Part shown: one piece after another, positions 1-44,988 of the stretch
Position numbering within the stretch: position 1 is the first letter of the stretch
Layout: every line of letters begins with the position of its first letter
Virus record (IMG/VR): IMGVR_UViG_643348544_000004
Length of the DNA stretch: 44,988 nucleotides
Source of the DNA: a virus
Taxonomy: Duplodnaviria > Heunggongvirae > Uroviricota > Caudoviricetes
Reading direction: 5' to 3' (one strand)
Notes under the pieces: model-generated
Databases searched by the model: none
What the model was told of the DNA's origin: nothing
What the model saw: only the letters and a program-made list of their open reading frames with translations
Program-made: the position numbers and the translations under genes

Positions 1-1020
1 CTACTTGCTAACCACGAGCGGCAAATCCAGTGTTGGTGTGATTTTTGTTTTACGATCGTAAATCAACACCTGATTTTCTGTTTTATGCCCGCTGAAAATT
101 TGTTTGTCGCGACTGCTGCCTTCGTAATCTGAGATCCCCTTGGCTTTTATGTCGTGAAAATTGCACCCGAACGGAACGCCAACTTTTTGCTCGGCTGCGC
201 GTTTAGCCTGATTCCACCAGTTATTCAGCGTTTTAGCTATGACTTTCCCGCCTTTGGTTGTATTGATCACATATTCGCATGTACAGGAAGATACATTTCG
301 GGCTAACTGGATCGCTGTACGTAATCGCGGTGACCATTCCTTGATTTGTTTGGTGCCGGTTTTGTTTTGCTCAATGTAGATCCCTTTATCCATAATATCC
401 TGCCATTTCAACTCAAGCACATCACCGAGTCTTGCCGCACAGAGATAGGAAATCTCCATTGCAATGCGTAACTGTGGAATTGCTTCCGCATATATCGCCG
501 CATACTGTTCATCGGTGATGTAAACAGTGCGGGCTTTAAGAGAGAATTTTCTGACTCCTTTGCATGGGTTATTCTTCACATACCCACGCTCATATCCCCA
601 CCCGTATACTCGACTCAGGCTTGCCAGTTCATGATTTGCCTGGGTCTTGCTCTCAAGCCCTCGTTTATCCATGAAAATTCTTACCTGCTCAGTTTTGACA
701 TTATCAGCAAGCACTTTTCCGAATACCATCAGCAACGCCTTCTGATGTTGTCGATAATCTTTTTGGGTTCGGGGGGCCAGTTCTGTAAATGCAGGGGAGT
801 CCATAAACATGTGCCATAATTTAGCTACGGTCATTATGTTGTGGAGTTTTGCTTTTTCCAGTTCATAATTTTGCCAGACTTTAGCTACGCTGGTTTTCCG
901 CACTCTTCCTAGCCCTATACTTCTTGTACTTCCTTCGGGTTTCCACACGTAACTGTAACCATTCGATCTAACCCGCGGTGGCAGTACATTATCTTTTTTA
1001 TTTTTTCTTGGTCTTCCCAT
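1..1020 (-). CDS. int: Phage integrase (tyrosine recombinase family), 339 aa
   Basis: Full-length ORF whose stop codon is at window positions 1-3; lambdoid integrase-like sequence; start overlaps the upstream xis-like ORF as in lambda int-xis. Confidence 0.85.
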   Translation of the reverse strand: MGRPRKNKKDNVLPPRVRSNGYSYVWKPEGSTRSIGLGRVRKTSVAKVWQNYELEKAKLHNIMTVAKLWHMFMDSPAFTELAPRTQKDYRQHQKALLMVFGKVLADNVKTEQVRIFMDKRGLESKTQANHELASLSRVYGWGYERGYVKNNPCKGVRKFSLKARTVYITDEQYAAIYAEAIPQLRIAMEISYLCAARLGDVLELKWQDIMDKGIYIEQNKTGTKQIKEWSPRLRTAIQLARNVSSCTCEYVINTTKGGKVIAKTLNNWWNQAKRAAEQKVGVPFGCNFHDIKAKGISDYEGSSRDKQIFSGHKTENQVLIYDRKTKITPTLDLPLVVSK

Positions 1021-1240
1021 TGTTCAGCGCCTCAAAATCGGGTTCAGCAGAAACCAGTTCAGATGTTTTTGGCATCGTTGTCAGACCGTGTGGAATATCC
1101 CTGCGGAGAACTATGGGTTCGTTTTTAGGGCCGATTACAAATGGGATGCCGTGCAGTCTTAACTGGTGTTGCTGTTTTGTGTATCGCTCGTATTTCGTGA
1201 TCTCTTTAATCTCTGCTGGAGATAGAGTTAATTCGTACAT
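998..1240 (-). CDS. xis: Excisionase-like protein (about 80 aa, start at internal Met MYELTLSPAEIK...)
   Basis: Small basic ORF immediately upstream of and overlapping int; N-terminus MYELTL resembles lambda Xis MYLTL; longer 126-aa frame rejected because it overlaps the recE-like 3' end. Confidence 0.5.
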   Translation of the reverse strand: MYELTLSPAEIKEITKYERYTKQQHQLRLHGIPFVIGPKNEPIVLRRDIPHGLTTMPKTSELVSAEPDFEALNNGKTKKK

Positions 1241-1307
1241 GTGGTCACGTGCCTTTACAGCATGACCGCCGCCACTATAGCTGGTGGGCGGCGATATGGG
1301 TTGAACA

Positions 1308-3800
1308 TTAAAAATCAGCCTGACTCGGGAGCAGTTTTTGCCAGATGGCTGAAACGTATTTCGCCTGGTAACGTGCATCGTTCAGAGCGTTATGGCGTTC
1401 ACCTTCGAATGGAATAGTCGTTCTTGCGTCGAAATCCATCACCAGTCCCAGAGCAACCATCGTTCTTACATCGCGATCATTGGTGTAACGCCACGGGCAG
1501 GGGATCCCCTGCCGTTCATATGAACGGCGTAAAATCACGTTGTCGAAAGTTGCACCGTCACCCCAGACCTGAACAAAAAATTCACCGGAGTTTTCGTCGA
1601 TAAATTCCCGCAATTGTAACAGTGCATCATCTAACGGGATTTCATCGGTCATAATGGCAGATTGCGCTTCGCGTGATTGCTTAAGCCACCATTTAATGGT
1701 GTCCCGATCAATGACTCCGCCAGCAGTTTCCAGATCGATAGTCTTACTAAATTCCGGTCCCATATCTCCGGTTTGCGGATCGAAAAATATTGCACCTATT
1801 GAGATGATCGGGGCATCAGGATTTTTTCCCATGGTTTCAAGGTCGATCATTAGATGGTCACACGTCCTGCTGGTGGATGTGATAACGTGATGACCGTTCA
1901 CCGTAATTAAGGGATCTGCCGTCTCGCCAGTTTCACTATCGCTGGCGTGATCCTGAGCGCTACCAGCATTCTCCTTGTGTGGATGTTCAGCGCCTTCCAT
2001 TTCCTTCGGATCATTTTCCTGAACTTCAACCTGATTCTCTTCATCGAATGTTTCCTGGTATGTTGCGTCACCCATCACCGCGCCACAATCAGGGCAGTTG
2101 CCGCCACCGCTTTGACCGCAGGCGGTGCAGACTTTTTCCGGTTCCTGTTGCGCTACTGGCTCAGGTTGTTTCGTTTCTGGCTCGTTTTGTAACGCATTTG
2201 GGCTGTTTTGTTCCGCTTTCTGGCTGTTTTGTTCCGCTTTCTGGCCGTTCTGTTCCGTTTCTTGCTGGTTCTGATTCACTGAATCGCGGGTTTCAATCCC
2301 CTTCACCCATTTCGGATCATTCGGGTCGCTAATCCCTGCAACAAATTCACCACGTGATACAGCAAGCAACTTATTGGCGTCAGGCTGGCTGATATTGGCT
2401 GCCTGCATAATTTTGTTTACTTCGTCAGCGGTAACTTTTACCGGCTCTGGTTGTGCGATCGTGTCAGATGCACCAGTATTTTGTTGTGAACCTGAGTACG
2501 TGCCGTTTTTACGTGCGAAGTATTCCTCTTTTGTGATTTCCGTAGCTCCCAGGGCCAGTGCTTTTTCCAGACCAGAAAATTTGTTTGCGCGACCGTATTT
2601 TTCGCCGTCCTTATCGGTGAAAAGGAAGTAGAACGGTCCCTCACGCTCTACAGATGGTTCGTCTTCCACTTCGCATTCGGTTTTTTCGTTGTCCGGCATT
2701 GCCGTTTCCACTGCATCAGTTTCTGGTACTGGCGACGAGAGAGTATCAGTTGCGCTCTGATTTCTTCCTTCATCTTCAAACACGCCCTTTGTAGTCAGGT
2801 ATTCAGTAATGTATTTGTTCAGTGCCACAGGGTCTTTGTGAATGTCGATCGGACGTTCACGGACAAGGCCAAAAATAGTCTGGCGGTCGTAGCGAAGGGC
2901 ATCAGGCTGTTTGCGCATTGATGCCGAGATACGCTTCCAGTCTTCGCGGTCGTTGTCGATAACTTCATTTTTTGCCCAGCGATGGATGCTGCCGTCAATG
3001 TTTCCGGCATCCACATCACCAGGCCAGAGAGCGTAGGCCAGTTCGTCATCCAGTGTTTTCCATGTCTGCTTGTATTCGCGATGAATGGCAGCAATGACCG
3101 GGCTGATTTTTCCTGTTGAATTTTCACTGTGCTGTTGATTGGTTCTGGCGCGGGCGAGATCAACAACAGACGTGTATTTTCCGGTTTCCTTGCGTTCACC
3201 TTCGCGACGTTTTTTCCAGATGCGCATCTCTGCCTGAATTTCGGGCCATTTGGCACCAGGCTTACATTTATGCTTAACCCACCCGATGGCATGCAGCTTA
3301 AGCTCCGGATACATGGCGTTAACTTCTGGCATTTTCATCAACGCTTCAACGATATGTCCGTCGAATGTTGCCATGTCTTCCTGCAACAATTCCTGTGCGT
3401 TAATAACCATATCAACGGTGATGTTTTCACATGTGTCGAACTTAACCATGACAGCGTTCTGTACTTCAGGGGACAGCTTGTCAAAATTGACGTTCATCGG
3501 ATCGGATTCTGGTTCGACCGGAATAAAGGAAGCGGATTCCTCATCCCAGCGGTTTTCCTGCATATATTCAGCATCCCAGGAATCGAGGGCAGGGCGGGGT
3601 ATACCGGGTTTATCCTCGCAGACAAGAAATTTATAAGCGCAGTCCTGAGCAGCCGGATAATGTTCCAGGAATTGCCAGTGAAATTTTGCGCGGGCGCGAC
3701 GTTCATCACCGGCTTCAATGGCAGTGGCTACAGCGACGGCACCTTCTTCCTTTATTGCCTGTTCGTCCGGAATGGCGGCGCAAATAAAGACTTTACTCAT
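1308..3800 (-). CDS. RecE-like exodeoxyribonuclease VIII homolog with C-terminal DnaQ-like (DEDDh) 3'-5' exonuclease domain, 830 aa
   Basis: Central region recalled as near-identical to E. coli RecE (KLLAVSRGEFVAGISDPNDPKWVKGI..., CTACGQSGGGNCPDCGAVMGDATYQETFDE); C-terminus has DEDDh motifs (MIDLETMG, WGDGATFD, HNALNDARYQA) rather than the RecE nuclease fold. Confidence 0.85.
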   Translation of the reverse strand: MSKVFICAAIPDEQAIKEEGAVAVATAIEAGDERRARAKFHWQFLEHYPAAQDCAYKFLVCEDKPGIPRPALDSWDAEYMQENRWDEESASFIPVEPESDPMNVNFDKLSPEVQNAVMVKFDTCENITVDMVINAQELLQEDMATFDGHIVEALMKMPEVNAMYPELKLHAIGWVKHKCKPGAKWPEIQAEMRIWKKRREGERKETGKYTSVVDLARARTNQQHSENSTGKISPVIAAIHREYKQTWKTLDDELAYALWPGDVDAGNIDGSIHRWAKNEVIDNDREDWKRISASMRKQPDALRYDRQTIFGLVRERPIDIHKDPVALNKYITEYLTTKGVFEDEGRNQSATDTLSSPVPETDAVETAMPDNEKTECEVEDEPSVEREGPFYFLFTDKDGEKYGRANKFSGLEKALALGATEITKEEYFARKNGTYSGSQQNTGASDTIAQPEPVKVTADEVNKIMQAANISQPDANKLLAVSRGEFVAGISDPNDPKWVKGIETRDSVNQNQQETEQNGQKAEQNSQKAEQNSPNALQNEPETKQPEPVAQQEPEKVCTACGQSGGGNCPDCGAVMGDATYQETFDEENQVEVQENDPKEMEGAEHPHKENAGSAQDHASDSETGETADPLITVNGHHVITSTSRTCDHLMIDLETMGKNPDAPIISIGAIFFDPQTGDMGPEFSKTIDLETAGGVIDRDTIKWWLKQSREAQSAIMTDEIPLDDALLQLREFIDENSGEFFVQVWGDGATFDNVILRRSYERQGIPCPWRYTNDRDVRTMVALGLVMDFDARTTIPFEGERHNALNDARYQAKYVSAIWQKLLPSQADF
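2200..2262. repeat. Three tandem copies of a 21-bp unit (TGGCTGTTTTGTTCCGCTTTC, third copy degenerate) inside the recE-like gene
   Basis: Direct reading of sequence; encodes repeated QKAEQNS heptapeptides in a low-complexity Q/E-rich linker. Confidence 0.8.
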
Positions 3801-3895
3801 TTTGTTTTAACCTCATTACAGATTTCAGGGTGAACGAATCCCTGCCATTGCTGGCATTTTTAATCCGTTGGTATGGCGTTAATATGGCTGGCGGG

Positions 3896-4084
3896 TTATC
3901 CAGCCGGTATTTCGTTATTCAGGTTCAGCGATACTTTTTTTAACGGGAGGCATTCACCGGGGATTTTTTGTTCGTCCCTTACCTGAATGCAGGATGACTT
4001 ACTGTCATAAATTCCGGTAATCACATTTTGTGGCTCACCCGTTATAAGAAAAACGGTCATCACCAGTGCAAATGCTGAAGTCAC
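3896..4084 (-). CDS. Hypothetical small protein (62 aa) with hydrophobic N-terminus
   Basis: ORF directly upstream of recE-like gene on same strand; stop overlaps start region of the next ORF (ATGA-type coupling); no recognisable family. Confidence 0.3.
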   Translation of the reverse strand: MTSAFALVMTVFLITGEPQNVITGIYDSKSSCIQVRDEQKIPGECLPLKKVSLNLNNEIPAG

Positions 4085-4269
4085 TGCTGTTCTCCGATAA
4101 TACCAAGTTCAAGAAGGGCAATTCTGGAAAGTATGGAATTATCATTGAGAAGATAAGGTTCATATTTTCTCATCTTAATGGCATCTTCCGTAAACTCCCG
4201 GTTACTGAGCAGAACACCAATATCAAAACAACCTTCAGACGTATTAACGTTTGGTAATAACGTTTCCAT
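4081..4269 (-). CDS. Hypothetical small protein (62 aa, start METLLPNVN...)
   Basis: Internal Met of the 97-aa frame chosen; translationally coupled to downstream small ORF; no recognisable family. Confidence 0.3.
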   Translation of the reverse strand: METLLPNVNTSEGCFDIGVLLSNREFTEDAIKMRKYEPYLLNDNSILSRIALLELGIIGEQQ

Positions 4270-4286
4270 TATCGCGTCCTCAACAA

Positions 4287-4434
4287 TGAATTTTGTGATG
4301 CGGTGCCTGGTGCCTCCAGGTGACGTTAACCAGTTAACAATTAACGCCGGATACAGAGAATCCACCCATAACACTGTTTTTGGTTTTAACTGTTCCGCGT
4401 GCGCTCAGCCGCATTCACCACATCACAAAATTCA
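4287..4434. repeat. Pair of perfect 14-bp inverted repeats (TGAATTTTGTGATG / CATCACAAAATTCA) flanking about 120 bp of palindrome-rich DNA
   Basis: Read directly: copy 1 at 4287-4300, reverse-complement copy at 4421-4434; interior contains CCTGGTGCCTCCAGG and GTTAACCAGTTAAC palindromes; sits in a roughly 570-bp stretch with no convincing ORF. Confidence 0.6.
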
Positions 4435-4836
4435 CTTTAAAAAGGGCGGCAGAGCAGTCACGGAGTAAAACTGATACCGCCAAACGTCACCAGAAAATTG
4501 ATAACAGAGGGCGTTGCAGCGGGGTTGTCACTTAAGCGTATGGTCAACCTGACAACCCGGTGTCCTCAACGGGGAAGGAATAACCCCGCCATACTTACCG
4601 CCGCGCCATTTCGCGGGTTGCCACAACCGGAAGCGCACGGTCGACGAAAATTTAACGACAGGCTATCTATGAACCAGCTACCTCGCCGTGCGCTTTCGCT
4701 TTATGCCCTGACTTTTCAGGGACATATCCTTTCAGTAAACTGTCAGTGCCGGATGTTCACCCGTGTCCGGCGCACGCACTCCACCTGACCCGTGGAGAAC
4801 TCCTTAATTACCAACCTTAGCTTCGTTGGTTAGCTA

Positions 4837-5055
4837 TTAACGCGGGTATGTAACCATTCTGGCAATGCTTAATGCCGCTGCTTTTTCCAGCCTGGTGATA
4901 TCCTGCTCCAGAGCGGACAGATTTTCAGCCTGCTTAGTCCTGGCTTCATTGGCCCATTTCAGATCCTGCACTGCATTAATTTTCTGGCGCATCCACTCAT
5001 AAAGTTCATCATCGGTATAGTCTGGCGCGATGATGACGGGTTCTCGTTTCTGCAT
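4837..5055 (-). CDS. Hypothetical early protein, 72 aa (Qin YdfC-like by recollection)
   Basis: ORF MQKREPVIIAPDYTDDELYEWMRQKINAVQDLKW...; same strand and operon position as the small genes downstream of dicA in Qin-type prophages. Confidence 0.45.
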   Translation of the reverse strand: MQKREPVIIAPDYTDDELYEWMRQKINAVQDLKWANEARTKQAENLSALEQDITRLEKAAALSIARMVTYPR

Positions 5056-5084
5056 ACTGATTCCTCGCGGTGCTGTTTCGCTTA

Positions 5085-5213
5085 TCAGCCGTTAGATTTT
5101 GCCGAACTGGAAAGCGCCTGTTTAAATTCGTTGAAGCTGAGAGTTTCTTCGCCTTCGGCAAGACCATCGAAGTATTCTTCGTAAGCCTTTTCCATGATTG
5201 TGTCGAAATCCAT
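5085..5213 (-). CDS. Small protein, 42 aa (MDFDTIMEKAYEEYFDGLAEGEETLSFNEFKQALSSSAKSNG), YdfB-like
   Basis: Below the 60-aa track cutoff; found by manual translation of minus strand; start 1 nt after stop of upstream small gene. Confidence 0.4.
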   Translation of the reverse strand: MDFDTIMEKAYEEYFDGLAEGEETLSFNEFKQALSSSAKSNG

Positions 5214-5214
5214 A

Positions 5215-5370
5215 TCACTCACCTGAGTTTCTTTCCAGCCAGCGACGGGCACCATTTTCGGTTTTAAACGTTTTGCTTTTGGTATACGTCATCGCGGTGA
5301 ACGTGCCGTCCTGGTTGGGAAACACGCCGCATACCAGAGATTCGTTGTTGCCAAGATCGATAGTATCCAT
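5215..5370 (-). CDS. Small protein, 51 aa (MDTIDLGNNESLVCGVFPNQDGTFTAMTYTKSKTFKTENGARRWLERNSGE), YdfA-like
   Basis: Internal Met of the 69-aa frame; first gene downstream of dicA on the same strand. Confidence 0.45.
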   Translation of the reverse strand: MDTIDLGNNESLVCGVFPNQDGTFTAMTYTKSKTFKTENGARRWLERNSGE

Positions 5371-5449
5371 GCTGACCTCATTTCCCCTTAACGCCAGGGT
5401 AGCGGAACTGTTTGCTGAGAACACCGTGCGGTGTCTTGATGAGTAGAAT

Positions 5450-5463
5450 TTAGAATAACCTAA
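5450..5463. promoter_or_regulatory. Operator-like palindrome TTAG-N6-CTAA (TTAGAATAACCTAA) downstream of dicA, upstream of ydfA-like gene
   Basis: Same half-site arrangement as the sites in the dicA-dicC intergenic region; 12 of 13 identical to the 5987-6000 site when read on the opposite strand. Confidence 0.35.
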
Positions 5464-5577
5464 GAATTGTGGTCAAGCTTTTTGTGTAGAAAAACCTAAG
5501 TTTTTTGATGTAAAAAACACAAGCATTTGAAAGTTTATGCTTTTTATTACAGAGAGTGGCGAAAAAAAGGGAGGGGG

Positions 5578-5985
5578 TTATTTATTTGCGCTTCTTTTGC
5601 GAGCTTTGAGTAGTTCTTCAAAAAGTTTGTTGAAATTCTCAACTCGAGCACGCATCTCTGACAACAGAGCCTTTTGCTCTGACTCAGGCAGTGCGTCGAA
5701 CAGTTGAAGCAACTCTTTTTGATCTTCTGTCAGATTAACTGGCTGATTATCTGGGATCGGTTCGCCTGGTTGCTTATCTTCATCTCCAAAAAGAAGCCAA
5801 GTCGGCGAGCACTGAAGCGCCTGGCTCAGTGCGAATAATCTCTTCCCCGCTGGCTGTGTTTCATCTCTTTCCCATTGAGAAATTGTTACGTGAGCCACTT
5901 TGACCAGCTTACCTAATGCGGCCTGAGACAGTTTTAATTTTTTACGCCTGTATAAGAGGCGAGCACCGAAGGTTTCGTTTTTCAT
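5578..5985 (-). CDS. dicA: DicA-like HTH (XRE-family) repressor, 135 aa
   Basis: Same length as E. coli DicA and strongly similar from memory (LFALSQALQCSPTWLLFGDEDKQP..., EMRARVENFNKLFEELLKARKR); divergent from a dicC-like gene. Confidence 0.85.
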   Translation of the reverse strand: MKNETFGARLLYRRKKLKLSQAALGKLVKVAHVTISQWERDETQPAGKRLFALSQALQCSPTWLLFGDEDKQPGEPIPDNQPVNLTEDQKELLQLFDALPESEQKALLSEMRARVENFNKLFEELLKARKRSANK

Positions 5986-6061
5986 ATTAGGTAATTCTAA
6001 TTTTTCTTGACTTAGGTTTCTCTACGATCTAGTTTCCTTAGGAAAATCTAAGGAGTTCGAT
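5986..6061. promoter_or_regulatory. dicA-dicC divergent promoter/operator region with three TTAG-N6-CTAA-type palindromes
   Basis: Sites read at 5987-6000 (TTAGGTAATTCTAA), 6012-6025 (TTAGGTTTCTCTAC, imperfect) and 6036-6053 (CCTTAGGAAAATCTAAGG); candidate -35 TTGACT at 6007-6012 and -10 TAGTTT at 6030-6035 for rightward transcription. Confidence 0.5.
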
Positions 6062-6289
6062 ATGTTGAAAATTGATGCTATAGCGTTTTTTGGCAGCAAA
6101 ACAAAGCTTGCCAATGCCGCAGGAGTTAGGCTGGCAAGCGTTGCTGCATGGGGGAAACTGGTTCCTGAAGGTCGCGCGATGCGTCTACAGGAGGCATCCG
6201 GCGGGGAACTTCAGTACGACCCCAAAGTTTATGACGAATATCGTAAGGCAAAGCGGGCGGGGCGGTTGAACAATGAAAATCACCCCTGA
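6062..6289 (+). CDS. dicC: DicC-like Cro-type regulator, 75 aa
   Basis: Divergent from dicA with AAGGAG RBS; sequence (…LVPEGRAMRLQEASGGELQYDPKVYDEYRKAKRAGRLNNENH) matches remembered DicC. Confidence 0.8.
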   Translation: MLKIDAIAFFGSKTKLANAAGVRLASVAAWGKLVPEGRAMRLQEASGGELQYDPKVYDEYRKAKRAGRLNNENHP

Positions 6290-6824
6290 ACAGGTTTGTG
6301 AGGCTCTGGATGCCTGGGTATGTCGACCAGGAATGACACAGGAGCAAGCGACGATATTAATCACGGAAGCATTCTGGGCTCTGAAAGAACGCCCGAACAT
6401 CGATGTTCAACGCGTCACGTTTAATGATGGCGAGGTTGATCAACGGGCGCTGGGCGTTAACCGGGTGAAGATATTCGAACGCTGGAAAGCTATCGACACC
6501 AGGGATAAGCGGAAAAAATTCACGGCGCTGATTCCGGCAATTATGGAGGCTATCCGAATTAGTGATTTCAGGTTGTATCGTGAGATCAGTGATGGAAAAA
6601 GCATTACGTACATGATCGCCGGATTAAACAAAGAATATGGCGATGTGGTGGAGTCCGGGCTGCTTTTTGCGGATCCAGCTGTTGTGGAACGTGAGACTGA
6701 CGAGCTTATAGAAAAAGCTATTGCTTTCAAGCATGCGTATCGTCAGCAATATCAATATTACTTTGCAGATAAACAAATGTCTGCCAGGGGTTTGTATGAG
6801 TATCGATGCACTACGATGGGCTAA
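6273..6824 (+). CDS. Hypothetical early protein (YdaT-like), 183 aa
   Basis: Start overlaps dicC stop; N-terminal pattern MKI...E... resembles Rac YdaT by recollection; occupies the CII-equivalent position. Confidence 0.45.
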   Translation: MKITPEQVCEALDAWVCRPGMTQEQATILITEAFWALKERPNIDVQRVTFNDGEVDQRALGVNRVKIFERWKAIDTRDKRKKFTALIPAIMEAIRISDFRLYREISDGKSITYMIAGLNKEYGDVVESGLLFADPAVVERETDELIEKAIAFKHAYRQQYQYYFADKQMSARGLYEYRCTTMG

Positions 6825-7836
6825 AAAGGTGAAAACCGGCAGTTCATCCAGTAAGTCTGTATTGACCTGGCTTGCTGATATGTGCGGTGCCGATTTGTGT
6901 GCATACCCGTCTGTATCTGCACTGGCAGAAGTAACGGAACTAAACAAAAAGACTGTGCAGGACAGCTTACGACACCTGATGGAGATTGGGTTAATTGTTG
7001 ATACCGGTGAGAGAAAAGGCAGAACAAAGCAAATTGTGGTGTACCGACTTATCGGTGTAGAAGAAAGTGTTGCCGAGCCTGAATACACCCAAAAACGGGA
7101 GTCTTTAAAGGTGGGTAAAATTGGTGCTGTTAATAAAAACAGTACCGAAAATGGTTATGTTTCAGCACAAAACAGACCCAAAAACGGAACTCTTAGCTGC
7201 ATGGAAAATAACCAAAGACACCCAAATTTTCCATCAAAGACACCCAAAAACGGATCACGGAACCCAAAGGAACCCAAAGATCTAAACCCCACACATAACG
7301 CACGCGAGAGTGCTCCGACCAGTGAGCAGGAAGTTTTGTCGTTACAGGCAGCACCCCTTGTATTCCTGGATGGCCTGAGCGAACCCATCGGAAAATTTCC
7401 GATGACCGATAGCTGGTATCCGTCACGGGATTTTCGACGACGGGCTGCGTTGTGGGGGATGGCTTTGCCGGAGACAGAATTTACACCTGCTGAACTTGCC
7501 GCCTTCCGGGACTACTGGGCAGCGGAGGGGAAAGTGTTTACGCAGATTCAGTGGGAGCAGAAATTCGCCCGTCACGTAAATCACGTCAGGGCGCAGGTTA
7601 AACCAGTCAGCAAGGGGGTAAACCATGCAGCAGCACCAGGTGGCACCGCATCACGGGCAGTTCAGGAAATTCGGGCAGCACGTGAGCAGTGGGAACGTGA
7701 AAACGGATTTATCAGCGACGGAAACGGTCTGGAAGCTGTGGGAGCTTATGGGGGAGGTGTATTCGAACCGCTGGACACAGAAGAACGGGGCCGCACCTTC
7801 GAAGCTCTGGATTGCCCAGATTGGCGCGATGACTGA
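6796..7836 (+). CDS. Replication initiator (O-like), N-terminal winged HTH, iterons inside gene, 346 aa
   Basis: Start MSIDALRWAKK chosen within the 371-aa frame; HTH-type N-terminus; internal iteron-like repeats; followed by a P-like gene whose candidate start overlaps its stop (ATGACTGA). Confidence 0.65.
   Translation: MSIDALRWAKKVKTGSSSSKSVLTWLADMCGADLCAYPSVSALAEVTELNKKTVQDSLRHLMEIGLIVDTGERKGRTKQIVVYRLIGVEESVAEPEYTQKRESLKVGKIGAVNKNSTENGYVSAQNRPKNGTLSCMENNQRHPNFPSKTPKNGSRNPKEPKDLNPTHNARESAPTSEQEVLSLQAAPLVFLDGLSEPIGKFPMTDSWYPSRDFRRRAALWGMALPETEFTPAELAAFRDYWAAEGKVFTQIQWEQKFARHVNHVRAQVKPVSKGVNHAAAPGGTASRAVQEIRAAREQWERENGFISDGNGLEAVGAYGGGVFEPLDTEERGRTFEALDCPDWRDD
7177..7280. repeat. Iteron-like direct repeats (CCCAAAAACGGA x2, AAAGACACCCAAA x2, GAACCCAAAG x2): candidate replication origin
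   Basis: Read directly from sequence within the O-like gene, analogous to lambda ori lying inside O. Confidence 0.4.
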
Positions 7837-8290
7837 ACAGCAAATCCGGCTGGTCTGCCGTCAGTGCATGGACCGCTGCCGGGCGGGTGAAACGTGGCCC
7901 CCGGACCTGGCTGAGTTTGTTGCACTGATTTCGGAGAGTGGGGCAAATCCATTTGGTCTTACGGTGGATGCAGTGATGGAAGAGTACCGGCGCTGGCGCA
8001 ATGAATCCTGGCGATACGACGGGAGTGATAAATACCCGTGGCCACAGCCTGTGCTGTACCACATCTGCCTCGAAATGCGTACCAGAGGGATTGAGCGCCA
8101 GATGACGCAGGGTGAGTTAAAACGACTTGCGGAACGGCAACTGACGAAATGGGCAAAGCATGTTGGTAACGGGATGAGTGTTCCGCCAGTGCGACGACAA
8201 CTGGAAGGGGCGAAACACCCGCAAGGGCCAACGCCAATTGAACGGCTGAAACAGGAATACGAACGCCGGAAGGCAGCTGGTTTTATTTGA
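7625..8290 (+). CDS. Replication protein P-like (helicase loader); start uncertain (7625, 7751 or 7829)
   Basis: C-terminal two-thirds resembles lambda P from memory (PDLAEFVAL..., YPWPQPVLYHICLEM...); start at 7829 would give ATGACTGA overlap with O-like stop. Confidence 0.6.
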   Translation: MQQHQVAPHHGQFRKFGQHVSSGNVKTDLSATETVWKLWELMGEVYSNRWTQKNGAAPSKLWIAQIGAMTEQQIRLVCRQCMDRCRAGETWPPDLAEFVALISESGANPFGLTVDAVMEEYRRWRNESWRYDGSDKYPWPQPVLYHICLEMRTRGIERQMTQGELKRLAERQLTKWAKHVGNGMSVPPVRRQLEGAKHPQGPTPIERLKQEYERRKAAGFI

Positions 8291-8323
8291 ATCTGAGAAA
8301 CGATTTTGTCGGAGGAAATTTTA

Positions 8324-9094
8324 ATGGAAACCGTATTTGACGCACTGAAAGCAATGGGAAAAGCCACATCGGTAGAACTGGCCGCGCGACTTGATATCAG
8401 TCGTGAAGAGGTTCTCAACGAGCTGTGGGAACTCAAAAGAAATGGCGTCGTTGATAAAACTGGTCACACCTGGTTTCTGGCTGGCGAAGGTGAATCCCGG
8501 GTAACCGAAGAGCGGCCAGTAAAATCTGAAGCACAGGATATGCTGACCGGAGAGGTCGAACAAAAAGTTACCGCAGACATGATGATTGAGTTTATCGGTC
8601 AGGATGGTGCTAAAACGTGTGAGGAACTGGCGGGTAAGTTCGGCGTCAGTACTCGCAAGGTTGCCTCCACGCTGGCGGTGGTAACCGCAACGGGGCGGCT
8701 GGCACGCGTTAATCAGAACGGTAAATTTCGTTACTGCATGCCGGGCGATAATTTACCAGCAGAGCCGAAAGCCGCGCTGGTAACGGAAAGTGATGGTAAG
8801 GCCTTTCCTCAGCCAGCAGGTGCTGCGTTACCAGTCCGGGAAGCCGCAACACAGGAAGAAATTAAAACAGAAACTGTGGCGGACATTGTGCAGCCGTTGC
8901 CATCGTTTACCGAAACGCAAGCAGATGAGCTGATTTTTCCGTCCCTTCGCAGGGCAAACCTGGCGCTGCGCAGGGCGAAAAGTGATGTTCAGAAGTGGGA
9001 GCGAGTCTGCGCCGCGCTGCGGGAGCTGAACAAGCACCGGGATATTGTTCGACAGATTACTGATTCTTCCCGCCGTGTTGTATCGGAAAAGTGA
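8324..9094 (+). CDS. Hypothetical phage protein with N-terminal winged-helix-like region, 256 aa
   Basis: GGAGG RBS 8 nt upstream of ATG at 8324; common lambdoid-prophage early protein, function unknown. Confidence 0.5.
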
Positions 9095-9109
9095 TTGCCG
9101 GAGGCGCTT

Positions 9110-9532
9110 ATGGCAAAAGTATTTACACCAGAAGAGCGGGAAAAAATTAAAGGGCAGGTTGTTGAACTCGTACGCCAGAGTGGGCGCGAGACGTTACGAC
9201 AACTGGAAACTAAAACTGGGGAAACAAGATATCTGATGAGCGTTCTGGCCAGAGAGCTGGTTGCCAGTGGCGATGTATACAACTCTGGTTACGGGTTATT
9301 CCCGTCTGAACAGGCGCGTAAGGACTGGCAAAATGCCCGCAAAAAACTCTCAAGGGCAAAGCTGAAGAAACCATCTGTGGTTGATCCGGACCTTATCTGG
9401 CTATTACCTGACGGAGAAATACGTCGCTACGACAGGCGTCAGAACATAATCTGTCGCGAGTGCCGGAAGAGCGAAGTTATGCAGCGCATATTGTCGTTTT
9501 ATCAGGGTAATTTTCAGGAGGTAGCGCAGTGA
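9110..9532 (+). CDS. Hypothetical phage protein, 140 aa
   Basis: GGAGG RBS upstream of ATG 9110; stop overlaps next gene start. Confidence 0.45.
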   Translation: MAKVFTPEEREKIKGQVVELVRQSGRETLRQLETKTGETRYLMSVLARELVASGDVYNSGYGLFPSEQARKDWQNARKKLSRAKLKKPSVVDPDLIWLLPDGEIRRYDRRQNIICRECRKSEVMQRILSFYQGNFQEVAQ

Positions 9533-10017
9533 GTGCACCGGCAACCATTCTTGATATGTGCTGTGGCAGCCGTATGTTCTGGTTCGATAAGAATGACGAC
9601 CGGGCGATATTTAGCGATATCAGAAAAGAAGAGCACACATTGTGTGATGGACGACGCCTGATTATCAGTCCTGACCTGATAGCAGATTTTCGAGCATTAC
9701 CATTTGCAGACGCATCGTTTCCGGTTGTTGTATTCGACCCTCCGCATCTTGAGTGTGTTGGTGATAAAGCCTGGATGGGAAAGAAATATGGACGGTTGAA
9801 TAAAGATACCTGGCGTGATGATTTGCGGCAGGGATTTAAAGAAGCTTTTCGTGTGTTGTGGCCACATGGCGTTCTGATTTTTAAATGGAATGAAACGCAA
9901 ATATCTGTCCGCCAGATATTGGCACTAACCGACGCGAAACCAATCATCAGCCAGCGCACCGGTAAGAACGATAAAACACATTGGATTATTTTTGTGAAGG
10001 AGGCGACCAGTGGGTAA
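9529..10017 (+). CDS. Small putative DNA methyltransferase (SAM-binding ILDMCCGSR motif, DPPH motif), 162 aa, GTG start
   Basis: Motif I-like LDMCCG and motif IV-like FDPPH read in translation; GGAGG RBS; overlaps both neighbours. Confidence 0.5.
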   Translation: MSAPATILDMCCGSRMFWFDKNDDRAIFSDIRKEEHTLCDGRRLIISPDLIADFRALPFADASFPVVVFDPPHLECVGDKAWMGKKYGRLNKDTWRDDLRQGFKEAFRVLWPHGVLIFKWNETQISVRQILALTDAKPIISQRTGKNDKTHWIIFVKEATSG

Positions 10018-10264
10018 ATCAAAATGCCAGGTTTATGGCAACAAGATAGAACCGTGTACGACCCTGGCAAAATCCCTTGAGCATGATGCTGAATACACGA
10101 TGCGAAAAGGTCTGCTGATATACAAAATCTGGAATGAGAGTTTAACTCGCGGTCCTGATTTTGTGATGTTGCGTTCCGGTGAATTTTCTAAATTACCAGT
10201 TCGGGTTTCATTTTGTCCGTTCTGTGGTGAAAGTCTGAAAACGTGGGAGAACAGAAATGAATGA
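10010..10264 (+). CDS. Hypothetical protein with C-terminal CxxC zinc-ribbon-like motif (CPFCG), 84 aa
   Basis: GAAGGAGG RBS before GTG start; overlaps upstream and downstream genes. Confidence 0.4.
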   Translation: MGKSKCQVYGNKIEPCTTLAKSLEHDAEYTMRKGLLIYKIWNESLTRGPDFVMLRSGEFSKLPVRVSFCPFCGESLKTWENRNE

Positions 10265-10568
10265 AATTAAAGAAATACCAGTAGTACGTGATGAATATGG
10301 CTACTGGACGCATCCTGAATATGAAAAATTCTGTGACGGTCGGGAATATATTTCAACGGAAGAGTTTAACGCCTGGATGGAGGAAAATAATCTTCAATAC
10401 GTCCTCTGCTTCAGAGATGAAGGATGTGCTGACCTTGATGCGTGTGATGCTGATATTTCTGCATGGGAACCGGAACGACCAGAGGGCAATGGATGGTTTA
10501 TTGGTTCAATACATGACACCGAAGATGGCCCGGTTTGTGTATGGCTGAGAAATAAGGCCGAAGCATAA
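10257..10568 (+). CDS. Hypothetical phage protein, 103 aa
   Basis: ORF overlapping upstream stop; no recognisable family. Confidence 0.4.
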   Translation: MNEIKEIPVVRDEYGYWTHPEYEKFCDGREYISTEEFNAWMEENNLQYVLCFRDEGCADLDACDADISAWEPERPEGNGWFIGSIHDTEDGPVCVWLRNKAEA

Positions 10569-10696
10569 AGGCTATAAACCGACTAACAACTAAATACTGA
10601 AGATTTAAATCAGAAACGATTTTTATTAAATCCTTAACCGGAGGGATTCCTGCACCCTCAGAACATCAGGAGGCCGTCCGAAAGGGCGGTAGTGAA

Positions 10697-10879
10697 ATGC
10701 GAAAATTCAAAATAATTATTGAAACGGGAATAGCCGGTGGAGATTTCGAGGATGAATTCGAAGTGGATGATGATGCAACACCAGATGAAATACAGGATGA
10801 AGCTAAAGATATTTTCTTTAACTACTGCAATTACTCATACCACGAAATAAAAGACGAAGAGGAAGAACAAAATGGCTGA
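10697..10879 (+). CDS. Small highly acidic protein, 60 aa (about one third D/E)
   Basis: MRKFKIIIETGIAGGDFEDEFEVDDDATPDEIQDEAKD...KDEEEEQNG; charge composition reminiscent of DNA-mimic anti-restriction proteins (inference only). Confidence 0.35.
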   Translation: MRKFKIIIETGIAGGDFEDEFEVDDDATPDEIQDEAKDIFFNYCNYSYHEIKDEEEEQNG

Positions 10880-11048
10880 TTTTGGTTCAACTAAATACAA
10901 CGTCAGTTTTGAAGCATGGCATGAACTGTTAATGGACTATGCAGAGTTACGTGGTGGCAGTGCTGCTGATGCTGAAGCATGGCGTGATGATTATGAAGCA
11001 GGAAAAACTCCGGTCGAAGCATATTGTGATGAGTGGGGCGATGAATGA
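10872..11048 (+). CDS. Small acidic protein, 58 aa (MADFGSTKYNVSFEAWHELLMDYAELRGG...)
   Basis: Below track cutoff; manual translation; overlaps neighbours at both ends. Confidence 0.3.
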   Translation: MADFGSTKYNVSFEAWHELLMDYAELRGGSAADAEAWRDDYEAGKTPVEAYCDEWGDE

Positions 11049-11560
11049 GCGAGATTAATTATCAGGAAGGGCATGAAACGGCAGGGCAGGCAAAAACAGT
11101 GGCATGGCGATATCGCTACGTGAAAAAAGACGTTACAGACTTTCAGGGGAAGCCGTGGGCTGGTGACTGGAAATATGTACCGACAAAAGAGGATTGTAAC
11201 GACAGGCCGAACTATGAAATTCAGGCCTTATTCATCGGCCCGCCAGTCCCGGTGACATCAGAAGGACTGGTTAAAGCCGTGCGCTTTTATGAACAGGTAA
11301 AGCGTGAGAATCCGCCAGTCGAAACAGGAGCATGGAAGGATGCTGTTGACTGGGTGCTCAGAGAGGCCTGCTGCGCTGCCATTCTGGGTAAAGCCGACAA
11401 TCCACCAGCATCCGGCAATCAGGTTAGCGAATTAACAATGTGGGTTAAACGACTGGTCAGTCAACTGAAAAAAGCTCAGCCGGACTGCAAATTACCGGAG
11501 AAGGCGATGGATTACCTGAAACGAAATGGACTGATAAGCGTGGAGGATGTTTTACGATGA
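11045..11560 (+). CDS. Hypothetical phage protein, 171 aa
   Basis: ORF with ATGA overlap to upstream gene; no recognisable family. Confidence 0.45.
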   Translation: MSEINYQEGHETAGQAKTVAWRYRYVKKDVTDFQGKPWAGDWKYVPTKEDCNDRPNYEIQALFIGPPVPVTSEGLVKAVRFYEQVKRENPPVETGAWKDAVDWVLREACCAAILGKADNPPASGNQVSELTMWVKRLVSQLKKAQPDCKLPEKAMDYLKRNGLISVEDVLR

Positions 11561-11767
11561 AAATTTAGACTAAAGAGTTTGTAACGCTATGTAAGTGATT
11601 TTTTCTGGTTTAGATATTTATATGTCCGGCCAAATTGAGGTGTGTTTAAATGTTATTGCACATTGATTGTAGGGGGAATAATGAAAAACGCATTGCAGTT
11701 TTTGTTTGTTGCGTTCTGGTTGTTCGCATCATGTATGCCCATCATCTTCACAGCAAGGTATATGGAA

Positions 11768-11776
11768 AAAATTGAT
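11768..11776. repeat. IS1 target-site duplication, left copy (AAAATTGAT)
   Basis: Identical 9-mer directly abuts both IS1 ends. Confidence 0.85.
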
Positions 11777-11791
11777 GGTAATGACTCCAAC

Positions 11792-12295
11792 TTATTGATA
11801 GTGTTTTATGTTCAGATAATGCCCGATGACTTTGTCATGCAGCTCCACCGATTTTGAGAACGACAGCGACTTCCGTCCCAGCCGTGCCAGGTGCTGCCTC
11901 AGATTCAGGTTATGCCGCTCAATTCGCTGCGTATATCGCTTGCTGATTACGTGCAGCTTTCCCTTCAGGCGGGATTCATACAGCGGCCAGCCATCCGTCA
12001 TCCATATCACCACGTCAAAGGGTGACAGCAGGCTCATAAGACGCCCCAGCGTCGCCATCGTGCGTTCACCGAATACGTGCGCAACAACCGTCTTCCGGAG
12101 CCTGTCATACGCGTAAAACAGCCAGCGCTGGCGCGATTTAGCCCCGACATAGCCCCACTGTTCGTCCATTTCCGCGCAGACGATGACGTCACTGCCCGGC
12201 TGTATGCGCGAGGTTACCGACTGCGGCCTGAGTTTTTTAAGTGACGTAAAATCGTGTTGAGGCCAACGCCCATAATGCGGGCAGTTGCCCGGCAT
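11792..12295 (-). CDS. insB: IS1 InsB (transposase frame; expressed as InsAB' by -1 frameshift), 167 aa
   Basis: Canonical IS1 InsB sequence; overlaps insA 3' end. Confidence 0.9.
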
Positions 12296-12489
12296 CCAAC
12301 GCCATTCATGGCCATATCAATGATTTTCTGGTGCGTACCGGGTTGAGAAGCGGTGTAAGTGAACTGCAGTTGCCATGTTTTACGGCAGTGAGAGCAGAGA
12401 TAGCGCTGATGTCCGGCGGTGCTTTTGCCGTTACGCACCACCCCGTCAGTAGCTGAACAGGAGGGACAGCTGATAGAAACAGAAGCCAC
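12214..12489 (-). CDS. insA: IS1 InsA, 91 aa
   Basis: Sequence [43 protein letters not shown]... is canonical IS1 InsA. Confidence 0.9.
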
Positions 12490-12544
12490 TGGAGCACCTC
12501 AAAAACACCATCATACACTAAATCAGTAAGTTGGCAGCATCACC

Positions 12545-12553
12545 AAAATTGAT
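12545..12553. repeat. IS1 target-site duplication, right copy (AAAATTGAT)
   Basis: Identical 9-mer directly abuts both IS1 ends. Confidence 0.85.
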
Positions 12554-12774
12554 GTTTTGATATTAATGTTTGGACATATAAATGCCCTTTTTTTAGGGGT
12601 GTTCATGGCGGTCATGTGCATTGAATACTGGCGGTAAATACAGCGAACGCCATTGGTTTAGTTGGATATTTACTGTGCCGGACAAAAACGGTTTGCGGGG
12701 AAATCTTAGTTAAGTAGAATAACTGCGGGTGCTTGAGGCTATCTGTCTCAGGCATGAACACCAAAAGGCAGATA

Positions 12775-12846
12775 GAGAAAAGCCCCAGTTAACATTACGC
12801 GTCCTGCAAGACGCTTAACATTAATCTGAGGCCATATCTATGCGAC
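12775..12846 (-). ncRNA. Predicted Sok-like antisense RNA of the hok locus
   Basis: Minus-strand promoter-like -35 TTGACC (12876-12881) and -10 TAATCT (12852-12857) with 18-nt spacer, directing transcription antisense to the hok leader; hairpin plus T-rich tract downstream; prediction only. Confidence 0.3.
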
Positions 12847-12899
12847 ACATAGAGATTAGCCTCTTACGGACCGAAAGGTCAAGGAGAAGCAGGCTATGA
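12840..12899 (+). CDS. Short mok-like leader ORF overlapping hok start (19 codons)
   Basis: ATG at 12840, stop TGA at 12897-12899 overlapping the hok ATG (ATGA); shorter than canonical mok. Confidence 0.25.
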   Translation: MRHIEISLLRTERSRRSRL

Positions 12900-13051
12900 A
12901 GCAGCAAAAGGCGATGTTAATCGCCCTGATCGTCATCTGTTTAACCGTCATAGTGACGGCACTGGTAACGAGGAAAGACCTCTGCGAGGTACGAATCCGA
13001 ACCGGCCAGACGGAGGTCGCTGTCTTCACAGCTTACGAACCTGAGGAGTAA
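12896..13051 (+). CDS. hokD: Hok-family type I toxin (HokD/RelF-like), 51 aa
   Basis: Manual translation MKQQKAMLIALIVICLTVIVTALVTRKDLCEVRIRTGQTEVAVFTAYEPEE matches remembered HokD; below track cutoff. Confidence 0.8.
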   Translation: MKQQKAMLIALIVICLTVIVTALVTRKDLCEVRIRTGQTEVAVFTAYEPEE

Positions 13052-13120
13052 GAGACCCGGCGAGGGAGAAATCCCTCGCCACCTCTGATGTGGCAGGCAT
13101 TCTCAACGCACCCGCACTTA

Positions 13121-13150
13121 ACCCGCTTCGGCGGGTTTTTGTTTTTATTT
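13121..13150 (+). terminator. Rho-independent terminator after hok (ACCCGCTTCGGCGGGTTTTTGTTTTT)
   Basis: GC stem CCGC/GCGG with TTCG loop followed by T-run. Confidence 0.6.
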
Positions 13151-13267
13151 TCAACGCATTTGAAGTTCTGGACGGTGCCGGAATAGAATCAAAAATACTT
13201 AAGTAGCGCGCAGGGATAAGAGGGATGGTCCCTTAAAGGGGAGAGCTAATTATCCGGAAGGATTCTG

Positions 13268-13519
13268 ATGATGAACATCGAAGAACTGCGTAAAATTTTT
13301 TGTGAAGATGGCCTCTATGCTGTGTGCGTTGAAAATGGAAATATTGTTAGTCATTACCGCATTGTGTGTTTGCAAAAAAATGGGGCTGCGTTAATTAATT
13401 TTGTGGATGCCCGAGTGACGGACGGATTTATCTTGCGCGACGGTGAGTTTGTCACTTCATTACAGGTATTGAAAGAGATCGGAATAAAAGCTGGCTTTTC
13501 TGCTTTTTCAGAAGAATAA
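13268..13519 (+). CDS. Hypothetical phage protein, 83 aa
   Basis: ORF with GGAAGG RBS; no recognisable family. Confidence 0.4.
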   Translation: MMNIEELRKIFCEDGLYAVCVENGNIVSHYRIVCLQKNGAALINFVDARVTDGFILRDGEFVTSLQVLKEIGIKAGFSAFSEE

Positions 13520-13585
13520 ACTCATCTACAATCTTGCGCGGGGCTGAACTCCCGCTGAGTAACACCGTGCCACCGGAGAAAACCG

Positions 13586-13864
13586 ATGGCACGCAACGCA
13601 AAATATTACAAACATGATAATTCGACCGTTCTTGCCCACACGCACGAGCGGTATTCTCACGCATTTAAGTCAGACTGGTACCAGCATCCCCCATGCACTG
13701 AAGAACAGGCCGAATGGCTCATTCAGTGTTACCGCAGGCGCGGATGCGAGGTTAAAAAAGCCCTTAGCCTCGACTACCGTCACTGGATAATCTCCGTCAG
13801 GCTTCCTTACTCCGAACGCCCACCGCGTCTGTCCCGCACATTCCAGCAACGCATCTGGAGGTAA
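13586..13864 (+). CDS. Hypothetical phage protein, 92 aa
   Basis: ORF with GGAG RBS; no recognisable family. Confidence 0.4.
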   Translation: MARNAKYYKHDNSTVLAHTHERYSHAFKSDWYQHPPCTEEQAEWLIQCYRRRGCEVKKALSLDYRHWIISVRLPYSERPPRLSRTFQQRIWR

Positions 13865-13865
13865 C

Positions 13866-14921
13866 GTGCGGGTATTACTTCGACCTGTTCTGGTACCGGA
13901 ACTCGGGCTGGTGATCGTTAAGCCGGGCCGTGAATCCATGCCGGTATTCCACAATACCCGGGTACTGGTGGAGCCGGAACCGAAAAGCATGCGTAATCTG
14001 CCGTCCGGGGTCGTTCCTGCCGTTCGCCAGCCGCTGGTGGAAGACAAAACATTGCTGCCGTTTTTCAGTAACGCACGGGTGATTCGTGCTGCTGGTGGTG
14101 CTGGTGCATTGTCTGACTGGCTGTTGCGCCATATTAAATCCTGCCAGTGGCCACACGGCGATTATCATCACAGCGAAACCGTCATTCACCGTTATGGTAC
14201 CGGCGCAATGGTGTTGTGCTGGCACTGCGACAACCAGCTGCGTGACCAGACATCCGAATCACTCGGGCAACTTGCTCACCAAAACCTGTCTGCATGGATG
14301 ATTGACGTCATACGCCATGCAATGAATGGCTCGCAGGAACGGGAATTATCGCTGGCTGAATTATCCTGGTGGGCGGTCCGCAATCAGGTGGCGGACGCGC
14401 TACCGGAAGCGGTATTACGTCGTTCGCTGGGGTTGCGTGCGGAAAAAATCCGCTCAATGTACCGTGAAAGCGACATCGTACCGGGAGAGCAGACCGCCAC
14501 CAGCATACTGAAGCAGCGCACAAAAAATCTTGCGCCGCTGCCTCACGCCCACCAGCAAAACCCGCCACAGGAAAAGACGGTGGTCAGCATTGCCGTTGAT
14601 CCGGAGTCACCGGCTCAGTATCTCCAGCGCCAGAAATCACAACGGGAAGAGATGCCTGTATACACGCGCTGGGTAAAAACGCAGAAATGCATGACGTGTG
14701 GCAATCAGGCAGATGATCCGCATCACATCATTGGTCATGGACTGGGAGGGATGGGAACAAAGGCTGATGATTTGTTTGTTATTCCGCTGTGCCGTAAATG
14801 CCATAGCGAACTACACGCCGGGGTAAAAGATTTTGAAGAAAAACACGGCAGCCAGCTGTTGTTGCTGATTCGTTTTTTAATGCACGCGAGAAATTCGGGT
14901 GTTCTGAAGTGGAAAGCATAA
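13866..14921 (+). CDS. DUF968-type protein with C-terminal HNH-like zinc motif (YdfU-like), 351 aa
   Basis: C-terminus CMTCGNQADDPHHIIGHGLGGMGTKADDLFVIPLCRKCHSELH resembles HNH/DUF968 proteins found before rusA/Q in Qin-type prophages; GTG start after GGAGG. Confidence 0.6.
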   Translation: MRVLLRPVLVPELGLVIVKPGRESMPVFHNTRVLVEPEPKSMRNLPSGVVPAVRQPLVEDKTLLPFFSNARVIRAAGGAGALSDWLLRHIKSCQWPHGDYHHSETVIHRYGTGAMVLCWHCDNQLRDQTSESLGQLAHQNLSAWMIDVIRHAMNGSQERELSLAELSWWAVRNQVADALPEAVLRRSLGLRAEKIRSMYRESDIVPGEQTATSILKQRTKNLAPLPHAHQQNPPQEKTVVSIAVDPESPAQYLQRQKSQREEMPVYTRWVKTQKCMTCGNQADDPHHIIGHGLGGMGTKADDLFVIPLCRKCHSELHAGVKDFEEKHGSQLLLLIRFLMHARNSGVLKWKA

Positions 14922-15302
14922 ATGACCGAGCGCATAGAATTTGTTTTACCTTACCCGCCGACGGTGAACACTTACTGGCGACGCCGTGGCAGCACATATT
15001 TTATCTCGGAGGAGGGAAAGCGTTATCGCCGGGCTGTGGCGCTTATTGTTCGCCAGCAGCGGCTGAAATTAAGCCTGTCCGGAAGGCTGGCGATAAAGGT
15101 GATTGCAGAGCCACCGGATAAGCGTCGTCGCGACCTGGACAATATCCTGAAAGCACCGCTGGATGCGCTGACGCATGCGGGAGTGTTAATGGACGATGAG
15201 CAGTTTGATGAAATCAATATCGTTCGTGGTCAGCCAGTATCTGGTGGACGTATGGGGGTGAAGATTTACCCCATAATGCTTGAAGGGCAGGTCAAAAAAT
15301 GA
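14922..15302 (+). CDS. rusA: RusA Holliday-junction resolvase, 126 aa
   Basis: Pattern ...LPYPPTVNTYW...DKRRRDLDNILKAPLDALTHAGVLMDDEQF matches RusA family from memory. Confidence 0.8.
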   Translation: MTERIEFVLPYPPTVNTYWRRRGSTYFISEEGKRYRRAVALIVRQQRLKLSLSGRLAIKVIAEPPDKRRRDLDNILKAPLDALTHAGVLMDDEQFDEINIVRGQPVSGGRMGVKIYPIMLEGQVKK

Positions 15303-16120
15303 AACTGGAAGATTTACCGAAATACTACTCCCCAAAATCCCCCGGCCTGACTGATGCATCGGCCTCAACGTCAAAAGATGCGCTGAGTATCACTGATGTG
15401 ATGGCCGCGCAGGGCATGACACAGAATCGGGCTGAGATGGGGTTTTCTGCGTTCCTGGGGAAAATGGGCATCAGTATGAATGACAGGGCGCGGGCAACAG
15501 AATTACTGGCAGATTATGCACTCAGTCGGTGCGATCGTGTGGCGGCGTTGAGAAAACTCCCGGCAGAAATAAAACCGGTAGTGATGCGCATTATGGCTTC
15601 GTACGCTTTTGAGGATTATGCCCGCAGCGCAGCGAGTAAAAAGCAGTGCCCTTGTTGCTATGGGGAAAAATTTATTGAAAGCGTAGTTTTTACAAACAAG
15701 GTCCAGTATCCGGATGGTAAGCCGCCGGTATGGGCAAAGTGTACGAAAGGTGTGTATCCGTCTTACTGGGAAGAATGGAAAAAAGTCAGGGAGGTGGTAA
15801 AAGTTGCCTGTCCGGAGTGTGGCGGAAAGGGTGAGGTTTCCACCGCCTGTAAGGATTGCCGTGGGCGTGGTGTCGCCATTCATCGTGAAGAGTCGGTAAA
15901 ACGTGGTATGCCTGTTATCAGAGATTGCCAGCGTTGTGGTGGTCGTGGCTGTGAAAGGCTGCCATCAACGGAGGCATTTAATGCCATATGCAAAGTGACG
16001 AGTGCTATCACGCTTGATACGTGGAAAAAATCAGTGAAACGCTTTTACGATACGTTGGTGGTTCGGTTTGACATTGAAGAGGCATGGGCGGAGCGGCAGT
16101 TAAAGAGGGTAACGCGATAG
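15299..16120 (+). CDS. Late-gene antiterminator Q (phage-82/Quu type), 273 aa
   Basis: Cys-rich zinc-binding region (CPCCYGEK, CPECGGKGE, CKDCRGRG, CQRCGGRG); position immediately upstream of a promoter/terminator pair and the lysis genes. Confidence 0.75.
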   Translation: MKLEDLPKYYSPKSPGLTDASASTSKDALSITDVMAAQGMTQNRAEMGFSAFLGKMGISMNDRARATELLADYALSRCDRVAALRKLPAEIKPVVMRIMASYAFEDYARSAASKKQCPCCYGEKFIESVVFTNKVQYPDGKPPVWAKCTKGVYPSYWEEWKKVREVVKVACPECGGKGEVSTACKDCRGRGVAIHREESVKRGMPVIRDCQRCGGRGCERLPSTEAFNAICKVTSAITLDTWKKSVKRFYDTLVVRFDIEEAWAERQLKRVTR

Positions 16121-16125
16121 TGTTG

Positions 16126-16153
16126 TTGATTTTTCCCGAATCTGTGGTAAATT
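16126..16153 (+). promoter_or_regulatory. Candidate late promoter (PR-prime-like): -35 TTGATT, 16-nt spacer, -10 TAAATT
   Basis: Read directly just downstream of Q stop; hexamers approximate sigma-70 consensus. Confidence 0.35.
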
Positions 16154-16202
16154 TGCTCTAACGATGGGCGTTTTATGCCTGACGTTAGAAGATTTTTTAC
16201 AC

Positions 16203-16226
16203 CCCGCCGCCTGGCGGGTTTTTTAT
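16203..16226 (+). terminator. Rho-independent terminator (tR-prime-like) about 50 nt downstream of candidate late promoter
   Basis: CCGCC-GCCT-GGCGG hairpin followed by TTTTTTA. Confidence 0.55.
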
Positions 16227-16346
16227 GACTGAAATCGCGTCAGTACAGTAAACGCGCTGGTGGCGGTGAATACCTGTCTTTCAGCTTGCTGGCTTTTTCG
16301 ACAAGAGTTATTGGTGTGTCACGTTAACCGGAAAAGGGAAAAAGAC

Positions 16347-16544
16347 ATGCTAAAACAGCAGGATATGACAGAAACCGCCAGAGTAGTGTTTAATGAATTA
16401 AGCGTTACCGAACCGGCGACAGTCGGGGAGATAGCGCAGAATACTTACCTTTCACGCGAACGCTGCCAGTTAATACTGACCCAGCTGGTTATGGCGGGTC
16501 TGGCAGACTATCAGTTCGGTTGTTACAGACGCCTTCCGCAGTGA
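16347..16544 (+). CDS. Small hypothetical protein, 65 aa, possible winged-helix fold
   Basis: Internal ATG with GGGAAAAAGAC upstream; followed by its own terminator. Confidence 0.35.
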   Translation: MLKQQDMTETARVVFNELSVTEPATVGEIAQNTYLSRERCQLILTQLVMAGLADYQFGCYRRLPQ

Positions 16545-16557
16545 AGGCTTTTTTATT
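16531..16557 (+). terminator. Rho-independent terminator overlapping stop of the 65-aa ORF (GCCTTC-loop-GAAGGC + T-run)
   Basis: Read directly. Confidence 0.45.
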
Positions 16558-16694
16558 TGTGGTAAATGGGCGGCTGGTGGGTGTTAGGGGCACCCACCAG
16601 CCATCTGCTCATGCGTTGGGTTCACAAGCAAACCTCAGGCCCACTGCTTTGCGCAAAAGCAGAATGAGCCTATCAGAGACAGGCTTAATGATCC

Positions 16695-17744
16695 ATGCTT
16701 AATACTGTAAAAATATCCAGTTGTGAGTTAATCAACGCCGACTGCCTGGAATTTATCCGGTCGTTACCCGAAAATTCTGTTGACCTGATAGTCACGGACC
16801 CGCCGTACTTTAAAGTGAAGCCTGAGGGCTGGGATAACCAGTGGAAGGGCGACGATGATTACCTGAAGTGGCTGGACCAGTGTCTGGCGCAGTTCTGGCG
16901 GGTGCTGAAACCTGCCGGAAGTCTTTACCTGTTCTGTGGTCATCGCCTGGCATCTGATATCGAAATCATGATGCGTGAACGCTTCAGTGTGCTGAACCAT
17001 ATTATCTGGGCGAAGCCGTCCGGACGCTGGAACGGATGCAACAAGGAAAGCCTGCGGGCGTATTTCCCCGCCACAGAGCGCATTCTGTTCGCGGAACATT
17101 ATCAGGGGCCGTATCGTCCGAAAGATGCCGGGTATGCGGCGAAGGGCAGTGCACTGAAACAGCATGTGATAGCCCCGCTGATTTCTTACTTTCGTGATGC
17201 GCGCGCGGCCCTGGGGATAACGGCAAAACAGATTGCAGATGCCACAGGAAAGAAAAACATGGTGTCGCACTGGTTCAGTGCCAGTCAGTGGCAGCTACCG
17301 AACGAAAGCGATTATCTGAAATTACAGTCGCTGTTTGCCCGGGTGGCAGAAGAGAAACATCAGCGCGGTGAACTGGAAAAGCCCCACCACCAGCTGGTGG
17401 ATACGTATACGTCACTGAACCGGCAGTATGTGGAGCTGCAGAGTGAATATAAGCATCTGCGGCGGTATTTTGGTGTGACGGCGCAGGTGCCGTACACGGA
17501 TGTGTGGACACATAAACCGGTGCAGTTCTATCCCGGGAAACATCCGTGCGAAAAACCGGCAGAAATGCTGCAGCAGATAATCAGCGCAAGCAGTCGTCCG
17601 GGTGACCTGGTTGCAGATTTTTTTATGGGCTCAGGTTCAACGGTAAAAGCTGCACTGGCGCTCGGGCGTCGTGCGATTGGCGTTGAACTGGAGACCGGAC
17701 GTTTTGAGCAGACAGTCAGGGAAGTTCAGGATTTAATCGTTTGA
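16695..17744 (+). CDS. Orphan DNA methyltransferase (N6-adenine/N4-cytosine class, DPPY motif), 349 aa
   Basis: VTDPPYF catalytic motif and FxGxG-type SAM motif (DFFMGSGST) read in translation; no adjacent restriction endonuclease gene. Confidence 0.8.
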   Translation: MLNTVKISSCELINADCLEFIRSLPENSVDLIVTDPPYFKVKPEGWDNQWKGDDDYLKWLDQCLAQFWRVLKPAGSLYLFCGHRLASDIEIMMRERFSVLNHIIWAKPSGRWNGCNKESLRAYFPATERILFAEHYQGPYRPKDAGYAAKGSALKQHVIAPLISYFRDARAALGITAKQIADATGKKNMVSHWFSASQWQLPNESDYLKLQSLFARVAEEKHQRGELEKPHHQLVDTYTSLNRQYVELQSEYKHLRRYFGVTAQVPYTDVWTHKPVQFYPGKHPCEKPAEMLQQIISASSRPGDLVADFFMGSGSTVKAALALGRRAIGVELETGRFEQTVREVQDLIV

Positions 17745-17793
17745 AACGGATGAGATTGCAGAATTAATTACGCACCATTATTATTCTGCTTCC

Positions 17794-17869
17794 GGCCCTT
17801 TAGCTCAGTGGTGAGAGCGAGCGACTCATAATCGCCAGGTCGCTGGTTCAAATCCAGCAAGGGCCACCA
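17794..17869 (+). tRNA. ileZ: tRNA with CAT anticodon, most likely tRNA-Ile2 (lysidine; ileX/ileZ-like)
   Basis: Cloverleaf folded by hand: acceptor GGCCCTT/AAGGGCC, anticodon loop CTCATAA, T-loop TTCAAAT, 3' CCA; close to remembered E. coli ileX. Confidence 0.75.
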
Positions 17870-17876
17870 TCACATA

Positions 17877-17953
17877 CCGCCATTAGCTCATCAGGAAAGA
17901 GCGCCAGCCTTCGAAGCTGGCTGCGCGGGGTTCAAGTCCCCGATGGCGGTCCA
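17877..17953 (+). tRNA. argN: tRNA-Arg (anticodon TCG)
   Basis: Acceptor CCGCCAT/ATGGCGG, anticodon loop CTTCGAA, T-arm GGGGTTCAAGTCCCC, 3' CCA; folded by hand. Confidence 0.65.
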
Positions 17954-17966
17954 TTATCTGCATCAT

Positions 17967-18043
17967 GCGTTGTTAGCTCAGCCGGACAGAGCAATTGCCT
18001 TCTAAGCAATCGGTCACTGGTTCGAATCCAGTACAACGCGCCA
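17967..18043 (+). tRNA. argO: tRNA-Arg (anticodon TCT)
   Basis: Acceptor GCGTTGT/ACAACGC, anticodon loop CTTCTAA, T-loop TTCGAAT, 3' CCA; folded by hand. Confidence 0.75.
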
Positions 18044-18532
18044 CACTTATTTTCCCTGGCTCGCTTTTGCGGGCCTTTTTTTTAAATGTCTCACAATTCA
18101 GACGGTTGACAGTTGTCTGTTTTGCGGGGAGTTTGTTAAAAGAAACTGGCATGGTGAATCCCCCTGTGCGGAGGGGCAATCAGCGAGTAGGTATATGGGA
18201 TAATCGCGGATTCAGGTGCTGGTACTGAATTCACCGGGAGGCACCCGGCACCATGCAATGGCACATAGCGCCACTCTCCAGCCCCTCTCCGGAGGGGCTT
18301 TCTTATGGACAAAAAAAGCCCGCGCTGGGAGACGCGGGCGGCAAGGAATAAACAATAAAACGTGAAGTAATATTTCAGCTGGCGAATAATACCCCATAGT
18401 AATCACTCTGCGCAACTGCGCGGTCTTTTTCGAATTGCGGGCTGTAGTCTCCCTTCTGCCATTGTCCTGTAACTTCCGGACTTCAGCCTGCTCCTTATCT
18501 GACTCACAACATTATCCCGCCCGGGAGGATTC

Positions 18533-20395
18533 ATGACATTTAAACACTACGATGTGGTCAGGGCGGTGTCGCCGTCAGACCTTGCTGATGCACTTGCTCA
18601 AAAAATTCGTGAAGGATGGCAACCATACGGCGGGCCGTTTTCTTCGTATACGGATGATGGCGCAGCACTTATTCAGGCGATTGTCGCAGAAGGTGATGTG
18701 GTCGTCAGTGGTGCAACTGAGCCGGAGTGGTACTACGTCATCGTACTGGCCGGGCAGTCTAATGCCATGGCTTACGGTGAAGGGCTTCCGCTTCCGGATT
18801 CATACGATGCGCCCCATCCGCGCATTAAGCAACTGGCCCGTCGTAACACAGTGACTCCCGGTGGTGAAGTATGCGTATTTAACGACATCATTCCTGCTGA
18901 CCATTGTCTGCATGATGTTCAGGATATGAGTACGATTAACCATCCCCGGGCTGACCTGAGCAAAGGGCAGTACGGCTGTGTCGGACAGGGCTTACATATT
19001 GCCAAAAAACTGCTTCCGTATATCCCTAATAATGCGGGGATCCTGCTGGTACCATGCTGTCGTGGTGGTTCGGCATTCACCCAGGGCACGGAGGGGACAT
19101 TCAGCGAGTCCACGGGGGCCAGTCAGGATTCGGCTCGCTGGGGAGTGGGTAAGCCGTTATATCAGGATCTGCTTTTCCGCACGAAGGCAGCATTGCAGAA
19201 AAACCCGAAAAACGTTTTGCTGGCGATATGCTGGATGCAGGGGGAATTCGATATGAAGAATGCCAGTTACGCCCAGCAGCCAGCAGCATTTCTTGCAATG
19301 GTACAGCAGTTCCGTGCTGACCTTGCCGGGCTGGCGGCGCAGTGTCACGGTGGAAGTCCGGCATCAGTCCCCTGGATTTGTGGCGACACGACATACGCGT
19401 GGAAACAAGAACACGGTACACAATATGAAGTGGTATATGGTGCATATAAAGGTAAAGAATCCCAGCAGATTTATTTTGTTCCCTTTATGACCGATGGTAG
19501 CGGAGTTAATACACCGACAAACAACCCGTCAGAAGATCCTGATATTGCCGGGTCTGGTTATTACGGTTCGGCATCCCGAACGAACAAAAACTGGGTATCA
19601 TCAAATCGCCCGACGCATTTCAGCTCATGGGCGCGTCGTGGCATTATTCCCGATCGTATGGCAACTGCTATTCTGAACGTAGCCGGTCGCACCTTAGCCT
19701 TCATTAGTGGTAAGGCACCGGAAATCAAACCCTCGCCCGGCGGCGACACGCCATCGGGGCCGTCTGAAGATGCATCCGTACGCACAATCTCCCTGTTGCC
19801 GACAGCCGGAGATGCTGCTGCGCAGGGCTGGAGCATTAAGAATGGCGGAATTCAGTTGTCAGATGGTGTATTTAAGATCACCAAGCAGAGCAATAAAGCC
19901 TGGTCCCTGACGCGCCCGGTGGATGACGCAGTCTCCCTGCTGACACGGGGTGGCAGACTGAGCTGTAAGTTTCGACTGTCAGGCGCACTGACCAACAACC
20001 AGTTCGGTCTGGGAATTTATCTGTATACCGATGTAGCGTTACCTGACGTCGTGGCGATGACCGGGACTGGTAACCCGTTCCTGATGTCGTTCTTCACCCA
20101 GACCACAGACGGCAAACTGAATCTGATGCATCACAAGAAAGCAGGAAACACAAAGTTGGGCGAGTTCGGGAATTACAGTAACGACTGGCAGACGCTGGAG
20201 CTGGTGTTCACCGCCGGCAGTGCCACGGTTACTCCGAAACTGAATGGAGTGGCTGGCCCGGCATTCCAGGTCATAAAAGACAGTCTGACAGTGGGACTAA
20301 ATGCACTGACGCTGACGGATATTACCAAAAATGCAACGTATGGCGTTGAGATAGAAAGTCTGGTGCTGGAGATAAATGCACCGGCATCATCATAA
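18533..20395 (+). CDS. Prophage NanS-p-like sialate O-acetylesterase (N-terminal DUF1737-like + SGNH/SASA esterase + C-terminal domain), 620 aa
   Basis: GQSNAMAYG motif typical of sialate O-acetylesterases; position between tRNAs and holin as in Stx-type lambdoid phages. Confidence 0.7.
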
Positions 20396-20544
20396 AAAGT
20401 GAGCCAGTCAAATGGAAGGTATCGTTAAACTCACCGGTAGTGTCAGTGGGTCGTCTGAGACGCCTGCATGAGTTATCAGAGCCATCAGTACTTAACTGGT
20501 GGCTTTTTTATTGTTGTCAGCTTCCGGATAACGGGAGACGGGGT

Positions 20545-20760
20545 ATGTACCAGATGGAAAAAATCACAACAGGTGTGTCATACACCACGTCAGCGGTGGG
20601 AACGGGCTACTGGTTCCTGCAGTTGCTGGACAGGGTTTCCCCGTCTCAGTGGGCGGCAATAGGCGTGCTGGGGAGTCTGCTGTTTGGGCTGCTGACATAT
20701 CTGACTAACCTGTATTTCAAAATCAGAGAGGACCGTCGTAAGGCGGCGCGGGGGGAGTAA
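20545..20760 (+). CDS. S: Holin S (lambdoid Stx-phage type), 71 aa, dual-start motif MYQMEK
   Basis: Sequence [71 protein letters not shown] matches remembered holin; Met1 and Met4 candidate starts. Confidence 0.85.
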
Positions 20761-20764
20761 AGCG

Positions 20765-21571
20765 ATGAAGAAAAAATACGAACTGGGTGTTAAAGGGATA
20801 AATAATTATCCGGATAAGATTACTGTTACTGTGGCACTGGAAATTGGTGGGTATCCGTCACTGTTGTTGCCAGATGTGGCGATTAGTCTTGACCGTACTG
20901 AAGGTGCCACGCTGGAGTTTTACGAAGCTGAGGCGAAAAAGCAGGCGAAGCAGTTTTTCATGGATGTTGCTGCCGGGTTATGTGAAGGGGATGAGCAGTC
21001 GCCGGAAAAGCGCCCCGTAATTTTAGAGGCGCAGAATGTGTGGATAACCTACAAAGGAAAGCTACCGGGAAGAATTACTGGTTCTCTGAAGATGCCGCCG
21101 TCAACACTGCGGTCAGAAAAAGAGGCGTCTTGTCTGCAGTCTGAGTACTCCATTACGGTTAAAAGTGCCGGAGAGGAAGGAAATAAACGTTATTTTATTG
21201 CGTCTGCACCTGATAAAGATCAGGAATGGGAGTGTAACCGGCCATCCTTTGTTGTATACGGAGATGGCGGGAAAATAACCATCTCAGAAAATGGGAAATT
21301 AACACCGCCATCGCACCAGCATAGTGAGGCGCTCATTGAATTTGCCATTGATTACCTGAAGAACAATAAAAAGCAGGGGCTGATGAAGCGCATTGGTCGT
21401 TGCATGGGATATCTGCAGGTAGCAGCTGAGATTGAAATGATGGCCAGTGGTGCTGACAATGATGCAGTTGTGCTGGAGGCTCTTCTGCGTGATTTTGATA
21501 ATACGCCCTTTAAGAAAGCACCTGTTGACTGGATGCAGCCGGGGATGACTTATCTGAAAGGGCGTATATAA
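20765..21571 (+). CDS. Protein of unknown function, 268 aa, inserted between holin and endolysin
   Basis: ATG 5 nt after holin stop, so likely co-transcribed with late genes; no motif or family recognised. Confidence 0.5.
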   Translation: MKKKYELGVKGINNYPDKITVTVALEIGGYPSLLLPDVAISLDRTEGATLEFYEAEAKKQAKQFFMDVAAGLCEGDEQSPEKRPVILEAQNVWITYKGKLPGRITGSLKMPPSTLRSEKEASCLQSEYSITVKSAGEEGNKRYFIASAPDKDQEWECNRPSFVVYGDGGKITISENGKLTPPSHQHSEALIEFAIDYLKNNKKQGLMKRIGRCMGYLQVAAEIEMMASGADNDAVVLEALLRDFDNTPFKKAPVDWMQPGMTYLKGRI

Positions 21572-21580
21572 GGTGGCTCG

Positions 21581-21895
21581 TTATCTGTTGCTGGATAATC
21601 GACTGAAGATGCGTTCTTTTTGTGTTTTTGCGTAATGATTGTCCCACTCACAATCAAGGTAGCTTAATTCTTCATTCAACCAGTTATTTATATTGGTCTT
21701 AATACGCATAAGCATGGGCTGTGTTAATGCTCTGGCGATAATGCCGAGAGTCACAGGTGTGAGATGTCCATACGGCTCAGCCTGAATGGATTTTACTGCA
21801 TCGTGTTCTTGTGGGAGGAGTAAGAGGCACTCTGATTTTACCCGCTCATTTATGGCTTGCAGGCATAAATCATAATTATGTTGATCGTTATGCAT
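21581..21895 (-). CDS. Protein of unknown function, 104 aa, convergent with the 268-aa gene
   Basis: GAGG RBS about 8 nt upstream of ATG; inverted repeat in its 5' region; no family recognised. Confidence 0.45.
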   Translation of the reverse strand: MHNDQHNYDLCLQAINERVKSECLLLLPQEHDAVKSIQAEPYGHLTPVTLGIIARALTQPMLMRIKTNINNWLNEELSYLDCEWDNHYAKTQKERIFSRLSSNR

Positions 21896-21908
21896 GGTTA
21901 ATCCTCTA

Positions 21909-21932
21909 CTGAAATTGTCAGATATATTTCAG
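21909..21932. promoter_or_regulatory. Perfect 7-bp inverted repeat CTGAAAT-N10-ATTTCAG in the 5' region of the minus-strand 104-aa gene
   Basis: Read directly; lies 14-39 nt upstream of the minus-strand start codon. Confidence 0.35.
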
Positions 21933-22023
21933 CCATCAGGAAAAACGCCAGTGTCCTACCGCTGGCGGGCTGAAGATTTAACATATCCAGGGATTCGGAA
22001 CCGATAAATCCTGATAAATATCC

Positions 22024-22557
22024 ATGAACACCAAAATCAAATATGGCCTGTCGGCTGCCGTTCTGGCGTTGATTGCCATCGGTGCGCCTGCGCCTGATAT
22101 TCTCGACCAGTTTCTGGATGAAAAAGAAGGTAACCACACAACGGCATACCGTGATGGTGCGGGTATCTGGACCATCTGCCGCGGTGCCACAATGGTGGAT
22201 GGTAAACCTGTTATTCCGGGCATGAAACTGTCGAAGGAAAAATGCGACCAGGTTAATGCCATTGAACGGGATAAGGCGCTGGCATGGGTGGAGCGCAATA
22301 TTAAAGTTCCACTGACCGAACCACAGAAAGCGGGTATAGCGTCATTCTGTCCCTATAACATTGGCCCCGGTAAGTGTTTCCCGTCGACGTTTTATAAGCG
22401 GCTGAATGCTGGTGACCGCAGGGGAGCGTGTGAGGCGATTCGCTGGTGGATTAAGGACGGTGGCAGAGACTGCCGTATCCGCTCAAATAACTGTTATGGT
22501 CAGGTATCCCGTCGTGACCAGGAGAGCGCGCTGGCGTGCTGGGGAATCGACAGATAA
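22024..22557 (+). CDS. R: Endolysin R (phage lysozyme, likely SAR type with N-terminal signal-anchor-release helix), 177 aa
   Basis: N-terminal Gly/Ala-rich weakly hydrophobic segment (LSAAVLALIAIGAPAP) followed by lysozyme-like domain resembling phage 21-type endolysin. Confidence 0.8.
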   Translation: MNTKIKYGLSAAVLALIAIGAPAPDILDQFLDEKEGNHTTAYRDGAGIWTICRGATMVDGKPVIPGMKLSKEKCDQVNAIERDKALAWVERNIKVPLTEPQKAGIASFCPYNIGPGKCFPSTFYKRLNAGDRRGACEAIRWWIKDGGRDCRIRSNNCYGQVSRRDQESALACWGIDR

Positions 22558-22649
22558 GCAGAATATTTTGCTGAAAAATAAGGCATGGCCACGCGGGCGG
22601 ATAACACGAAATCCTGCGAACTGGCGAAACGTAAGTGAATAAAAGTAAA

Positions 22650-22687
22650 AACCCCGTTTGTTGGCAGCAAGCGGGGTTTTGTTTTTA
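22650..22687 (+). terminator. Rho-independent terminator downstream of endolysin
   Basis: AACCCCGTTTG...CAAGCGGGGTT hairpin followed by TTGTTTTTA. Confidence 0.5.
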
Positions 22688-22849
22688 TGGCAGTAAGCTA
22701 TGGGAGGCTGCCTTGATTGATTTTAGCAAACTGATTAGGGAGTTGCGACTCATGATTAGTCAATTACCAAACTGGAAATTTTTGCTGGTCTGGAGCATCC
22801 CTTTTTTATGGGTAGTATCCCAGTTAATTGTGGCAATTAAGGGGTAGCT

Positions 22850-22981
22850 ATGTCAGACAAACTCATAACGCCGGCAAAGGTCCTGTGTGTGATTGTCGGT
22901 ATTTCATTTTCACTAATGCTGGTTGCTCTTTTTCTGTCCCTCGCCTGGGTGATGTTGTCTTCGTCGGGGCTGCTGGGGTGA
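22850..22981 (+). CDS. Small predicted membrane peptide, 43 aa (MSDKLITPAKVLCVIVGISFSLMLVALFLSLAWVMLSSSGLLG)
   Basis: Manual translation; one hydrophobic helix; below track cutoff. Confidence 0.3.
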   Translation: MSDKLITPAKVLCVIVGISFSLMLVALFLSLAWVMLSSSGLLG

Positions 22982-22983
22982 CA

Positions 22984-23100
22984 GTGACTGATGACATCAG
23001 CAGAGCGCTGGCTTTTGCTATTAAGTGGGTGGCTGTTGGTATTGCTGTGTCTCCGATGCTATATGGGCTGGCAAAACTGGTCATTGCGCTGAAATCGTGA
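22984..23100 (+). CDS. Small predicted membrane peptide, about 38 aa, GTG start (…DDISRALAFAIKWVAVGIAVSPMLYGLAKLVIALKS)
   Basis: C-terminal part of the 90-aa track frame; paralogous to the following 28-aa peptide (shared RA[LM]AFAI[KR]xVA motif). Confidence 0.25.
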   Translation: MTDDISRALAFAIKWVAVGIAVSPMLYGLAKLVIALKS

Positions 23101-23111
23101 ACTTTAAAAAG

Positions 23112-23198
23112 ATGAGTGCTGAACTTATTCGGGCAATGGCATTTGCCATTCGTATTGTGGCCATTGCTGTTCTGGTCTGGGCAATCCGTTGGTGGTGA
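23112..23198 (+). CDS. Small predicted membrane peptide, 28 aa ([28 protein letters not shown])
   Basis: Manual translation; stop TGA 1 nt before Rz ATG. Confidence 0.3.
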
Positions 23199-23199
23199 T

Positions 23200-23667
23200 A
23201 TGAACCGTGTTCTGTGTGTGGTGATTATTGTCATGCTGGTGGCCTGTGGTGCGCTTAGTCTGGGGCTGAATCATTACCGTGATAACGCCATTACCTACAA
23301 AGCCCAGCGCGACAAAAATGTCAGAGAACTGAAGCTGGCGAACGCGGCAATTACTGACATGCAGATGCGTCAGCGTGATGTTGCTGCGCTCGATGCAAAA
23401 TACTCGAGGGAATTAGCCGATGCGAGAGCTGAAAATGAAACTCTTCGCGCTGACGTTGCCGCTGGTCGTAAGCGCCTGCGTATCAACGCCACCTGTCCAG
23501 GTCCCGTGCGTGAAGCCACCGGCACCGCCCGCGTGGATAATGCAACCGGCCCCCGACTGGCAGACACCGCTGAACGGGATTATTTCACCCTCAGAGAGCG
23601 GCTGATGACGATGCACAAGCAACTGGAAGGGGCGCAGGAATATATCCGTACTCAGTGCCTGAAATAA
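23200..23667 (+). CDS. Rz: Spanin inner-membrane subunit Rz, 155 aa
   Basis: N-terminal TM helix, coiled-coil-like remainder, embedded Rz1 in +1 frame. Confidence 0.75.
23435..23605 (+). CDS. Rz1: Spanin outer-membrane lipoprotein Rz1 (embedded in Rz), 56 aa
   Basis: [15 protein letters not shown] lipobox-like signal, Pro-rich mature region; entirely within Rz in another frame. Confidence 0.7.
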
Positions 23668-23865
23668 GTTTTGTTGATGCGCCGTATCGTCGCTGTATTC
23701 CCTCATTAACAGAGACCGCAGCCCGACAGGGAGACTCCTCTGCGCGAGTGTGCGGGGATAATCAAAAACGATACACACCGGGGTTTACCGCGTTAACGGA
23801 GCGCGGCGTTGTCCCCTCATAGTCGCCTGTCCGGTGCGATGGTGGAAGAAACCGGACTACATTGA

Positions 23866-23886
23866 AAATGATAACCATTATCATTT
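23866..23886. promoter_or_regulatory. Palindrome AAATGATAA-cca-TTATCATTT resembling a Fur box, in the Rz-to-terminase intergenic region (probable cos region)
   Basis: 16-mer AATGATAACCATTATC matches the remembered Fur consensus core AATGATAATCATTATC at 15 of 16 positions; alternative interpretation is an IHF or terminase site of cosB. Confidence 0.3.
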
Positions 23887-24119
23887 TTGCGGGTCCTCCT
23901 GGTGGGGTGGGCCTGAACACGGGGCGGACGGCGCGGGAAAAGGCGCATTTTTGTGATTTTATCGTCATCATCATCATTAGCGTAACTTGTTGTTTTTAAT
24001 GTGTTTAGCATTAAAAAGATGATGATTGTGGTTGATTTTTGTTCGACATCTTTATATGGCGGCATTTCTTTACAAAAAAAGAGCCACTTTTGTTCAGCGG
24101 TTTATGTGGAGGGATGTGA

Positions 24120-24596
24120 ATGGACGGCGAGCTGAAAAATATGAAGTTAAATATTAATCAACTGGCAGCCATTTCAGGTCTGCACCGGCAGACTGTTGCC
24201 GCCAGAATGGCGGATGTTCCTCTTGCACCAGGTAGTAATGAAAAGAAAAAAATGTATCTCCTGACGGATTTGATTATTTCGTTGCTGGAAAAACCACCGG
24301 CTTCCGAAGATGAAGAGATGAACCCACATGATCGGAAGGCATGGTATCAGTCCGAGCGCGAGCGTCTTAAATTTCAGCATGAAACTGTTCAGCTTGTGCC
24401 AGTCAGTGATGTCAGGCGGTCCTTTTCTGTCGTGGTGAAAGCGATAGTTCAGGTACTGGAAACCTGGCCTGACCGGCTGGAGAGGGACAGGGGGTGGACC
24501 GCATCACAACTGAATGAAGTACAGATTGTGGTTGATGAGATCCGCGATACACTGGAAAAGGCAGTCATTGACTGTTGTGATGAGGCCGATATGTGA
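24120..24596 (+). CDS. nu1: Terminase small subunit (Nu1-like), 158 aa
   Basis: N-terminal HTH-like region similar to lambda Nu1; GGAGGG RBS; stop overlaps terL start. Confidence 0.7.
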   Translation: MDGELKNMKLNINQLAAISGLHRQTVAARMADVPLAPGSNEKKKMYLLTDLIISLLEKPPASEDEEMNPHDRKAWYQSERERLKFQHETVQLVPVSDVRRSFSVVVKAIVQVLETWPDRLERDRGWTASQLNEVQIVVDEIRDTLEKAVIDCCDEADM

Positions 24597-26716
24597 ATCA
24601 GGTGAACGAGAGCCATAGCCGCGCATCCGATATCTGGCGCGAAGTGGCCTCGCTGTTTCGCCCACCCAGCCGGTTACCAGTAGCGGAAGCCATCAGGCGT
24701 TATATGCGGGTACCACGGGGAGCCAATACTTCCGGTCCGTGGGAGTCATCGCTGACGCCCTATATGATTGACCCCATTAATACATTATCAGCCCGTGAAT
24801 ATGACGCGGTGGTGTTTGTGGGACCTGCGCGAACCGGGAAAACCGAAGGGCTGATTGATGGCTGGATTGTGTACGGCATCATCTGTGATCCGGCGGATAT
24901 GCTGGTGGTGCAGATGACTGAGACGAAGGCGCGTGAGCATTCCAGAACGCGTCTTTCCAGAACGTTTCGCCACAGTCCGGAGGTCAGCAAGCGCCTCAGT
25001 CCTTCCCGTAATGACAACAACGTCCACGATAAAATGTTTCTTGACGGCTCCTTCCTGAAGATTGGCTGGCCGTCGATCACTGTATTTTCTTCTTCGGATT
25101 ACCGTCGTGTGGCGCTGACGGATTATGACCGTTTCCCTGAAAACGTGGACGGGGAAGGGGATGCCTTCACCCTGGCATCAAAGCGTACCACCACCTTTAT
25201 GTCCTCGGGGATGACCTTGGTCGAGAGTTCGCCGGGGCGGGATATCACTGACACCAAATGGCGCTGTGGCGGCGCACATGAGGCACCGCCAACAACGGGG
25301 ATCCTGTCACTGTATAACCGGGGAGACCGCCGCCGGTGGTACTGGCCGTGTCCGCACTGCGGGGAATATTTTCAGCCGGTGATGGATAACATGACCGGAT
25401 ACCGGAATAACCCGGATTTTGTGGCTGCCGGTCAGGCTGCCCGTCTGATGTGTCCGCATTGTCGCGGGCTGATTGCCCCTGAGCAGAAACGCGAACTGAA
25501 TAACAAAGGGATCTGGCTTCGTGAAGGTGAACGGGCGGTGGCGGACGGCAGTATCACCGGAACACCACGAAATTCCAGGATTGCGTCATTCTGGATGGAG
25601 GGGCCGGCTGCGGCGTTTCAGACCTGGGAACAACTGATTTTTAAACTGCTGGCGGCAGAAGAAGAGTATGAGCGAACCGGCAGTGAAGAGACCCTGAAAG
25701 CGGTGGTGAACACCGATATCGGACGCCCCTATCTGCCCCGTTCAGCCACGGAACAGCGTAAAAGTGAACTGCTTGAACAGCGTGCCGAGCCGTTTCCCCG
25801 GCGATCTGTGCCGGATGGTGTGCGTTTTATTGAGGCAACGGTTGATGTACAGGGCGGTAAAAATCGCCGTTTTGTTGTGCAGATCACCGGATACGGAGAG
25901 CAGGGGGAACGCTGGATTGTTGATCGCTATAACATCCGGCATTCACTGCGCTGCAGTCCCAACGGTGAAAGTCTGCCGGTTGATCCGGCGGCATATCCGG
26001 AGGACTGGGATTTGTTGCTGACGGATGTGTTCCATAAAACATGGCCGCTGGCTTCTGATCCGGATGTGCGCATGCGTCTGATGGCCATGGCGGTGGATAC
26101 GGGAGGGGAAGCCGGGGTGACAGATAACGCCTATCGTTTCTGGCGTCGTTGCCGGAGTGACGGACTGGGCAACAGGGTGTTTCTGTTCAAGGGGGATGGA
26201 CTTCGCCGTGACAGGCTGATTAACCGTACCTTCCCGGATAATACCGGCAGAAGTGCCCGCCGTGCCAGAGCCAGTGGCGATGTCGCGCTGTGGCTGGTTC
26301 AGACGGATGCGTTTAAGGACCGTGTAAATAATGCCCTGTGGCGTGACACACCAGGGCCGAACTATATCCACTTTCCCGACTGGCTGGGGCGATGGTTTTA
26401 CGATGAGCTGACCTATGAAGAGCGCGGCAGTGACGGAAAATGGCGAAAACCGGGTAGGGGAGCTAACGAGGCGTTTGACCTGCTGGTTTATGCGGATGCG
26501 CTTGCCGTTCTGCATGGTTACGAAAAGATCCGCTGGCCCTCCGCACCGGACTGGGCACAGCGGGAAACGTGGCTCGTCTTCCCGCAGGAGCGTTCTGGTG
26601 AAACGGTATCCCCGGAACTGACGGCCGGGGCAGAAAAACGCCGTCGCCGGAAGAAAAAACTGCGGACGGAGCGTGCGGAAGATAATCCATGGATAACATC
26701 AGGAGGCTGGTTGTGA
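24593..26716 (+). CDS. A: Terminase large subunit (gpA-like), 707 aa
   Basis: Walker A-like VGPARTGKTE near N-terminus; position and size typical of lambda gpA. Confidence 0.9.
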   Translation: MNQVNESHSRASDIWREVASLFRPPSRLPVAEAIRRYMRVPRGANTSGPWESSLTPYMIDPINTLSAREYDAVVFVGPARTGKTEGLIDGWIVYGIICDPADMLVVQMTETKAREHSRTRLSRTFRHSPEVSKRLSPSRNDNNVHDKMFLDGSFLKIGWPSITVFSSSDYRRVALTDYDRFPENVDGEGDAFTLASKRTTTFMSSGMTLVESSPGRDITDTKWRCGGAHEAPPTTGILSLYNRGDRRRWYWPCPHCGEYFQPVMDNMTGYRNNPDFVAAGQAARLMCPHCRGLIAPEQKRELNNKGIWLREGERAVADGSITGTPRNSRIASFWMEGPAAAFQTWEQLIFKLLAAEEEYERTGSEETLKAVVNTDIGRPYLPRSATEQRKSELLEQRAEPFPRRSVPDGVRFIEATVDVQGGKNRRFVVQITGYGEQGERWIVDRYNIRHSLRCSPNGESLPVDPAAYPEDWDLLLTDVFHKTWPLASDPDVRMRLMAMAVDTGGEAGVTDNAYRFWRRCRSDGLGNRVFLFKGDGLRRDRLINRTFPDNTGRSARRARASGDVALWLVQTDAFKDRVNNALWRDTPGPNYIHFPDWLGRWFYDELTYEERGSDGKWRKPGRGANEAFDLLVYADALAVLHGYEKIRWPSAPDWAQRETWLVFPQERSGETVSPELTAGAEKRRRRKKKLRTERAEDNPWITSGGWL

Positions 26717-26925
26717 GCACAGAAGAAGCCAGAGAAATGATACAGCGGTACCGTGAAGCGGAAATGGCCGTACTGGAGGGGAAGTCTGTCACCTTCAATG
26801 GACAGCAACTGACGCTGGAAAGCCTTTCTCAGATCCGCGCCGGACGTCAGGAGTGGGAACGCAGGCTTGCCGCGATGGTGAGCCGCAGGCGGGGAAAACC
26901 AGGATTTAAACTGGCGAGGTTTTAA
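26713..26925 (+). CDS. W: Head-tail joining protein W, 70 aa, GTG start after AGGAGG
   Basis: C-terminus RRRGKPGFKLARF resembles lambda W RRRGPAGFYV; stop overlaps portal ATG (TAATG). Confidence 0.7.
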   Translation: MSTEEAREMIQRYREAEMAVLEGKSVTFNGQQLTLESLSQIRAGRQEWERRLAAMVSRRRGKPGFKLARF

Positions 26926-28427
26926 TGGCAATTATTGATGATGTGATAGGCGTGTTTTCCCCCGGCTGGAAAGCAGCCAGACTGCGTTCAAGGGCGTTAA
27001 TCATGGCCTATGAGGCGGTGAAACCGACCCGGACACATAAAGCCCGGCGGGAAAATCGCTCTGCTGATCAGCTCAGTAAATACGGTGCGGTTTCCCTGCG
27101 GGAGCAGGCCCGTTTTCTGGATATCAATCATGACCTGGTGATTGGTGTGTTTGACAAGCTGGAAGAGCGGGTGATTGGTGCCAGGGGAATTATTGTGGAG
27201 CCTCAGCCATTACGAAAAAACGGGGAAATGGCGGCAGAGCTGGCTGCGGATATCCGCCGGTTGTGGGCTGAGTGGTCCGTGAGTCCGGATGTGACAGGGC
27301 AGTATACCCGTCCCGTGCTTGAACGTTTACTGCTGCGGACCTGGCTGCGGGATGGTGAAGTGTTTGCGCAGATGGTCAGTGGTGCGGGAAACGGTCTGGA
27401 ACGGACGGCGGGAGTGCCATTCTGGCTTGAGGCGATGGAGCCGGATTTTGTTCCCATGCGCACTGATGAATCCGCCGGACTGAATCAGGGGGTTTTTCTT
27501 GATGAGTGGGGAAGGCCGAAAAAATATCTGGTTTATAAAAATTATCCGGTCAGCGGCCGGCAGAGTGATACGAAAGAAATCGCTGCCGGAAAAATGATCC
27601 ACCTGAAGTTCACTCGTCGTCTGCATCAGACGAGAGGCTCATCCATGTTATCGGGGGTGCTGATGCGGATCAGTGCCCTTAAGGAGTATGAGGATGCGGA
27701 ACTCACTGCGGCGCGTATTGCCGCGGCGCTGGGACTGTATATCCGTAAAGGTGACGGGCAGGACTATGAAGAGCCGGGGATCAAAGAAACCGACCGGGAA
27801 GTCCATATCACCCCGGGTATTATTTATGACGATTTGCGCAAGGGCGAGGATATCGGCATGGTCAAATCAGACCGTCCCAATCCCAACCTTGAAACTTTCC
27901 GCAACGGCCAGTTGCGTGCAGTGGCAGCGGGCAGTCGTCTGAGTTTTTCCAGTGCGGCGCGTAACTATAACGGCACCTACAGTGCCCAGCGGCAGGAGCT
28001 GGTCGAGTCCACGGATGGTTACCTGATCCTGCAGGACTGTTTTATTGGCGCGGTAACCCGTCCGGTGTACCGGACATGGCTGAATATGGTGGTTGCGGCA
28101 GGTCTGCTGAAAATTCCGGCGGATGTGGAGATGAAAACGCTATATAACGCGACGTATTCCGGTCCGGTGATGCCGTGGATCGACCCGGTTAAGGAAGCTG
28201 AAGCCTGGAGAATTCAGATCCGGGGTGGTGCAGCGACAGAATCTGACTGGGTGCGTGCCGGCGGGCGCAATCCGGATGAGGTCAAACGTCGCCGCAAGGC
28301 TGAAATTGATGAAAACAGCAGACTGGGGCTGGTCTTTGATACTGACCCCGTCAACGACAAAGGAGGCAACAGTGCCGGAACTGAACAACAGCGTCAGCAG
28401 GCCACCGACAGCCAGCATGAAGAATAA
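26925..28427 (+). CDS. B: Portal protein (gpB-like), 500 aa
   Basis: Size, position and sequence typical of lambda-family portal. Confidence 0.9.
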   Translation: MAIIDDVIGVFSPGWKAARLRSRALIMAYEAVKPTRTHKARRENRSADQLSKYGAVSLREQARFLDINHDLVIGVFDKLEERVIGARGIIVEPQPLRKNGEMAAELAADIRRLWAEWSVSPDVTGQYTRPVLERLLLRTWLRDGEVFAQMVSGAGNGLERTAGVPFWLEAMEPDFVPMRTDESAGLNQGVFLDEWGRPKKYLVYKNYPVSGRQSDTKEIAAGKMIHLKFTRRLHQTRGSSMLSGVLMRISALKEYEDAELTAARIAAALGLYIRKGDGQDYEEPGIKETDREVHITPGIIYDDLRKGEDIGMVKSDRPNPNLETFRNGQLRAVAAGSRLSFSSAARNYNGTYSAQRQELVESTDGYLILQDCFIGAVTRPVYRTWLNMVVAAGLLKIPADVEMKTLYNATYSGPVMPWIDPVKEAEAWRIQIRGGAATESDWVRAGGRNPDEVKRRRKAEIDENSRLGLVFDTDPVNDKGGNSAGTEQQRQQATDSQHEE

Positions 28428-30396
28428 ATCCTGGTTCAGGATGCAGGCGGGTGGTCAGGGTGAGGCGGATATTTATATTTATGACGAGATTGGTTTCTGG
28501 GGAGTTACCGCGAAGCAGTTTGTCAGCGATATGAATGCCCTGGGTGATATCACCCACATTAATCTCCACATCAACTCACCGGGTGGCGATGTCTTTGAAG
28601 GCATCGCCATTTTTAATGCCCTGAAAAATCACGGTGCGGCCATTACCGTGTATGTGGATGGCGTTGCCGCCTCGATGGCATCCCTGATTGCGATGGCCGG
28701 TGACACGGTCATTATGCCGGAAAATGCCTTCATGATGATCCATAAACCCTGGGGGATCAGCGGTGGTGATGCGGAGAAAATGCGCACTTATGCCGAACGT
28801 CTGGACAAACTTGAGTCGGTTATGGTGCCGGTATATGCGCAGAAAACCGGAAAAACTACCGATGAAATTGCCGCCATGCTGGCGGATGAGACCTGGATGT
28901 CCGGTGCCGAGTGTCTGGCACACGGATTTGCAGACCAGGTGACGCCAGCCGTTAAGGCAATGGCATGTATTCAGTCAAAACGTACAGAGGAATTTAAAAA
29001 GATGCCGGAATCCATCCGAAATATGATCACGCAGCCATACAACAGTGCCCCGCGTGATACCACAGTGACAATCCCTGCACCGGCGGTAACAGAACCATCA
29101 CCGGTACCGGCAGTGTCTGATGAGGCGACCATTCGCGCCCGCGTTATGGCAGAACAGAAAGCCCGCATGTCAGGCATTAACGATCTGTTTGCCATGTTCG
29201 GCGGTCGCTATCAGACGCTTCAGGCACAGTGCGTGGCTGATCCTGACTGTTCGCTGGAAATGGCCCGTGAACGTCTGCTGAATGAAATGGGCAAGGAGTC
29301 CTCGCCGACCAACAAAAATACACCGGCTCATATTTATGCCGGAAACGGCAATTTTGTGGGGGACGGGATCCGCCAGGCGATGCTGGCCCGTGCCGGATTT
29401 GAAAATGTCGAGAAGGATAACGCCTATAACGGGATGACCCTGCGTGAATGGGCTCGCATGTCACTGACGGAGCGCGGTATTGGGGTGGCCAGTTATAACC
29501 CCATGCAGATGGTCGGGCTGGCGCTGACGCACAGCACCTCTGATTTTGGCAATATTCTGCTGGATGTGTCGAACAAGGGGCTGATCCAGGGCTGGGAGGA
29601 ATCAGAAGAAACCTTCCAGAAGTGGACCCGTAAGGGACGCCTGTCAGACTTCAAAACAGCGTATCGCGTGGGGATGGGCGGTTTTGGTTCTCTGCGCCAG
29701 GTTCGTGAGGGGGCGGAGTATAAATACATCACCACCTCAGATCGCAAGGAGACCATTGCACTGGCCACTTACGGGGAGATTTTCTCCATCACCCGCCAGG
29801 CCATTATCAATGATGATCTGAATATGCTGGTGGACGTGCCGATGAAGATGGGGCGTGCGGCGAAGGCAACGATTGGTGACCTGGTTTACAAGGTGCTGAC
29901 GGATAACCCGAAACTGTCAGACGGTAAGGCGCTGTTCCATGCCGATCACAAAAATATTGCCACCGGTGGGGTTTCCGTTTCCGGACTGGATGCGGCCCGT
30001 CAGATGATGCGCCTGCAGAAAGAAGGCGATCGCGCCCTGAATATCCGTCCGGCCTTTATGCTGGTACCGGTGGCACTGGAGACGGTGGCGAACCAGACCA
30101 TCAAATCGGCCAGTGTGAAAGGGGCGGATGCAAACGCCGGTGTCATTAACCCCATCCAGAACTTTGCTGAGGTGATTGCAGAAGCGCGTCTTGATGCGGC
30201 AGATCCGAAAACCTGGTATCTGGCGGCGGCACAGGGCACTGACACCATTGAAGTGGCCTGGCTGGATGGTGTGGACACGCCATACATTGATCAGCAGGAA
30301 GGTTTCACCACTGACGGCATTGCCACAAAAATCCGTATTGATGCCGGAGTGGCACCACTTGACTGGCGCGGGCTGGTGCGTTCGTCGGTGGCCTGA
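28417..30396 (+). CDS. Prohead protease (ClpP/S49-like) fused to major capsid protein, about 659 aa
   Basis: Start MKNKSWFRMQ chosen just before portal stop; N-terminal ClpP-like region (HINLHINSPGGDV...), C-terminal capsid-like domain; upstream 64 codons of the track ORF overlap portal and are rejected. Confidence 0.8.
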   Translation: MKNKSWFRMQAGGQGEADIYIYDEIGFWGVTAKQFVSDMNALGDITHINLHINSPGGDVFEGIAIFNALKNHGAAITVYVDGVAASMASLIAMAGDTVIMPENAFMMIHKPWGISGGDAEKMRTYAERLDKLESVMVPVYAQKTGKTTDEIAAMLADETWMSGAECLAHGFADQVTPAVKAMACIQSKRTEEFKKMPESIRNMITQPYNSAPRDTTVTIPAPAVTEPSPVPAVSDEATIRARVMAEQKARMSGINDLFAMFGGRYQTLQAQCVADPDCSLEMARERLLNEMGKESSPTNKNTPAHIYAGNGNFVGDGIRQAMLARAGFENVEKDNAYNGMTLREWARMSLTERGIGVASYNPMQMVGLALTHSTSDFGNILLDVSNKGLIQGWEESEETFQKWTRKGRLSDFKTAYRVGMGGFGSLRQVREGAEYKYITTSDRKETIALATYGEIFSITRQAIINDDLNMLVDVPMKMGRAAKATIGDLVYKVLTDNPKLSDGKALFHADHKNIATGGVSVSGLDAARQMMRLQKEGDRALNIRPAFMLVPVALETVANQTIKSASVKGADANAGVINPIQNFAEVIAEARLDAADPKTWYLAAAQGTDTIEVAWLDGVDTPYIDQQEGFTTDGIATKIRIDAGVAPLDWRGLVRSSVA

Positions 30397-30483
30397 TAAC
30401 CGAGTTATCACAATCACTGCCCGAAAGGGCTTTTTTTATGCCTGAAAAACAGCCCCACAGGGGCTGTCCGGAGAAACAGCATT

Positions 30484-30810
30484 ATGGCGAAAAATTTTGT
30501 ACAGGACGGTACCACCATTGAACTGGTGAATGCCGGAGATCAGACCATCCTGAGCGGTGCTGCGGTGGTGGTCGGCAGTATGGTGGCCGTGGCCATTACC
30601 GATATTCCTGCCGGTGATGCCGGTGACGGTTTTGCCGAAGGCGTGTTCCTTCTGCCCAAACAGTCTGCTGACGACATTCAGTCCGGCGCGGTGGTTTATC
30701 TGAAGGACGGGGTTGTGCAGCTGGCTGCAGAGGGTGCGGTGGCCGCGGGGGTAGCCTGGGAAAATGCTCCTGCAAACAGCGCCACTGTGGCGGTAAAAAT
30801 CAATGTCTGA
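30484..30810 (+). CDS. Putative head decoration/accessory protein, 108 aa
   Basis: Small Ala/Gly/Val-rich protein immediately after capsid gene; assignment by position only. Confidence 0.4.
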   Translation: MAKNFVQDGTTIELVNAGDQTILSGAAVVVGSMVAVAITDIPAGDAGDGFAEGVFLLPKQSADDIQSGAVVYLKDGVVQLAAEGAVAAGVAWENAPANSATVAVKINV

Positions 30811-31084
30811 TCTGTTTACGCGAATGTGTTGCCGGATGGACGGGGCGACCGTTCGGGTGATGGGCAAACAGGCGGAGATTAACGGCGTCGTGTATGACGT
30901 GATGCCGGAGGAAGAGTCCGCGGAGATGGGGGCGCTTTCGGGCAGCCAGTTGTCACTGGTGGTGTTTTCAGCCCGGTACCGTCCGGCCCGTCATGATGTT
31001 GTTGTGTTTGCGGGGCGCACACTGACGGTGACCCGTTATGACACGTACAACGGTAAACCCCGGATTTTTGTCGAACAGGAATGA
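30803..31084 (+). CDS. Putative head-tail joining protein (FII-position), 93 aa
   Basis: Position between head genes and gpZ homolog; weak resemblance to lambda FII. Confidence 0.4.
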   Translation: MSDLFTRMCCRMDGATVRVMGKQAEINGVVYDVMPEEESAEMGALSGSQLSLVVFSARYRPARHDVVVFAGRTLTVTRYDTYNGKPRIFVEQE

Positions 31085-31710
31085 GTATGGCAATAAAAGG
31101 TCTGGCGCAGGCCATGAAAAATCTGGATGCAATTGACCGCCGTGCCGTTCCCCGGGCTGCCGCCACGACACTTAACCGTGTGGCGGAGTCCATCATCGCG
31201 AAAACGGCCTCTTCGGTTGCCAGGGAGCTGGCGGTTCCGCGCCGTCTCATCCGTGAGCGTATCCGCCTGCAACGGGCCAGCGCAGACAGGGTTTATGCGA
31301 AGGTCATCATCAACACCGGTAATCTGCCCGCCATAAAACTGGGGACGGCCAGCGTGCGGCTTTCCCGCAGAAAGCGACGAAAGAAAGGCGAGCGTTCGGT
31401 CACGAAAGGGGGCGGCAGTGTGCTGATTGTGGGGAAAAGACGGATCCCGGACGCCTTTATCACCCGGCTGGCTAACGGACGCTGGCATGTGATGCAGCGT
31501 ATGCCGTGGGCACCATCGTCCACCGGTGCTGACAGCAAAGGGAGGCCGAAACGCCACCGTCTGCCGATTGAAGTGGTGAAAATTCCGACTGCCGGACCGC
31601 TGGCAGAAACCTTTGAACGTGAACGGGACCGGATGTACCGGGAAAAATTACCGGCGCAGATGATGAAAGCCATGACGCATCAGTTACGCCTGGTGCTGAA
31701 AAGAAAATGA
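31081..31710 (+). CDS. Z: Minor tail protein Z, 209 aa
   Basis: MAIKGLAQAMKNLD..., NGRWHVMQR..., IEVVKIP... closely match lambda gpZ from memory. Confidence 0.85.
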   Translation: MSMAIKGLAQAMKNLDAIDRRAVPRAAATTLNRVAESIIAKTASSVARELAVPRRLIRERIRLQRASADRVYAKVIINTGNLPAIKLGTASVRLSRRKRRKKGERSVTKGGGSVLIVGKRRIPDAFITRLANGRWHVMQRMPWAPSSTGADSKGRPKRHRLPIEVVKIPTAGPLAETFERERDRMYREKLPAQMMKAMTHQLRLVLKRK

Positions 31711-31722
31711 CAGGGAGGGTGT

Positions 31723-32121
31723 ATGAAACACCGTGAAATACGGACGGCAGTTCTGTCTGCCCTGAAAGACAATATTTCTGAGCGGGTGAGCTGGTTTGAC
31801 GGCCGCCCGGTTTTTATTGATGAACAGGAACTGCCTGCTGTTGCTGTTTACCTGACTGATGCGTCTGCTGCTGACGAGTTCGTTGATGAGGGGACCTGGG
31901 AGGCGACACTGCATATTGAAGTTTTTCTCAGGGCAAAAGAACCGGACTCGGCACTGGATATGTGGATGGAAGAGAAAATCCTTCCTGCGCTGGAGGCGGT
32001 TCCCGGCCTCAGTGCGTTACTGCTGAAGATGAATCTTCAGGGGTATGACTACCGCCGGGATGATGAGTTTATGATGTGGGGATCGGCAGATCTCCTGTGG
32101 AAAATTACCTACGAGATGTGA
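31723..32121 (+). CDS. U: Tail terminator protein U, 132 aa
   Basis: [11 protein letters not shown]..., LHIEVFL..., GYDYRRDD..., ITYEM match lambda gpU. Confidence 0.9.
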
Positions 32122-32128
32122 GGACGAT

Positions 32129-32875
32129 ATGGCAATACCAAATCCTCTTGAGCCGGTGAAAGGTTCCGGCACCACACTATGGGTGTACACCGGCAAGGAT
32201 GATGCTTATGCCAACCCGTTGTCAGATGATGGCTGGCAGCGACTGGCTAAGGTGAAGGATCTGACGCCGGGCGAGATGACGGCTGAATCCTACGATGATA
32301 ACTACCTGGATGATGAAGACGCGGACTGGACCGCGACCGGGCAGGGACAGAAATCTGCAGGTGATACCAGTTTTACGCTGGCCTGGAAACCGGGAGAGGA
32401 AGGCCAGAAAGGGCTTATAGGCTGGTTTGAAAGCGGCGATGTCCGGGCCTATAAAATCCGTTTTCCGAATGGCATGGTGGATGTGTTTCGTGGCTGGGTC
32501 AGCAGTATCGGTAAGGCCGTGACGGCGAAAGAAGTGATCACCCGCACGGTGAAAGTCACTAACGTGGGTAAACCTTCTGTAGCGGAAGAACGCAGCAAAA
32601 TTACGCCGGTCACTGCAATTAAGGTAACGCCGACAGGTACGGTTGAAAAAGGGAAAACAACCACCCTGACCGTTACTGTGGAACCGGAAAATGCAACGGA
32701 TAAGACATTCAGGGCGATTTCCGCCGATCCATCAAAAGCCACCATTAGCGTGAAAGATATGACGATTACTGTGACGGGGGTTAAGGATGGAAAAGTCAGC
32801 ATCCCTGTGATTTCCGGTAATGGTCAGTTTGCTGCGGTGGCTGAAATTACCGTTAATAATGTGCCGGGTGGCTAA
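32129..32875 (+). CDS. V: Major tail protein V with C-terminal Ig-like domain, 248 aa
   Basis: Strong match to lambda gpV ([71 protein letters not shown]). Confidence 0.9.
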
Positions 32876-32893
32876 AGAGCTGAGAGATAAGCG

Positions 32894-33325
32894 ATGTTCC
32901 TGAAAACAGAACAATTTGAATATAACGGTGTATCCGTCACGCTTTCTGAGCTGTCTGCGCTGCAGCGTATTGAGCATCTTGCCCTCCTGAAACGGCGGGC
33001 AGAAGAGGCTGAAGCCAGCGGCAACCTGCAGGTGAGTGTGGAAGATCTTGTCAGAACCGGCGCGTTTCTGGTGGCGATGTCCCTGTGGCATAACCATCCA
33101 CAGAAAACGCAGTCACCGTCAATGAATGAGGCCGTGATGAAGATAGAGCAGGAAGTGCTCACCACCTGGCCTGCCGATGCCATTGCCCGGGCGGAAGACG
33201 TGGTGTTGTGCCTGTCCGGGATGATCGAAGCTGTTCGTCCGGATACTGATATTACTGAAGTGGCGAAAAATAACACGCTGACTGATGATGATTTTTCTGC
33301 GGGAAAGTCTTCGACGGTGAGCTGA
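32894..33325 (+). CDS. G: Tail assembly chaperone G, 143 aa
   Basis: Strong match to lambda gpG (MFLKTE.F.YNGV.VTLSELSALQRIEHLAL, AFLVAMSLWHNHPQKTQ). Confidence 0.9.
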   Translation: MFLKTEQFEYNGVSVTLSELSALQRIEHLALLKRRAEEAEASGNLQVSVEDLVRTGAFLVAMSLWHNHPQKTQSPSMNEAVMKIEQEVLTTWPADAIARAEDVVLCLSGMIEAVRPDTDITEVAKNNTLTDDDFSAGKSSTVS

Positions 33326-33756
33326 ACTTTGCCCTCAGACTGGCGCGTGAGATGGGGAGACCCGACTGGCGCGCCATGCTTGCCGGGATGACATCCACCG
33401 AATATGCCGACTGGCACCGTTTTTACCGCACGCATTATTTTCAGGATACCCAGCTGGATATGCATTTTTCCGGGCTGACGTACGCTGTACTTAGCCTGTT
33501 TTTTTGCGATCCGGATATGCATCCCTCTGATTTCAGTCTGCTGGCACCCCGACGTGATGATGAGCAGACGGAGATGCCGGATGAGGACGATATGCTGATG
33601 CGGAAAGCGGCAGGTCTTTCTGGTGGTGTCCGCTTTGGGGCTGACGGGAAGGAAATCGTTATGGTCAGTGATGACATGCGGAGCAGTACAGAGGATGAAG
33701 CCATGCTGATGATGGTGTCTGAGGGAATTCCAGGAGGTGTACGCTATGGCGGGTAA
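32894..33756 (+). CDS. T: Tail assembly chaperone G-T fusion produced by programmed -1 frameshift at slippery heptamer GGGAAAG (33301-33307)
   Basis: Slippery site G GGA AAG in the G zero frame near the G stop; -1 frame continues into the 134-aa T frame ending 33756, as in lambda G-T. Confidence 0.7.
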
Positions 33757-36349
33757 TTTTGCCGATCTGACAGCTGTTCTTACACTGGATTCAACCCGTT
33801 TTTCTGAAGAGGCTGCACGGGTAAAGAAAGAACTGGGTGAAACCAGTGACCTTGCGGATTTGATGGCCGGGCGTGTCAGCCAGTCTTTTAAGAAACAGGC
33901 CGCTGCTGTTGAGCAGGGGCTGAGCCGTCAGGCGCTGGCTGCACAAAAAGCCGGGATTTCCGTCGGGCAGTATAAAGCGGCCATGCGAACCCTGCCCGCA
34001 CAGTTTACGGATATCGCCACGCAGCTTGCCGGTGGTCAGAATCCCTGGCTGATCCTGCTGCAACAGGGCGGTCAGGTGAAGGACTCCTTCGGCGGGATGA
34101 TCCCCATGTTCAGGGGGCTTGCCGGTGCGATCACCCTGCCGATGGTCGGGGTCACCTCGCTGGCGGTGGCGACAGGTGCGCTGGTGTACGCCTGGTACCA
34201 GGGAGATTCCACGCTTTCAGCGTTTAATAAAACCCTGGTTCTTTCCGGTAATCAGTCCGGACTGACTGCCGATCGTATGCTGACTCTCTCAAGAGCCGGG
34301 CAGGCAGCAGGGCTGACGTTTAACCAGGCGAGAGAGTCACTGGCAGCCCTGGTGAATGCCGGTGTGCGTGGTGGTGAACAGTTTGATGCCATCAACCAGA
34401 GTGTCGCGCGTTTTGCGTCTGCATCCGGTGTGGAGGTGGATAAAGTCGCTGAAGCCTTCGGGAAGCTGACCACTGACCCGACGTCGGGACTGATGGCGAT
34501 GGCGCGCCAGTTCCGTAACGTGACGGCAGAGCAGATTGCGTATGTTGCACAGCTGCAGCGTTCCGGAGACGAGGCCGGGGCATTGCAGGCGGCGAACGAT
34601 ATCGCCACGAAAGGCTTTGATGAGCAGACCCGTCGCCTGAAAGAAAACATGGGAACACTGGAGACCTGGGCGGATAAAACAGGGAAGGCATTCAAATCGA
34701 TGTGGGATGCCATTCTGGATATCGGTCGTCCTGAATCCTCAGCGGATATGCTCGCCAGTGCGCAGAAGGCATTTGATGAGGCGGATAAAAAATGGCAGTG
34801 GTACCAGAGCCGGAGCCAGCGCCGGGGAAAGACCTCCTCTTTTCGTGCCAACCTTCAGGGCGCATGGGATGACCGGGAAAATGCCCGTCTGGGTCTGGCA
34901 GCGGCCACGCTGCAGTCGGATATGGAAAAAGCCGGTGAACTGGCGGCAAGGGACCGGGCTGAGCGTGAGGCGTCACAGCTGAAGTATACCGGAGAGGCGC
35001 AGAAGGCGTATGAGCGCCTGCTGACGCCACTGGAGAAATATACCGCCCGGCAGGAAGAGCTGAATAAGGCCCTGAAAGACGGGAAAATCCTGCAGGCGGA
35101 TTACAACACGCTGATGGCGTCGGCAAAAAAGGATTATGAGTCGACGCAGAAAAAGCCGTCCGGTGTGAAGGTGTCTGCCGGTGAGCGCCAGGAAGACCAG
35201 GCGCATGCAGCCCTGCTGGCGCTTGAAACTGAGCTCAGGACGCTGGAGAAGCACAGCGGTGCGAATGAAAAAATCAGCCAGCAGCGCCGTGATTTATGGA
35301 AAGCGGAAAATCAGTATGTGGTCCTGAAAGAGGCCGCCACGAAACGGCAGTTATCTGAGCAGGAAAAATCCCTGCTGGCTCATGAGAAAGAGACGCTGGA
35401 GTACAAACGCCAGCTGGCTGAGCTGGGAGACAAGATTGAACACCAGAAGCGGCTGAATGAGCTGGCACAGCAGGCGGCGCGGTTTGAACAGCAGCAAAGC
35501 GCGAAGCAGGCGGCAATCAGCGCAAAAGCCCGCGGCCTCACCGACCGTCAGGCGCAGCGGGAGTCGGAAGAGCAGCGCCTTCGTGAGGTGTACGGTGATA
35601 ATCCGGCTGCGCTGGCGAAGGCCACATCGGCACTGAAGAACACCTGGTCTGCGGAGGAGCAGCTTCGTGGAAGCTGGATGGCCGGGATGAAGTCCGGCTG
35701 GGGCGAGTGGGCGGAAAGTGCGACGGACAGTTTTTCGCAGGTTAAAAACGCGGCCACGCAGACCTTTGATGGTATTGCACAGAATATGGCGGCGATGCTG
35801 ACCGGCAGTGAACAGAACTGGCGCAGCTTCACCCGTTCCGTGCTGTCCATGATGACAGAAATTCTGCTTAAGCAGGCAATGGTGGGGATTGTCGGGAGTA
35901 TCGGCAGCGCTATTGGCGGGGCTGTTGGTGGCGGCGCATCCGCGTCAGGCGGTACAGCCATTCAGGCCGCTGCGGCGAAATTCCATTTTGCAACCGGAGG
36001 ATTTACGGGAACCGGCGGCAAATATGAGCCAGCGGGGATTGTTCATCGTGGTGAATTTGTCTTCACGAAGGAGGCAACCAGCCGGATTGGTGTCGGCAAC
36101 CTGTACCGCCTGATGCGGGGCTATGCGGAAGGTGGTTATGTGGGCGGTGCCGGAAGTCCGGCGCAGATGCGGCGGGCTGAAGGCATTAATTTTAATCAGA
36201 ACAATCACGTGGTGATTCAGAACGACGGTACGAATGGTCTGCCAGGTCCACAGATGATGAAGGCAGTGTATGACATGGCCCGCAAGGGTGCCCGTGATGA
36301 AATTCAGGCACAGATGCGCGATGGTGGTCTGTTCTCCGGAGGTGGATGA
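33746..36349 (+). CDS. H: Tail tape measure protein H, 867 aa
   Basis: Extensive identity to lambda gpH from memory; start MAGNFADL aligned to lambda MAEPVGDL. Confidence 0.9.
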   Translation: MAGNFADLTAVLTLDSTRFSEEAARVKKELGETSDLADLMAGRVSQSFKKQAAAVEQGLSRQALAAQKAGISVGQYKAAMRTLPAQFTDIATQLAGGQNPWLILLQQGGQVKDSFGGMIPMFRGLAGAITLPMVGVTSLAVATGALVYAWYQGDSTLSAFNKTLVLSGNQSGLTADRMLTLSRAGQAAGLTFNQARESLAALVNAGVRGGEQFDAINQSVARFASASGVEVDKVAEAFGKLTTDPTSGLMAMARQFRNVTAEQIAYVAQLQRSGDEAGALQAANDIATKGFDEQTRRLKENMGTLETWADKTGKAFKSMWDAILDIGRPESSADMLASAQKAFDEADKKWQWYQSRSQRRGKTSSFRANLQGAWDDRENARLGLAAATLQSDMEKAGELAARDRAEREASQLKYTGEAQKAYERLLTPLEKYTARQEELNKALKDGKILQADYNTLMASAKKDYESTQKKPSGVKVSAGERQEDQAHAALLALETELRTLEKHSGANEKISQQRRDLWKAENQYVVLKEAATKRQLSEQEKSLLAHEKETLEYKRQLAELGDKIEHQKRLNELAQQAARFEQQQSAKQAAISAKARGLTDRQAQRESEEQRLREVYGDNPAALAKATSALKNTWSAEEQLRGSWMAGMKSGWGEWAESATDSFSQVKNAATQTFDGIAQNMAAMLTGSEQNWRSFTRSVLSMMTEILLKQAMVGIVGSIGSAIGGAVGGGASASGGTAIQAAAAKFHFATGGFTGTGGKYEPAGIVHRGEFVFTKEATSRIGVGNLYRLMRGYAEGGYVGGAGSPAQMRRAEGINFNQNNHVVIQNDGTNGLPGPQMMKAVYDMARKGARDEIQAQMRDGGLFSGGG

Positions 36350-36678
36350 TGAAGACCTTCCGCTGGAAAGTGAAACCCGGTATGGATGTGGCTTCGGCCC
36401 CTTCTGTAAGAAAGGTGCGCTTTGGTGATGGCTATTCTCAGCGAGCGCCTGCCGGGCTGAATGCCAACCTGAAAACGTACAGCGTGACGCTTTCTGTCCC
36501 CCGTGAGGAGGCCACGGTACTGGAGTCGTTTCTGGAAGAGCACGGGGGCTGGAAAGCCTTTCTGTGGACGCCGCCTTATGAGTGGCGGCAGATAAAGGTG
36601 ACCTGCGCAAAATGGTCGTCGCGGGTCAGTATGCTGCGTGTTGAGTTCAGCGCAGAGTTTGAACAGGTGGTGAACTGA
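36346..36678 (+). CDS. M: Minor tail protein M, 110 aa
   Basis: MKTFRWKVKPGMDV... matches lambda gpM. Confidence 0.9.
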   Translation: MMKTFRWKVKPGMDVASAPSVRKVRFGDGYSQRAPAGLNANLKTYSVTLSVPREEATVLESFLEEHGGWKAFLWTPPYEWRQIKVTCAKWSSRVSMLRVEFSAEFEQVVN

Positions 36679-37376
36679 TGCAGGATATCCGGCAGGAAAC
36701 ACTGAATGAATGCACCGGTGCGGAGCAGTCGGCCAGCGTGGTGCTCTGGGAAATCGACCTGACAGAGGTCGGTGGAGAACGTTATTTTTTCTGTAATGAG
36801 CAGAACGAAAAAGGTGAGCCGGTCACCTGGCAGGGGCGACAGTATCAGCCGTATCCCATTCAGGGGAGTGGTTTTGAACTGAATGGCAAAGGCACCAGTA
36901 CGCGCCCCACGCTGACGGTTTCTAACCTGTACGGTATGGTCACCGGGATGGCGGAAGATCTGCAGAGTCTGGTCGGCGGAACGGTGGTCCGGCGTAAGGT
37001 TTACGCCCGTTTTCTGGATGCGGTGAACTTCGTCAACGGAAACAGTGACGCCGATCCGGAGCAGGAGGTGATCAGCCGCTGGCGCATCGAGCAGTGCAGC
37101 GAACTGAGCGCGGTGAGTGCCTCCTTTGTACTGTCCACGCCGACGGAAACGGATGGCGCTGTTTTTCCGGGGCGTATCATGCTGGCCAACACCTGCACCT
37201 GGACCTATCGCGGTGATGAGTGCGGTTATCACGGTCCGGCAGTCGCGGATGAATATGACCAGCCGACGTCCGATATCACGAAGGATAAATGCAGCAAATG
37301 CCTGAGCGGCTGTAAGTTTCGCAATAACGTCGGCAACTTTGGCGGCTTCCTTTCCATTAACAAACTTTCGCAGTAA
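36678..37376 (+). CDS. L: Minor tail protein L, 232 aa
   Basis: Matches lambda gpL (size, Cys-rich C-terminal CSKCLSGCKFRNN). Confidence 0.9.
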   Translation: MQDIRQETLNECTGAEQSASVVLWEIDLTEVGGERYFFCNEQNEKGEPVTWQGRQYQPYPIQGSGFELNGKGTSTRPTLTVSNLYGMVTGMAEDLQSLVGGTVVRRKVYARFLDAVNFVNGNSDADPEQEVISRWRIEQCSELSAVSASFVLSTPTETDGAVFPGRIMLANTCTWTYRGDECGYHGPAVADEYDQPTSDITKDKCSKCLSGCKFRNNVGNFGGFLSINKLSQ

Positions 37377-37380
37377 TCCC

Positions 37381-38124
37381 ATGACAGAGACAGAATCAGC
37401 GATTCTGGCGCACGCCCGGCGATGTGCGCCAGCGGAGTCGTGCGGCTTCGTGGTGAGAGCGCCGGAGGGGGAAAGATATTTTCCCTGCGTGAATATTTCC
37501 GGTGAGCCGGAGGATTATTTCCGGATGGCTCCGGAGGACTGGCTGCAGGCAGAAATGCAGGGTGAGATTGTGGCGCTGGTCCACAGCCACCCCGGTGGTC
37601 TGCCCTGGCTGAGTGAGGCTGACCGGCGGCTGCAGGTGCAGAGTGATTTGCCGTGGTGGCTGGTCTGCCGGGGGACGATTCATAAGTTCCGCTGTGTGCC
37701 GCATCTCACCGGGCGGCGCTTTGAGCACGGGGTGACGGACTGTTACACGCTGTTCCGGGATGCTTATCATCTGGCGGGGATTGAGATGCCGAATTTTCAT
37801 CGCGGGGATGACTGGTGGCGTCACGGTCAGAATCTCTATCTTGACAATATGGAGGCTACTGGTTTTTACCGTGTCGCACTGACAGAGGCGCAGCCGGGCG
37901 ATGTGCTGCTGTGCTGTTTTGGTTCATCGGTGCCGAATCATGCCGCCATTTACTGTGGTGACGGCGAGCTGCTGCACCATATTCCTGAACAACTGAGCAA
38001 ACGAGAGAGGTATACCGACAAATGGCAGCGACGCACACACTCCCTCTGGCGTCACCGGGCATGGCGCGCATCTGCCTTTACGGGGATTTACAACGATTTG
38101 GTCGCCGCATCGACCTTCGTGTGA
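37381..38124 (+). CDS. K: Tail assembly protein K (JAB/MPN + NlpC/P60 domains), 247 aa
   Basis: MTETESAILAHARRCAPAESCGFVV... and HSHPGG motif match lambda gpK. Confidence 0.9.
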   Translation: MTETESAILAHARRCAPAESCGFVVRAPEGERYFPCVNISGEPEDYFRMAPEDWLQAEMQGEIVALVHSHPGGLPWLSEADRRLQVQSDLPWWLVCRGTIHKFRCVPHLTGRRFEHGVTDCYTLFRDAYHLAGIEMPNFHRGDDWWRHGQNLYLDNMEATGFYRVALTEAQPGDVLLCCFGSSVPNHAAIYCGDGELLHHIPEQLSKRERYTDKWQRRTHSLWRHRAWRASAFTGIYNDLVAASTFV

Positions 38125-38693
38125 AAACGGGGGCTGAAGCCATCCGGGCACTGGCCACACAGCTCCCGGCGTTTCGTCAGAAACTGAGCGACGGCTGGTA
38201 TCAGGTACGGATTGCCGGGCGGGACGTCAGCACGTCCGGGTTAACGGCGCAGTTACATGAGACTCTGCCTGATGGCGCTGTGATTCATATTGTTCCCAGA
38301 GTCGCCGGGGCCAAGTCAGGTGGTGTATTCCAGATTGTCCTGGGGGCAGCCGCCATTGCCGGATCATTCTTTACCGCCGGAGCCACCCTTGCAACATGGG
38401 GGGCTGCCATTGGTGCCGGTGGTATGACCGGCATTCTGTTTTCTCTCGGTGCCAGTATGGTGCTCGGCGGTGTGGCTCAGATGCTGGCACCGAAAGCCAG
38501 AACTCCCCGCACACAGACAACGGATAACGGTAAGCAGAACACCTATTTCTCGTCACTGGATAACATGGTTGCCCAGGGCAATGTCCTGCCTGTTCTGTAC
38601 GGTGAAATGCGCGTGGGGTCACGTGTGGCATCTCAGGAGATCAGCACGGCAGATGAAGGGGACGGTGGTCAGGTTGTGGTGATTGGTCGATGA
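38022..38693 (+). CDS. I: Tail assembly protein I, 223 aa
   Basis: Near-identical to lambda gpI by recollection; overlaps K 3' end as in lambda. Confidence 0.85.
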   Translation: MAATHTLPLASPGMARICLYGDLQRFGRRIDLRVKTGAEAIRALATQLPAFRQKLSDGWYQVRIAGRDVSTSGLTAQLHETLPDGAVIHIVPRVAGAKSGGVFQIVLGAAAIAGSFFTAGATLATWGAAIGAGGMTGILFSLGASMVLGGVAQMLAPKARTPRTQTTDNGKQNTYFSSLDNMVAQGNVLPVLYGEMRVGSRVASQEISTADEGDGGQVVVIGR

Positions 38694-38753
38694 TGCAAAA
38701 TATTTTATGTGAAACCGCCTGCGGGCGGTTTTGTCGTTTATGGAGCATGACGA

Positions 38754-41700
38754 ATGGGTAAAGGCAGCAGTAAGGGGCATACCCCGCGCGAAGCGAAGGA
38801 CAACCTGAAATCCACGCAATTACTGAGTGTGATCGATGCCATCAGCGAAGGGCCGATTGAAGGTCCGGTGGAGGGATTAAAAAGTGTGCTGCTGAACAGT
38901 ACACCGGTGCTGGACAGTGAGGGGAATACCAACATCTCCGGTGTTACGGTGGTGTTCCGGGCAGGTGAGCAGGAGCAGTCACCGCCGGAGGGATTTGAAT
39001 CCTCCGGCTCCGAGACGGTGCTGGGTACGGAAGTGAAATATGACACGCCGATCACCCGGACCATCACGTCGGCAAACATCGACCGTCTGCGCTTTACCTT
39101 CGGTGTACAGGCACTGGTGGAAACCACCTCAAAGGGAGACAGGAATCCGTCGGAAGTTCGCCTGCTGGTTCAGATACAGCGTAACGGTGGCTGGGTGACG
39201 GAAAAAGACATCACCATTAAGGGCAAAACCACCTCGCAGTATCTGGCCTCGGTGGTGGTGGATAACCTGCCTCCGCGCCCGTTCAATATCCGGATGCGCA
39301 GGATGACACCGGACAGCACCACAGACCAGCTGCAGAACAAAACGCTCTGGTCGTCATACACCGAAATCATCGATGTGAAACAGTGCTACCCGAACACGGC
39401 ACTGGTCGGCGTGCAGGTGGATTCGGAGCAGTTCGGCAGCCAGCAGGTGAGCCGTAATTATCATCTGCGCGGGCGTATTCTGCAGGTGCCGTCGAATTAT
39501 AACCCGCAGACGCGGCAATACAGCGGTATCTGGGACGGAACGTTTAAACCGGCATACAGCAACAACATGGCCTGGTGTCTGTGGGATATGCTGACCCACC
39601 CGCGCTACGGCATGGGGAAACGTCTTGGTGCGGCAGATGTGGATAAATGGGCGCTGTATGTTATCGGCCAGTACTGCGACCAGTCGGTGCCGGATGGTTT
39701 TGGTGGCACGGAGCCGCGCATCACCTGTAACGCTTACCTGACCACACAGCGCAAGGCGTGGAATGTGCTCAGTGATTTCTGCTCGGCGATGCGCTGTATG
39801 CCGGTATGGAACGGGCAGACGCTGACGTTCGTGCAGGACCGACCGTCGGATAAGGTGTGGACCTATAACCGCAGTAATGTGGTGATGCCGGATGATGGCG
39901 CGCCGTTCCGCTACAGCTTCAGCGCCCTGAAGGACCGCCATAATGCCGTTGAGGTGAACTGGATTGACCCGGATAACGGCTGGGAAACGGCAACAGAGCT
40001 TGTGGAGGACACGCAGGCCATTGCCCGTTACGGTCGTAACGTCACGAAGATGGATGCCTTTGGCTGTACCAGCCGGGGGCAGGCACACCGCGCCGGGCTG
40101 TGGCTGATTAAAACGGAACTGCTGGAAACGCAGACCGTGGATTTCAGCGTGGGCGCAGAAGGGCTTCGCCATGTACCGGGCGATGTTATTGAAATCTGTG
40201 ATGATGACTATGCCGGTATCAGCACCGGTGGTCGTGTGCTGGCGGTGAACAGCCAGACCCGGACGCTGACGCTCGACCGTGAAATCACGCTGCCATCCTC
40301 CGGTACCACGCTGATAAGCCTGGTTGACGGAAGTGGCAATCCGGTCAGCGTGGAGGTTCAGTCCGTCACCGACGGCGTGAAGGTGAAAGTGAGCCGTGTT
40401 CCTGACGGCGTTGCAGAATACAGCGTATGGGGACTGAAGCTGCCGACGTTGCGCCAGCGCCTGTTCCGCTGCGTGAGTATCCGTGAGAACGACGACGGCA
40501 CGTATGCCATCACCGCCGTGCAGCATGTACCGGAAAAAGAAGCCATCGTGGATAACGGGGCGCACTTTGACGGCGACCAGAGTGGCACGGTGAATGGTGT
40601 CACGCCGCCAGCGGTGCAGCACCTGGCCGCAGAAGTCACTGCAGACAGCGGGGAATATCAGGTGCTGGCGCGATGGGACACACCGAAGGTGGTGAAGGGC
40701 GTGAGCTTCCTGCTCCGTCTGACCGTAACAGCGGACGACGGCAGTGAGCTGCTGGTCAGCACGGCCCGGACGACGGAAACCACATACCGCTTCAGGCAAC
40801 TGGCGCTGGGGCGTTACACGCTGACGGTCCGGGCGGTAAATGCGTGGGGGCAGCAGGGCGATCCGGCATCGGTATCGTTCCGGATTGCGGCACCGGCAGC
40901 GCCTGTCACTATTGAACTGATACCAGGGTATTTTCAGATAACAGCGGTCCCGAAACTGGCTGTATATGACCCGACGGTGCAGTTTGAGTTCTGGTTCTCG
41001 GAAAAGCGTATTATCGATATCAGGCAGGTTGAAACCAGCGCGCGTTATCTTGGTACGGCGCTGTACTGGATAGCCGCCAGTAGCAATATTAAGCCGGGTT
41101 ATGATTATTACTTTTATATCCGCAGCGTGAACACCGTTGGTAAATCGGCATTTGTGGAGGCCGTTGGTCGGGCGAGCGATGATGCGGAAGGTTATCTGAA
41201 TTTTTATAAAGGGTTGATCAATAAAACGCATCTCGGCAAGGAACTGCTGGAAAACTTTGAGCTGACGGAAGATAACGCCAGCAAACTGGAGGAGTTTTCG
41301 AAAGAGTGGAAGGACGCCAACGATAAATGGAATGCCATGTGGGGCGTCAAAATTGAGCAGACCAAAGACGGCAAACATTATGTCGCGGGGCTTGGCCTCA
41401 GCATGGAGGATACGGAGGAAGGCAAACTGAGCCAGTTCCTGGTTGCCGCTAACCGTATCGCGTTTATTGACCCGGCAAACGGGAATGAAACGCCGATGTT
41501 TGTGGCGCAGGGCAACCAGATATTCATGAACGACGTGTTCCTGAAGCGCCTGACGGCCCCCACCATTACCAGCGGCGGTAATCCTCCGGCATTTTCCCTG
41601 ACACCGGACGGGCGGCTGACGGCGAAAAATGCCGATATCAGCGGTAACGTGAATGCGAACTCCGGGACGCTCAACAACGTCACGATTAACGAGAACTGCC

Positions 41701-42149
41701 GGGTTCTGGGAAAACTGTCCGCGAACCAGATTGAAGGCGATCTCGTTAAAACAGTGGGCAAAGCTTTCCCCCGTGACTCCCGGGCACCGGAGCGGTGGCC
41801 ATCAGGGACCATTACCGTCAGGGTTTATGACGATCAGCCGTTTGACCGGCAAATTGTTATTCCGGCTGTGGCATTCAGTGGCGCTAAGCATGAGAGAGAG
41901 CATACTGATATTTACTCCTCATGCCGTCTGATAGTGCGGAAAAACGGTGCTGAAATTTATAACCGTACCGCGCTGGATAATACGCTGATTTACAGTGGCG
42001 TTATTGATATGCCTGCCGGTCACGGTCACATGACACTGGAGTTTTCGGTGTCAGCATGGCTGGTAAATGGCTGGTATCCCACAGCAAGTATCAGCGATTT
42101 GCTGGTTGTTGTGATGAAGAAAGCCACTGCAGGCATCACGATTAGCTGA
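38754..42149 (+). CDS. J: Host-specificity central tail fibre protein J, 1131 aa
   Basis: Size and sequence of lambda gpJ. Confidence 0.9.
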
Positions 42150-42216
42150 ATTTTATAACCCAGATACGGGCACCAGAAATGGTGCCTTTTTTATTGCAGA
42201 AAAGCGAGAGGTAATT

Positions 42217-42816
42217 ATGCGTAAATTATGTGCTGTTATTTTGTCCGCAGTAGTCTGGCTGGTTGCCGCTGGTACGCCAGCGAGCGCAGCAGAGCATCAG
42301 TCCACACTAAGCGCCGGGTATCTTCAGACCCATACTGATATGCCAGGCAGTGATGACCTGAAGGGCATTAACGTGAAATACCGTTATGAATTTACGGACA
42401 CGCTGGGGCTGGTGACGTCATTCAGTTATGCCAATGCCAAAGATGAGCAAAAAACGCATTACAGCGATACCCGCTGGCATGAAGATTCCGTGCGTAACCG
42501 CTGGTTCAGCGTGATGGCGGGGCCGTCTGTACGCGTGAATGAATGGTTCAGCGCGTATTCGATGGCGGGTGTGGCTTACAGCCGTGTGTCGACTTTCTCC
42601 GGGGATTATCTCCGCGTAACTGACAACAAGGGGAAAACGCACGATGTGCTGACCGGAAGTGATGACGGTCGCCACAGCAACACGTCTCTGGCGTGGGGGG
42701 CTGGCGTGCAGTTTAACCCGACCGAATCCGTGACCATTGACCTTGCTTATGAAGGTTCCGGTAGTGGCGACTGGCGAACGGATGCATTTATTGTTGGTAT
42801 CGGATACCGTTTCTGA
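42217..42816 (+). CDS. lom: Lom-like outer-membrane beta-barrel protein (Ail/Lom family), 199 aa
   Basis: Signal peptide, alternating beta-strand pattern, C-terminal GIGYRF; position after J. Confidence 0.85.
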   Translation: MRKLCAVILSAVVWLVAAGTPASAAEHQSTLSAGYLQTHTDMPGSDDLKGINVKYRYEFTDTLGLVTSFSYANAKDEQKTHYSDTRWHEDSVRNRWFSVMAGPSVRVNEWFSAYSMAGVAYSRVSTFSGDYLRVTDNKGKTHDVLTGSDDGRHSNTSLAWGAGVQFNPTESVTIDLAYEGSGSGDWRTDAFIVGIGYRF

Positions 42817-42921
42817 CAACAGACGCCGATTTATCTTCTGTAAATATTGTTATGATACGCAGGTTCATCCACCTTATGGGGTGAACTGCGTTTGAGGAAA
42901 CGTAAAGTTACACTGTCCTGA

Positions 42922-42953
42922 AGCCCGTGGCGTCACTGCTGCGGGCTTTTTTT
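42922..42953 (+). terminator. Rho-independent terminator between lom and stf
   Basis: AGCCCG...CGGGCT hairpin followed by TTTTTTTA. Confidence 0.45.
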
Positions 42954-42967
42954 ATTGGTGGAAAAGT

Positions 42968-44371
42968 ATGACAGTAAAAATTTCTGGCGTGCTTAAAGAT
43001 GGCACAGGAAAACCAGTACAGAACTGCACCATTGTGCTGAAGGCCAGACGAACCAGCAGCACGGTGGTGGTGAACACGGTGGCCTCTGAAAATCCGGATG
43101 AAGCCGGACGTTACAGCATGGATGTTGAGCATGGTCAGTACAGCGTCACCCTGCTGGTTGAAGGTTTTCCGCCTTCACATGCCGGGACCATCACCGTGTA
43201 TGAAGATTCCCGACCCGGTACGCTGAATGATTTTCTCGGTGCCATGACGGAGGATGATGCCCGTCCTGAGGCACTGCGCCGTTTTGAACTGATGGTGGAA
43301 GAGGTGGTGCGTAACGCAGAGGAGGCGAAGAAGAATGCCGGAGAGGCGGAGACGTCAGCGAGGAATGCCGGCATATCAGCCAGTCAGGCAGAAGAGAGCG
43401 CTGCAAATGCTGACACTTCAGCAGGGGATGCATCGGAGTCAGCCCGGCAGGCGGCAGAAAGTGCAGCCTCAGCAAAGCAGTCAGAGGAGGCGTCCTCGTC
43501 CTCGGCCTCTGCGGCCGCTCAAAAAGCCAGTGAGTCATTACAAAGTGCAACAGATGCTGAGTTGTCAAAAAAGACGGCAGAAAGTGCAGCCGGTAATGCA
43601 GCCAGGGATGCAACGACCGCAACAGAAAAAGCCCGGGAGTCAGCAGAAAGCGCACAGTCAGCGGAACAAAGCAGGATAGCGGCGGAAGAGGCCGTAAACC
43701 GAATCCCCACCGTGGTGGGACCTCCCGGGCCAAAGGGGGAACCGGGGCCCGCGGGTCCTCAGGGGCCGAAGGGAGATAAAGGAGAGCGTGGCGACACCGG
43801 CCCGGCAGGGGCAACCGGTGAACGGGGGCCGGCAGGTGATGCTGGTCCGGCAGGCCCGCAGGGGCCGAAAGGCGACAGGGGAGAGACCGGTCTGACGGGA
43901 AATGCAGGTCCTCAGGGACCTAAAGGGGATGCGGGAGCTGCAGGCCCGGCAGGGCCACAGGGACCGAAAGGGGATACGGGAGCTGCAGGGCCGGCAGGGC
44001 CACAGGGACCGAAAGGGGATACGGGAGCTGCAGGCCCGGCAGGGCCACAGGGACCGAAAGGGGATGCAGGAGTCGCAGGTCCGGCAGGACCACAGGGACC
44101 ATCCGGAAGCCCTGACAGCGGGCTGTTTGGTGTCGGTTCTTTTGTTCTTGCGGCGTATTACCAGACGTATTATTCGGGGGACCGTGCCCCTGGCTCAACT
44201 GTTGCCGGGTCATCACTGTCTGCATGCTGCCTTTCGAATGGTACTCCCCTGGTTGCTTCCGGTAATGTGGGGGAGACCCGTTTACCGGGCACGTGGCGTG
44301 CATGTGGTCCGATGCTATGGACATCATCTCCGGGTATCAGACAGGCAGGATTATTTCAGCGCATATCATAG
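42968..44371 (+). CDS. stf: Side tail fibre protein with collagen-like Gly-X-Y repeat domain, 467 aa
   Basis: N-terminus [27 protein letters not shown]... matches lambda Stf N-terminus; central run of about 45 Gly-X-Y triplets; divergent C-terminus. Confidence 0.75.
43924..44103. repeat. Tandem 45-bp repeats (about 4 copies) encoding [15 protein letters not shown] collagen-like units in stf
   Basis: Read directly from sequence; produces many spurious overlapping ORFs on both strands. Confidence 0.75.
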
Positions 44372-44379
44372 AGGAGGTC

Positions 44380-44988
44380 ATGGTGGATAAGGGAAAAGAG
44401 ATTCTTGCAGTACGAAATGCAGCCAGCAACGAATATGGCGGGATAAACTGTGAGGTGCAGTTTGAAGACGCGGTGAATGAAAAAGGGGAACAGGTATGGC
44501 TGCCGTATACTGCAACGGAAACGGATAATACAGAACACGGAAAAGCATTGTGGTCTGGGCTGACAGCAGGAACGTACGGAAGTGTGAGTGCCTTTGTCGC
44601 CACGGAAGCAGTACTGGAAGCGGCAAAAGCGGCGAAAAGGGAAGAGATTAATATCTGGCGTGATGTGCAGGAGAATATGGAATACATGATGGAATTCAAC
44701 GGAAGGAACTGGGATTACGGCAAGAAGACGTTGTCCAGGATAAGCATGACACGCCTGATGGCAGAGAATAACCGTCTTCCGGAAGGTTTTGCCTGGACCG
44801 ACGGGGATAATAATGTGGTGCCGGTGACGGCGGCAGACATCATAGCCCTGTCGGATGCGACAGAGCAGGCGATGTTTGCGAAGGGGGTGGAGATTAATAC
44901 ACGGCAGTTGCAGATGAAAGCAGAGGTTGAGGCGCTGACAGAGCTGAAGGCGATCCGCAGTTACGTTGTTGGATGGCCTGCAGGCTGA
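44380..44988 (+). CDS. Putative tail fibre assembly/chaperone protein (Tfa-position), 202 aa
   Basis: GAGGAGG RBS 2 nt after stf stop, ATG at 44380; assignment mainly by position. Confidence 0.4.
   Translation: MVDKGKEILAVRNAASNEYGGINCEVQFEDAVNEKGEQVWLPYTATETDNTEHGKALWSGLTAGTYGSVSAFVATEAVLEAAKAAKREEINIWRDVQENMEYMMEFNGRNWDYGKKTLSRISMTRLMAENNRLPEGFAWTDGDNNVVPVTAADIIALSDATEQAMFAKGVEINTRQLQMKAEVEALTELKAIRSYVVGWPAG

What the first reader, a model, noticed from the sequence alone, without database searches (positions are those of the whole stretch)
5450..6061. DicA/DicC-type immunity switch with four TTAG-N6-CTAA-type operator-like sites, one outside the divergent promoter region
The repressor matches DicA rather than lambda CI, and no N, cIII or rexAB genes are present. 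I find three TTAG-N6-CTAA-type sites in the dicA-dicC intergenic region (5987-6000, 6012-6025, 6036-6053) and a fourth (5450-5463) downstream of dicA just upstream of the ydfA-like small-gene operon. The fourth site suggests the repressor also controls the leftward small-gene operon.
Basis: partly seen in the sequence, partly recalled or inferred. Interest (0 to 1): 0.4.

Follow-up and report, generated by a model that had tools for sequence, protein, structure and literature searches.

The report
Ordinary DicA/DicC prophage immunity operators
The palindromes are real and conserved, but they are the left and right operator sets of a Qin/P22-style prophage repressor switch described since the 1980s, so the finding is correct and ordinary.

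Summary
Exact TTAG-N6-CTAA occurs three times in the 45-kb window (5450, 5987, 6038), against 0.16 expected. A one-mismatch site lies at 6012.

The genes match the E. coli Qin dic locus:
- a 135-aa DicA homologue, 63% identical to K-12 DicA
- a divergent DicC, 84% identical
- a leftward ydfA-ydfB-ydfC-DicF-dicB-ydfD operon
- a Rem antirepressor, 94% identical

TTAG-N6-CTAA is the core of K-12 operator Oc (TTGTTAGTCATAACTAACAA), the only DicA site tested experimentally. In nine intact related loci from eight other genera or species, exact sites number 27 in 2.7 kb of dicA flanks and 0 in 27 kb outside. Their spacing is fixed: about 50 bp across the right array and 35-36 bp in the left array.

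The "fourth" site lies between the -35 and -10 of a PL-like promoter homologous to K-12 dicBp, which DicA represses 22-fold. The geometry matches the P22 immC region.

No binding was tested here. In K-12, DicA alone bound Oc but not Oa or Om.

The parts
5450..5463 (.). OL1-like operator, TTAGAATAACCTAA. It lies in the spacer of the leftward PL/dicBp-like promoter and overlaps its -10.
   Evidence: Exact motif. Homologous to the K-12 dicBp site TTAGCCATGACTAA. An equivalent site is present in every related locus.
5486..5499 (.). OL2-like operator, GTAGAAAAACCTAA (reverse complement TTAGGTTTTTCTAC). It starts 36 bp from OL1, upstream of the -35.
   Evidence: One-mismatch hit. 94% complementary to the middle right-hand site over 16 nt. 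A site at the same 35-36 bp offset is present in 8 of the 9 intact related loci, and is an exact palindrome in 5 of them. P22 OL1-OL2 spacing is also 35 bp.
5447..5476 (-). PL/dicBp-like sigma-70 promoter: -35 TTGACC (5476-5471), 18-bp spacer, -10 TAAATT (5452-5447).
   Evidence: Promoter scan, 9 of 12 matches. Aligns with the K-12 dicBp region, where the TTGACC is invariant. Same layout as P22 PL.
5578..5985 (-). dicA-like repressor gene (135 aa).
   Evidence: ORF. Pfam HTH_3. 63% identical to K-12 DicA. P22 C2 N-terminal domain match, E = 1e-21. 100% identical proteins are annotated dicA in PPompW phage records.
5987..6000 (.). OR3/Oa-like operator, TTAGGTAATTCTAA. It ends 1 bp from the dicA start codon and contains a possible dicA -10 (TAGAAT on the minus strand).
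   Evidence: Exact motif. A site at -15/-16 from the dicA ATG is present in all intact related loci and in K-12. P22 OR3 abuts the c2 ATG in the same way.
6012..6025 (.). OR2/Om-like operator, TTAGGTTTCTCTAC (one mismatch). It overlaps the last base of the dicC -35 and fills most of the spacer.
   Evidence: The same imperfect site lies at -40 in the Pantoea and Erwinia loci, and its CCTAAG half-site is kept in most others. P22 OR2 overlaps the PR -35 TTGACT in the same way.
6036..6053 (.). OR1/Oc-like operator, CCTTAGGAAAATCTAAGG. It lies just downstream of the dicC -10 and overlaps the start region and the dicC Shine-Dalgarno sequence.
   Evidence: Exact core 6038-6051. Positional homologue of K-12 Oc, which DicA binds in vivo.
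6007..6035 (+). PR/dicCp-like promoter: -35 TTGACT (6007-6012), 17-bp spacer, -10 TAGTTT (6030-6035).
   Evidence: Assigned by alignment to the K-12 dicC promoter, whose start site was mapped by 5'RACE (PMC3441716). The scan tool did not call it because the -10 is weak.
6062..6289 (+). dicC-like Cro-type repressor gene (75 aa).
   Evidence: Pfam P22_Cro, 50 bits. 84% identical to K-12 DicC.
6273..6824 (+). YdaT-family gene, second gene of the rightward operon.
   Evidence: Pfam YdaT_toxin. RefSeq annotation of the identical sequence.
3896..5370 (-). Leftward operon under the PL-like promoter: ydfA 5215-5370, ydfB-like 5085-5213, ydfC 4837-5055, DicF RNA 4444-4495, dicB 4081-4269, DUF1482/ydfD-like 3896-4084.
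   Evidence: Pfam DUF1391, DicB and DUF1482. Rfam DicF, 76.7 bits. RefSeq annotation of the 100% identical stretch.
13268..13519 (+). rem-like gene, the putative antirepressor of the DicA-type repressor.
   Evidence: ORF. 94% identical to K-12 Rem. K-12 Rem derepresses dicBp 165-fold (PMC10448788).

Best explanation
Region 5447-6053 is the immunity control region of a lambdoid (PPompW/Qin-type) prophage. It consists of two operator arrays flanking the repressor gene dicA. The right array (5987, 6012, 6038) lies between dicA and dicC and is laid out like P22 OR3-OR2-OR1. The dicC-proximal site covers the start region of the dicC promoter. The middle site sits in the -35/spacer of that promoter. 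The dicA-proximal site abuts the dicA start codon.

The left array (5450, 5486) lies at a PL-like promoter, the homologue of K-12 dicBp. This promoter drives ydfA-ydfB-ydfC-DicF-dicB-ydfD. The proximal site sits between the -35 and -10, so a bound dimer would exclude RNA polymerase.

Shown here: the sites exist, are far above chance, and are conserved in position and spacing across genera. The genes are DicA, DicC and Rem homologues, and the promoters align with the K-12 and P22 ones.

Taken from published K-12 work: DicA binds Oc, represses dicC and dicBp, and activates dicA; DicC opposes it, giving a bistable switch; Rem relieves repression.

Inferred, not shown: this DicA homologue binds these five sites as a dimer through its P22-C2-like helix-turn-helix domain; DicC uses the same sites with a different preference order; and induction goes through Rem rather than RecA-stimulated self-cleavage.
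For: Motif statistics: 3 exact sites against 0.16 expected, all within 600 bp. 5 of 8 one-mismatch sites are in the same region. No further site occurs elsewhere in the window.

Gene identities.

The motif equals the core of the experimentally defined K-12 Oc operator, and a point mutation in its CTAA half abolishes binding (PMC3441716). K-12 has exact sites at the same three positions.

Comparative test: in nine intact loci from Pantoea, Enterobacter, Erwinia, E. ruysiae, E. albertii, Buttiauxella, two Citrobacter and Yersinia, there are 27 exact sites in 2.7 kb of dicA flanks and 0 in 27 kb outside. Positions are fixed at -15/-16 and -65/-66 from the dicA ATG. The downstream pair starts 35-36 bp apart, although the spacer bases and even the downstream genes differ.

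The promoter scan places 5450-5463 between the -35 TTGACC and the -10 TAAATT. P22 immC has the same geometry.

DicA represses dicBp 22-fold and Rem derepresses it 165-fold in K-12. That paper states that both the dicA-dicC region and the dicA-dicBp region carry operator sequences (PMC10448788).
Against: No binding or expression data exist for this allele, which is only 63% identical to K-12 DicA.

In K-12, DicA alone bound Oc but neither Oa nor Om in an in vivo assay, although Oa has a perfect TTAG-N6-CTAA core. The core is therefore not sufficient, and some of the five sites may need cooperativity or may be DicC sites.

RegulonDB, as quoted by the Reg-Seq paper, treats the DicA site at dicB as low-evidence with unknown location (PMC7567609). 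The left-array assignment therefore rests on sequence and comparison even in K-12.

The dicC -10 (TAGTTT) is weak and was assigned only by homology.
Confidence: 0.85

Rival explanations
1. The five sites are divided between the two regulators. DicA on its own occupies only the dicC-proximal site (and perhaps 5450). The dicA-proximal, middle and 5486 sites are mainly DicC (Cro-like) sites, or are filled only cooperatively. This refines the main model rather than replacing it.
For: In K-12, DicA bound Oc but not Oa or Om when each was tested alone (PMC3441716). The middle right-hand site and the distal left-hand site share the same imperfect form, TTAGGTTT(C/T)TCTAC. That imperfect form is kept in the Pantoea, Erwinia and Enterobacter loci, which suggests selection for a distinct affinity class.
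Against: In lambda, P22 and 434 both repressors use all the operators (established knowledge). The K-12 negative result was 'data not shown' and used isolated sites, so cooperative binding was not assessed. Here 5450 resembles the dicA-proximal site more than the dicC-proximal one (88% complementary), yet it sits where repression of the leftward promoter requires the maintenance repressor.
Confidence: 0.3
2. The site at 5450-5463 is a chance palindrome in an AT-rich promoter, and the repressor acts only at the divergent region.
For: The region is AT-rich, and the CTAA half overlaps the -10 hexamer, which would be conserved anyway.
Against: Only 0.16 exact matches are expected in the whole 45-kb window. 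An equivalent site, usually exact, lies in the same promoter position in all related loci, with variable inner bases. The upstream TTAG half is conserved too, and it is not part of any promoter hexamer. K-12 dicBp is DicA-repressed.
Confidence: 0.02
3. The left array serves mainly as a looping anchor that strengthens autoregulation at the right array (as with lambda OL-OR octamerisation), not primarily as a repressor block of the leftward operon.
For: The two arrays are mirror images about 0.5 kb apart and enclose the repressor gene. Spacings are conserved.
Against: The proximal left site lies inside the promoter core, which is sufficient for direct repression. The C-terminal half of DicA has no detectable relation to the CI/C2 oligomerisation domain. 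No evidence of looping is reported in the two K-12 DicA papers read here.
Confidence: 0.05

Closest known systems
E. coli K-12 Qin prophage dic locus: dicA-dicC with operators Oa, Om and Oc, plus dicBp driving ydfABC-dicF-dicB-ydfDE
   Same: Same gene order and orientation. DicA is 63% identical, DicC 84% and Rem 94%. The DicF RNA and dicB are present. The operator core TTAG-N6-CTAA is the same and sits at the same three positions relative to the dicA ATG and the dicBp -35/-10.
   Different: The inner operator bases and flanks differ: TTAGR-N4-YCTAA, with CC..GG flanks on the dicC-proximal site, against K-12 TTGTTAG(T/C)...CTAACAA. Residues before and within the recognition helix differ (VAHVTISQWE against ISHVSVSQWE). 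This may be a different immunity specificity, which was not tested. The distal left site is a good one-mismatch site here and degenerate in K-12 (TATG-N6-CTAA). The prophage here looks complete, with replication, Q, structural genes and an integrase, whereas Qin is cryptic.
Salmonella phage P22 immC (c2-cro with OR1-3, and PL with OL1-3)
   Same: The repressor N-terminal domain is homologous (E = 1e-21 to the solved C2 DNA-binding domain). The geometry matches: a 14-bp core of two 5-bp half-sites around 4 bp, OR3 abutting the repressor ATG, OR2 overlapping the -35 TTGACT of PR, OL1 between -35 TTGACC and -10 of PL, and 35 bp from OL1 to OL2.
   Different: The P22 half-site is TTAAG; here it is TTAGR. 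P22 C2 has a C-terminal LexA-like self-cleaving domain and is SOS-inducible, whereas this repressor is 135 aa with no such domain. P22 has the antiterminator gene 24 (N analogue) and nutL downstream of PL, whereas here the first gene is ydfA. No third left-hand site was found here.
Lambda CI/Cro switch with OR and OL
   Same: The logic is the same: a divergent maintenance repressor and Cro, a tripartite right operator, and a left operator controlling the early leftward operon. This analogy is drawn explicitly in PMC10448788.
   Different: There is no sequence relationship in the operators. There is no RecA-dependent cleavage module, and no N, cIII or rexAB genes. Induction is presumably through an antirepressor.

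Membership tests
DicA/DicC (Qin-type) prophage immunity module | Short (about 135 aa) repressor with an N-terminal HTH_3 domain homologous to DicA and the P22 C2 N-terminal domain, and no S24 self-cleavage domain | tested here: met
   135 aa. Pfam finds HTH_3 only (52.7 bits) and no Peptidase_S24. 63% identical to K-12 DicA end to end. PDB sequence matches are confined to residues 2-69.
DicA/DicC (Qin-type) prophage immunity module | Divergently transcribed Cro-like DicC | tested here: met
   Pfam P22_Cro, 50 bits against a cut-off of 30.2. 84% identical to K-12 DicC.
DicA/DicC (Qin-type) prophage immunity module | Operators with the inverted-repeat core of Oc (TTAG-N6-CTAA) in the dicA-dicC intergenic region | tested here: met
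   Two exact sites and one one-mismatch site. Same positions as in K-12. Conserved in nine other loci.
DicA/DicC (Qin-type) prophage immunity module | PL-like promoter (dicBp) downstream of dicA, carrying an operator and driving ydfABC-dicF-dicB | tested here: met
   Promoter-like site with the operator in its spacer. Alignment with K-12 dicBp. ydfA, ydfC, DicF, dicB and DUF1482 identified.
DicA/DicC (Qin-type) prophage immunity module | Repressor actually binds the operators and represses dicC and the leftward operon | not testable with these tools
   Only K-12 data exist (PMC3441716 and PMC10448788). Nothing exists for this allele.
DicA/DicC (Qin-type) prophage immunity module | Rem-type antirepressor encoded in the same prophage | tested here: met
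   ORF 13268-13519, 94% identical to K-12 Rem. Its activity on this DicA was not tested.
Lambda CI / LexA-like self-cleaving repressors | C-terminal S24 peptidase domain with an Ala-Gly cleavage site in a linker | tested here: not met
   No S24 domain in Pfam and only 135 aa. An Ala-Gly dipeptide occurs at residues 46-47, inside the HTH domain and not in a linker.
P22 immC | Operator half-site TTAAG, and gene 24 (N analogue) with nutL downstream of PL | tested here: not met
   Half-sites here are TTAGG or TTAGA. No N-like gene is annotated or detected leftward, whereas P22 has one. The geometry is nevertheless shared.

The most novel reading that the evidence does not exclude
The two arrays form a mirror-image pair about 0.5 kb apart around the repressor gene. 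The proximal left site matches the dicA-proximal right site, and the distal left site matches the middle right site (15 of 16 bases). The 'defective' CTAC half-site is conserved across genera. This could reflect a designed affinity hierarchy and DicA-mediated looping that encloses its own gene. The conserved two-hairpin leader just downstream of the left promoter might then act as an N-independent antitermination or RNA-stabilising element. Nothing here excludes this reading, and nothing beyond sequence conservation supports it.
Probability: 0.12. Interest if true: 0.4.

Novelty: already known. Interest (0 to 1): 0.12.

Why it matters
It matters little as a discovery. [quoted passage not shown]

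Two modest by-products may be useful. First, cross-genus comparison supports an exact location for the operator at the dicBp-type promoter, between the -35 and the -10. As quoted in the 2020 Reg-Seq paper, RegulonDB listed that location as unknown for K-12. Second, the comparison yields a five-site map for this immunity allele, which could guide footprinting or immunity-specificity experiments.

Tried and rejected
- A weight-matrix scan of the whole window looked for further repressor targets, for example near rem or the late genes. Nothing scored above shuffle level.
- I looked for a third left-hand site, as in lambda and P22. No candidate lies between 5500 and 5577.
- Rfam at gathering and at permissive thresholds over the control region gave only DicF. 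The three weak hits (E = 0.2 to 4.8) are chance.
- RNAalifold on the leader captured only one short helix. Single-sequence folds are not more stable than shuffles in E. coli (z = 0.2 to 0.3). The leader structure therefore remains a lead, not a result.
- The promoter scan did not call the dicC promoter, so I assigned it by homology instead.
- I considered and rejected a lambda-CI-type classification, because there is no S24 domain.
- I considered and rejected chance as the explanation for the 5450 site.
- Two fetched loci, L012 and L013, are frameshifted or degraded copies. I left them out of the enrichment count.

Full report
**1. The observation**

Reading 4800-6900 shows the four stated sites at the stated coordinates:
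- 5450-5463, TTAGAATAACCTAA
- 5987-6000, TTAGGTAATTCTAA
- 6012-6025, TTAGGTTTCTCTAC (CTAC in place of CTAA)
- 6036-6053, CCTTAGGAAAATCTAAGG (core 6038-6051)

Exact TTAG-N6-CTAA occurs three times in the whole 44,988-bp window, on both strands, and all three are these sites. Shuffles give a mean of 0.16, and none of 100 reached three.

With one mismatch allowed there are eight matches in the window, which is not above chance (8.7 expected). Five of the eight lie within 5450-6051.

A motif-blind repeat search on 5380-6080 recovers the same elements. It reports a direct repeat 5451-5471/5487-5507 starting 36 bp apart. It also reports inverted pairs 5447-5463/5987-6003 (88% complementary) and 5486-5501/6010-6025 (94%).

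A weight matrix built from the five sites scores them 18.8-23.1. The next best position in the window scores 11.3, inside the range of shuffle maxima. That matrix was trained on the same sites, so this shows only that no sixth site exists.

**2. What surrounds the sites**

- 5578-5985 (minus strand) encodes a 135-aa protein with an HTH_3 domain only. It is 63% identical to K-12 DicA over its full length. Residues 2-69 match the solved P22 C2 DNA-binding domain at E = 1e-21, and the C-terminal half matches nothing in the PDB by sequence.
- 6062-6289 (plus strand) is a P22_Cro-family protein, 84% identical to K-12 DicC. A YdaT-family gene follows it.
- Leftward of dicA lie ydfA (DUF1391), a ydfB-like ORF, ydfC, the DicF RNA (Rfam 76.7 bits against a gathering score of 48, at 4444-4495, minus strand), dicB, a DUF1482/ydfD-like gene and an exonuclease.
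- The RefSeq annotation of a 100% identical stretch in E. coli O111:H21 strain 15A lists the protein-coding genes among these, and no N, cIII or rex genes.
- Identical repressor proteins are annotated 'dicA: regulator for DicB' in deposited PPompW prophage genomes of enterohaemorrhagic E. coli.
- The window also carries a rem homologue (13268-13519, plus strand), 94% identical to K-12 Rem.

**3. Link to known operators**

Yun et al. (PMC3441716) give the K-12 operator Oc as TTGTTAGTCATAACTAACAA, which is TTAG-N6-CTAA with TTG/CAA flanks. DicA binds it in vivo, and one A-to-C change in the CTAA half abolishes binding.

In the K-12 sequence (L001) I find exact TTAG-N6-CTAA at three places:
- Oc, 3340-3353
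- next to the dicA start, 3290-3303 (Oa)
- in the dicA-ydfA intergenic region, 2794-2807

These are the same three places as in the window.

Ragunathan et al. (PMC10448788) state that both the dicA-dicC region and the dicA-dicBp region contain operator sequences. They report that deleting dicA induces dicBp 22-fold and that Rem derepresses it 165-fold. They also conclude that DicA and DicC form a bistable switch.

**4. Promoter context**

On the minus strand the scan finds -35 TTGACC (5476-5471), an 18-bp spacer and -10 TAAATT (5452-5447). Site 5450-5463 fills the spacer and overlaps the first three bases of the -10. Site 5486-5499 lies about 10 bp upstream of the -35.

The K-12 alignment keeps the TTGACC and the CTAA of the distal site.

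On the plus strand I assign the dicC promoter from the alignment with K-12, where the dicC start was mapped by 5'RACE. It has -35 TTGACT (6007-6012) and -10 TAGTTT (6030-6035). On that assignment:
- the middle site sits in the -35/spacer
- the 6036-6053 site covers the start region and the dicC ribosome-binding site
- the 5987-6000 site ends 1 bp from the dicA ATG

P22 immC has the same plan. OR3 abuts the c2 ATG. OR2 overlaps the -35 TTGACT of PR. OL1 lies between -35 TTGACC and the -10 of PL. OL1 to OL2 is 35 bp. The P22 core reads TTAAG-N4-CTTAA; here it reads TTAGR-N4-YCTAA.

**5.

A genome scan with the repressor returned 11 loci, nine of them intact. They come from Pantoea stewartii, Enterobacter hormaechei, Erwinia sp., Escherichia ruysiae, E. 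albertii, Buttiauxella gaviniae, two Citrobacter and Yersinia aleksiciae. Repressor identity to the window protein ranges from 53% to 74%.

In these loci the sites show a fixed pattern:
- a site at -15/-16 from the dicA ATG in every intact locus
- a site at -65/-66 from the dicA ATG in every intact locus
- a half-site or imperfect site near -40
- two sites starting 35-36 bp apart downstream of dicA (only one detectable in Yersinia)

Counting over the nine loci gives 27 exact sites in 2.7 kb of flanks and 0 in 27 kb elsewhere. With one mismatch allowed the counts are 36 and 5.

The six central bases vary between loci. In several loci the first gene after the left promoter is unrelated to ydfA. 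The conservation is therefore of the sites and not of the neighbourhood. The refutation condition is not met.

**6. Mechanism**

The best-supported model is the standard lambdoid one. Repressor dimers on the right array shut off dicC and regulate dicA. Dimers on the left array block RNA polymerase at the dicBp-like promoter and silence DicF, DicB and their neighbours. DicC competes for the same sites. Rem, not RecA-stimulated cleavage, inactivates the repressor.

Shown here: site existence, statistics, conservation, promoter overlap and gene homology. Borrowed from K-12 experiments: binding to Oc, repression and Rem action. Inferred: everything about this specific allele.

One caveat applies. 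In K-12, DicA alone bound Oc but not Oa or Om, although Oa has the perfect core. Flanks or cooperativity therefore matter, and some sites may be mainly DicC sites. The Reg-Seq paper also notes that RegulonDB held the DicA site at dicB as low-evidence with unknown location (PMC7567609).

**7. Novelty**

The system, its operators and control of the leftward operon are already described. This allele is already deposited and annotated as dicA. The additions here are small:
- a fifth site
- a comparative placement of the left operator inside the promoter core
- the observation that the left and right arrays are near mirror images

Interest is low.

Noticed in passing
window 5371-5442, minus strand (also L001 2714-2786; L003, L004, L008, L009 downstream of their proximal left sites): The transcribed leader of the leftward promoter is conserved across genera even where the first downstream gene is not ydfA. 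It has a 'CCATCA' start region (also in P22 PL), a 5'-proximal hairpin whose outer stem differs between loci (GACACC/GGUGUU; AAUCAC/GUGAUU; GUAAC.CAC/GUG.UUAC), conserved CUCAG and GUUCCGC, and a second hairpin (CCCU-GGCGUUA-AGGG) with CG-to-GC double changes in 3 of 10 sequences. It occupies the place of P22 nutL (boxA/boxB), yet no N-like gene is present. There is no Rfam match, and the folds are not more stable than shuffles in E. coli. Its function is unexplained; it could be a 5' stabiliser, a nut relic or a protein site.
   Followed up: partly
It starts 36 bp from the 5450 site and matches the middle right-hand site (6010-6025) at 15 of 16 bases in inverted orientation. The same imperfect CTAC half is conserved in the Enterobacter and Erwinia loci.
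   Followed up: yes
window 13268-13519, plus strand: A rem homologue, 94% identical to the K-12 Rem antirepressor, whereas the repressor it presumably targets is only 63% identical to K-12 DicA. The C-terminal third of DicA is the best-conserved part and may be the Rem target. A short palindrome, TACTTAAGTA, lies upstream at about 13196-13205. No obvious LexA box was seen by eye in the 170 bp upstream of rem.
   Followed up: partly
window 5511-5546: An imperfect inverted repeat (AGCAT-N10-ATGCT within A/T runs) just after the dicA stop codon. It lies in a 40-bp segment absent from K-12 and may be a weak bidirectional terminator between dicA and the left promoter.
   Followed up: no
window 5990-5995, minus strand: TAGAAT, a near-consensus -10, lies inside the dicA-proximal operator and ends 8 bp before the dicA ATG. 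This suggests a leaderless or near-leaderless dicA mRNA (as for lambda cI from PRM) whose promoter would be shut by occupancy of that operator. This comes from reading the sequence only.
   Followed up: no
window about 2205-2270, within the exonuclease ORF 1308-3800 (minus strand): Three tandem 21-bp repeats (GTTCCGCTTTCTGGC(T/C)GTT(T/C)T) encode repeated QNSQKAE-like heptads in an acidic low-complexity linker of the 830-aa exonuclease.
   Followed up: no
whole window compared with L014 (LC567836, PPompW_EH2246): The window is a mosaic relative of PPompW prophages. Segments are 94-95% identical across the int-exo-dic-replication region but only 83-88% identical or absent further right. The repressor is 100% identical, while rem is only 72% identical to the PPompW copy and 94% identical to the K-12 copy.
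   Followed up: partly

Follow-up and report, generated by a model that had tools for sequence, protein, structure and literature searches.

The five genes lying between positions 8324 and 10568 of the window (the whole 44,988-nt stretch of viral DNA analysed here, a lambdoid, lambda-like E. coli prophage) are independently shuffled mosaic cassettes and not one machine. The stretch is an ordinary ren/nin-equivalent accessory section of the rightward early (pR-type) operon, and its third gene, g3, is predicted to encode a minimal amino-methyltransferase. We consider it reasonably probable that the whole segment is a set of mosaic early-operon cassettes in which the g3 product most likely methylates phage DNA. 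The genome feature itself is routine and already known: public databases contain all five genes, with identical boundaries.

The prophage carries, in this order, integrase, exonuclease, repressor, O (with a DnaT domain) and P, followed by DUF968, RusA, Q, tRNAs, and lysis and structural genes. The five genes sit downstream of the replication genes O/P and upstream of antiterminator Q, which is the lambda ren/nin position (Table 1). The same overall layout is annotated in a prophage of E. coli Z1323CEC0003, for which RefSeq gives these five CDS with unchanged boundaries. A canonical N6_N4 DNA methyltransferase of 349 aa is also encoded by the prophage studied here, separately from g3. A scan of positions 5400-11800 for promoter-like and terminator-like sites yielded nothing that exceeded the background of shuffled sequence; g1 to g5 would share a single polycistronic early transcript, made upon infection or induction.

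Table 1. Positions in the window of the five genes (g1 to g5) and of the flanking features
Feature	Position	Strand	Description
lambda P-like replication protein	7625..8290	+	Pfam PF06992 Phage_lambda_P, 1e-15; upstream border of the accessory region
g1	8324-9094	+	256 aa, ATG start
g2	9110-9532	+	140 aa, ATG start
g3	9529-10017	+	162 aa, GTG start
g4	10010-10264	+	84 aa, GTG start
g5	10257-10568	+	103 aa, ATG start
continued overlapping gene chain (context)	10697..11560	+	from the ORF list, Pfam, PHROGs and the RefSeq annotation of the homologous prophage
DUF7167 gene	10697-10879	+	Pfam PF23768, 1.2e-14
58-aa gene	10872-11048	+	part of the downstream chain
ead/Ea22-like gene	11045-11560	+	171 aa; part of the downstream chain

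Judging from sequence comparisons, the five ORFs are real genes and not chance ORFs, because two of the products match Pfam families (DUF1627, 9e-99; DUF977, 3e-29), all five match PHROGs (1e-37 to 1e-136), and RefSeq has the same CDS. The coordinates of all five ORFs and the overlaps of 4, 8 and 8 nt given in a preliminary description of this DNA were confirmed: g1 and g2 abut without overlap, with a gap of 15 nt, the g2/g3 overlap is 4 nt (GTGA), and the g3/g4 and g4/g5 overlaps are 8 nt each. A separate GGAGG-type Shine-Dalgarno sequence precedes each of the five starts by 6-9 nt. The limits of the five-gene set are arbitrary, because the chain of overlaps runs on past g5 (8 nt at 10872/10879 and 4 nt at 11045/11048). 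In the equivalent region of phage lambda (P-ren-nin), overlaps of 4-34 nt between functionally unrelated genes are usual. Compact packing, as is typical of this type of operon, and not a common function accounts for the start/stop overlaps, because lambda nin genes with unrelated functions overlap likewise; such overlaps in phage early operons are no evidence of a functional module.

The g3 product is predicted, from its motifs and its modelled fold, to be a complete but minimal class I SAM-dependent amino-methyltransferase. The motifs follow the order I-II-III-IV: ILDMCCGSR at residues 7-15 (LDMCCGSR, 8-15) for I, D30 for II, D53-F54 for III and, following strand 4 (residues 64-69), DPPH at residues 70-73 for IV. 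Across 98 diverse homologues, P71, P72 and D30 are invariant, and D70, H73 and G13 are conserved in at least 90%. The alignment of these 98 sequences was the input for an AlphaFold2 model with mean pLDDT of 95.3 and pTM of 0.89, which superseded a useless prediction (pLDDT 52) from 65 close homologues with 75-97% identity. Comparison of the model with the PDB using Foldseek yielded 206 matches with E<=0.001, and those listed are mainly class I methyltransferases with a probability of 1.0. The best structural neighbours are moderate (TM 0.55-0.61) and mostly RNA or small-molecule methyltransferases, including Trm11 (tRNA m2G10), an archaeal rRNA m4(2)C synthase and Bud23; M.TaqI ranked lower. 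The features expected of class I amino-methyltransferases of the N6-A/N4-C/N2-G type, i.e., the seven-stranded Rossmann-like fold, the glycine-rich motif I following strand 1 with the acidic end of strand 2, and motif IV, were all found in g3. The assignment of the 162-aa protein to the amino-methyltransferases in the preliminary description was borne out by the motifs, the model and the Foldseek matches; the LDMCCGSR and DPPH motifs of g3, as well as CPFCG of g4, had been placed correctly, and the prediction of a complete though minimal Rossmann fold leaves the methyltransferase reading standing.

In profile searches, g3 matches phrog_954, annotated as 'DNA methyltransferase' (5.2e-86, residues 5-160), the PADLOC profile MTase_II (PDLC03288, 2.3e-71, residues 6-159 against profile positions 3-163 of 169) and, over the full length, the PADLOC profile oMTase (PDLC03730, 6e-49); Pfam and NCBIfam gave no above-threshold family match. 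A PDB search with the single g3 sequence found nothing, and a search with the g3 family profile found generic class I methyltransferases only (best E 2.9e-5). No target-recognition domain was found in g3: the catalytic core fills all 162 aa, and no DNA-binding domain was detected with Pfam.

The protein had been described as unusually small, which is wrong for this family: its profiles have 153-169 positions, and the 41 N-terminal extensions of at least 35 aa found in longer homologues are all mutually unrelated singletons. The core of ~155 aa appears, on sequence grounds, to be the functional unit, because the extensions of the longer members are unrelated to each other. We also considered, and rejected, a conserved recognition or zinc domain that would be present in the extensions of longer members and supplied in trans by g4 in this prophage; the extensions are unrelated, and g4 rarely accompanies g3.

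The g3 family occurs in 16% of the complete E. coli genomes and, across phyla, in over 250 sequenced phages; between temperate phages of four phyla (Proteobacteria, Firmicutes, Actinobacteria and Bacteroidetes) its identity is 45-65%. Its members are located in phage early regions, amid replication/recombination genes and other DNA methylases. Their neighbours vary greatly: the genes next to methyltransferases that are at least 81% identical belong to 22 families upstream and 20 downstream, and the 187 distinct contexts include 715 neighbour clusters and no conserved partner gene. Canonical DNA methyltransferases adjoin family members in unrelated phages (ZF40 gp21 and Gordonia RavenCo17 gp61), and further members adjoin a C5 methylase (locus L249) or an N6_N4 methylase (locus L250). 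In 24 of the 187 contexts (13%), the 2 kb around the family gene include a C5 or MT-A70 methylase, which is adjacent in 9; this is a modest rate, given as a raw count. No biochemically characterised member of the family was found in the literature searched, which contained unrelated methyltransferases only: PamA (NPPY, GATC), M.EcoGII, Hia5 and the MT-A70 enzyme of PA8.

By analogy, DNA methylation for anti-restriction is most likely the role of g3. The enzyme would methylate phage DNA during lytic growth, yielding N6-adenine or N4-cytosine methylation; with little or short sequence specificity, this modification would blunt host restriction. The functional analogy is with M.EcoGII and Hia5, and it is drawn because g3 is without a target-recognition domain. 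Several points favour a DNA substrate: (i) the family recurs beside canonical DNA methyltransferases in unrelated phages, with a C5 or MT-A70 methylase nearby in the 24 contexts given above; (ii) weak matches to Pfam N6_N4_Mtase are found in 28 of the 98 homologues; (iii) non-specific prophage DNA adenine methyltransferases that are silent in the lysogen provide a precedent (PMC5778455, PMC3299994). The preliminary description had suggested anti-restriction for the five genes together; the suggestion is reasonable for the methyltransferase alone and does not extend to a five-gene module, the genes not being co-conserved.

Other observations point away from DNA. It is unlikely, but a reading of some weight, that g3 methylates host rRNA or tRNA (e.g., m2G or m6A) and thereby retunes translation in phage development or lysogeny; in this prophage g2 could give g3 its specificity, after the model of Stx phage PA8, in which the gene for a 143-aa winged-helix (wHTH) protein and a small MT-A70 gene overlap by 4 nt and the methylase, bound to this partner, acts preferentially on 16S rRNA (PMC10810198). 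The closest folds of g3 are mostly those of RNA or small-molecule methyltransferases, the nearest amino-methyltransferase folds being Trm11 and the archaeal rRNA m4(2)C synthase, and PGAP gives the name 'TRM11 family methyltransferase' to WP_001275729.1 of E. coli AF39, the gene of which is 100% identical to g3 in a comparison of 477 nt. Since the prophage already has the 349-aa N6_N4 enzyme, there is no obvious need for another DNA methylase. The unusual conservation across four phyla, combined with the missing target-recognition domain, also fits a universal rRNA/tRNA target. Conversely, no sequence similarity to PNB-2 or the PA8 methylase was detected for either g3 or g2, and g3 is not an MT-A70 enzyme; g2 adjoins the methyltransferase in just 10 of 65 loci, the methyltransferase follows g2 in just 3 of 63, and no other partner is conserved. 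The THUMP domain of Trm11 is missing from g3, the Trm11 match (TM 0.59) is no better than those of generic methyltransferases, and the family recurrently adjoins bona fide DNA methylases. The corresponding proposal for the family as a whole, that it may be no DNA methylase and modifies universally conserved host rRNA or tRNA, reprogramming translation in phage development, is likewise doubtful; if a host-RNA target is true, this would be a second, far more widespread class of phage RNA methyltransferases after the PA8 MT-A70 enzyme.

Less probable still is that g3 methylates a protein amino group or a small molecule, or is catalytically inert here. Some enzymes with the (D/N)PP(Y/F/H) motif are protein glutamine methyltransferases, and the Foldseek matches include HemK, with a phospholipid N-methyltransferase and protein N-terminal methyltransferases among the top ones; Pfam detects no nucleic-acid-binding domain in g3. 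However, the SAM-binding and catalytic motifs are all strongly conserved, which argues against inertness; the family occurs only in phage early regions, with replication, recombination and DNA-methylase genes, and the Foldseek matches are uniformly weak, so that they do not discriminate between substrates.

The products of g1 and g2 are winged-helix proteins at the ren position. The g1 product, located immediately after the replication gene P, is a DUF1627 protein (Pfam PF07789, 9e-99; phrog_630, 8.5e-136) with an N-terminal winged HTH and a second wHTH where the DUF1627 domain begins; its sub-threshold Pfam matches are HTH_11, TrmB and HTH_20, and RefSeq names it 'DUF1627 domain-containing protein' with unchanged boundaries. 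NCBIfam has no match for four of the five proteins and only sub-threshold HTH-regulator matches for g1. Residues 73-118 of g1 weakly resemble the N-terminus of g2 (E=0.005). The g2 product is DUF977/Ren-like, matching Pfam PF06163 over its full length (2.6e-29) and phrog_142, 'Ren-like exclusion protein', over residues 1-139 (2.5e-46); its C-terminal motif is common to lambda Ren (E=5e-6). Since only g1 separates it from P, g2 occupies the lambda ren position, so that both the profile match and the position place it among the lambda Ren-like proteins.

The g4 product matches phrog_4030 (5.7e-37) and has no Pfam match; its family is restricted to enterobacterial prophages, with 62 homologue clusters only. 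Each of four cysteines (C6, C16, C69 and C72) is retained by at least 90% of homologues, and together they may form a zinc site. As to the zinc ribbon proposed from the CPFCG motif (residues 69-73), the four cysteines fit a zinc site; there is a single CxxC (C69-x2-C72), the other pair being C6-x9-C16, compared to the two CxxC/CxxH knuckles of zinc ribbons. The g5 product is an acidic 103-aa protein (phrog_1372, 8.5e-56), the exact sequence of which is found on at least 1000 public contigs. The two genes are a stable pair, usually after g2: in g4-anchored loci, g5 is adjacent in 57 of 68 (84%) and g2 is present upstream in 62 of 68.

Of 5426 E. coli genomes, no more than 7 contain at least 80% of the 2.5 kb segment, and the identical five-gene order is seen in a few genomes. 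Several E. coli genomes, including STEC005 and its relatives, have g1-g2-g4-g5 with g3 cleanly absent; at these loci the g2 stop overlaps the g4 start directly, and GGAGG-N5-6-GTG is common to both junctions. Thus, g3 is a single gene that has been precisely inserted or deleted between g2 and g4, and it is independently mobile. Among the methyltransferase-anchored loci, g2 is adjacent in 10/65 and g4 in 6/65; among the g2-anchored loci, the methyltransferase is adjacent in 3/63, with g4 missing from ~80% of these loci and the methyltransferase from 95%. In the gene neighbourhoods, only the g4-g5 and the g2-upstream-of-g4 associations hold, and a co-conserved five-gene module was not found. That the five genes are co-translated and their products act together as an anti-restriction or epigenetic-marking unit, as the preliminary description had proposed, is contradicted by these co-occurrence data and is highly improbable: the tight packing with 4-8 nt overlaps, the recurrence of the same order in a few genomes and the co-travel of g4-g5 with g2 ahead speak for it, but the segment as a whole is rare, g3 comes and goes as a clean cassette with ~20 alternative neighbour families per side, g2 mostly occurs without g4 or the methyltransferase, lambda nin overlaps tie unrelated functions, and PADLOC reveals no known anti-phage defence component among the five proteins, its matches being limited to the g3 methyltransferase profiles and weak wHTH-type ones for g1. 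It should be noted that g3 is a very common orphan enzyme, and either answer on its substrate would annotate thousands of prophage genes.

The mosaic reading has a direct counterpart in the ren/nin region of lambda. The two share the map position directly after P and before RusA/Q, the packing with overlaps of 4-34 nt, single-gene mosaic exchange, and a Ren-like gene, g2 being in the Ren-like PHROG 142 and having the Ren C-terminal motif. The gene content, however, is unlike ninB to ninI except for the Ren-like protein, and lambda is without the methyltransferase cassette. A further parallel of layout is that of the PA8 enzyme M.EcoPA8orf6770P and PNB-2: there too, the start of a small amino-methyltransferase gene overlaps the stop of a ~140-aa winged-helix gene by 4 nt. 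However, the PA8 enzyme is an MT-A70 methylase with DPPW (Pfam 1.3e-22), whereas g3 is without an MT-A70 match; the PA8 methylase is in the leftward early region and g3 in the rightward; and the PNB-2 gene adjoins the methylase in >83% of STEC carrying full-length M.EcoPA8orf6770P (PMC10810198), whereas the g2-g3 pairing is not conserved. With BLASTP, g2 and PNB-2 gave no alignment, and g3 and the PA8 enzyme gave none of significance; we therefore rejected homology of g1, g2 and g3 to PNB-1, PNB-2 and the MT-A70 methylase of PA8, only the layout being analogous.

Trm11 shares with g3 the amino-methyltransferase Rossmann core and the DPP-aromatic/His motif, and is among the best structural matches. 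The differences are that g3 is without THUMP, its core starting at residue 6, and that the TM-score is only 0.59, with the catalytic domain alone aligned, and the identity 18%; g3 has no sequence-profile match to the Trm11 family (E ~0.3) and no THUMP/UPF0020 match in Pfam.

M.EcoGII and Hia5 are non-specific prophage DNA adenine methyltransferases for which broad protection from restriction was proposed, M.EcoGII being unexpressed in the lysogen; Hia5 has 281 aa, both enzymes carry DPPY, and M.EcoGII is of the beta class (PMC5778455, PMC3299994). Like these enzymes, g3 is an orphan amino-methyltransferase encoded by a prophage. It differs in having motif I before motif IV, DPPH and 162 aa, and it lies outside those families; Hia5-type methylases were rejected as a precedent for the size of g3, given the 281 aa of Hia5.

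A further comparison is with PHROG 954 and the PADLOC MTase_II and oMTase families, to which g3 has full-length HMM matches and from which it shows no material difference; the 'DNA' label there is an annotation, and g3 is an ordinary member. It is 45-75% identical to ORF50 of Listeria phage A118, PHIEF11_0050 of Enterococcus phiEf11 and gp20 of Pectobacterium ZF40, proteins that share with it both the length of ~155-160 aa and the location in the early region.

The five early-operon ORFs packed at window 8324-10568 (g1-g5, see table) had been placed exactly in the preliminary description. g1 and g2 match Pfam DUF1627 (9e-99) and DUF977 (3e-29), respectively, all five match PHROGs (1e-37 to 1e-136), a homologous prophage in RefSeq has the same CDS boundaries for all of them, and identical proteins are found on public contigs (76 for g2, 145 for g3, at least 1000 for g5); all five are thus real genes. 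The overlaps described earlier hold for g2/g3 (4 nt, GTGA), g3/g4 (8 nt) and g4/g5 (8 nt), but g1 and g2 are separated by a 15-nt gap; every start codon has a GGAGG-like Shine-Dalgarno sequence of its own upstream. The motifs are also where they had been reported, with LDMCCGSR at residues 8-15 and DPPH at residues 70-73 of g3, and CPFCG at residues 69-73 of g4.

Features of the window and of the comparison loci
Feature	Position	Strand	Remarks
Integrase	1-1020	-	
Exonuclease	1308-3800	-	
DicF antisense sRNA	4444-4495	-	Rfam 76.7 bits; leftward early region
HTH_3/CI-type repressor	5578-5985	-	
YdaT-like gene			between repressor and O-like initiator
O-like initiator with DnaT domain	6721-7836		
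Lambda-P-like protein	7625-8290		upstream of g1
g1, DUF1627	8324-9094	+	256 aa
g2, DUF977	9110-9532	+	140 aa
g3, methyltransferase	9529-10017	+	162 aa; GTG start
g4, four-cysteine protein	10010-10264	+	84 aa; GTG start
g5, acidic protein	10257-10568	+	103 aa
DUF7167, 58-aa gene, ead/Ea22-like gene			downstream of g5
IS1-like insertion	11792-12489	-	InsA-type ORF (91 aa), InsB-type ORF (167 aa)
hok/sok locus	sok 12727-12898		Rfam 107 bits; after IS1
DUF968, RusA, then antiterminator Q	Q 15299-16120		
Canonical N6_N4 DNA methylase	16695-17744	+	349 aa; Pfam N6_N4_Mtase 2.4e-44
tRNA genes: Met/Ile-type CAT, Arg-TCG, Arg-TCT	17794-18043	+	
STnc100 sRNA match	18120-18310	+	139 bits; after tRNAs
NanS-p-like SASA esterase gene	18533-20395		after STnc100
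Lysis, then lambda-like structural genes			downstream of esterase
Shared junction sites	9505-9535; 9985-10015; L083 2790-2815		L083 is STEC005
Methylase islands	L088 3465-5618; L086 1418-2995		L088 is ZF40, L086 is RavenCo17; also L039, L063, L067

A complete lambdoid prophage of the E. coli type makes up the window. In two related prophages (L001 and L084), dicB is annotated in the region equivalent to that of DicF. The O-like and P-like ORFs, as mechanically listed, overlap by 212 nt; the real P start is probably further downstream, because the STEC005 homologue is annotated at only 462 nt. The IS1-like element breaks the early operon right after the ead/Ea22-like gene. The 349-aa methylase, which we presume may be an M.EcoGI/GII-like beta-class enzyme, lies just downstream of Q and upstream of the three tRNAs, the layout of Stx-converting phages, although stx itself is absent.

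Megablast of the 2.5-kb g1-g5 segment against 5426 complete E. coli genomes detected parts of it in 4619, and at least 80% of it in only 7. In a group of STEC genomes the segment aligns as two pieces, with ~490 nt missing; the gene order in STEC005 is DUF1627, DUF977, g4, g5, DUF7167, and the DUF977 stop and the g4 start overlap by 4 nt. This makes the methyltransferase gene a precise single-gene insertion/deletion. The sequence GGAGG-N5-6-GTG, common to the g2/g3, g3/g4 and STEC005 g2/g4 junctions, may have served as short boundary homology for lambdoid cassette exchange, by gain or by loss.

For each of three anchors (g3, g2 and g4), the best 80 IMG/VR loci were fetched, and neighbours were scored by tblastn in those that had 1.5 kb or more of flank on each side (n=65, 63 and 68, respectively). 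Being best matches, these samples are skewed to close relatives, which should raise linkage rather than mask it. Around g3, an adjacent g2 was found in 10/65 loci and an adjacent g4 in 6/65; g2 adjoined g1 in 26/63, g4 in 11/63 and g3 in 3/63; and g4 adjoined g5 in 57/68, g2 in 46/68 (g2 was present in 62/68) and g3 in 10/68. Among methyltransferases sharing 81% identity or more with g3, the neighbours fall into 22 families upstream and 20 downstream, and the same overlaps (-3, -7 and -13 nt) recur between g3-like methyltransferases and unrelated partners. Over 187 distinct contexts from four query clades there were 715 neighbour clusters, the commonest in 46 loci. Exempt from this shuffling are g4 and g5, which stay paired and usually follow g2. 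The preliminary description had proposed a co-translated anti-restriction or epigenetic-marking module, to be given up if the genes were not co-conserved, and apart from g4-g5 and their place after g2 they are not. We consider that functional reading wrong; the stretch is an ordinary mosaic accessory part of a lambdoid early operon.

g1 has two winged helices, one N-terminal and the other where the DUF1627 domain begins; there is a weak resemblance between its residues 73-118 and the g2 N-terminus (E=0.005). The g4 family is narrow (62 clusters, enterobacterial prophages); four cysteines (C6, C16, C69 and C72), each kept in 90% or more of the homologues, form a pattern that would fit a Cys4 zinc site but differs from the canonical two-knuckle zinc ribbon. 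g5 is phrog_1372, with no informative match beyond it. PADLOC matched no known anti-phage defence system among g1-g5; its only matches were methyltransferase profiles for g3 and weak wHTH-type ones for g1.

g3 matches phrog_954 'DNA methyltransferase' (5e-86) and, over its full length, the REBASE-style PADLOC profiles MTase_II PDLC03288 (2e-71, 169 positions) and oMTase PDLC03730 (6e-49, 153 positions), so that ~160 aa, previously called unusually small, is the normal size. The only Pfam matches, Methyltransf_11 and Methyltransf_25, were sub-threshold, and sequence searches of NCBIfam and PDB gave no match. The family comprises 7819 clusters at 90% identity and 1990 at 50% (E<=1e-3). The gene is present in 872/5426 complete E. 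coli genomes and, by tblastn, in 254 phage records, including those of Streptococcus (68), Vibrio (38), Acinetobacter (19), Porphyromonas (15), Listeria (12, including A118 ORF50) and Gordonia (11), with further hosts Lactobacillus, Enterococcus (phiEf11, phiFL) and Staphylococcus. These proteins are typically 45-65% identical to g3 (up to 62% in Gordonia phages and 65% in a Corynebacterium phage), which for an accessory protein of phages is unusually high. All inspected copies of the gene map to the early region amid replication/recombination genes, with varying immediate neighbours.

The AlphaFold model built from 98 diverse homologues (pLDDT 95.3, pTM 0.89; pLDDT 52 from close homologues) has the Rossmann fold of a methyltransferase, with seven strands and few helices. 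Strand 1 is followed by motif I, strand 2 ends with the invariant D30, D53-F54 are conserved in at least 90%, and DPPH comes immediately after strand 64-69 (P71 and P72 invariant, D70 and H73 at least 90% conserved). Because motifs run I-II-III-IV without an insert, the modelled protein has no space for a target-recognition domain. In 41 homologues the N-terminus is extended by 35 aa or more, and these extensions are mutually unrelated; the C-terminal extensions of the 248-aa forms look like fusions to genes downstream. The ~155-aa core is the unit of the family. In one homologue (P0215, 239 aa) the C-terminal half of the domain is partly repeated, an internal duplication. Foldseek against PDB gave only moderate matches (TMq 0.55-0.61), among them PH0226, a phospholipid N-methyltransferase, Trm11 (tRNA m2G10), an archaeal rRNA m4(2)C synthase and Bud23, with M.TaqI, TrmM, HemK and DNA N4C/N6A methylases ranked lower; the sole strong match in BFVD was a family member. 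Fold and catalytic class are thus settled, but these structural neighbours do not single out a substrate.

We lean, by a modest degree, toward low-specificity methylation of phage DNA with an anti-restriction role. Canonical DNA methylases occur near g3 homologues (ZF40 gp21, RavenCo17 gp61, a C5 methylase in L249, an N6_N4 methylase in L250), and 28/98 homologues have weak Pfam N6_N4_Mtase matches, which together favour DNA modification. By jackhmmer, a C5 or MT-A70 methylase lies within 2 kb in 24/187 family contexts and is adjacent in 9, an enrichment that is suggestive at most. In the early regions of several unrelated phages, a g3-type methyltransferase adjoins a large DNA methylase (C5, MT-A70 or unclassified), forming 'methylase islands'.

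Action on RNA seems unlikely, even though the closest amino-methyltransferase folds act on RNA, PGAP applies the name 'TRM11 family methyltransferase' to the product of the matching gene in E. coli AF39 (identity 100% across 477 compared nt), and the same prophage already encodes a canonical DNA methylase. In the Stx phage PA8, moreover, an MT-A70 'DNA adenine methylase' prefers 16S rRNA when bound to its upstream winged-helix partner (PMC10810198), and the layout resembles g2-g3, a 143-aa wHTH gene overlapping the methylase gene by 4 nt; however, neither g2 nor g3 is related in sequence to the PA8 proteins, and g2 and g3 do not stay paired among the scored loci. PA8 also encodes, two genes downstream of its methylase (L082, KP682374, 1634-2020, minus strand), a protein of 128 aa that combines a TrmB-type wHTH with the C-terminal portion of DUF1627 (4.4e-7), so that a DUF1627-related protein stands close to a small methylase in another phage context, unrelated to the first. 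Some other substrate is less probable still. No characterised family member was found in the literature searched; g3 itself is best described as a common, catalogued minimal amino-methyltransferase cassette of putative activity, encoding a very widespread and strongly conserved enzyme of 155 aa.

In comparison with lambda, g1-g5 occupy the place of ren and the nin genes. g2, assigned to PHROG 142 'Ren-like exclusion protein' (2.5e-46), is at the position of Ren and shares with it N-[IL]-[IV]-x-[RK]-E-C-R-x-S-x-x-M-x-R-[IV]-L-x-x-Y (E=5e-6); Ren allows lambda to escape Rex exclusion. The overlap chain runs beyond g5 (10872/10879 by 8 nt, 11045/11048 by 4 nt), and no promoter- or terminator-like sites rise above the shuffled background across window 5400-11800. 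In lambda, 4-nt overlaps join P/ren, ninB/C, C/D, E/F, G/H and I/Q (11-34 nt in other pairs), while the nin-region products are unrelated: a recombination mediator, a PAPS-reductase-like protein, the Rap nuclease and a phosphatase. The overlaps of g1-g5 are thus a trait of the operon and no sign of a five-gene unit.

What the first reader, a model, noticed from the sequence alone, without database searches (positions are those of the whole stretch)
10697..11048. Two consecutive small, strongly acidic proteins in the early region (possible DNA mimics)
The 60-aa ORF is about one third Asp/Glu (DFEDEFEVDDDATPDEIQDEAKD...KDEEEEQNG) and the overlapping 58-aa ORF is about one quarter acidic. Small acidic early-phage proteins are a hallmark of DNA-mimic anti-restriction and anti-defence factors. 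They sit just downstream of a tightly coupled block that includes a small methyltransferase.
Basis: inference. Interest (0 to 1): 0.5.

Follow-up and report, generated by a model that had tools for sequence, protein, structure and literature searches.

The report
Two small acidic prophage accessory proteins
Two overlapping genes in an E. coli lambda-like prophage encode tiny, well-folded, very acidic proteins from two widespread but uncharacterised phage and plasmid families; they are reasonable candidates for inhibitors of DNA-binding proteins, but nothing here shows that they mimic DNA or block restriction.

Summary
ORF A (10697-10879, 60 aa, 33% Asp/Glu, net -15) and ORF B (10872-11048, 58 aa, 26% Asp/Glu, net -11) overlap and are translationally coupled. 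They are the two most acidic of 292 mechanical ORFs in the window. The third most acidic, orf103, lies just upstream.

ORF A belongs to Pfam DUF7167 / phrog_1997. ORF B matches phrog_519. Both give confident compact AlphaFold models: a beta-grasp/GB1-like mini-fold for ORF A and a three-helix bundle for ORF B. Acidic positions are conserved across each family.

The window is a lambdoid prophage, and the pair sits in the dispensable nin-type region between replication gene P and antiterminator Q. The leader+A+B module occurs in 1744 of 5426 complete E. coli genomes. More distant relatives of the two families occur separately, so they are independent genes.

No sequence, profile or fold similarity to Ocr, ArdA, Gp2 or any other solved protein was found, and no paper mentions either family. 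The neighbouring methyltransferase is not a conserved partner (1 of 80 loci).

My best reading is that each protein is an independent, stoichiometric acidic inhibitor of a basic, nucleic-acid-binding surface, target unknown. The DNA-mimic anti-restriction idea stays possible but untested. Interest is modest.

The parts
10629..10696 (+). A 68-nt leader that travels with ORF A. It holds two predicted hairpins. The second (GCCGUCC-GAAA-GGGCGGU, about 10675-10692) sits between an AGGAGG motif and the AUG.
   Evidence: The sequence is conserved in related loci whatever lies further upstream, and the mosaic junction falls about 68 nt before the AUG. The RNA fold gives -21.4 kcal/mol, z = -1.6, which is not significant on its own. 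One U-to-C variant turns a G.U pair into G-C, and a shorter GCCC-GAAA-GGGC stem persists where the upstream sequence differs.
10697..10879 (+). ORF A: a 60-aa DUF7167 / phrog_1997 protein with net charge -15. The predicted layout is a beta-hairpin (residues 2-8 and 17-23), a helix (29-43), an ordered C-terminal segment (44-52) and a disordered acidic tail (53-60).
10872..11048 (+). ORF B: a 58-aa phrog_519-type protein with net charge -11. The prediction is a three-helix bundle (residues 13-27, 34-42, 47-55) carrying the conserved motif GGSAADAxAWRxDYxxGKTPxxAxxDEWG.
   Evidence: Its Shine-Dalgarno sequence (GAGGA) lies inside the codons of ORF A's acidic tail.
10257..10568 (+). orf103: a third acidic protein (103 aa, 24% D/E, net -17; phrog_1372). 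It is a separate mosaic module just upstream and was not part of the original finding.
   Evidence: It is present upstream of ORF A in only 18 of 80 close loci.
11045..11560 (+). orf171 (phrog_660): the downstream gene, coupled to ORF B through an ATGA overlap. In phage ArgO145 an 'ead/Ea22-like family protein' annotation lies under the ORF B match beside two hypothetical proteins; it is probably this gene's homologue.
   Evidence: It follows ORF B in 57 of 80 close loci.

Best explanation
ORF A and ORF B are two unrelated, independently mobile accessory genes of a lambdoid prophage. They are probably transcribed with the delayed-early rightward operon, between replication gene P and antiterminator Q, and they are translationally coupled.

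Each encodes a compact single-domain mini-protein. ORF A has a beta-grasp/GB1-like fold and ORF B is a three-helix bundle. In both, the solvent-exposed surface is dominated by conserved carboxylates.

The most likely mode of action is stoichiometric. Each protein would bind, and so block or divert, a positively charged nucleic-acid-binding surface on a host protein or on a protein of a competing mobile element. That is charge mimicry in the broad sense used by small acidic phage inhibitors. The benefit to the phage would be conditional and non-essential. The targets are unknown and need not be type I restriction enzymes.

Shown here: the genes, their composition, their family membership, the predicted folds, the conservation of acidic positions, the genomic position, and the independence of the two families. 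Inferred: the timing of expression, the inhibitor mechanism and the class of target.
For: Composition, with charge density equal to Ocr.

Acidity is conserved across divergent family members and at specific alignment columns. In ORF A these include one face of the helix (residues 30, 31, 34, 35, 38) and the C-terminal tail.

The models are confident, compact folds rather than disordered acidic peptides.

The pair lies between replication P (7625-8290) and antiterminator Q (15299-16120), among other small uncharacterised ORFs. No promoter or terminator was predicted inside the module.

Both families occur in many unrelated mobile elements:
- DUF7167 is in lambdoid and P22-like prophages, Guernseyvirinae, Enterococcus Herelleviridae and Phapecoctavirus. 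It also has fold matches in Lactococcus and Streptomyces phages.
- ORF B is in Ackermannviridae, Lastavirus, Autographiviridae and 561 plasmids, 516 of them conjugative.

The neighbours are nearly always DNA-metabolism or early genes: Dam methyltransferase plus a HOT/theta homologue, an SNF2 helicase, DNA polymerase, and Ead/Ea22.

Very short acidic proteins are known to work this way: sArdN/sArdC (PMC12548430), and T7 Gp2 and phi29 p56 (from my own knowledge).
Against: There is no experimental datum for either family, and no paper was found.

There is no detectable homology or significant fold match to any characterised inhibitor.

Many of the conserved acidic and polar residues of ORF A can be explained structurally. 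E22 could pair across strands with K3/K5, and D24-T28-x-x-E31 looks like a helix N-cap (my reading).

A monomer of about 57 residues could imitate only a short stretch of duplex unless it oligomerises. I could not test oligomeric state.

ORF B also lies downstream of a capsid gene and in a plasmid transfer operon. This shows that it is not tied to an early, anti-entry-defence context.
Confidence: 0.4

Rival explanations
1. One reading: one or both proteins are DNA mimics that block type I restriction-modification (or BREX-type) enzymes, as Ocr, ArdA and sArdA do.
For: ORF A has Ocr-like charge density. Acidic columns are conserved. Roughly one-third-length ArdA fragments are active against EcoKI and EcoR124II (PMC12548430). 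ORF B is shared between phages and conjugative plasmids. A distant DUF7167 sits directly after a Dam methyltransferase in P22-like prophages, and this window carries two DNA methyltransferases.
Against: There is no similarity to Ocr or ArdA at sequence, profile or fold level. The nin-type position suggests expression after replication genes, which is late for protecting entering DNA. The methyltransferase in this window is upstream in only 1 of 80 close loci. On IncI2 plasmids ORF B is not in the leading region next to oriT/mobC; it heads the T4SS operon.
Confidence: 0.12
2. The proteins are not anti-defence factors. They are small adaptor or modulator subunits for phage or host DNA replication, recombination or transcription proteins. 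Lambdoid HOT (a theta homologue) and other nin or ea products are examples of that kind. They would tune the phage's own life cycle.
For: DUF7167 is repeatedly coupled to DNA-metabolism genes. It overlaps the start of an SNF2-family helicase in Guernseyvirinae-type phages, and it sits between Dam and a DNA_pol3_theta homologue in P22-like prophages. It is also next to an annotated exonuclease in Enterococcus phages. ORF B directly follows Ead/Ea22 proteins in four Enterobacter prophage contexts. In phage ArgO145 an ead/Ea22-like gene also adjoins the ORF B match; it is probably the orf171 homologue.
Against: The neighbours differ between lineages and no single partner gene is conserved. Extreme acidity is not needed for an adaptor role. 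The families move between very different replication systems.
Confidence: 0.25
3. The ORFs are chance reading frames or decaying remnants with no function.
For: They are very short. In several Stx2a phage records no feature is annotated under the ORF A match.
Against: ORF A scores above the Pfam gathering threshold, and both ORFs match PHROG families. Homologues at 30-60% identity occur in phages of different bacterial phyla with the hydrophobic core conserved. The AlphaFold models are confident. The module is kept in 1744 of 5426 complete E. coli genomes.
Confidence: 0.03

Closest known systems
T7 Ocr (gp0.3), a DNA-mimic inhibitor of type I R-M, BREX and RNA polymerase
   Same: It is a small phage protein with the same charge density: 29% D/E and -0.24 per residue, against 33% and -0.25 for ORF A. 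It is likewise an accessory, non-essential function.
   Different: Ocr is 117 aa, all-helical, and an elongated dimer that mimics about 24 bp. It is also the first gene to enter and be expressed. ORF A is a 60-aa alpha/beta mini-domain and ORF B a 58-aa three-helix bundle, and both lie in the P-to-Q region. hhalign probability is below 1%.
ArdA and the short sArdN/sArdC anti-restriction proteins (PMC12548430)
   Same: These show that roughly one-third-length acidic domains can inhibit EcoKI and EcoR124II. They are carried by mobile elements.
   Different: sArdA proteins are recognisable homologues of ArdA domains. Neither ORF matches the ArdA Pfam family, and the PDB searches returned no ArdA structure.
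Small acidic phage inhibitors with compact folds (T7 Gp2, phi29 p56, Xanthomonas phage Xp10 P7)
Other dispensable nin-region and ea-region ORFs of lambdoid phages (NinB-NinH, Ea22/Ead, HOT)
   Same: They share the genomic compartment, the mosaic module behaviour, the small size and the translational coupling.
   Different: These are different protein families. Neither ORF matched any Nin or Ea Pfam family.

Membership tests
Pfam DUF7167 (PF23768) / PHROG 1997 | A whole-protein score above the curated gathering threshold of the family HMM | tested here: met
   ORF A scores 54.5 bits against a cut-off of 24.4 (E=1.2e-14), covering residues 2-53 and profile positions 1-60 of 60. It scores E=2.7e-30 on phrog_1997 over the full length.
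PHROG 519 (ORF B) | A significant match to the family profile | tested here: met
   E=2e-22, with residues 1-58 aligned to profile positions 76-137 of 143. Nearly all homologues are 50-65 aa stand-alone proteins. ORF B has no Pfam or NCBIfam family.
DNA-mimic proteins (functional class) | High density of Asp/Glu and a low pI | tested here: met
   33% and 26% D/E, with pI 4.05 and 4.06. The trait is family-wide.
DNA-mimic proteins (functional class) | Surface carboxylates arranged with the spacing and helical path of DNA phosphates | not testable with these tools
   Only the secondary structure and pLDDT of the models are returned, and no coordinates are available. From the sequence, helix residues 30, 31, 34, 35 and 38 form one acidic face. 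This is suggestive only.
DNA-mimic proteins (functional class) | Binds the DNA-binding site of a target protein in competition with DNA | not testable with these tools
   This needs biochemistry or complex prediction.
Ocr family (T7 gp0.3) | Sequence or profile homology to Ocr | tested here: not met
   hhalign probability is 0.07% for ORF A and 0.08% for ORF B. No Ocr appears in the PDB profile searches at E<=10.
ArdA / sArdN / sArdC | Homology to an ArdA domain (Pfam ArdA; the solved Tn916 ArdA structure) | tested here: not met
Anti-restriction genes of the Ocr/ArdA type | Located where they are expressed first on entry (the genome end of T7; the leading region of plasmids) | tested here: not met
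   In the window the pair lies between P and Q. On IncI2 plasmids ORF B heads the T4SS operon, about 15 kb around the circle from mobC/oriT. In Ackermannviridae it follows the capsid gene.
Known anti-phage defence components (PADLOC) | A match to any defence-system HMM | tested here: not met
   Neither ORF A, ORF B, orf103 nor orf171 gives a hit. Only the 162-aa methyltransferase matches MTase_II/oMTase.

The most novel reading that the evidence does not exclude
DUF7167 would be a previously unrecognised minimal class of nucleic-acid-mimic counter-defence protein: about 57 residues with a beta-grasp/GB1-like fold. It is present in about a third of complete E. coli genomes and in virulent phages of both Gram-negative and Gram-positive hosts. 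The three-helix ORF B family would be a second such class, exchanged between phages and IncI2-type conjugative plasmids. Each would neutralise a DNA-binding immune or nucleoid protein.
Probability: 0.15. Interest if true: 0.6.

Novelty: new member of a known kind. Interest (0 to 1): 0.3.

Why it matters
If either protein proves to be an inhibitor of a host DNA-binding defence or nucleoid protein, it would add a very small and very widespread family to the anti-defence repertoire. The module is in 32% of complete E. coli genomes, in Stx2a-converting phages and, for ORF B, on mcr-1 IncI2 plasmids. It would also give a function to Pfam DUF7167. Proteins of about 58 residues with confident predicted folds are easy to express and test, and could be useful as compact blockers of DNA-binding proteins. 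If they are not inhibitors, the result is only a better annotation of two common hypothetical prophage genes.

Tried and rejected
- **Family libraries.** Pfam, NCBIfam and PADLOC gave no functional family. They returned only DUF7167 for ORF A and nothing for ORF B. PHROGs gave two families of unknown function.
- **PDB sequence search.** Profile searches at E<=10 returned only chance hits: designed repeat proteins, AnkX and SecA.
- **Comparison with T7 proteins.** hhalign against Ocr and Gp2 was negative.
- **Fusion partners for ORF B.** P0208 (127 aa) looks like a read-through of the upstream DUF1187 gene. P0123 (with an SIS domain) looks like an assembly chimera joined at a shared GGSAADA word. 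P0253 and P0239 have N-terminal extensions with no significant family.
- **'Exonuclease' neighbour of DUF7167.** In the related Guernseyvirinae-like contig the corresponding downstream gene hits SNF2-family helicase domains, and the neighbour is not conserved across lineages. I therefore rejected the idea that ORF A is a nuclease inhibitor or immunity protein.
- **Obligate A-B pair.** I rejected this. All 80 close loci have A followed by B, but distant DUF7167 genes have no ORF B neighbour, and the ORF B contexts examined show no DUF7167 neighbour.
- **Leading-region location of ORF B on IncI2 plasmids.** Rejected.
- **Species-representative genomes.** The scan gave only 2 loci, one of them on a probably contaminated MAG contig. 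Two earlier attempts failed because the alignment lacked a conserved pattern.
- **Literature.** Nothing was found for DUF7167, the accession numbers, the PHROG ids or peptide strings. This includes the supplements of four anti-defence screening papers.

Full report
**What the window is.** The window is a lambdoid E. coli prophage. Reading left to right it holds:
- an 830-aa protein with an Rv2179c-like exonuclease domain, on the minus strand;
- a CI-type repressor (5578-5985, minus strand);
- a DnaT-domain replication protein and replication protein P (7625-8290);
- DUF1627, DUF977 and a 162-aa orphan-type DNA methyltransferase (9529-10017);
- several small ORFs, an IS1 and a hok/sok locus;
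- DUF968, RusA, antiterminator Q (15299-16120) and a second DNA methyltransferase.

A closely related prophage, annotated in RefSeq, shows the same order: integrase, recombination genes, repressor, replication genes, small ORFs, terminase. The finding therefore lies in the nin-type region between P and Q. Such regions are known to be dispensable and mosaic in lambdoid phages; I state this from my own knowledge.

**The observation.** ORF A (10697-10879, 60 aa) and ORF B (10872-11048, 58 aa) are exactly as described.
- ORF A has 20 Asp/Glu against 5 Lys/Arg (net -15, pI 4.05).
- ORF B has 15 against 4 (net -11, pI 4.06).
- ORF A's charge per residue (-0.25) equals that of T7 Ocr (-0.24).
- The two are the most acidic of all 292 mechanical ORFs of at least 45 aa. 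The third most acidic is orf103 (10257-10568, net -17), immediately upstream. The acidic cluster is therefore three genes long.
- ORF A and ORF B overlap in ATGGCTGA. ORF B and the next gene, orf171, overlap in ATGA.
- The GAGGA Shine-Dalgarno sequence of ORF B lies within the Glu codons of ORF A's tail.

**They are real genes from two unrelated families.** ORF A passes the Pfam threshold for DUF7167 (54.5 bits against 24.4) and matches phrog_1997. ORF B matches the C-terminal half of phrog_519 and has no Pfam or NCBIfam family.

Homologues of ORF A at 30-70% identity occur in:
- Klebsiella, Citrobacter and Yersinia prophages;
- Klebsiella Guernseyvirinae;
- Enterococcus Herelleviridae;
- Phapecoctavirus and a Pseudomonas phage.

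Foldseek also finds matching models of about 57 aa in Lactococcus phage 949 and a Streptomyces phage.

Homologues of ORF B occur in Ackermannviridae, Lastavirus and an Autographiviridae phage. They also occur in 561 plasmids, 516 of them conjugative; the 86%-identical copies listed are on IncI2-size (about 60 kb) plasmids, one of them an mcr-1 carrier. An exhaustive search of 1.84 billion representative proteins found only 69 ORF B family representatives. Nearly all are stand-alone proteins of 50-65 aa.

**Structure.** With a 69-sequence alignment, AlphaFold2 gives ORF A a mean pLDDT of 88.7. The model has a beta-hairpin (residues 2-8 and 17-23), a helix (29-43) and an ordered C-terminal segment (mean pLDDT 90 for residues 41-50). 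The last residues form a low-confidence acidic tail. ORF B (18 sequences) gives pLDDT 83.6 and a three-helix bundle.

- ORF B's best matches are generic helical subdomains (GluRS, AAA+ lids, UBA).
- No classical DNA mimic is in either top 60.

Column statistics show that acidity is conserved by position. In DUF7167, columns 9, 19, 22, 24-26, 30, 31, 34, 38, 50 and 54-56 are at least 70% acidic, and family members average 30% D/E and net -12.7. ORF B has conserved D33, E35, D40, E42, D53 and E54 alongside an aromatic core of W16, W37, Y41 and W55. Some of the conserved acidic residues in ORF A look structural, such as a cross-strand pair and a helix N-cap. This is my own reading.

**Linkage and context.** In all 80 close relatives fetched from IMG/VR, ORF A is followed directly by ORF B. 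What lies upstream varies: DUF977 directly, or orf84-orf103. The methyltransferase of this window is upstream in only 1 of 80.

A 68-nt leader before ORF A is conserved whatever lies beyond it. The leader+A+B module is present at 80% coverage or more in 1744 of 5426 complete E. coli genomes, with up to six matching places in one genome.

More distant family members are not linked to each other.
- DUF7167 sits between a Dam methyltransferase and a theta/HOT homologue in the early-left operon of P22-like prophages.
- It overlaps the start of an SNF2-family helicase in Guernseyvirinae-type phages.
- It lies inside a Ter-like gene cluster in Phapecoctavirus.
- In a Klebsiella lambdoid phage its downstream neighbour is unrelated to ORF B.
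- ORF B follows an Ead/Ea22 gene in Enterobacter prophages, in either the left or the right early operon.
- ORF B follows the capsid gene in Ackermannviridae.
- On IncI2 plasmids it sits after a CaiF/GrlA regulator and DUF1187 at the head of the T4SS operon, away from mobC/oriT.

The two genes are therefore independent modules that happen to travel together in one E. coli prophage lineage.

**Tests of the DNA-mimic / anti-restriction reading.** These tests were negative:
- the Pfam scan;
- PDB-wide profile searches at E<=10;
- hhalign against T7 Ocr and Gp2, with probabilities below 1%;
- PADLOC.

No paper in the library mentions DUF7167, the accession numbers or the peptide strings. The supplements of four anti-defence screening papers do not contain these sequences either.

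In favour, a 2025 study shows that ArdA fragments of about one-third length (sArdN, sArdC) protect lambda against EcoKI and EcoR124II. Small size alone is therefore not an objection (PMC12548430).

The defining features of a DNA mimic are a phosphate-like charge array and competitive binding to a DNA-binding site.

**Verdict.** The composition claim is confirmed and is stronger than stated: there are three acidic genes, and the acidity is conserved across each family. The functional claim remains an open hypothesis.

The best-supported mechanism is generic. Each protein would be an independent, stoichiometric, acidic inhibitor or decoy for a basic nucleic-acid-binding surface (confidence about 0.4). 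Specific type I anti-restriction is a minority possibility (about 0.12). A role as a modulator of replication or recombination proteins is a serious rival (about 0.25).

The genes themselves are common, already-catalogued hypothetical proteins. Any novelty would come only from establishing a function.

Noticed in passing
window 10257-10568 (+): orf103 (phrog_1372) is a third strongly acidic protein (24% D/E, net -17, rich in Trp/Tyr/Cys), directly upstream of the pair. The three most acidic ORFs of the window are consecutive.
   Followed up: partly
window 10629-10696 (+): A conserved 68-nt leader precedes ORF A. An AGGAGG motif lies 24 nt before the AUG, separated from it by a GCCGUCC-GAAA-GGGCGGU hairpin. 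The hairpin could either bring the Shine-Dalgarno sequence close to the start codon, as reported for T4 gene 38, or hide an alternative GGGCGG Shine-Dalgarno sequence. One U-to-C variant strengthens a pair. The leader alone also occurs upstream of a DUF4014 gene in an O157:H7 genome (H130).
   Followed up: partly
window 10858-10879 (+): The Glu codons of ORF A's acidic tail (GAAGAGGAAGAA) also form the Shine-Dalgarno sequence of ORF B. The tail is acidic in family members that have no ORF B downstream as well, so this dual use is not the sole reason for it.
   Followed up: partly
window 11777-12544: A complete 768-bp IS1 (InsA/InsB ORFs on the minus strand; an exact terminal inverted repeat at 12522-12544). 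It is inserted into a small membrane-protein ORF that starts near 11663.
   Followed up: partly
window 12727-13051 (+): A hok/sok-type toxin-antitoxin locus. The Rfam sok match (12727-12898) scores 106.7 bits, and a 51-aa Hok-like ORF lies at 12896-13051. A strong terminator-like hairpin follows at 13120-13137.
   Followed up: no
window 9529-10017 and 16695-17744 (+): The prophage carries two DNA methyltransferases. One is a 162-aa orphan-type enzyme (PADLOC MTase_II/oMTase, phrog_954). The other is a 349-aa N6_N4_Mtase downstream of Q. Self-methylation is therefore a likely anti-restriction strategy of this phage, independent of the acidic ORFs.
   Followed up: no
L012 1298-1474 / L107 (IncI2 plasmid pHLJ109-92, NZ_MN232203.1): An 86%-identical copy of ORF B sits on IncI2 mcr-1 plasmids in a DUF1187-ORF B cassette. 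The cassette follows a CaiF/GrlA-type regulator at the head of the SPFH/NfeD/T4SS operon. This points to recent exchange between prophages and plasmids.
   Followed up: partly
Stx2a phage records LC645438, LC645442, LC645443, LC645446 (hits H21-H24): In these Stx2a-converting phage records no feature is annotated under the 98%-identical ORF A match.
   Followed up: no
protein P0123 (84 aa, ENA contig of 667 nt): An apparent SIS-domain/ORF B hybrid, joined exactly at the shared peptide GGSAADA. It is most likely an assembly chimera and not a real fusion.
   Followed up: partly
L101 and L006 (Phapecoctavirus): In Phapecoctavirus-type phages the DUF7167 homologue lies inside a cluster of tellurite-resistance-like genes (TerC, TelA, vWA-TerF-like, TerD). 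This is an unexplained context.
   Followed up: no

Follow-up and report, generated by a model that had tools for sequence, protein, structure and literature searches.

A recent transposition of IS1 into the early region of a prophage of Escherichia coli 55989 has, in our judgment, quite likely split a real gene for a small membrane protein and left the neighboring hok toxin locus unaffected. An element of the IS1A type jumped into a lambdoid prophage that is complete and Stx-phage-like, landing in its nin region, producing the usual 9-bp duplication in the most AT-rich stretch of a spacer and dividing a 59-codon open reading frame (ORF) between its two predicted transmembrane helices. Most probably, the ORF is a true phage gene of narrow distribution, which would encode a small two-helix inner membrane protein and form a module with hok. 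The insertion presumably inactivates it, leaving at most the first helix fused to an IS-encoded tail. The hok/sok locus is structurally untouched, and its expression is probably unaffected. The most likely effect of the insertion is that one dispensable accessory gene was knocked out. The features of the window, by which we mean the whole stretch of 44,988 nucleotides that was analyzed, are listed in Table 1.

Table 1. Features of the window and insertions found in or next to the ORF. Positions are those of the window unless marked ref; reference coordinates are those of the reconstructed spacer, in which the ORF occupies 121-300.
Feature	Position	Strand	Remarks
cI-like repressor	5578-5985	-	
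ORF 5′ part, codons 1-32	11681-11776	+	Predicted first transmembrane helix and loop
Left target-site duplication AAAATTGAT	11768-11776		Exact 9-bp repeat
IS1	11777-12544	-	768 bp; Pfam, NCBIfam, frameshift motif, end sequences
insB′ frame, 167-aa ORF	11792-12295	-	Pfam DDE_Tnp_IS1 2.3e-78; NCBIfam transpos_IS1
insA, 91 aa	12214-12489	-	Pfam Zn_ribbon_InsA and HTH_Tnp_IS1
TTAAAAAAC, programmed -1 frameshift motif (A6C)	12232-12240	-	Element position 305 counted from IRL
Terminator-like hairpin inside IS1	12404-12418	+	
Promoter-like site CTGCCA-16-TATGAT	12510-12537	-	IS1 end adjoining hok; direction into IS, away from hok
Right target-site duplication AAAATTGAT	12545-12553		Exact 9-bp repeat
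ORF 3′ part, codons 33-59 and stop	12554-12637	+	Predicted second transmembrane helix
hok mRNA leader/sok region, complete	12727-12898	+	Rfam RF01794, 106.7 bits, model 1-157, untruncated
hokD-type toxin gene, 51 aa, intact	12896-13051	+	Pfam HOK_GEF 1.2e-23
Terminator-like stem-loop after hok	13120-13137	+	
rem-like gene	13268-13519		
Q	15299-16120	+	
DNA methylase	16695-17744		
tRNA-Met/Arg/Arg	17794-18043		
nanS-p-like esterase	18533-20395		
IS1, window (55989)	Duplication at ref 208-216		
IS1, strain MB57	Duplication at ref 214-222		Same orientation as window
IS1, three SCPM strains and one viral contig	Duplication at ref 186-194		Same orientation as window
IS1, P0040	After codon 22		Opposite orientation
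IS629, L303	After about ORF nt 90		
ISEc52-type IS3-family element, L304	After about ORF nt 85		
IS2-like end, L302	After about ORF nt 73		
IS3-family element of 1,264 bp, L028 1694-2956	10-13 nt past ORF stop		

The window contained one copy of IS1, with the transposase encoded on the minus strand. The left end of the element began with GGTAATGACTCC, and the right end finished with GGCAGCATCACC, which reads GGTGATGCTGCC inward. The imperfect inverted repeats, GGTAATGACTCCAACTTATTGAT and GGTGATGCTGCCAACTTACTGAT, agreed at about 18 of the first 23 positions, as counted from the match line of their alignment. The InsAB′ transposase is presumably produced via a -1 frameshift, and we take the promoter-like site at 12510-12537 to be the promoter of IS1 itself. 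The domain matches of insA and insB′ and the frameshift motif suggest an intact element with the potential for activity. It showed 99.7-99.9% identity to copies whose transposase is named 'IS1-like element IS1A family' by PGAP. Length and ends, insA and insB′ with the A6C motif, and a 9-bp duplication with a corresponding empty site were all those of the IS1 family. In its 768-bp length, imperfect inverted repeats, insA/insB′ frames, A6C motif, 9-bp duplication, and AT-rich target segment, the insertion resembled those of IS1 (IS1A-type isoform) in E. coli and Shigella, and nothing material differed. It is a textbook case of transposition, and the genome concerned has been published.

The first-pass annotation had described a perfect 9-bp target duplication, a relatively recent transposition, and a position about 350 bp upstream of hok. 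All three descriptions held: the coordinates and sequences of the duplication were exact, near-identical prophages carry the empty site, and the distance from the end of the element to the hok ATG at 12896 was 351 nt. Read in frame, AAAATTGAT corresponds to codons K30-I31-D32 of the ORF. The same nonamer also occurs at 4494 and 6068 in the window; therefore, the weight of the repeat lies in its position and not in its rarity. The sequence of E. coli 55989 (CU928145.2) was 100% identical to positions 8045-14560 of the window (6,516 bp) and carried the same IS1. The loci L209 and L215 contained the same prophage with an empty site, with 1 mismatch in flanks of about 6.5 kb and about 5.5 kb. The uninterrupted site was contiguous, with a single copy of the nonamer and no IS, in approximately 1,555 of 5,426 complete E. 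coli genomes. The IS1 junction of the window, GGAAAAAATTGATGGTAATGACTCC, was absent from all 5,426 genomes, a collection without 55989 itself. Because prophages differing by 1 mismatch in about 6.5 kb carry the empty site, the insertion must be of recent date, and among the genomes covered it was private to the 55989 lineage. The spacer that separates hok/sok from an upstream phage gene of 171 aa had a GC content of 0.37, compared to 0.52 for the window, and IS1 landed in its most AT-rich stretch (60 bp, 0.28 GC).

Positions 1-20395 of the window consisted of a Stx-phage-like backbone with an integrase, and no stx gene was present in the gap of about 490 bp between the tRNAs and the esterase gene. 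The plus-strand genes followed the order of O/P, nin genes, the ORF interrupted by IS1, hok, rem, DUF968, RusA, and Q, and a cI-like repressor gene preceded O/P. Given the position of IS1 between O/P and Q, a polar effect on transcription of the early operon is a more plausible side effect of the insertion than a change in hok. That polarity, and not loss of the ORF, is the main effect, with transcripts from the early promoter ending within the element, lowering Q (as well as rem, DUF968, and RusA) and impairing prophage induction, is conceivable, though on balance we doubt it. IS1 is polar in both orientations, and in this prophage it separates the replication genes from Q, all of which are on the plus strand, with its transposase genes antisense and a terminator-like hairpin on the plus strand within the element. 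However, antitermination normally operates on the early transcripts of lambdoid phages; it is classically a suppressor of the polarity of insertion sequences and may act as one here, and the sequence gave no sign of an otherwise defective prophage. A promoter-like site, TTGAAG-18-TAGAAT, was located at 13160-13189, between the terminator of hok and the rem-like gene. It could be a promoter of rem itself, independent of read-through across IS1.

The reading that we prefer, namely the disruption of a gene for a small membrane protein, concerns the two ORF parts on either side of the element. When 11681-11776 was joined to 12554-12637, the result was 59 codons followed by a stop, with the product MKNALQFLFVAFWLFASCMPIIFTARYMEKIDVLILMFGHINALFLGVFMAVMCIEYWR. 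The ATG was preceded by a Shine-Dalgarno (SD)-like GGGGGA, which was GGAGGA in some alleles. The product had two hydropathy maxima and a GRAVY of 1.20, and AlphaFold2 predicted helices at residues 2-24 and 30-58 with a pLDDT of 73. Both analyses point to two hydrophobic helices of membrane-spanning length. The ORF would be translated, and its product would be located in the membrane. In the interrupted form, the 5′ part continues into IS1 up to position 11857, which makes a fusion ORF of 58 aa; no record of the fusion product was found in either a 71-aa or the 58-aa form.

The in-frame hydrophobic ORF of 59 codons with a good ribosome-binding site, which the first-pass annotation had proposed on removal of the element, was recovered as such, with its SD-like site and as a contiguous frame in the genomes carrying the empty site. 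The comparison with uninterrupted homologous loci, on which that proposal had been made to depend, also came out in its favor: the ORF was intact in 276 of the 278 full-length copies, and a paralogue with the same 59 codons was found. The ORF was present in 1,566 of the 5,426 complete E. coli genomes (approximately 29%), and all of these copies, referred to as lineage A, were at least 95% identical in DNA. No PGAP annotation covered the ORF in any of 60 RefSeq genomes sampled across the ranking, and other gene callers recognized it at just 3 of 10 places. Neither the 59-aa form nor a 72-aa form had a match in Pfam, PHROGs, NCBIfam, or PADLOC. A BFVD fold search of the 59-aa product gave no match with E < 0.4, a search that is uninformative for a bare helical hairpin, and the peptide string was absent from full-text-searchable papers. 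Judged by its sequence, the ORF lies outside every described family.

Other contents of the same DNA segment were also considered. A structured RNA in place of the ORF was rejected, with no Rfam match on either strand and a fold z-score of the spacer (-2.06) that was not compelling. The strand opposite the ORF holds a 63-codon ORF, and a minus-strand coding sequence across the region was rejected as well, as it contained stops in a second, divergent lineage of the locus (lineage B) and showed an amino acid identity of only 0.31. A minus-strand coding sequence is annotated in the phage records PV340562 ('hypothetical protein') and ON470612 ('hornerin') (L002 and L003, 3031-3282, minus strand), which is probably a mis-annotation.

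A further explanation is that the ORF is a chance or decaying frame in an AT- and T-rich non-coding spacer, so that IS1 would lie in dispensable intergenic DNA. We consider this unlikely. It would be in keeping with the lack of PGAP annotation and of any match in the family libraries. In addition, when spacers with this composition were simulated, 20% contained an ATG-initiated ORF of at least 59 codons, and hydrophobic residues are the default product of a T-rich strand. The comparison with lineage B, however, argues against it. This lineage (P0037 and P0042) was found by an exhaustive phmmer search, and its 59-aa product, MRKIL[VM]YLCISIWIVISCVPIILTSEYLTEAS[IR]MALMFGHANALCIGVFISIIYIECWR, aligned with that of lineage A ungapped at an amino acid identity of about 44-45%. 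The residues common to both lineages were W13, S17-C18, P20-I-I, T24, Y27, LMFGH, NAL, GVF, IE, and the terminal WR.

The ORF DNAs of lineages A and B were 60% identical, and this 40% divergence had accumulated without an indel and with the positions of start and stop conserved, whereas the flanks could be aligned only with indels. Identities at codon positions 1, 2, and 3 were 0.58, 0.72, and 0.50, respectively, the second position being the most conserved and the third the least. The values of pN and pS were 0.33 and 0.71, respectively, and dN/dS was approximately 0.2, with synonymous sites saturated. Frame +0 alone was open in both lineages, and its amino acid identity (0.45) was far above that of the five other frames (0.25-0.31). 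In column-shuffle tests, P was 0.004 for amino acid identity and 0.0005 for the lack of a stop in either sequence. Purine-rich SD-like runs preceded the ATG in both lineages. Frame, length, start, and stop were thus retained with dN well below dS. Neither a profile search with the alignment of lineages A and B nor a metagenome scan revealed a third lineage, and with only two lineages, both of which are confined to E. coli and Shigella, the coding test amounts to one deep comparison with saturated synonymous sites. These results suggest that the ORF is probably a real phage gene, which would encode a small membrane protein of two helices and has been under long-term selection.

Lineage B was found in 1,044 of the 5,426 complete E. 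coli genomes (approximately 19%), and none of the 7 full-length matches listed had a PGAP annotation of the ORF. Its locus (L220, 4001-4300; L221, about 5000-5400) lay at the ttcA (Rac-type) attachment site within the remains of a decayed prophage, where the ORF was directly followed by a degraded 3′ half of hok with an approximately 80% match to annotated hokD. Since the order of the ORF and hok is the same in both lineages, the arrangement is older than the split between A and B. No K-12 strain was among the 60 sampled matches of lineage A, and in two K-12-derived strains the match to the lineage B query was confined to hokD; K-12 is probably devoid of the ORF.

Variation within the lineages gave a different picture. 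The 278 full-length copies of lineage A, drawn from viral, genome, and metagenome collections, had 12 non-synonymous variable sites and 1 synonymous one. The pooled within-lineage polymorphism of 15 non-synonymous to 1 synonymous fitted neutrality (P = 0.16) and did not fit an omega of 0.2 (P = 8e-5). It also differed from that of the flanking genes in the same loci (103 non-synonymous to 80 synonymous; P = 0.001). Frameshift alleles were found at a T7 run in L163, P0020, P0023, and P0025, with the last 13 or so codons shifted. The L163 allele (about 9595-9775) has T6 in place of T7 and reads ...INALF before a stop, and those of P0020, P0023, and P0025, which came from several independent assemblies, end in ...FFRGVHGGHVH. 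Purifying selection on the ORF was therefore not visible in the present-day variation of E. coli, given this ratio and the frameshift alleles. The ORF evolves without detectable constraint in E. coli lysogens, and the gene seems dispensable for the lysogen, as amino acid changes, frameshifts, and IS insertions have built up in it with no selection apparent. The same ratio and the persistence of frameshifted and IS-disrupted alleles also count in favor of a chance or decaying frame.

The only moderately divergent copy of lineage A was that of E. coli ECMA0423 (CP178302.1; L086, 1486-1680), which was 86.6% identical over the spacer. Its ORF had three 1-nt deletions and a 3-nt insertion that broke the frame, and its hok was intact. 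The broken frame could be genuine decay or an assembly error, and we gave it little weight because the T7 run contained one of the deletions and the assembly may be prone to errors.

Disruption of the ORF by insertion sequences was not limited to 55989 (Table 1). A segment of about 40 bp has been struck independently by IS1, at least 4 times, and by several IS3-family elements. IS1 insertions in the same orientation as that of the window occupied three sites within 36 bp, and one was in the opposite orientation. Other E. coli strains with an independent IS1 in the ORF were represented by L087 (2720-3487), L088 (2692-3459), L103, and the protein P0040. In L302, L303, and L304, the junctions were at 2501 plus about 73-90, and the insertion end in L302 is what we take to be IS2. 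The insertions lay within or close to the 60 bp of the spacer that are richest in AT, consistent with the classical preference of IS1 for AT-rich targets. An integration host factor (IHF) site as the cause of the hot spot was rejected: one match with 1 mismatch was found, and 0.8 are expected by chance. As protein-based detection is blind to junctions before about codon 20, so that early junctions are missed, no statistical significance is claimed for the clustering. This landing zone for multiple insertion sequences is a convenient natural example of regional target preference.

The neighboring locus comprises both a toxin ORF and a conserved leader/sok RNA, and the equivalent gene in L001 is named hokD by PGAP. 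The first-pass annotation had also proposed that the insertion may alter transcription of the hok region and may inactivate a toxin-like or lysis-related peptide, and neither suggestion was supported by the results. The leader/sok region is complete and begins 183 bp beyond the end of IS1 (12544), the only promoter-like site at this end of the element, a minus-strand one, is directed away from hok, and at the junction on the hok side the promoter scan detected no hybrid promoter reading outward. An effect of IS1 on hok expression is therefore unlikely, as far as can be judged from the DNA. Scans with Pfam and PHROGs gave no match of the ORF to a holin or lysis peptide, and the location of the ORF, which is in the early nin region and precedes Q, is outside the lysis cassette. 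As to a type I toxin, neither HOK_GEF nor any other toxin family matched the product, and no Rfam family matched the RNA over the ORF; NCBIfam and PADLOC likewise gave no match, and no significant fold match was obtained. It is very unlikely that IS1 changes hok expression, by read-out or by separation from an upstream control, and that the ORF is a toxin or lysis peptide, even though the ends of IS1 are able to form hybrid promoters, the element is near the hok ATG, and the ORF precedes hok in two lineages, given the whole leader/sok, the lack of an outward promoter site, the lack of a toxin, holin, or defense family match, and the location outside the lysis cassette.

In comparison with hok/sok loci (HokD/RelF-type) of lambdoid prophages in general, the ORF is directly upstream in both lineages, and the two seem to travel together. 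However, the ORF shares no homology with Hok or Mok, and hok loci are far more widespread: Stx phages have hok without the ORF, and a 498-nt query, of which the 3′ third was the hok leader, had matches in 4,536 genomes, mostly over the leader part. Enrichment of hok in prophages has been described, and the passages concerned make no mention of a small ORF upstream of it (10.1101/2025.08.07.668861). The ORF is unannotated in RefSeq, and its coding signature and position next to hokD make it worth considering for annotation as a small protein and for tests of any link to Hok. The 59-aa protein might be a functional partner of hok/sok, for example one that modulates the membrane, provides immunity, or acts as a second effector, and might have co-evolved with hok in a cassette of two genes. 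The AT-rich loop stretch would then be a structural hot spot for several unrelated IS families, whose insertions would switch the partner off time and again in nature, an idea that we put forward as very speculative and improbable.

Small phage inner membrane accessory proteins with two transmembrane helices include T4 Imm and superinfection exclusion proteins of the moron type, e.g., HK97 gp15. The product of the ORF resembles them in its length of about 60 aa, its predicted two-helix hairpin, and its origin in an accessory region of a temperate phage. No sequence similarity or significant fold similarity to these proteins was found, and the likeness is one of analogy, not of membership.

Insertion sequences beside hok have a precedent in K-12, where Pedersen and Gerdes reportedly described in 1999 IS150 or IS186 just downstream of hokA, hokC, and hokE. 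Those insertions are said to lie just 3′ of the hok frame and to disrupt the fold-back element at the 3′ end of the mRNA. The arrangement is similar in that an insertion sequence is next to hok. In the present prophage, however, IS1 lies upstream of the start of the hok mRNA, and the hok/sok unit is whole.

The mok-like frame of the locus (about 12840-12899), MRHIEISLLRTERSRRSRL, is no longer than 19 codons, and its stop codon TGA shares an ATGA with the start codon of hok. This 19-codon form was found in 103 loci, and a few loci (L278 and L086) had a mok of 67-68 codons that overlapped hok.

What the first reader, a model, noticed from the sequence alone, without database searches (positions are those of the whole stretch)
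12775..13150. hok/sok-like type I toxin-antitoxin locus without adjacent relBE
An intact 51-aa Hok-family toxin ORF (12896-13051) is preceded by a short overlapping leader ORF (12840-12899) and a minus-strand promoter-like element (-35 TTGACC, -10 TAATCT) positioned to make an antisense RNA across the leader. A strong terminator follows hok. In E. coli K-12 Qin, hokD is recalled to sit downstream of relBE, but here the upstream genes are different, so the toxin appears to depend on the antisense RNA alone.
Basis: partly seen in the sequence, partly recalled or inferred. Interest (0 to 1): 0.4.

Follow-up and report, generated by a model that had tools for sequence, protein, structure and literature searches.

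The report
Intact hokD/sok toxin-antitoxin locus in prophage
This is an ordinary, complete copy of the well-known hok/sok RNA-controlled toxin-antitoxin module, sitting in a lambda-like E. coli prophage. The K-12 arrangement behind relBE is the rearranged form, not this one.

Summary
At 12896-13051 there is a 51-aa Hok ORF, 100% identical to E. coli K-12 HokD. It is preceded by a 19-codon leader ORF (12840-12899) whose TGA overlaps the hok ATG. It is followed by a stem-loop with a T-run (13120-13147).

On the minus strand, TTGACC-18 nt-TAATCT (12882-12853) sits where R1-type and 36 other hok loci place their Sok promoter. Downstream of it the minus strand folds into a conserved hairpin with a U-tail.

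The real locus is larger than reported, about 12692-13147. It holds every sequence element of the plasmid R1 hok/sok paradigm:
- a hok promoter -10;
- a 5' tac element that pairs with a 3' fbi element;
- an anti-SD box that sequesters the mok SD;
- a protective 3' stem-loop.
Compensatory base changes across Escherichia, Kluyvera, Photorhabdus, Pantoea and Citrobacter support these structures.

No relBE is present anywhere in the window. In K-12, homology starts only 16 nt upstream of the hok ATG, so the K-12 copy has lost its regulatory region. Near-identical loci occur in about 1,100 complete E. coli genomes and in 79 sequenced phages, already annotated as hokD, MokW or "host killer".

Verdict: already known, low interest. 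Minor variant features are the short ATGA-type mok and an extended Sok hairpin.

The parts
12692..12720 (+). Putative hok promoter: weak -35 (TTTGCG 12692-12697), 17-nt spacer, -10 TAGAAT 12715-12720, ending 6 nt before the predicted +1
   Evidence: Read. The -10 column is conserved as TAnnnT in almost all of 37 loci (TAGAAT, TACAAT, TATAAT, TATATT and others) at a fixed distance from GGGYGC. The generic scan did not flag it. The transcription start is inferred from the alignment to the R1-type 5' end and from position 1 of the Rfam model.
12727..13145 (+). Predicted full-length hok mRNA (about 420 nt)
   Evidence: MFE -167.7 kcal/mol, z = -8.1 against shuffles, closed by a 5'-3' stem. RNAalifold on 37 loci gives 65 consensus pairs, 20 of them with compensatory changes.
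12727..12738 (+). tac element (GGGUGCUUGAGG), the 5' partner of fbi
   Evidence: Pair probability is about 1.0 with 13102-13113 and 0.57 for the outermost G-U pair with 13101. Pair 4 covaries: U-A in 23 loci, C-G in 11. GAGG/CCUC, GAGA/UCUC and GAAG/CUUC variants are visible.
12727..12898 (+). hok mRNA 5' leader matched by Rfam RF01794 ('sok')
   Evidence: 106.7 bits against a gathering score of 59, E = 1.5e-24, full model 1-157. The match is on the hok-sense strand and ends at the hok AUG.
12782..12787 (+). ucb / anti-SD box (GCCCCA) pairing with the mok SD
   Evidence: Pairs with 12827-12832 at p = 0.98-0.99 in the full-length RNA. The consensus pairs show A-U/G-C covariation, 25 versus 11.
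12774..12848 (-). Predicted Sok antisense RNA (about 73 nt): 5' single-stranded tail, long hairpin 12786-12832, U-tail
   Evidence: dG -32.2 kcal/mol, z = -5.9. The consensus hairpin in 37 loci has 12 pairs, 5 with compensatory changes. The U-G and G-U pairs on this strand correspond to C.A and A.C mismatches on the sense strand. The ends are inferred, not measured.
12853..12882 (-). Putative Sok promoter: -35 TTGACC (12882->12877), 18-nt spacer, -10 TAATCT (12858->12853)
   Evidence: Same position as TTGCGC-17-TATCCT in an R1-type locus. -10 positions A2 and T6 are invariant, and the -35 TTG is invariant or nearly so, in 37 loci. The generic scan did not flag it. The region also encodes mok and the hok SD, so the conservation has more than one possible cause.
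12828..12863 (+). mok translation-initiation / Sok-target hairpin (GAGG SD 12828-12831, AUG 12840, 5-nt loop CGACA)
   Evidence: Folds at -12.9 kcal/mol. Homologous hairpins exist in all 38 loci examined.
12840..12899 (+). mok-like leader ORF, 19 codons, with its UGA overlapping the hok AUG (AUGA)
   Evidence: The same frame-2 form occurs in L015 and L017. Other loci have mok in frame with hok or in the R1-type frame.
12883..12886 (+). hok Shine-Dalgarno (GGAG), 9 nt before the ATG
   Evidence: Read. CAAGGAG is nearly invariant in 37 loci.
12896..13051 (+). hokD toxin gene (51 aa)
   Evidence: Pfam PF01848 at 1.2e-23. PHROG 251 'MokW-like host killing' at 2.8e-33. 100% identical to K-12 HokD. 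RefSeq annotates the identical sequence as hokD.
13034..13037 (+). UACG motif at Tyr47 (TAC), the homologue of the reported TadA A-to-I editing site
   Evidence: TACGAA is invariant in all 37 loci. K-12 hokD mRNA is reported as 6% edited, recoding Tyr to Cys (PMC12214031). Editing at this locus was not tested.
13059..13080 (+). 3' stem-loop (GGCGAGGGA-GAAA-UCCCUCGCC), the likely 3' end protector of the processed mRNA
   Evidence: Present in the folds. The consensus stem covaries (columns 363-368 with 382-387). The equivalent R1 stem-loop protects the truncated mRNA (PMC9841398).
13101..13113 (+). fbi element (UCUCAACGCACCC), the 3' partner of tac, with one bulged C (13107)
13120..13147 (+). 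Intrinsic terminator of hok mRNA (AACCCGC-TTCG-GCGGGTT plus T-run)
   Evidence: The fbi-then-terminator layout matches the R1-type locus.

Best explanation
This is a complete hok/sok-family type I toxin-antitoxin locus, the hokD allele, carried as a moron in the early-right region of a lambdoid (Qin-like) E. coli prophage.

Inferred mechanism, by homology with plasmid R1 hok/sok:
1. A weak promoter makes a stable hok mRNA of about 420 nt.
2. The 5' end of this mRNA (tac) pairs with a 3' element (fbi), and an anti-SD box (ucb) sequesters the mok ribosome-binding site. The full-length RNA therefore neither translates nor binds Sok.
3. Slow 3' trimming back to the 13059-13080 stem-loop removes fbi, and the 5' region refolds.
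4. Ribosomes can then translate the 19-codon mok leader, which delivers them to the hok start. Here this happens at an AUGA stop-start overlap.
5. The 51-aa membrane toxin is made.
6. A short unstable antisense RNA of about 73 nt (Sok), made from a conserved minus-strand promoter, pairs with the mok initiation region of the processed mRNA. This blocks mok and so hok translation, and triggers RNase III decay.
7. Cells that stop making Sok are killed.

What is shown here: every sequence and structure element is present, and the base pairs covary. What is inferred from R1: transcription, processing, coupling, toxicity, and the biological role (prophage retention or phage exclusion).
For: - Toxin: Pfam HOK_GEF 1.2e-23; protein identical to K-12 HokD.
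- Leader: Rfam RF01794 at 106.7 bits over the full model.
- Pairing: tac-fbi and ucb-SD are predicted at p about 0.99-1.0. The whole-mRNA fold has z = -8.1.
- Covariation: across 37 loci from 6 or more genera, 20 of 65 consensus pairs carry compensatory changes. These include tac-fbi, ucb-SD, the pairing that sequesters the hok AUG, and the 3' stem-loop.
- Sok: the Sok-strand hairpin with its U-tail is conserved, with 5 of 12 pairs compensatory, and it pairs better on the minus strand than on the sense strand.
- Sok promoter: its key positions are invariant in homologues and collinear with the R1-type locus.
- Leader ORF: open from an upstream ATG to at least the hok start in 37 of 38 loci.
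- Distribution: the same locus is widespread in E. coli genomes and in 79 phage records annotated MokW, host killer or phage maintenance.
Against: - There is no expression data for this allele. Neither promoter passes a generic consensus scan.
- Thermodynamic folding of the 3'-truncated RNA does not predict the open (tac-ucb) form. The same failure occurs for the R1-type control, so this is uninformative.
- The Sok-target loop is the shortest seen (5 nt) and lacks a YUNR U-turn motif, although 17 of 38 loci also lack one.
- One tac-fbi pair is G-U here rather than G-C.
- The chromosomal loci tested earlier (hokA, hokB, hokC) did not give post-segregational killing, as cited in bioRxiv 10.1101/2025.08.07.668861.
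Confidence: 0.85

Rival explanations
1. The locus looks intact but is a functionally silent relic. It would resemble the chromosomal hok loci reported not to mediate killing. The toxin would be effectively never expressed, for example because the 2-nt shorter target loop and frame-shifted mok impair coupling, or because the closed mRNA form is too stable with the extended ucb/SD hairpin.
For: - Chromosomal hokA, hokB and hokC gave no post-segregational killing or rifampicin activation (cited).
- The window allele has a 2-nt deletion in the loop relative to its nearest relatives, which changes the mok frame.
- The loop has no YUNR motif.
- An 18-nt insertion extends the hairpin that closes on the mok SD.
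- The in-silico truncated RNA keeps the SD paired at p about 0.8.
Against: - Every regulatory element is intact and the base pairs are maintained by compensatory changes across genera, which implies ongoing selection.
- The exact leader allele is found at 99% identity or more in 638 records.
- The frame-2 short mok arose independently in a hokC-type lineage (L015, L017).
- R1 data show that truncating mok after the hok start is harmless.
- The long-hairpin variant is shared by Escherichia and Kluyvera loci and itself covaries.
- The folding control fails for R1 too.
Confidence: 0.2
2. This reading is implied by the first reader. It treats the locus as an unusual derivative of the K-12 relBE-hokD operon that has lost relBE, leaving a toxin newly dependent on an antisense RNA.
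For: K-12 does have relB-relE-hokD-rem. The hokD and rem coding sequences and the 3' UTR are nearly identical between K-12 and the window.
Against: - The polarity is the reverse. The window's 170-nt leader is homologous along its whole length to leaders of hok loci in other genera and on R1-type plasmids.
- K-12's homology stops 16 nt upstream of the ATG, where relE sequence takes over.
- The literature describes K-12 hokD as the rearranged copy.
- Both arrangements are common: 1173 genomes carry the relE-hokD junction and 1140 carry the window-type flanks, out of 5426.
Confidence: 0.03
3. hokD is expressed mainly as a passenger of the prophage early-right (pR/nin-type) operon during induction. 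In that case it would act as a lysis or host-takeover accessory, with the local promoter and Sok control secondary.
For: hokD lies in the same orientation as the flanking replication, nin-like, rusA and Q-antiterminator genes. PHROGs files the family under 'moron, auxiliary metabolic gene and host takeover'.
Against: - The locus carries its own conserved -10, a defined 5' end that must be terminal-proximal for tac-fbi closure, and its own terminator.
- The same cassette works autonomously on plasmids (R1 literature).
- In this window an IS1 lies between the upstream phage genes and the locus.
Confidence: 0.1

Closest known systems
hok/sok (parB) of plasmid R1 and R1-type IncF plasmids
   Same: The element order is the same: hok promoter, tac, ucb, mok SD/AUG with an overlapping antisense Sok gene, hok SD, hok, UACG site, 3' stem-loop, fbi, terminator. 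The loci are collinear in a pairwise alignment. Both match the same Rfam and Pfam families.
   Different: - Nucleotide similarity is confined to the conserved elements. In the R1-type locus used for comparison the Hok ORF is 52 aa; its divergence from HokD was not quantified.
- mok here is 19 codons ending in AUGA, against 70 codons overlapping hok in R1.
- The Sok promoter spacer is 18 nt rather than 17 nt.
- The Sok hairpin is lengthened by an insertion of about 18 nt, giving about 73 nt here (R1 Sok is about 64 nt, recalled, not checked here).
- The locus is on a prophage, not a plasmid.
E. coli K-12 hokD (relF), third gene of the relBEF operon in cryptic prophage Qin
   Same: The Hok protein and coding DNA are identical. 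The 3' UTR with fbi and terminator is nearly identical. The downstream neighbour rem is the same, and the prophage context is the same type.
   Different: K-12 keeps only 16 nt upstream of the ATG (the hok SD). The hok promoter, tac, ucb, mok and the Sok gene are replaced by relE. The window has the complete regulatory region and no relBE.
Chromosomal hokC/mokC/sokC (gef) and related hokA/B/E loci of Escherichia
   Same: They share the family, the leader architecture and the covarying pairs. Insertion sequences sit close to these loci, for example IS186 after hokC in the K-12-like L016.
   Different: - The Hok protein is about 80% identical.
- The Sok hairpin is short, without the insertion.
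- mok is usually in frame with hok, giving an N-terminally extended Hok.
- The IS here (IS1) lies 183 nt upstream of the mRNA start rather than downstream.
Phage-borne 'MokW / host killer / gef phage maintenance' genes (PHROG 251) of lambdoid and Stx-converting phages
   Same: The whole 461-nt locus is 89-96% identical in 79 phage records, including mEp460-like phages, Stx2a phages and Rac. PHROG 251 matches at 2.8e-33.
   Different: These are allelic differences only, mainly in the Sok-target loop and the resulting mok frame.

Membership tests
[quoted passage not shown] | Hok/Gef toxin ORF of about 50 aa (PF01848) | tested here: met
   82.9 bits against a cut-off of 22, E = 1.2e-23. Identical to K-12 HokD. 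The NCBIfam Hok models hit but below their curated cut-offs (48.5 against 73).
[quoted passage not shown] | Conserved structured hok mRNA 5' leader (Rfam RF01794) | tested here: met
   106.7 bits against a gathering score of 59, full-length model, on the hok-sense strand.
[quoted passage not shown] | Upstream leader ORF (mok) with its own SD, whose translation reaches the hok initiation region | tested here: met
   GAGG at 12828-12831, ATG at 12840, open through to the hok ATG, with the UGA overlapping it. Translational coupling itself was not tested.
[quoted passage not shown] | Cis-encoded antisense RNA gene (Sok) overlapping the mok initiation region: promoter, 5' tail, terminator hairpin | tested here: met
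   The hairpin with U-tail has z = -5.9. It is conserved, with compensatory changes and strand-specific G-U pairs. The key promoter positions are invariant in 37 loci. The promoter is weak by a generic scan. The transcript itself cannot be tested here.
[quoted passage not shown] | Long-range 5'-3' fold-back (tac-fbi) closing the full-length mRNA | tested here: met
   A 12-bp stem with one bulge, p about 1.0 for 11 of the 12 pairs and 0.57 for the outermost G-U pair. It shows U-A/C-G covariation, 23 versus 11.
[quoted passage not shown] | Anti-SD (ucb) sequestering the mok SD in the full-length mRNA | tested here: met
   12782-12787 pairs with 12827-12832 at p = 0.98-0.99. The pairs covary.
[quoted passage not shown] | 3' processing followed by refolding to a translatable, Sok-accessible form | tested here: inconclusive
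   The 3' protective stem-loop (13059-13080) and tac/ucb complementarity exist. RNAfold does not predict the switch for this locus, nor for the R1-type control.
[quoted passage not shown] | Toxicity of Hok, RNase III cleavage of the duplex, post-segregational killing | not testable with these tools
   Requires experiments.
relBEF operon arrangement (K-12 Qin) | relB and relE immediately upstream of hokD, co-transcribed with it, and no hok leader | tested here: not met
   tblastn finds no RelB or RelE match in the window. The upstream sequence is the canonical hok leader, not relE.

The most novel reading that the evidence does not exclude
Two small variant features might carry new biology.

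1. The mok leader. Across the family it is found in all three reading frames relative to hok. In this allele, and independently in a hokC-type lineage, it is a minimal 19-codon ORF that stops on the hok start codon (AUGA). Hok synthesis here would then work by termination-reinitiation rather than by read-through unfolding.

2. Sequence variability. Within closely related groups of loci, the most variable 10-nt segment is the part of the mRNA that pairs with the Sok 5' tail (12833-12850). This could reflect diversifying selection that keeps the up to nine co-resident hok/sok paralogues of one genome from cross-reacting.
Probability: 0.3. Interest if true: 0.3.

Novelty: already known. Interest (0 to 1): 0.12.

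Why it matters
It matters little for discovery. The locus is a textbook hok/sok module, and the identical sequence is already annotated as hokD in hundreds of RefSeq genomes and as MokW or host-killer genes in phages.

Its practical value is as a reference. It shows what an unrearranged hokD locus looks like, with coordinates for every regulatory element. This makes clear that K-12's relBE-hokD is the truncated form, and that genome annotation lists only the toxin CDS and omits Sok, mok and the mRNA elements.

Tried and rejected
- Generic promoter scan. It flagged neither the Sok nor the hok promoter, so both rest on homology and conservation only.
- Folding of the 3'-truncated mRNA to see the tac-ucb 'open' switch. 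The switch was not predicted. The experimentally validated R1-type RNA fails in the same way, so the test is uninformative.
- YUNR U-turn motif in the Sok-target loop. It is absent here but also absent in 17 of 38 loci, so it does not discriminate.
- Sub-threshold Rfam hits overlapping the hok 3' UTR: isrK at 26.6 bits against 50 and rsmX at 21.5 against 56. I treated these as chance matches to two hairpins plus a terminator.
- NCBIfam Hok models score below their curated cut-offs. I did not use them for membership.
- Column-wise covariation for tac-fbi pairs 7-12 was not attempted. The bulged C shifts the register between the Escherichia and Photorhabdus rows, so those pairs were only inspected by eye.
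- Steif & Meyer 2012 ('The hok mRNA family') could not be read, and a guessed PMC id was a different paper. Pedersen & Gerdes 1999 is cited only through PMC12214031 and the 2026 preprint.
- The idea that the 9-nt TTAACATTA repeat flanking the 17-nt insert is an IS scar was dropped. The two copies pair with each other through G-U pairs in the Sok hairpin.

Full report
**Observation**

The region was read directly and its ORFs listed. A 51-aa ORF at 12896-13051 (+) encodes MKQQKAMLIALIVICLTVIVTALVTRKDLCEVRIRTGQTEVAVFTAYEPEE. It matches Pfam HOK_GEF (E = 1.2e-23, 82.9 bits against a cut-off of 22) and PHROG 251 'MokW-like host killing' (2.8e-33). It is 100% identical to E. coli K-12 HokD.

The leader ORF is real. 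Its ATG is at 12840, it runs for 19 codons, and its TGA at 12897-12899 overlaps the hok ATG as ATGA. A GAGG Shine-Dalgarno lies at 12828-12831.

The terminator at 13120-13137 plus a T-run is the only terminator-like site the scan found in 12500-13300. That scan did not call the antisense promoter, because its -10 matches the consensus at only 3 of 6 positions. Taken alone the promoter is no better than chance, and its credibility comes from comparison with other loci.

**Context**

The window is a lambdoid, Qin-like E. coli prophage. It holds:
- dicB/DicF-type immunity-region genes (DicF at 4444-4495, minus strand);
- replication genes;
- hokD followed by rem, a DUF968 gene, rusA and a Q antiterminator;
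- a tRNA cluster;
- lysis and lambda-like structural genes.

The 701 nt around hokD are 100% identical to many RefSeq chromosomes. There only the toxin CDS is annotated, as 'type I toxin-antitoxin system toxin HokD'.

Just upstream lies an IS1 at 11777-12544, with insA on the minus strand (Pfam). It is flanked by a 9-bp target duplication, AAAATTGAT, at 11768-11776 and 12545-12553. Strain AR_0013 has the uninterrupted site. The IS1 ends 183 nt upstream of the predicted hok mRNA start, and its transposase is transcribed away from hok.

**Anatomy**

Rfam RF01794 ('sok') matches 12727-12898 with the full model at 106.7 bits (gathering score 59). The match is on the plus strand and ends at the hok AUG. 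What it recognises is therefore the hok mRNA leader, which contains the complement of Sok.

An R1-type IncFII locus was retrieved by searching with the R1 Hok sequence recalled from memory; it encodes that protein exactly. The alignment to it is collinear element by element:
- GGGUGCUUGAGGCU against GGCGCUUGAGGCU at the 5' end;
- GGCAGAnAGA...AGCCCC;
- the UAGCCUCUUAC and CAAGGAGAAG blocks;
- GCUUACGAA;
- a 3' G+C stem-loop;
- a sequence complementary to the 5' end;
- the terminator.

On this basis the hok mRNA is predicted to start at 12727, 6 nt after a -10 TAGAAT (12715-12720), and to end at about 13145.

**Structure**

The 419-nt RNA folds at -167.7 kcal/mol with z = -8.1. It is closed by a 12-bp stem between 12727-12738 (tac) and 13101-13113 (fbi, with one bulged C). 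Base-pair probabilities are about 1.0 for 11 of these pairs and 0.57 for the outermost G-U pair. GCCCCA at 12782-12787 (ucb, the anti-SD) pairs with the mok SD region 12827-12832 at p = 0.98-0.99.

I fetched 53 loci from species-representative genomes using HokD and aligned 36 of them, plus the R1-type locus, with the window. RNAalifold gives 65 consensus pairs, 20 of which carry compensatory double changes:
- tac-fbi pair 4: U-A in 23 loci and C-G in 11;
- ucb-SD stem: A-U in 25 and G-C in 11;
- a pairing that buries the hok AUG against the 3' part of the CDS: C-G 15 and U-A 13 at one pair; A-U 14, G-C 10 and G-U 10 at another;
- the 3' stem-loop at 13059-13080.

An invariant 7-bp pairing also joins CUCUUAC (12861-12867) to GUAAGAG (13048-13054).

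**The antisense RNA**

On the minus strand, the sequence from about 12848 to 12774 folds into a 5' tail, a long hairpin and a UUUUCUCU tail (-32.2 kcal/mol, z = -5.9). Across the 37 loci this hairpin is conserved, with 5 of 12 pairs compensatory. One pair is U-G in 36 of 37 loci and another is G-U in 11. On the sense strand these same positions are C.A and A.C mismatches. The helix is therefore better formed in the antisense transcript, which argues that the minus strand is a functional RNA.

The promoter upstream of it is conserved. -10 positions 2 (A) and 6 (T) are invariant in all 37 loci, including the R1-type locus. The TTG of the -35 is invariant or nearly so. The hexamers are TTGACC or TTGCCT, followed by 17-18 nt, followed by TAATCT, TAACCT, TATCCT or CACTCT. 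These bases also encode mok and the hok SD, so the constraint is shared.

**Comparison with K-12**

K-12 has relB-relE-hokD-rem. In the alignment, identity between K-12 and the window begins at AGGAGAAGCAGGCTATG, 16 nt upstream of the ATG. From there it continues through the CDS, fbi, the terminator and on into rem. Upstream of that point K-12 has relE.

K-12 hokD therefore lacks the hok promoter, tac, ucb, mok, and the Sok -10 and RNA body. This agrees with the literature, which describes K-12 hokD as inactivated by rearrangement and hokA, hokC and hokE as inactivated by IS elements (PMC12214031). No RelB or RelE homologue exists anywhere in the window.

In 5426 complete E. coli genomes:
- 1173 carry the relE-hokD junction;
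- 1140 carry the window-type 701-nt region;
- 4272 carry some leader of this type at 80% coverage or more;
- the leader (12700-12900) is 99% or more identical in 638 records.

The whole locus is also present at 89-96% identity in 79 sequenced phages. These include mEp460-like phages, Stx2a-converting phages and Rac, annotated as 'MokW', 'host killer protein', 'mok/hok' or 'gef: phage maintenance protein'. It also occurs on roughly 95-kb non-mobilizable plasmids. Reviews already note up to 12 hok/sok copies per E. coli genome, many of them intact (PMC4147584). A 2026 preprint shows that hok is enriched in prophages.

**Variant features**

1. mok frame. Across 37 loci the leader ATG lies 56, 57 or 58 nt upstream of the hok ATG.
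   - At 57 nt the ORF is in frame with hok, giving an N-terminally extended Hok. This is the commonest form.
   - At 58 nt the ORF is the R1-type overlapping frame of 55-69 codons.
   - At 56 nt the ORF has 19 codons ending in AUGA. This form is seen in the window and independently in hokC-type loci of E. ruysiae and E. whittamii.
   
   The window reaches the 56-nt frame through a 2-nt shorter loop just after the ATG. R1 mutagenesis shows that mok must be translated up to the hok initiation region but not beyond it (PMC9841398). The short form is therefore expected to work.

2. Extended hairpin. hokD-type loci of Escherichia and Kluyvera carry an insertion of about 18 nt (12797-12814) that extends the Sok hairpin. 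The insertion itself covaries.

3. Target loop. The Sok-target loop here is 5 nt (CGACA) and lacks a YUNR motif. So do 17 of 38 loci.

4. Variability. Within closely related groups of loci, the most variable 10-nt windows map to 12833-12850, the region that pairs with the Sok 5' tail.

**Mechanism**

By homology with R1, the full-length mRNA is inert because of tac-fbi closure and SD sequestration. 3' trimming back to the 13059-13080 stem-loop permits refolding. mok translation then delivers ribosomes to hok. Sok blocks mok initiation and triggers RNase III decay.

I tried to reproduce the refolding in silico. The truncated RNA keeps the SD paired, but the R1-type control behaves the same way, so the test cannot discriminate.

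Function is not shown here. It could be prophage retention, phage exclusion or nothing. The chromosomal hok loci tested previously did not give post-segregational killing.

**Verdict**

The thing itself is a standard, already annotated member of one of the best-studied toxin-antitoxin families. The apparent oddity, the absence of relBE, is the normal state.

Noticed in passing
window 11777-12544 (IS1); duplications 11768-11776 and 12545-12553; split ORF from 11681: An IS1 (insA/insB on the minus strand) with a perfect 9-bp target duplication (AAAATTGAT) sits 183 nt upstream of the hok mRNA start. It splits an unannotated 59-aa hydrophobic ORF (MKNALQFLFVAFWLFASCMPIIFTARYMEKIDVLILMFGHINALFLGVFMAVMCIEYWR, good SD). 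That ORF is intact in strain AR_0013 and has no NCBIfam or PHROG match. An IS1 at this position covers 80% or more of the query in only 11 of 5426 genomes.
   Followed up: partly
window 12840-12899; loci L004-L049: The mok leader ORF occurs in all three frames relative to hok across 37 loci: in frame as an extended Hok, in the R1-type overlapping frame, or as 19 codons ending in AUGA. The AUGA form arose at least twice (the window; L015 and L017). L031 (Kluyvera ascorbata) has ATA in place of the mok ATG.
   Followed up: yes
window 12833-12850: Within groups of closely related hok loci (hokD-type, hokC-type, Photorhabdus), the most variable 10-nt stretch is the mok SD-AUG spacer or loop that pairs with the Sok 5' tail. 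This could be relaxed constraint, or selection against cross-talk among paralogues. The samples are small (6-12 loci per group).
   Followed up: partly
L028 (Kluyvera sp. CHPC 1.2972), L007 (K-12-like E. coli), L002: The relE-hok junction sequence (...GCGTTGACAG) is also found in a Kluyvera genome upstream of a different hok, only 70% identical to HokD. The relBE-hok module is therefore not a K-12 accident. It is present in 1173 of 5426 E. coli genomes.
   Followed up: partly
window 13033-13039 (UUACGAA; Tyr47 codon TAC 13034-13036): TACGAA is invariant in all 37 aligned hok loci, including the R1-type locus. This is the TadA UACG motif, whose A-to-I editing recodes Tyr to Cys in K-12 hokC, hokD and hokE transcripts (PMC12214031).
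   Followed up: partly
window 12727-12898: The Rfam family RF01794, named 'sok antitoxin', matches the hok-sense strand and ends at the hok AUG. A hit therefore marks the hok mRNA leader, not the strand of the antitoxin RNA.
   Followed up: yes
window 12797-12814 and homologous positions in L004-L013, L024, L026, L029-L032: An insertion of about 18 nt forms an extra helical segment at the tip of the Sok hairpin. It is flanked by TTAACATTA copies that pair with each other through G-U on the Sok strand. It is present in hokD-type Escherichia and Kluyvera loci and absent from hokC-type, Photorhabdus and R1-type loci.
   Followed up: partly
L018 (Acinetobacter idrijaensis, 275-bp contig), L023 (Xanthomonas pisi, 431-bp contig), H38 (Klebsiella oxytoca 9.5-kb 'plasmid'), H96 (Actinobacillus phage vB_Apl-pPE4): E. 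coli-type hokD sequence (94.7-100% identical) turns up in records assigned to unrelated hosts, mostly on tiny contigs. These are probably contamination or mis-assignment.
   Followed up: no
L006, L016, L046, L048: Examples of decayed hok loci:
- L006 has a mutated tac (GACTGCATGTGG).
- L016 has an IS186 end right after the 3' stem-loop, as in K-12 hokC.
- L046 (Photorhabdus) has its leader replaced upstream of the hok SD.
- L048 (Shigella flexneri) has a frameshifted hok.
   Followed up: no
window 4444-4495 (-), 17794-18043 (+), 18120-18310 (+): Other RNA genes in the prophage: DicF sRNA (76.7 bits), a tRNA-Met/Arg/Arg cluster, and STnc100 (139.2 bits) downstream of the Q antiterminator region.
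   Followed up: no
window 13060-13141: A weak isrK-like Rfam match (26.6 bits, below the gathering score of 50) overlaps the hok 3' UTR hairpins and terminator. It is probably a chance structural resemblance.
   Followed up: no

Follow-up and report, generated by a model that had tools for sequence, protein, structure and literature searches.

An orphan adenine methyltransferase of the M.EcoGI/M.EcoGII family in the late region of a lambda-like prophage, and the candidate regulatory leader that precedes it

Why should a prophage carry, amid its late control region, a DNA methyltransferase without a restriction endonuclease at its side? The question is raised here by the window, by which we mean the whole stretch of DNA analysed (44,988 nucleotides; IMG/VR virus record IMGVR_UViG_643348544_000004, Caudoviricetes), a lambda-like prophage running from integrase through tail fibre. 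An earlier note had described a 349-aa amino-methyltransferase between the antiterminator gene Q and a group of tRNA genes, and had remarked that orphan enzymes at this position in Stx-type prophages include adenine methyltransferases of relaxed or non-specific character, which could protect phage DNA broadly. We consider it very probable that the gene encodes an intact enzyme of the M.EcoGI/M.EcoGII family which is Q-dependent in its expression, non-specific in its activity and protective of phage DNA against restriction. The features of the region are as follows.

15299-16120, + strand: late-gene antiterminator Q, 273 aa (Pfam PF03589, Antiterm, E=3.9e-51)
16126-16153, + strand: putative late promoter PR' (TTGATT, 16-nt spacer, TAAATT after TGn; read by eye)
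16203-16224, + strand: putative intrinsic terminator tR' (CCCGCC GCCT GGCGGG followed by TTTTTT; terminator scan)
16347-16544, + strand: small conserved ORF, 65 aa (phrog_331, a family of unassigned function, E=1.4e-37)
16531-16554, + strand: second terminator-like hairpin with T-run, overlapping the stop of the small ORF
16558-16567: candidate promoter TGTGGTAAAT
16562-16694, + strand: conserved structured leader of about 133 nt, a candidate cis-regulatory RNA (fold, co-occurrence and compensatory changes)
16572-16602: long hairpin P1 of the leader
16695-17744, + strand: methyltransferase ORF, 349 aa from ATG to stop, orphan beta-class N6-adenine DNA methyltransferase of the M.EcoGI/M.EcoGII family
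17794-17869, + strand: tRNA gene with CAT anticodon (ARAGORN, Rfam tRNA)
17877-17953 and 17967-18043, + strand: tRNA genes Arg-TCG and Arg-TCT, forming with the CAT gene the block 17794-18043 (ARAGORN, Rfam tRNA)
18058-18083, + strand: terminator-like hairpin with T-run after the tRNA block (-13.8 kcal/mol, z=-3.6)
18120-18310: match to the STnc100 sRNA, directly after the tRNA genes (Rfam)
18533-20395: NanS-p-like esterase, after the STnc100 match

The order is therefore Q, terminator, small ORF, terminator, methyltransferase and tRNA genes, and both the reading frame and its placement between Q and the tRNA genes are as the earlier note had them. Pfam PF01555 (N6_N4_Mtase) covers residues 29-340 of the methyltransferase with an E-value of 2.4e-44 and a score of 152 bits, well over the cut-off of 26.7, so that a chance ORF can be set aside. 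The DPPY motif at residues 35-38 precedes FMGSG at residues 310-314, which is the motif order of the beta class. Its best relatives in the PDB are likewise beta-class amino-methyltransferases, namely the adenine enzymes M.RsrI, CcrM, M.MboIIA and DpnA together with N4-cytosine enzymes including M.PvuII, all of which align in two blocks, one N-terminal (residues 8-114) and one C-terminal (residues 281-340).

Comparison with M.EcoGII, which is also 349 aa long, gave 330 identical residues of 348 (94.8%) over the full length, a value that should be taken as approximate because the reference comes from a machine-read table in the supplement of the SUPREM paper (PMC11551740) with visible errors (HH for HI, RRR for RR and one lost residue), and such misreadings seem to account for three or more of the mismatches; the true identity is probably 95-96%. 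When 50,697 phage records were searched by tblastn with the same machine-read sequence, no match came nearer than 93.7%. The best phage match to the window is Escherichia phage 1720a-02 (94.7% nucleotide identity; 94.8% protein identity between the two enzymes), in which “a very similar MTase” had already been reported (Murray et al., 2018, PMC5778455). M.EcoGII itself, from E. coli O104:H4 C227-11, methylates adenine in any context; in vitro it can modify as much as 99% of dA, and many restriction enzymes are thereby blocked. Its gene is carried by a prophage and stays silent in the lysogen, its expression is toxic, and its paralogue M.EcoGI (333 of 349 residues identical) is non-specific as well (Murray et al., 2018, PMC5778455). 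Constitutive expression of M.EcoGII is deleterious (PMC5778455, PMC12707154). The published ancestral reconstructions Anc291 and SUPREM, which share 84% and 71% of their residues with the window protein, retain a non-site-specific activity, assayed on RNA. Given an identity of 95% to M.EcoGII and the persistence of non-specificity in these far more diverged ancestors, we infer that the allele in the window has the non-specific activity of M.EcoGII. The gene is, in short, an ordinary prophage copy of an already characterised family, and the class that the earlier note had named was the right one.

That the enzyme stands without a partner was also borne out, as far as the scan reached. No restriction endonuclease was detected by Pfam, PADLOC or PHROGs, each applied to part of about 36 ORFs across the window, with some 18 further ORFs of at least 75 aa, mostly in the late structural region, lying beyond the scan. 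At the methyltransferase, PADLOC matched methyltransferase models only, and the adjacency of a Type II restriction-modification pair is not seen, the neighbours being Q, the 65-aa ORF and the tRNA genes. The possibility that a DUF968/HNH protein (13866-14921) is the missing nuclease found no backing in PADLOC, which gave no match to it; phage SfV also annotates an HNH endonuclease immediately 5' of Q. The earlier note had itself named the combination that would speak against its proposal, a narrow specificity with a cognate endonuclease elsewhere in the prophage. What we find instead is no endonuclease in the ORFs scanned and, as the nearest site-specific relative named in the literature, M.PflMI (CCANNNNNTGG), which is only 27% identical to M.EcoGII (PMC11551740).

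The position of the gene bears on when it could be used. PR'/tR' directly after Q, with the Q logic of this region, is established for the Stx phages (PMC7547250), and the putative PR' of the window is assigned through its matching position; the candidate scores 8/12, below the threshold of the consensus scan, and a sigma-70 promoter scan of 15900-18700 returned no site on the + strand. The homologue of Q in NCTC86 carries the PGAP name “antitermination protein”. Homology to phages with other Q alleles begins downstream of PR', at the putative tR' hairpin, as would be expected if the promoter and the Q-utilisation site travel with the Q allele, and the cassette follows different Q alleles in Stx2 phages and in phiP27. 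The tR' hairpin (-12.6 kcal/mol, z=-2.7) and its T-run are retained in 1720a-02 and phiP27 with a differing loop, while the second hairpin (-8.9 kcal/mol, z=-2.0) keeps its stem, with a different loop, in 1720a-02. In SfV the interval from Q to the small ORF holds an annotated “putative rho-independent terminator”, a possible counterpart of the tR' hairpin.

Since the methyltransferase gene lies behind two intrinsic terminators 3' of Q, antitermination by Q during lytic growth is its likely regime, as judged from position alone, and this would be in keeping with what has been published on M.EcoGII, namely its silence in the lysogen and its toxicity. We suggest the following scenario. The enzyme would act as a SAM-dependent beta-class N6-adenine methyltransferase with neither sequence specificity nor a partner endonuclease, encoded by the first sizeable gene of the late operon, 3' of Q, the putative PR' and the two terminators. 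In the lysogen the gene would be silent, and after induction Q would render RNA polymerase terminator-resistant and so allow its transcription; most adenines of the replicating phage DNA would then be methylated ahead of packaging, and the progeny DNA would enter its next host already resistant to the many restriction systems of Types I, II and III that have adenine in their sites. This anti-restriction benefit is one that we infer, as did the authors of the M.EcoGII study for broad protection of phage DNA (PMC5778455).

A non-specific enzyme could also have been selected for another role, such as methylation of RNA, disturbance of host replication, repair or transcription in the lytic phase, or the marking of phage DNA for packaging or timing, and we regard this as unlikely. 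M.EcoGII does methylate RNA and DNA:RNA hybrids in vitro (PMC5778455), and the SUPREM authors write of it that “the precise biological function ... is unknown” (PMC11551740); heavy m6A would moreover make the phage a target for m6A-dependent Type IV nucleases. Yet activity on DNA exceeds that on RNA, the SUPREM authors take methylation of DNA to be what the enzyme does natively (PMC11551740), and the resistance of M.EcoGII-methylated DNA to many restriction enzymes points the same way (PMC5778455). In Stx-type phages there is a close linkage between the gene and tRNA genes, and the three tRNA genes of the window correspond to their ileZ/argN/argO block (the CAT tRNA being annotated as tRNA-Ile in NCTC86 and phiP27), which might hint at an RNA-directed role. 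This linkage is not general, however, because in SfV, mEp460, Eeyore and a Morganella phage the cassette directly precedes the lysis genes, and the annotation shows no tRNA next to it.

Protection by a non-specific enzyme is also to be weighed against a sequence-specific orphan, in which substitutions in the central region would have given a defined motif, and with it protection against particular systems or a function as an epigenetic regulator. In favour of such an enzyme is the placement of the roughly 17 real substitutions relative to M.EcoGII, all but one of which fall within residues 148-278; this part of the protein comprises the target-recognition region and the linker, and a new specificity would have its origin there. 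Small changes in the recognition region can shift specificity in other methyltransferases. We nevertheless hold this to be very improbable, since M.EcoGI differs from M.EcoGII to a similar degree and is still non-specific (PMC5778455), the reconstructed ancestors are non-site-specific on RNA at 71-84% identity to the window protein, and the nearest named site-specific relative is as distant as M.PflMI. In addition, the highly charged linker, which the SUPREM authors tie to non-specific binding (PMC11551740), is present in the window protein, where the stretch ARVAEEKHQRGELEKPHHQLV... of the central recognition region can be aligned with M.EcoGII and the reconstructed ancestors without introducing a gap.

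The earlier note had reported a small HTH-like gene with its own terminator upstream of the methyltransferase. The gene exists, and a terminator-like hairpin at 16531-16548 followed by six T closes it, whereas the HTH-like character is at most hinted at, by a match to Pfam TrmB under the cut-off (E=0.0065, 16.7 bits against 25.6) and by a single-sequence AlphaFold model of three helices with a pLDDT of 53; a PDB sequence search with the small ORF returned no relative. The product is possibly a winged-helix or HTH protein, and RefSeq names the phiP27 homologue “TrmB family transcriptional regulator”. A mechanical version of the ORF starts from GTG at 16260 and has 94 aa. In each case the small ORF lies upstream of the methyltransferase, with homologues in phiP27, SfV, mEp460 and the Morganella phage (identities of 100, 95, 53 and 44%, in input order).

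More strongly conserved than this ORF is the leader that separates it from the methyltransferase. The folding energy of a 167-nt stretch that includes the leader (16549-16715) is -65.2 kcal/mol (z=-4.05), and 120 of the 129 occurrences of the leader's core motif in the fetched loci have a DPPY ORF, mostly of 348-353 aa, 129-131 nt downstream. In a search of one genome per species the leader was present upstream of methyltransferase homologues in 42 of 80 loci, and it accompanies the family in Enterobacteriaceae, Erwiniaceae and Morganellaceae, all Enterobacterales. Neither the gathering nor permissive thresholds of Rfam yielded a family to which it could be assigned, known SAM and SAH riboswitches included. 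Downstream of P1, compensatory base changes support two mutually exclusive pairings. In the first, columns 59-69 of the alignment (A4) pair with columns 125-136, the bases just 5' of the start codon with their invariant GATC, so that in the window GATCC immediately 5' of the AUG is covered; in the second, the same segment is taken up by an upstream strand, columns 46-53. The proposed helices comprise columns 46-49/67-70, 59-63/132-136 and 66-69/125-128.

Two other explanations of the conservation were considered and rejected. A conserved peptide starting from the ATG at 16566 (MGGWWVL...) is at odds with a frame of such uneven length, its stop coming after 7 codons in many relatives but after 16 in the Morganella phage and 33 in the window (stop positions read by eye from the alignments), though the frame may be a short leader ORF. 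The arms of P1 are Chi sites (GCTGGTGG, at 16573 on the + and 16594 on the - strand), but Chi is hardly the main reason for the conservation of P1, as the Providencia leaders L199 and L204 lose Chi and appear to keep the hairpin, with P1 substitutions that look compensating when the rows are read by eye (AU at pair 12-43 in 2 of 45 sequences). We tentatively propose, as a possibility rather than a probable reading, that the leader is an undescribed cis-regulatory RNA gating translation of a toxic enzyme, which would add a post-transcriptional layer to control by Q. If so, the switch would keep the cell unmethylated despite some transcription crossing the gene, for instance towards the tRNA genes, would explain how a prophage can safely carry so dangerous an enzyme, and would open a way to study by experiment at what time the phage uses the enzyme, and to what end. 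While the gene itself adds little new beyond its now precise placement in the late operon, the leader may be the by-product of value.

The window shows the late-region layout of the Stx phages but lacks stx genes, the STnc100 match and the esterase following the tRNAs instead. An IS1 element lies in the early region (11792-12489), so that the prophage may be defective and the gene perhaps never used. That the methyltransferase is a mere passenger in a decaying prophage, intact through recency, never expressed and of no present function, for which this insertion and the unexpressed state of M.EcoGI and M.EcoGII in what Murray et al. (2018, PMC5778455) term a cryptic prophage could be cited, strikes us as most doubtful in view of a full-length frame with all motifs intact, lysis and morphogenesis modules that look complete between integrase and tail fibre, alleles of at least 99% identity in 594 records and a non-coding leader whose conservation across several Enterobacterales families argues for selection on the cassette. 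The family is very common, with relatives in about a third of the complete E. coli genomes (1977 of 5426), and an Escherichia albertii gene is 100% identical to the methyltransferase.

M.EcoGII is a commercial reagent much used in chromatin footprinting. Among known systems, it and M.EcoGI resemble the window protein in length (349 aa) and motif order (DPPY, recognition region with charged linker, FxGxG), and their genes are similarly prophage-borne and without a partner endonuclease; the differences are the roughly 17 substitutions and the setting of the window gene in a stx-negative lambda-like element. In 1720a-02 and in Stx2a, Stx2c, Stx2d and Stx2e phages (phiP27 L24, Stx2a_1447 and others) a “DNA methylase” occupies the identical cassette 3' of Q (terminator, 65-aa ORF, leader, methyltransferase and tRNAs), with stxAB after the tRNAs where the window has the STnc100 match and esterase, and with different Q alleles. 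M.PflMI has the beta-class fold and a similar predicted recognition domain, but has no highly charged linker and is part of a restriction-modification pair (PMC11551740), and the window protein is outside its group. CcrM (GANTC) and the YhdJ-type chromosomal orphan adenine methyltransferases share the Pfam family and the beta-class motifs and match the window protein in part, with an unrelated central region; the window protein belongs to neither, scoring 72.3 bits against a cut-off of 830 for the CcrM family (NCBIfam NF050803), in the C-terminal SAM-binding block only, and 112.8 bits against 292 for the YhdJ type (NCBIfam NF008572, PRK11524). Regulation by Dam, OxyR and Com sets Mom of phage Mu, a functional analogue, apart, and its chemistry and fold are unrelated to those of the window protein. 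Like M.EcoGII, however, Mom provides broad modification of phage DNA by an enzyme that is silent in the lysogen and toxic (PMC12707154).

The methyltransferase is of an already known and very common kind, and the earlier note, which had likened it to adenine enzymes of relaxed or non-specific specificity, was right both in its finding and in its interpretation. The ORF listing gives the position and length assigned to it there (16695-17744, plus strand, 349 aa; N-terminus MLNTVKISSCEL). Pfam N6_N4_Mtase (PF01555) matches residues 29-340 (E=2.4e-44), a PADLOC Type II methyltransferase model aligns end to end (E=4e-167), and PHROG 'DNA methyltransferase' families match at E ~1e-104. The catalytic DPPY motif (residues 35-38) precedes the SAM-binding FMGSG (310), which is the beta-class order. 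Structure matches include the adenine beta-class amino-methyltransferases M.RsrI, CcrM, M.MboIIA and DpnA as well as N4-cytosine beta-class enzymes, among them M.PvuII; solved structures match an N-terminal and a C-terminal block and none the middle, and the protein missed the curated cut-offs for CcrM and YhdJ-type family membership.

M.EcoGII, a beta-class enzyme of 349 aa from a prophage of E. coli O104:H4 C227-11, methylates adenine irrespective of sequence context and acts on dsDNA, ssDNA, RNA and hybrids; lysogens do not express it, and its constitutive expression is deleterious (Murray et al., PMC5778455). Against its sequence as printed in the supplement of PMC11551740, the window protein, equal in length, has the same residue at 330 of the 348 positions aligned (94.8%); at least three of the mismatches look like reading errors (NHHIWA for NHIIWA, GRRRAIG for GRRAIG) that are repeated in all rows of the supplement table. 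M.EcoGII has been placed in 'a very large family' found in E. coli prophages, and phage 1720a-02 carries a close relative (PMC5778455). The identity of the window protein is 94.8% with the enzyme of that phage and 99.7% with WP_000935516.1 from E. coli NCTC86. At the DNA level, 1977 of the 5426 complete E. coli genomes contain relatives, with at most six copies per genome. The best complete E. coli genomes among the matches listed show one mismatch in the gene, while a gene product of Escherichia albertii NBRC 107761 is 100% identical, and the prophage may be of E. albertii origin or have been shared very recently. At that locus (L128, NZ_BBMY01000139.1) neither the gene nor the 150-nt leader ahead of it differs from the window.

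From sequence comparison we strongly infer that the window allele, too, would be non-specific. Its divergence from M.EcoGII equals that between M.EcoGI and M.EcoGII (333 of 349 residues identical), which are both non-specific (PMC5778455); the reconstructed ancestors Anc291 and SUPREM (84% and 71% identical to the window protein) are still non-site-specific, as tested on RNA; the charged linker is kept here, whereas it is absent from M.PflMI, the closest defined-site enzyme (27% identical to M.EcoGII; PMC11551740); and homologues from O111 STEC with 92-94% amino-acid similarity have been assigned as 'nonspecific' by homology and were found to be inactive in lysogens (Forde et al., PMC6602927). 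The alternative of an altered, defined specificity in this allele draws on the location of the real substitutions relative to M.EcoGII, which are concentrated between residues 148 and 278, where the recognition region and the linker lie.

The window is a lambda-like prophage, organized as follows.

Features of the prophage, in order (coordinates, strand, description)
1-1020, minus: integrase, first gene
4081-4374, minus: DicB
4444-4495, minus: DicF sRNA, beside DicB
between DicB/DicF and IS1: CI-like repressor and replication genes
11792-12489, minus: IS1 transposase ORFs (PF03400, E=2.3e-78), early (nin) region
12727-13051, plus: hok/sok-type toxin-antitoxin locus (sok RNA, 107 bits, at 12727-12898)
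13866-14921, plus: DUF968 protein with HNH-like C-terminal domain (phrog_96 'HNH endonuclease'), three genes 5' of the methyltransferase
between the DUF968 protein and Q: RusA
15299-16120, plus: Q (PF03589)
16126-16153, plus: putative late promoter PR' (TTGATT, 16-nt spacer, TGgTAAATT; scoring under the scan threshold), directly 3' of the Q stop codon
16203-16224, plus: strong hairpin with six T (-12.6 kcal/mol), likely tR'
16347-16544, plus: 65-aa small ORF (phrog_331, a family of unknown function)
16531-16554, plus: second hairpin with T-run, overlapping the stop codon of the 65-aa ORF
17794-18043, plus: three tRNA genes, directly beyond the methyltransferase
18120-18310, plus: full-length STnc100 sRNA match (139 bits, cut-off 47)
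18533-20395, plus: NanS-p-like esterase (620 aa; DUF1737, SASA sialate O-acetylesterase domain, DUF6645)
after the esterase gene: holin, lysozyme, Rz
last, in this order: terminase gpA, lambda-type portal, protease-capsid fusion, tape measure, gpJ, tail fibre

The placement of the methyltransferase between Q and the tRNA genes, and the small gene with its own terminator ahead of it, are thus as the earlier note had described them. Its description of an orphan enzyme also holds, in that no restriction endonuclease family was found among the ORFs scanned, about two thirds of those of at least 75 aa, the other third being mostly structural. The DUF968 protein had no PADLOC match; more probably it belongs to the nin region and is not a restriction enzyme. 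The upstream IS1 ORF (12214-12489, minus) reads as InsA-like, and a 51-aa ORF in the hok/sok locus (12896-13051) resembles Hok in sequence and position. For the first tRNA (17794-17869, plus) ARAGORN gives Met with anticodon CAT, whereas its homologue is annotated as tRNA-Ile (ileZ) by PGAP and in the phiP27 record; the gene probably specifies an Ile2 tRNA that is read via lysidine modification.

Possible novelty is confined to the leader, a stretch of about 133 nt (16562-16694, plus) found directly 5' of M.EcoGII-family genes in several Enterobacterales families. Between small ORF and methyltransferase, conservation over 150 nt is unusually high: a Morganella phage has nearly the same sequence there, though its small ORF product is only 44% identical. 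The 167-nt stretch that contains the leader region (16549-16715) has a folding energy of -65 kcal/mol (z=-4.05). At least 120 IMG/VR stretches carry the core motif AATGGGCGGCTGGNGGGTGTT, and 120 of its 129 occurrences in fetched loci are followed 129-131 nt beyond by a DPPY ORF, mostly of 348-353 aa. A separate protein-based search, limited to a single genome for each species, gave 80 loci, of which 42 have a full-length leader 5' of the gene; these include loci from Mixta, Kosakonia, Trabulsiella, Enterobacter, Klebsiella, Buttiauxella, Citrobacter, Salmonella, Rosenbergiella, Providencia and Morganella; in Xenorhabdus and Photorhabdus mainly the first hairpin is retained. No Rfam family matched, even with E up to 5.

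The long first hairpin (P1) is retained across leaders, in Providencia via several compensating substitutions by our reading of the alignment rows; by tool count, its pair 12-43 is AU in 2 of 45 sequences. Two incompatible pairings lie 3' of P1, each with compensatory change. Pairing B joins columns 46-53 with 63-70 of alignment A4 (52 distinct leaders), where pair 46-70 is UA in 25, AU in 13, CG in 12, UG in one and unpaired in one; in the species-diverse alignment A5 the counts are CG 22, AU 8, UA 6, UG 4 and non-pairs 4, and three further pairs are compensated in Morganellaceae sequences. Pairing A (A4 columns 59-63 with 132-136 and 66-69 with 125-128) takes in an invariant GATC as well as the base immediately 5' of the AUG; pair 59-136 is AU in 20, GC in 13, GU in 10 and unpaired in 9, and pairs 66-128, 67-127 and 68-126 are compensated in divergent sequences. 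In both alignments none of 500 shuffles reached the observed covariation score or the observed count of doubly changed cells, and when the partner was shifted by 1-3 columns, pairing fell to about half or less; since these controls leave shared ancestry in, the leader should be regarded as a good candidate structure and not as proven. An obvious Shine-Dalgarno sequence is absent 5' of the methyltransferase in most relatives. The leader is put forward, on its pairing pattern, as a candidate translational gate; a start region hidden and freed in turn would suit a toxic enzyme.

The window holds 16 copies of Chi (GCTGGTGG), where shuffles give an expectation of 2.2 and a maximum of 8. Chi is abundant in E. 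coli DNA too, so the overall excess over host background is modest. Nine copies, in both orientations, fall in 3.4 kb around Q and the methyltransferase (14033-17400), including one on each arm of the leader hairpin (16573 plus, 16594 minus) and an overlapping pair within the methyltransferase gene (17387 minus, 17393 plus).

In Stx phages PR' is constitutive, tR' halts transcription in lysogeny, and Q permits read-through after induction (PMC7547250). We think that the methyltransferase would be produced only after induction, through Q-dependent read-through, that it would then methylate most adenines in replicating phage DNA, and that the progeny would thereby resist adenine-sensitive restriction in the next host. 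Activity and lysogen silence are taken from the M.EcoGI/M.EcoGII literature; Q dependence and benefit are inferred. The same reasoning was offered by Murray et al. (PMC5778455) and in an EcoSal Plus review. The SUPREM authors regard the natural function as not established (PMC11551740). A role other than anti-restriction, such as RNA methylation or host takeover, is a less likely alternative. A dead passenger gene, also less likely, would fit a prophage that, carrying an IS1 insertion, may be defective; the gene itself keeps its full length and both motifs.

Phages that carry other Q alleles (1720a-02, phiP27, many Stx2a phages) are homologous to the window from 16203-16204 onward, at the tR' hairpin, so tR', small ORF, leader, methyltransferase and tRNAs travel together as a single cassette; promoter and Q-utilisation region stay with Q. 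SfV, mEp460, Eeyore and a Morganella phage carry small ORF and methyltransferase between Q and holin, and in every phage compared the methyltransferase is the first large late gene. The 65-aa ORF always lies 5' of it, in E. coli phages and as far afield as the Morganella phage (lowest identity 44%). Its product, with the invariant core RCQL.LTQ...AGL, may be a small winged-helix protein, and by analogy with the controller proteins of restriction-modification systems, control of the methyltransferase is a candidate role. NanS-p type esterases are typical of the Stx-phage region 3' of stx. The window holds no stx gene: where Stx phages have stxAB right after the tRNAs, this prophage has the STnc100 match. 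The gap from tRNAs to esterase is only about 490 bp (18044-18532) and also contains terminator-like hairpins. From Q to the methyltransferase the arrangement is the layout known for Stx phages (PMC7547250), and the late region as a whole is Stx-phage-like yet toxin-free.
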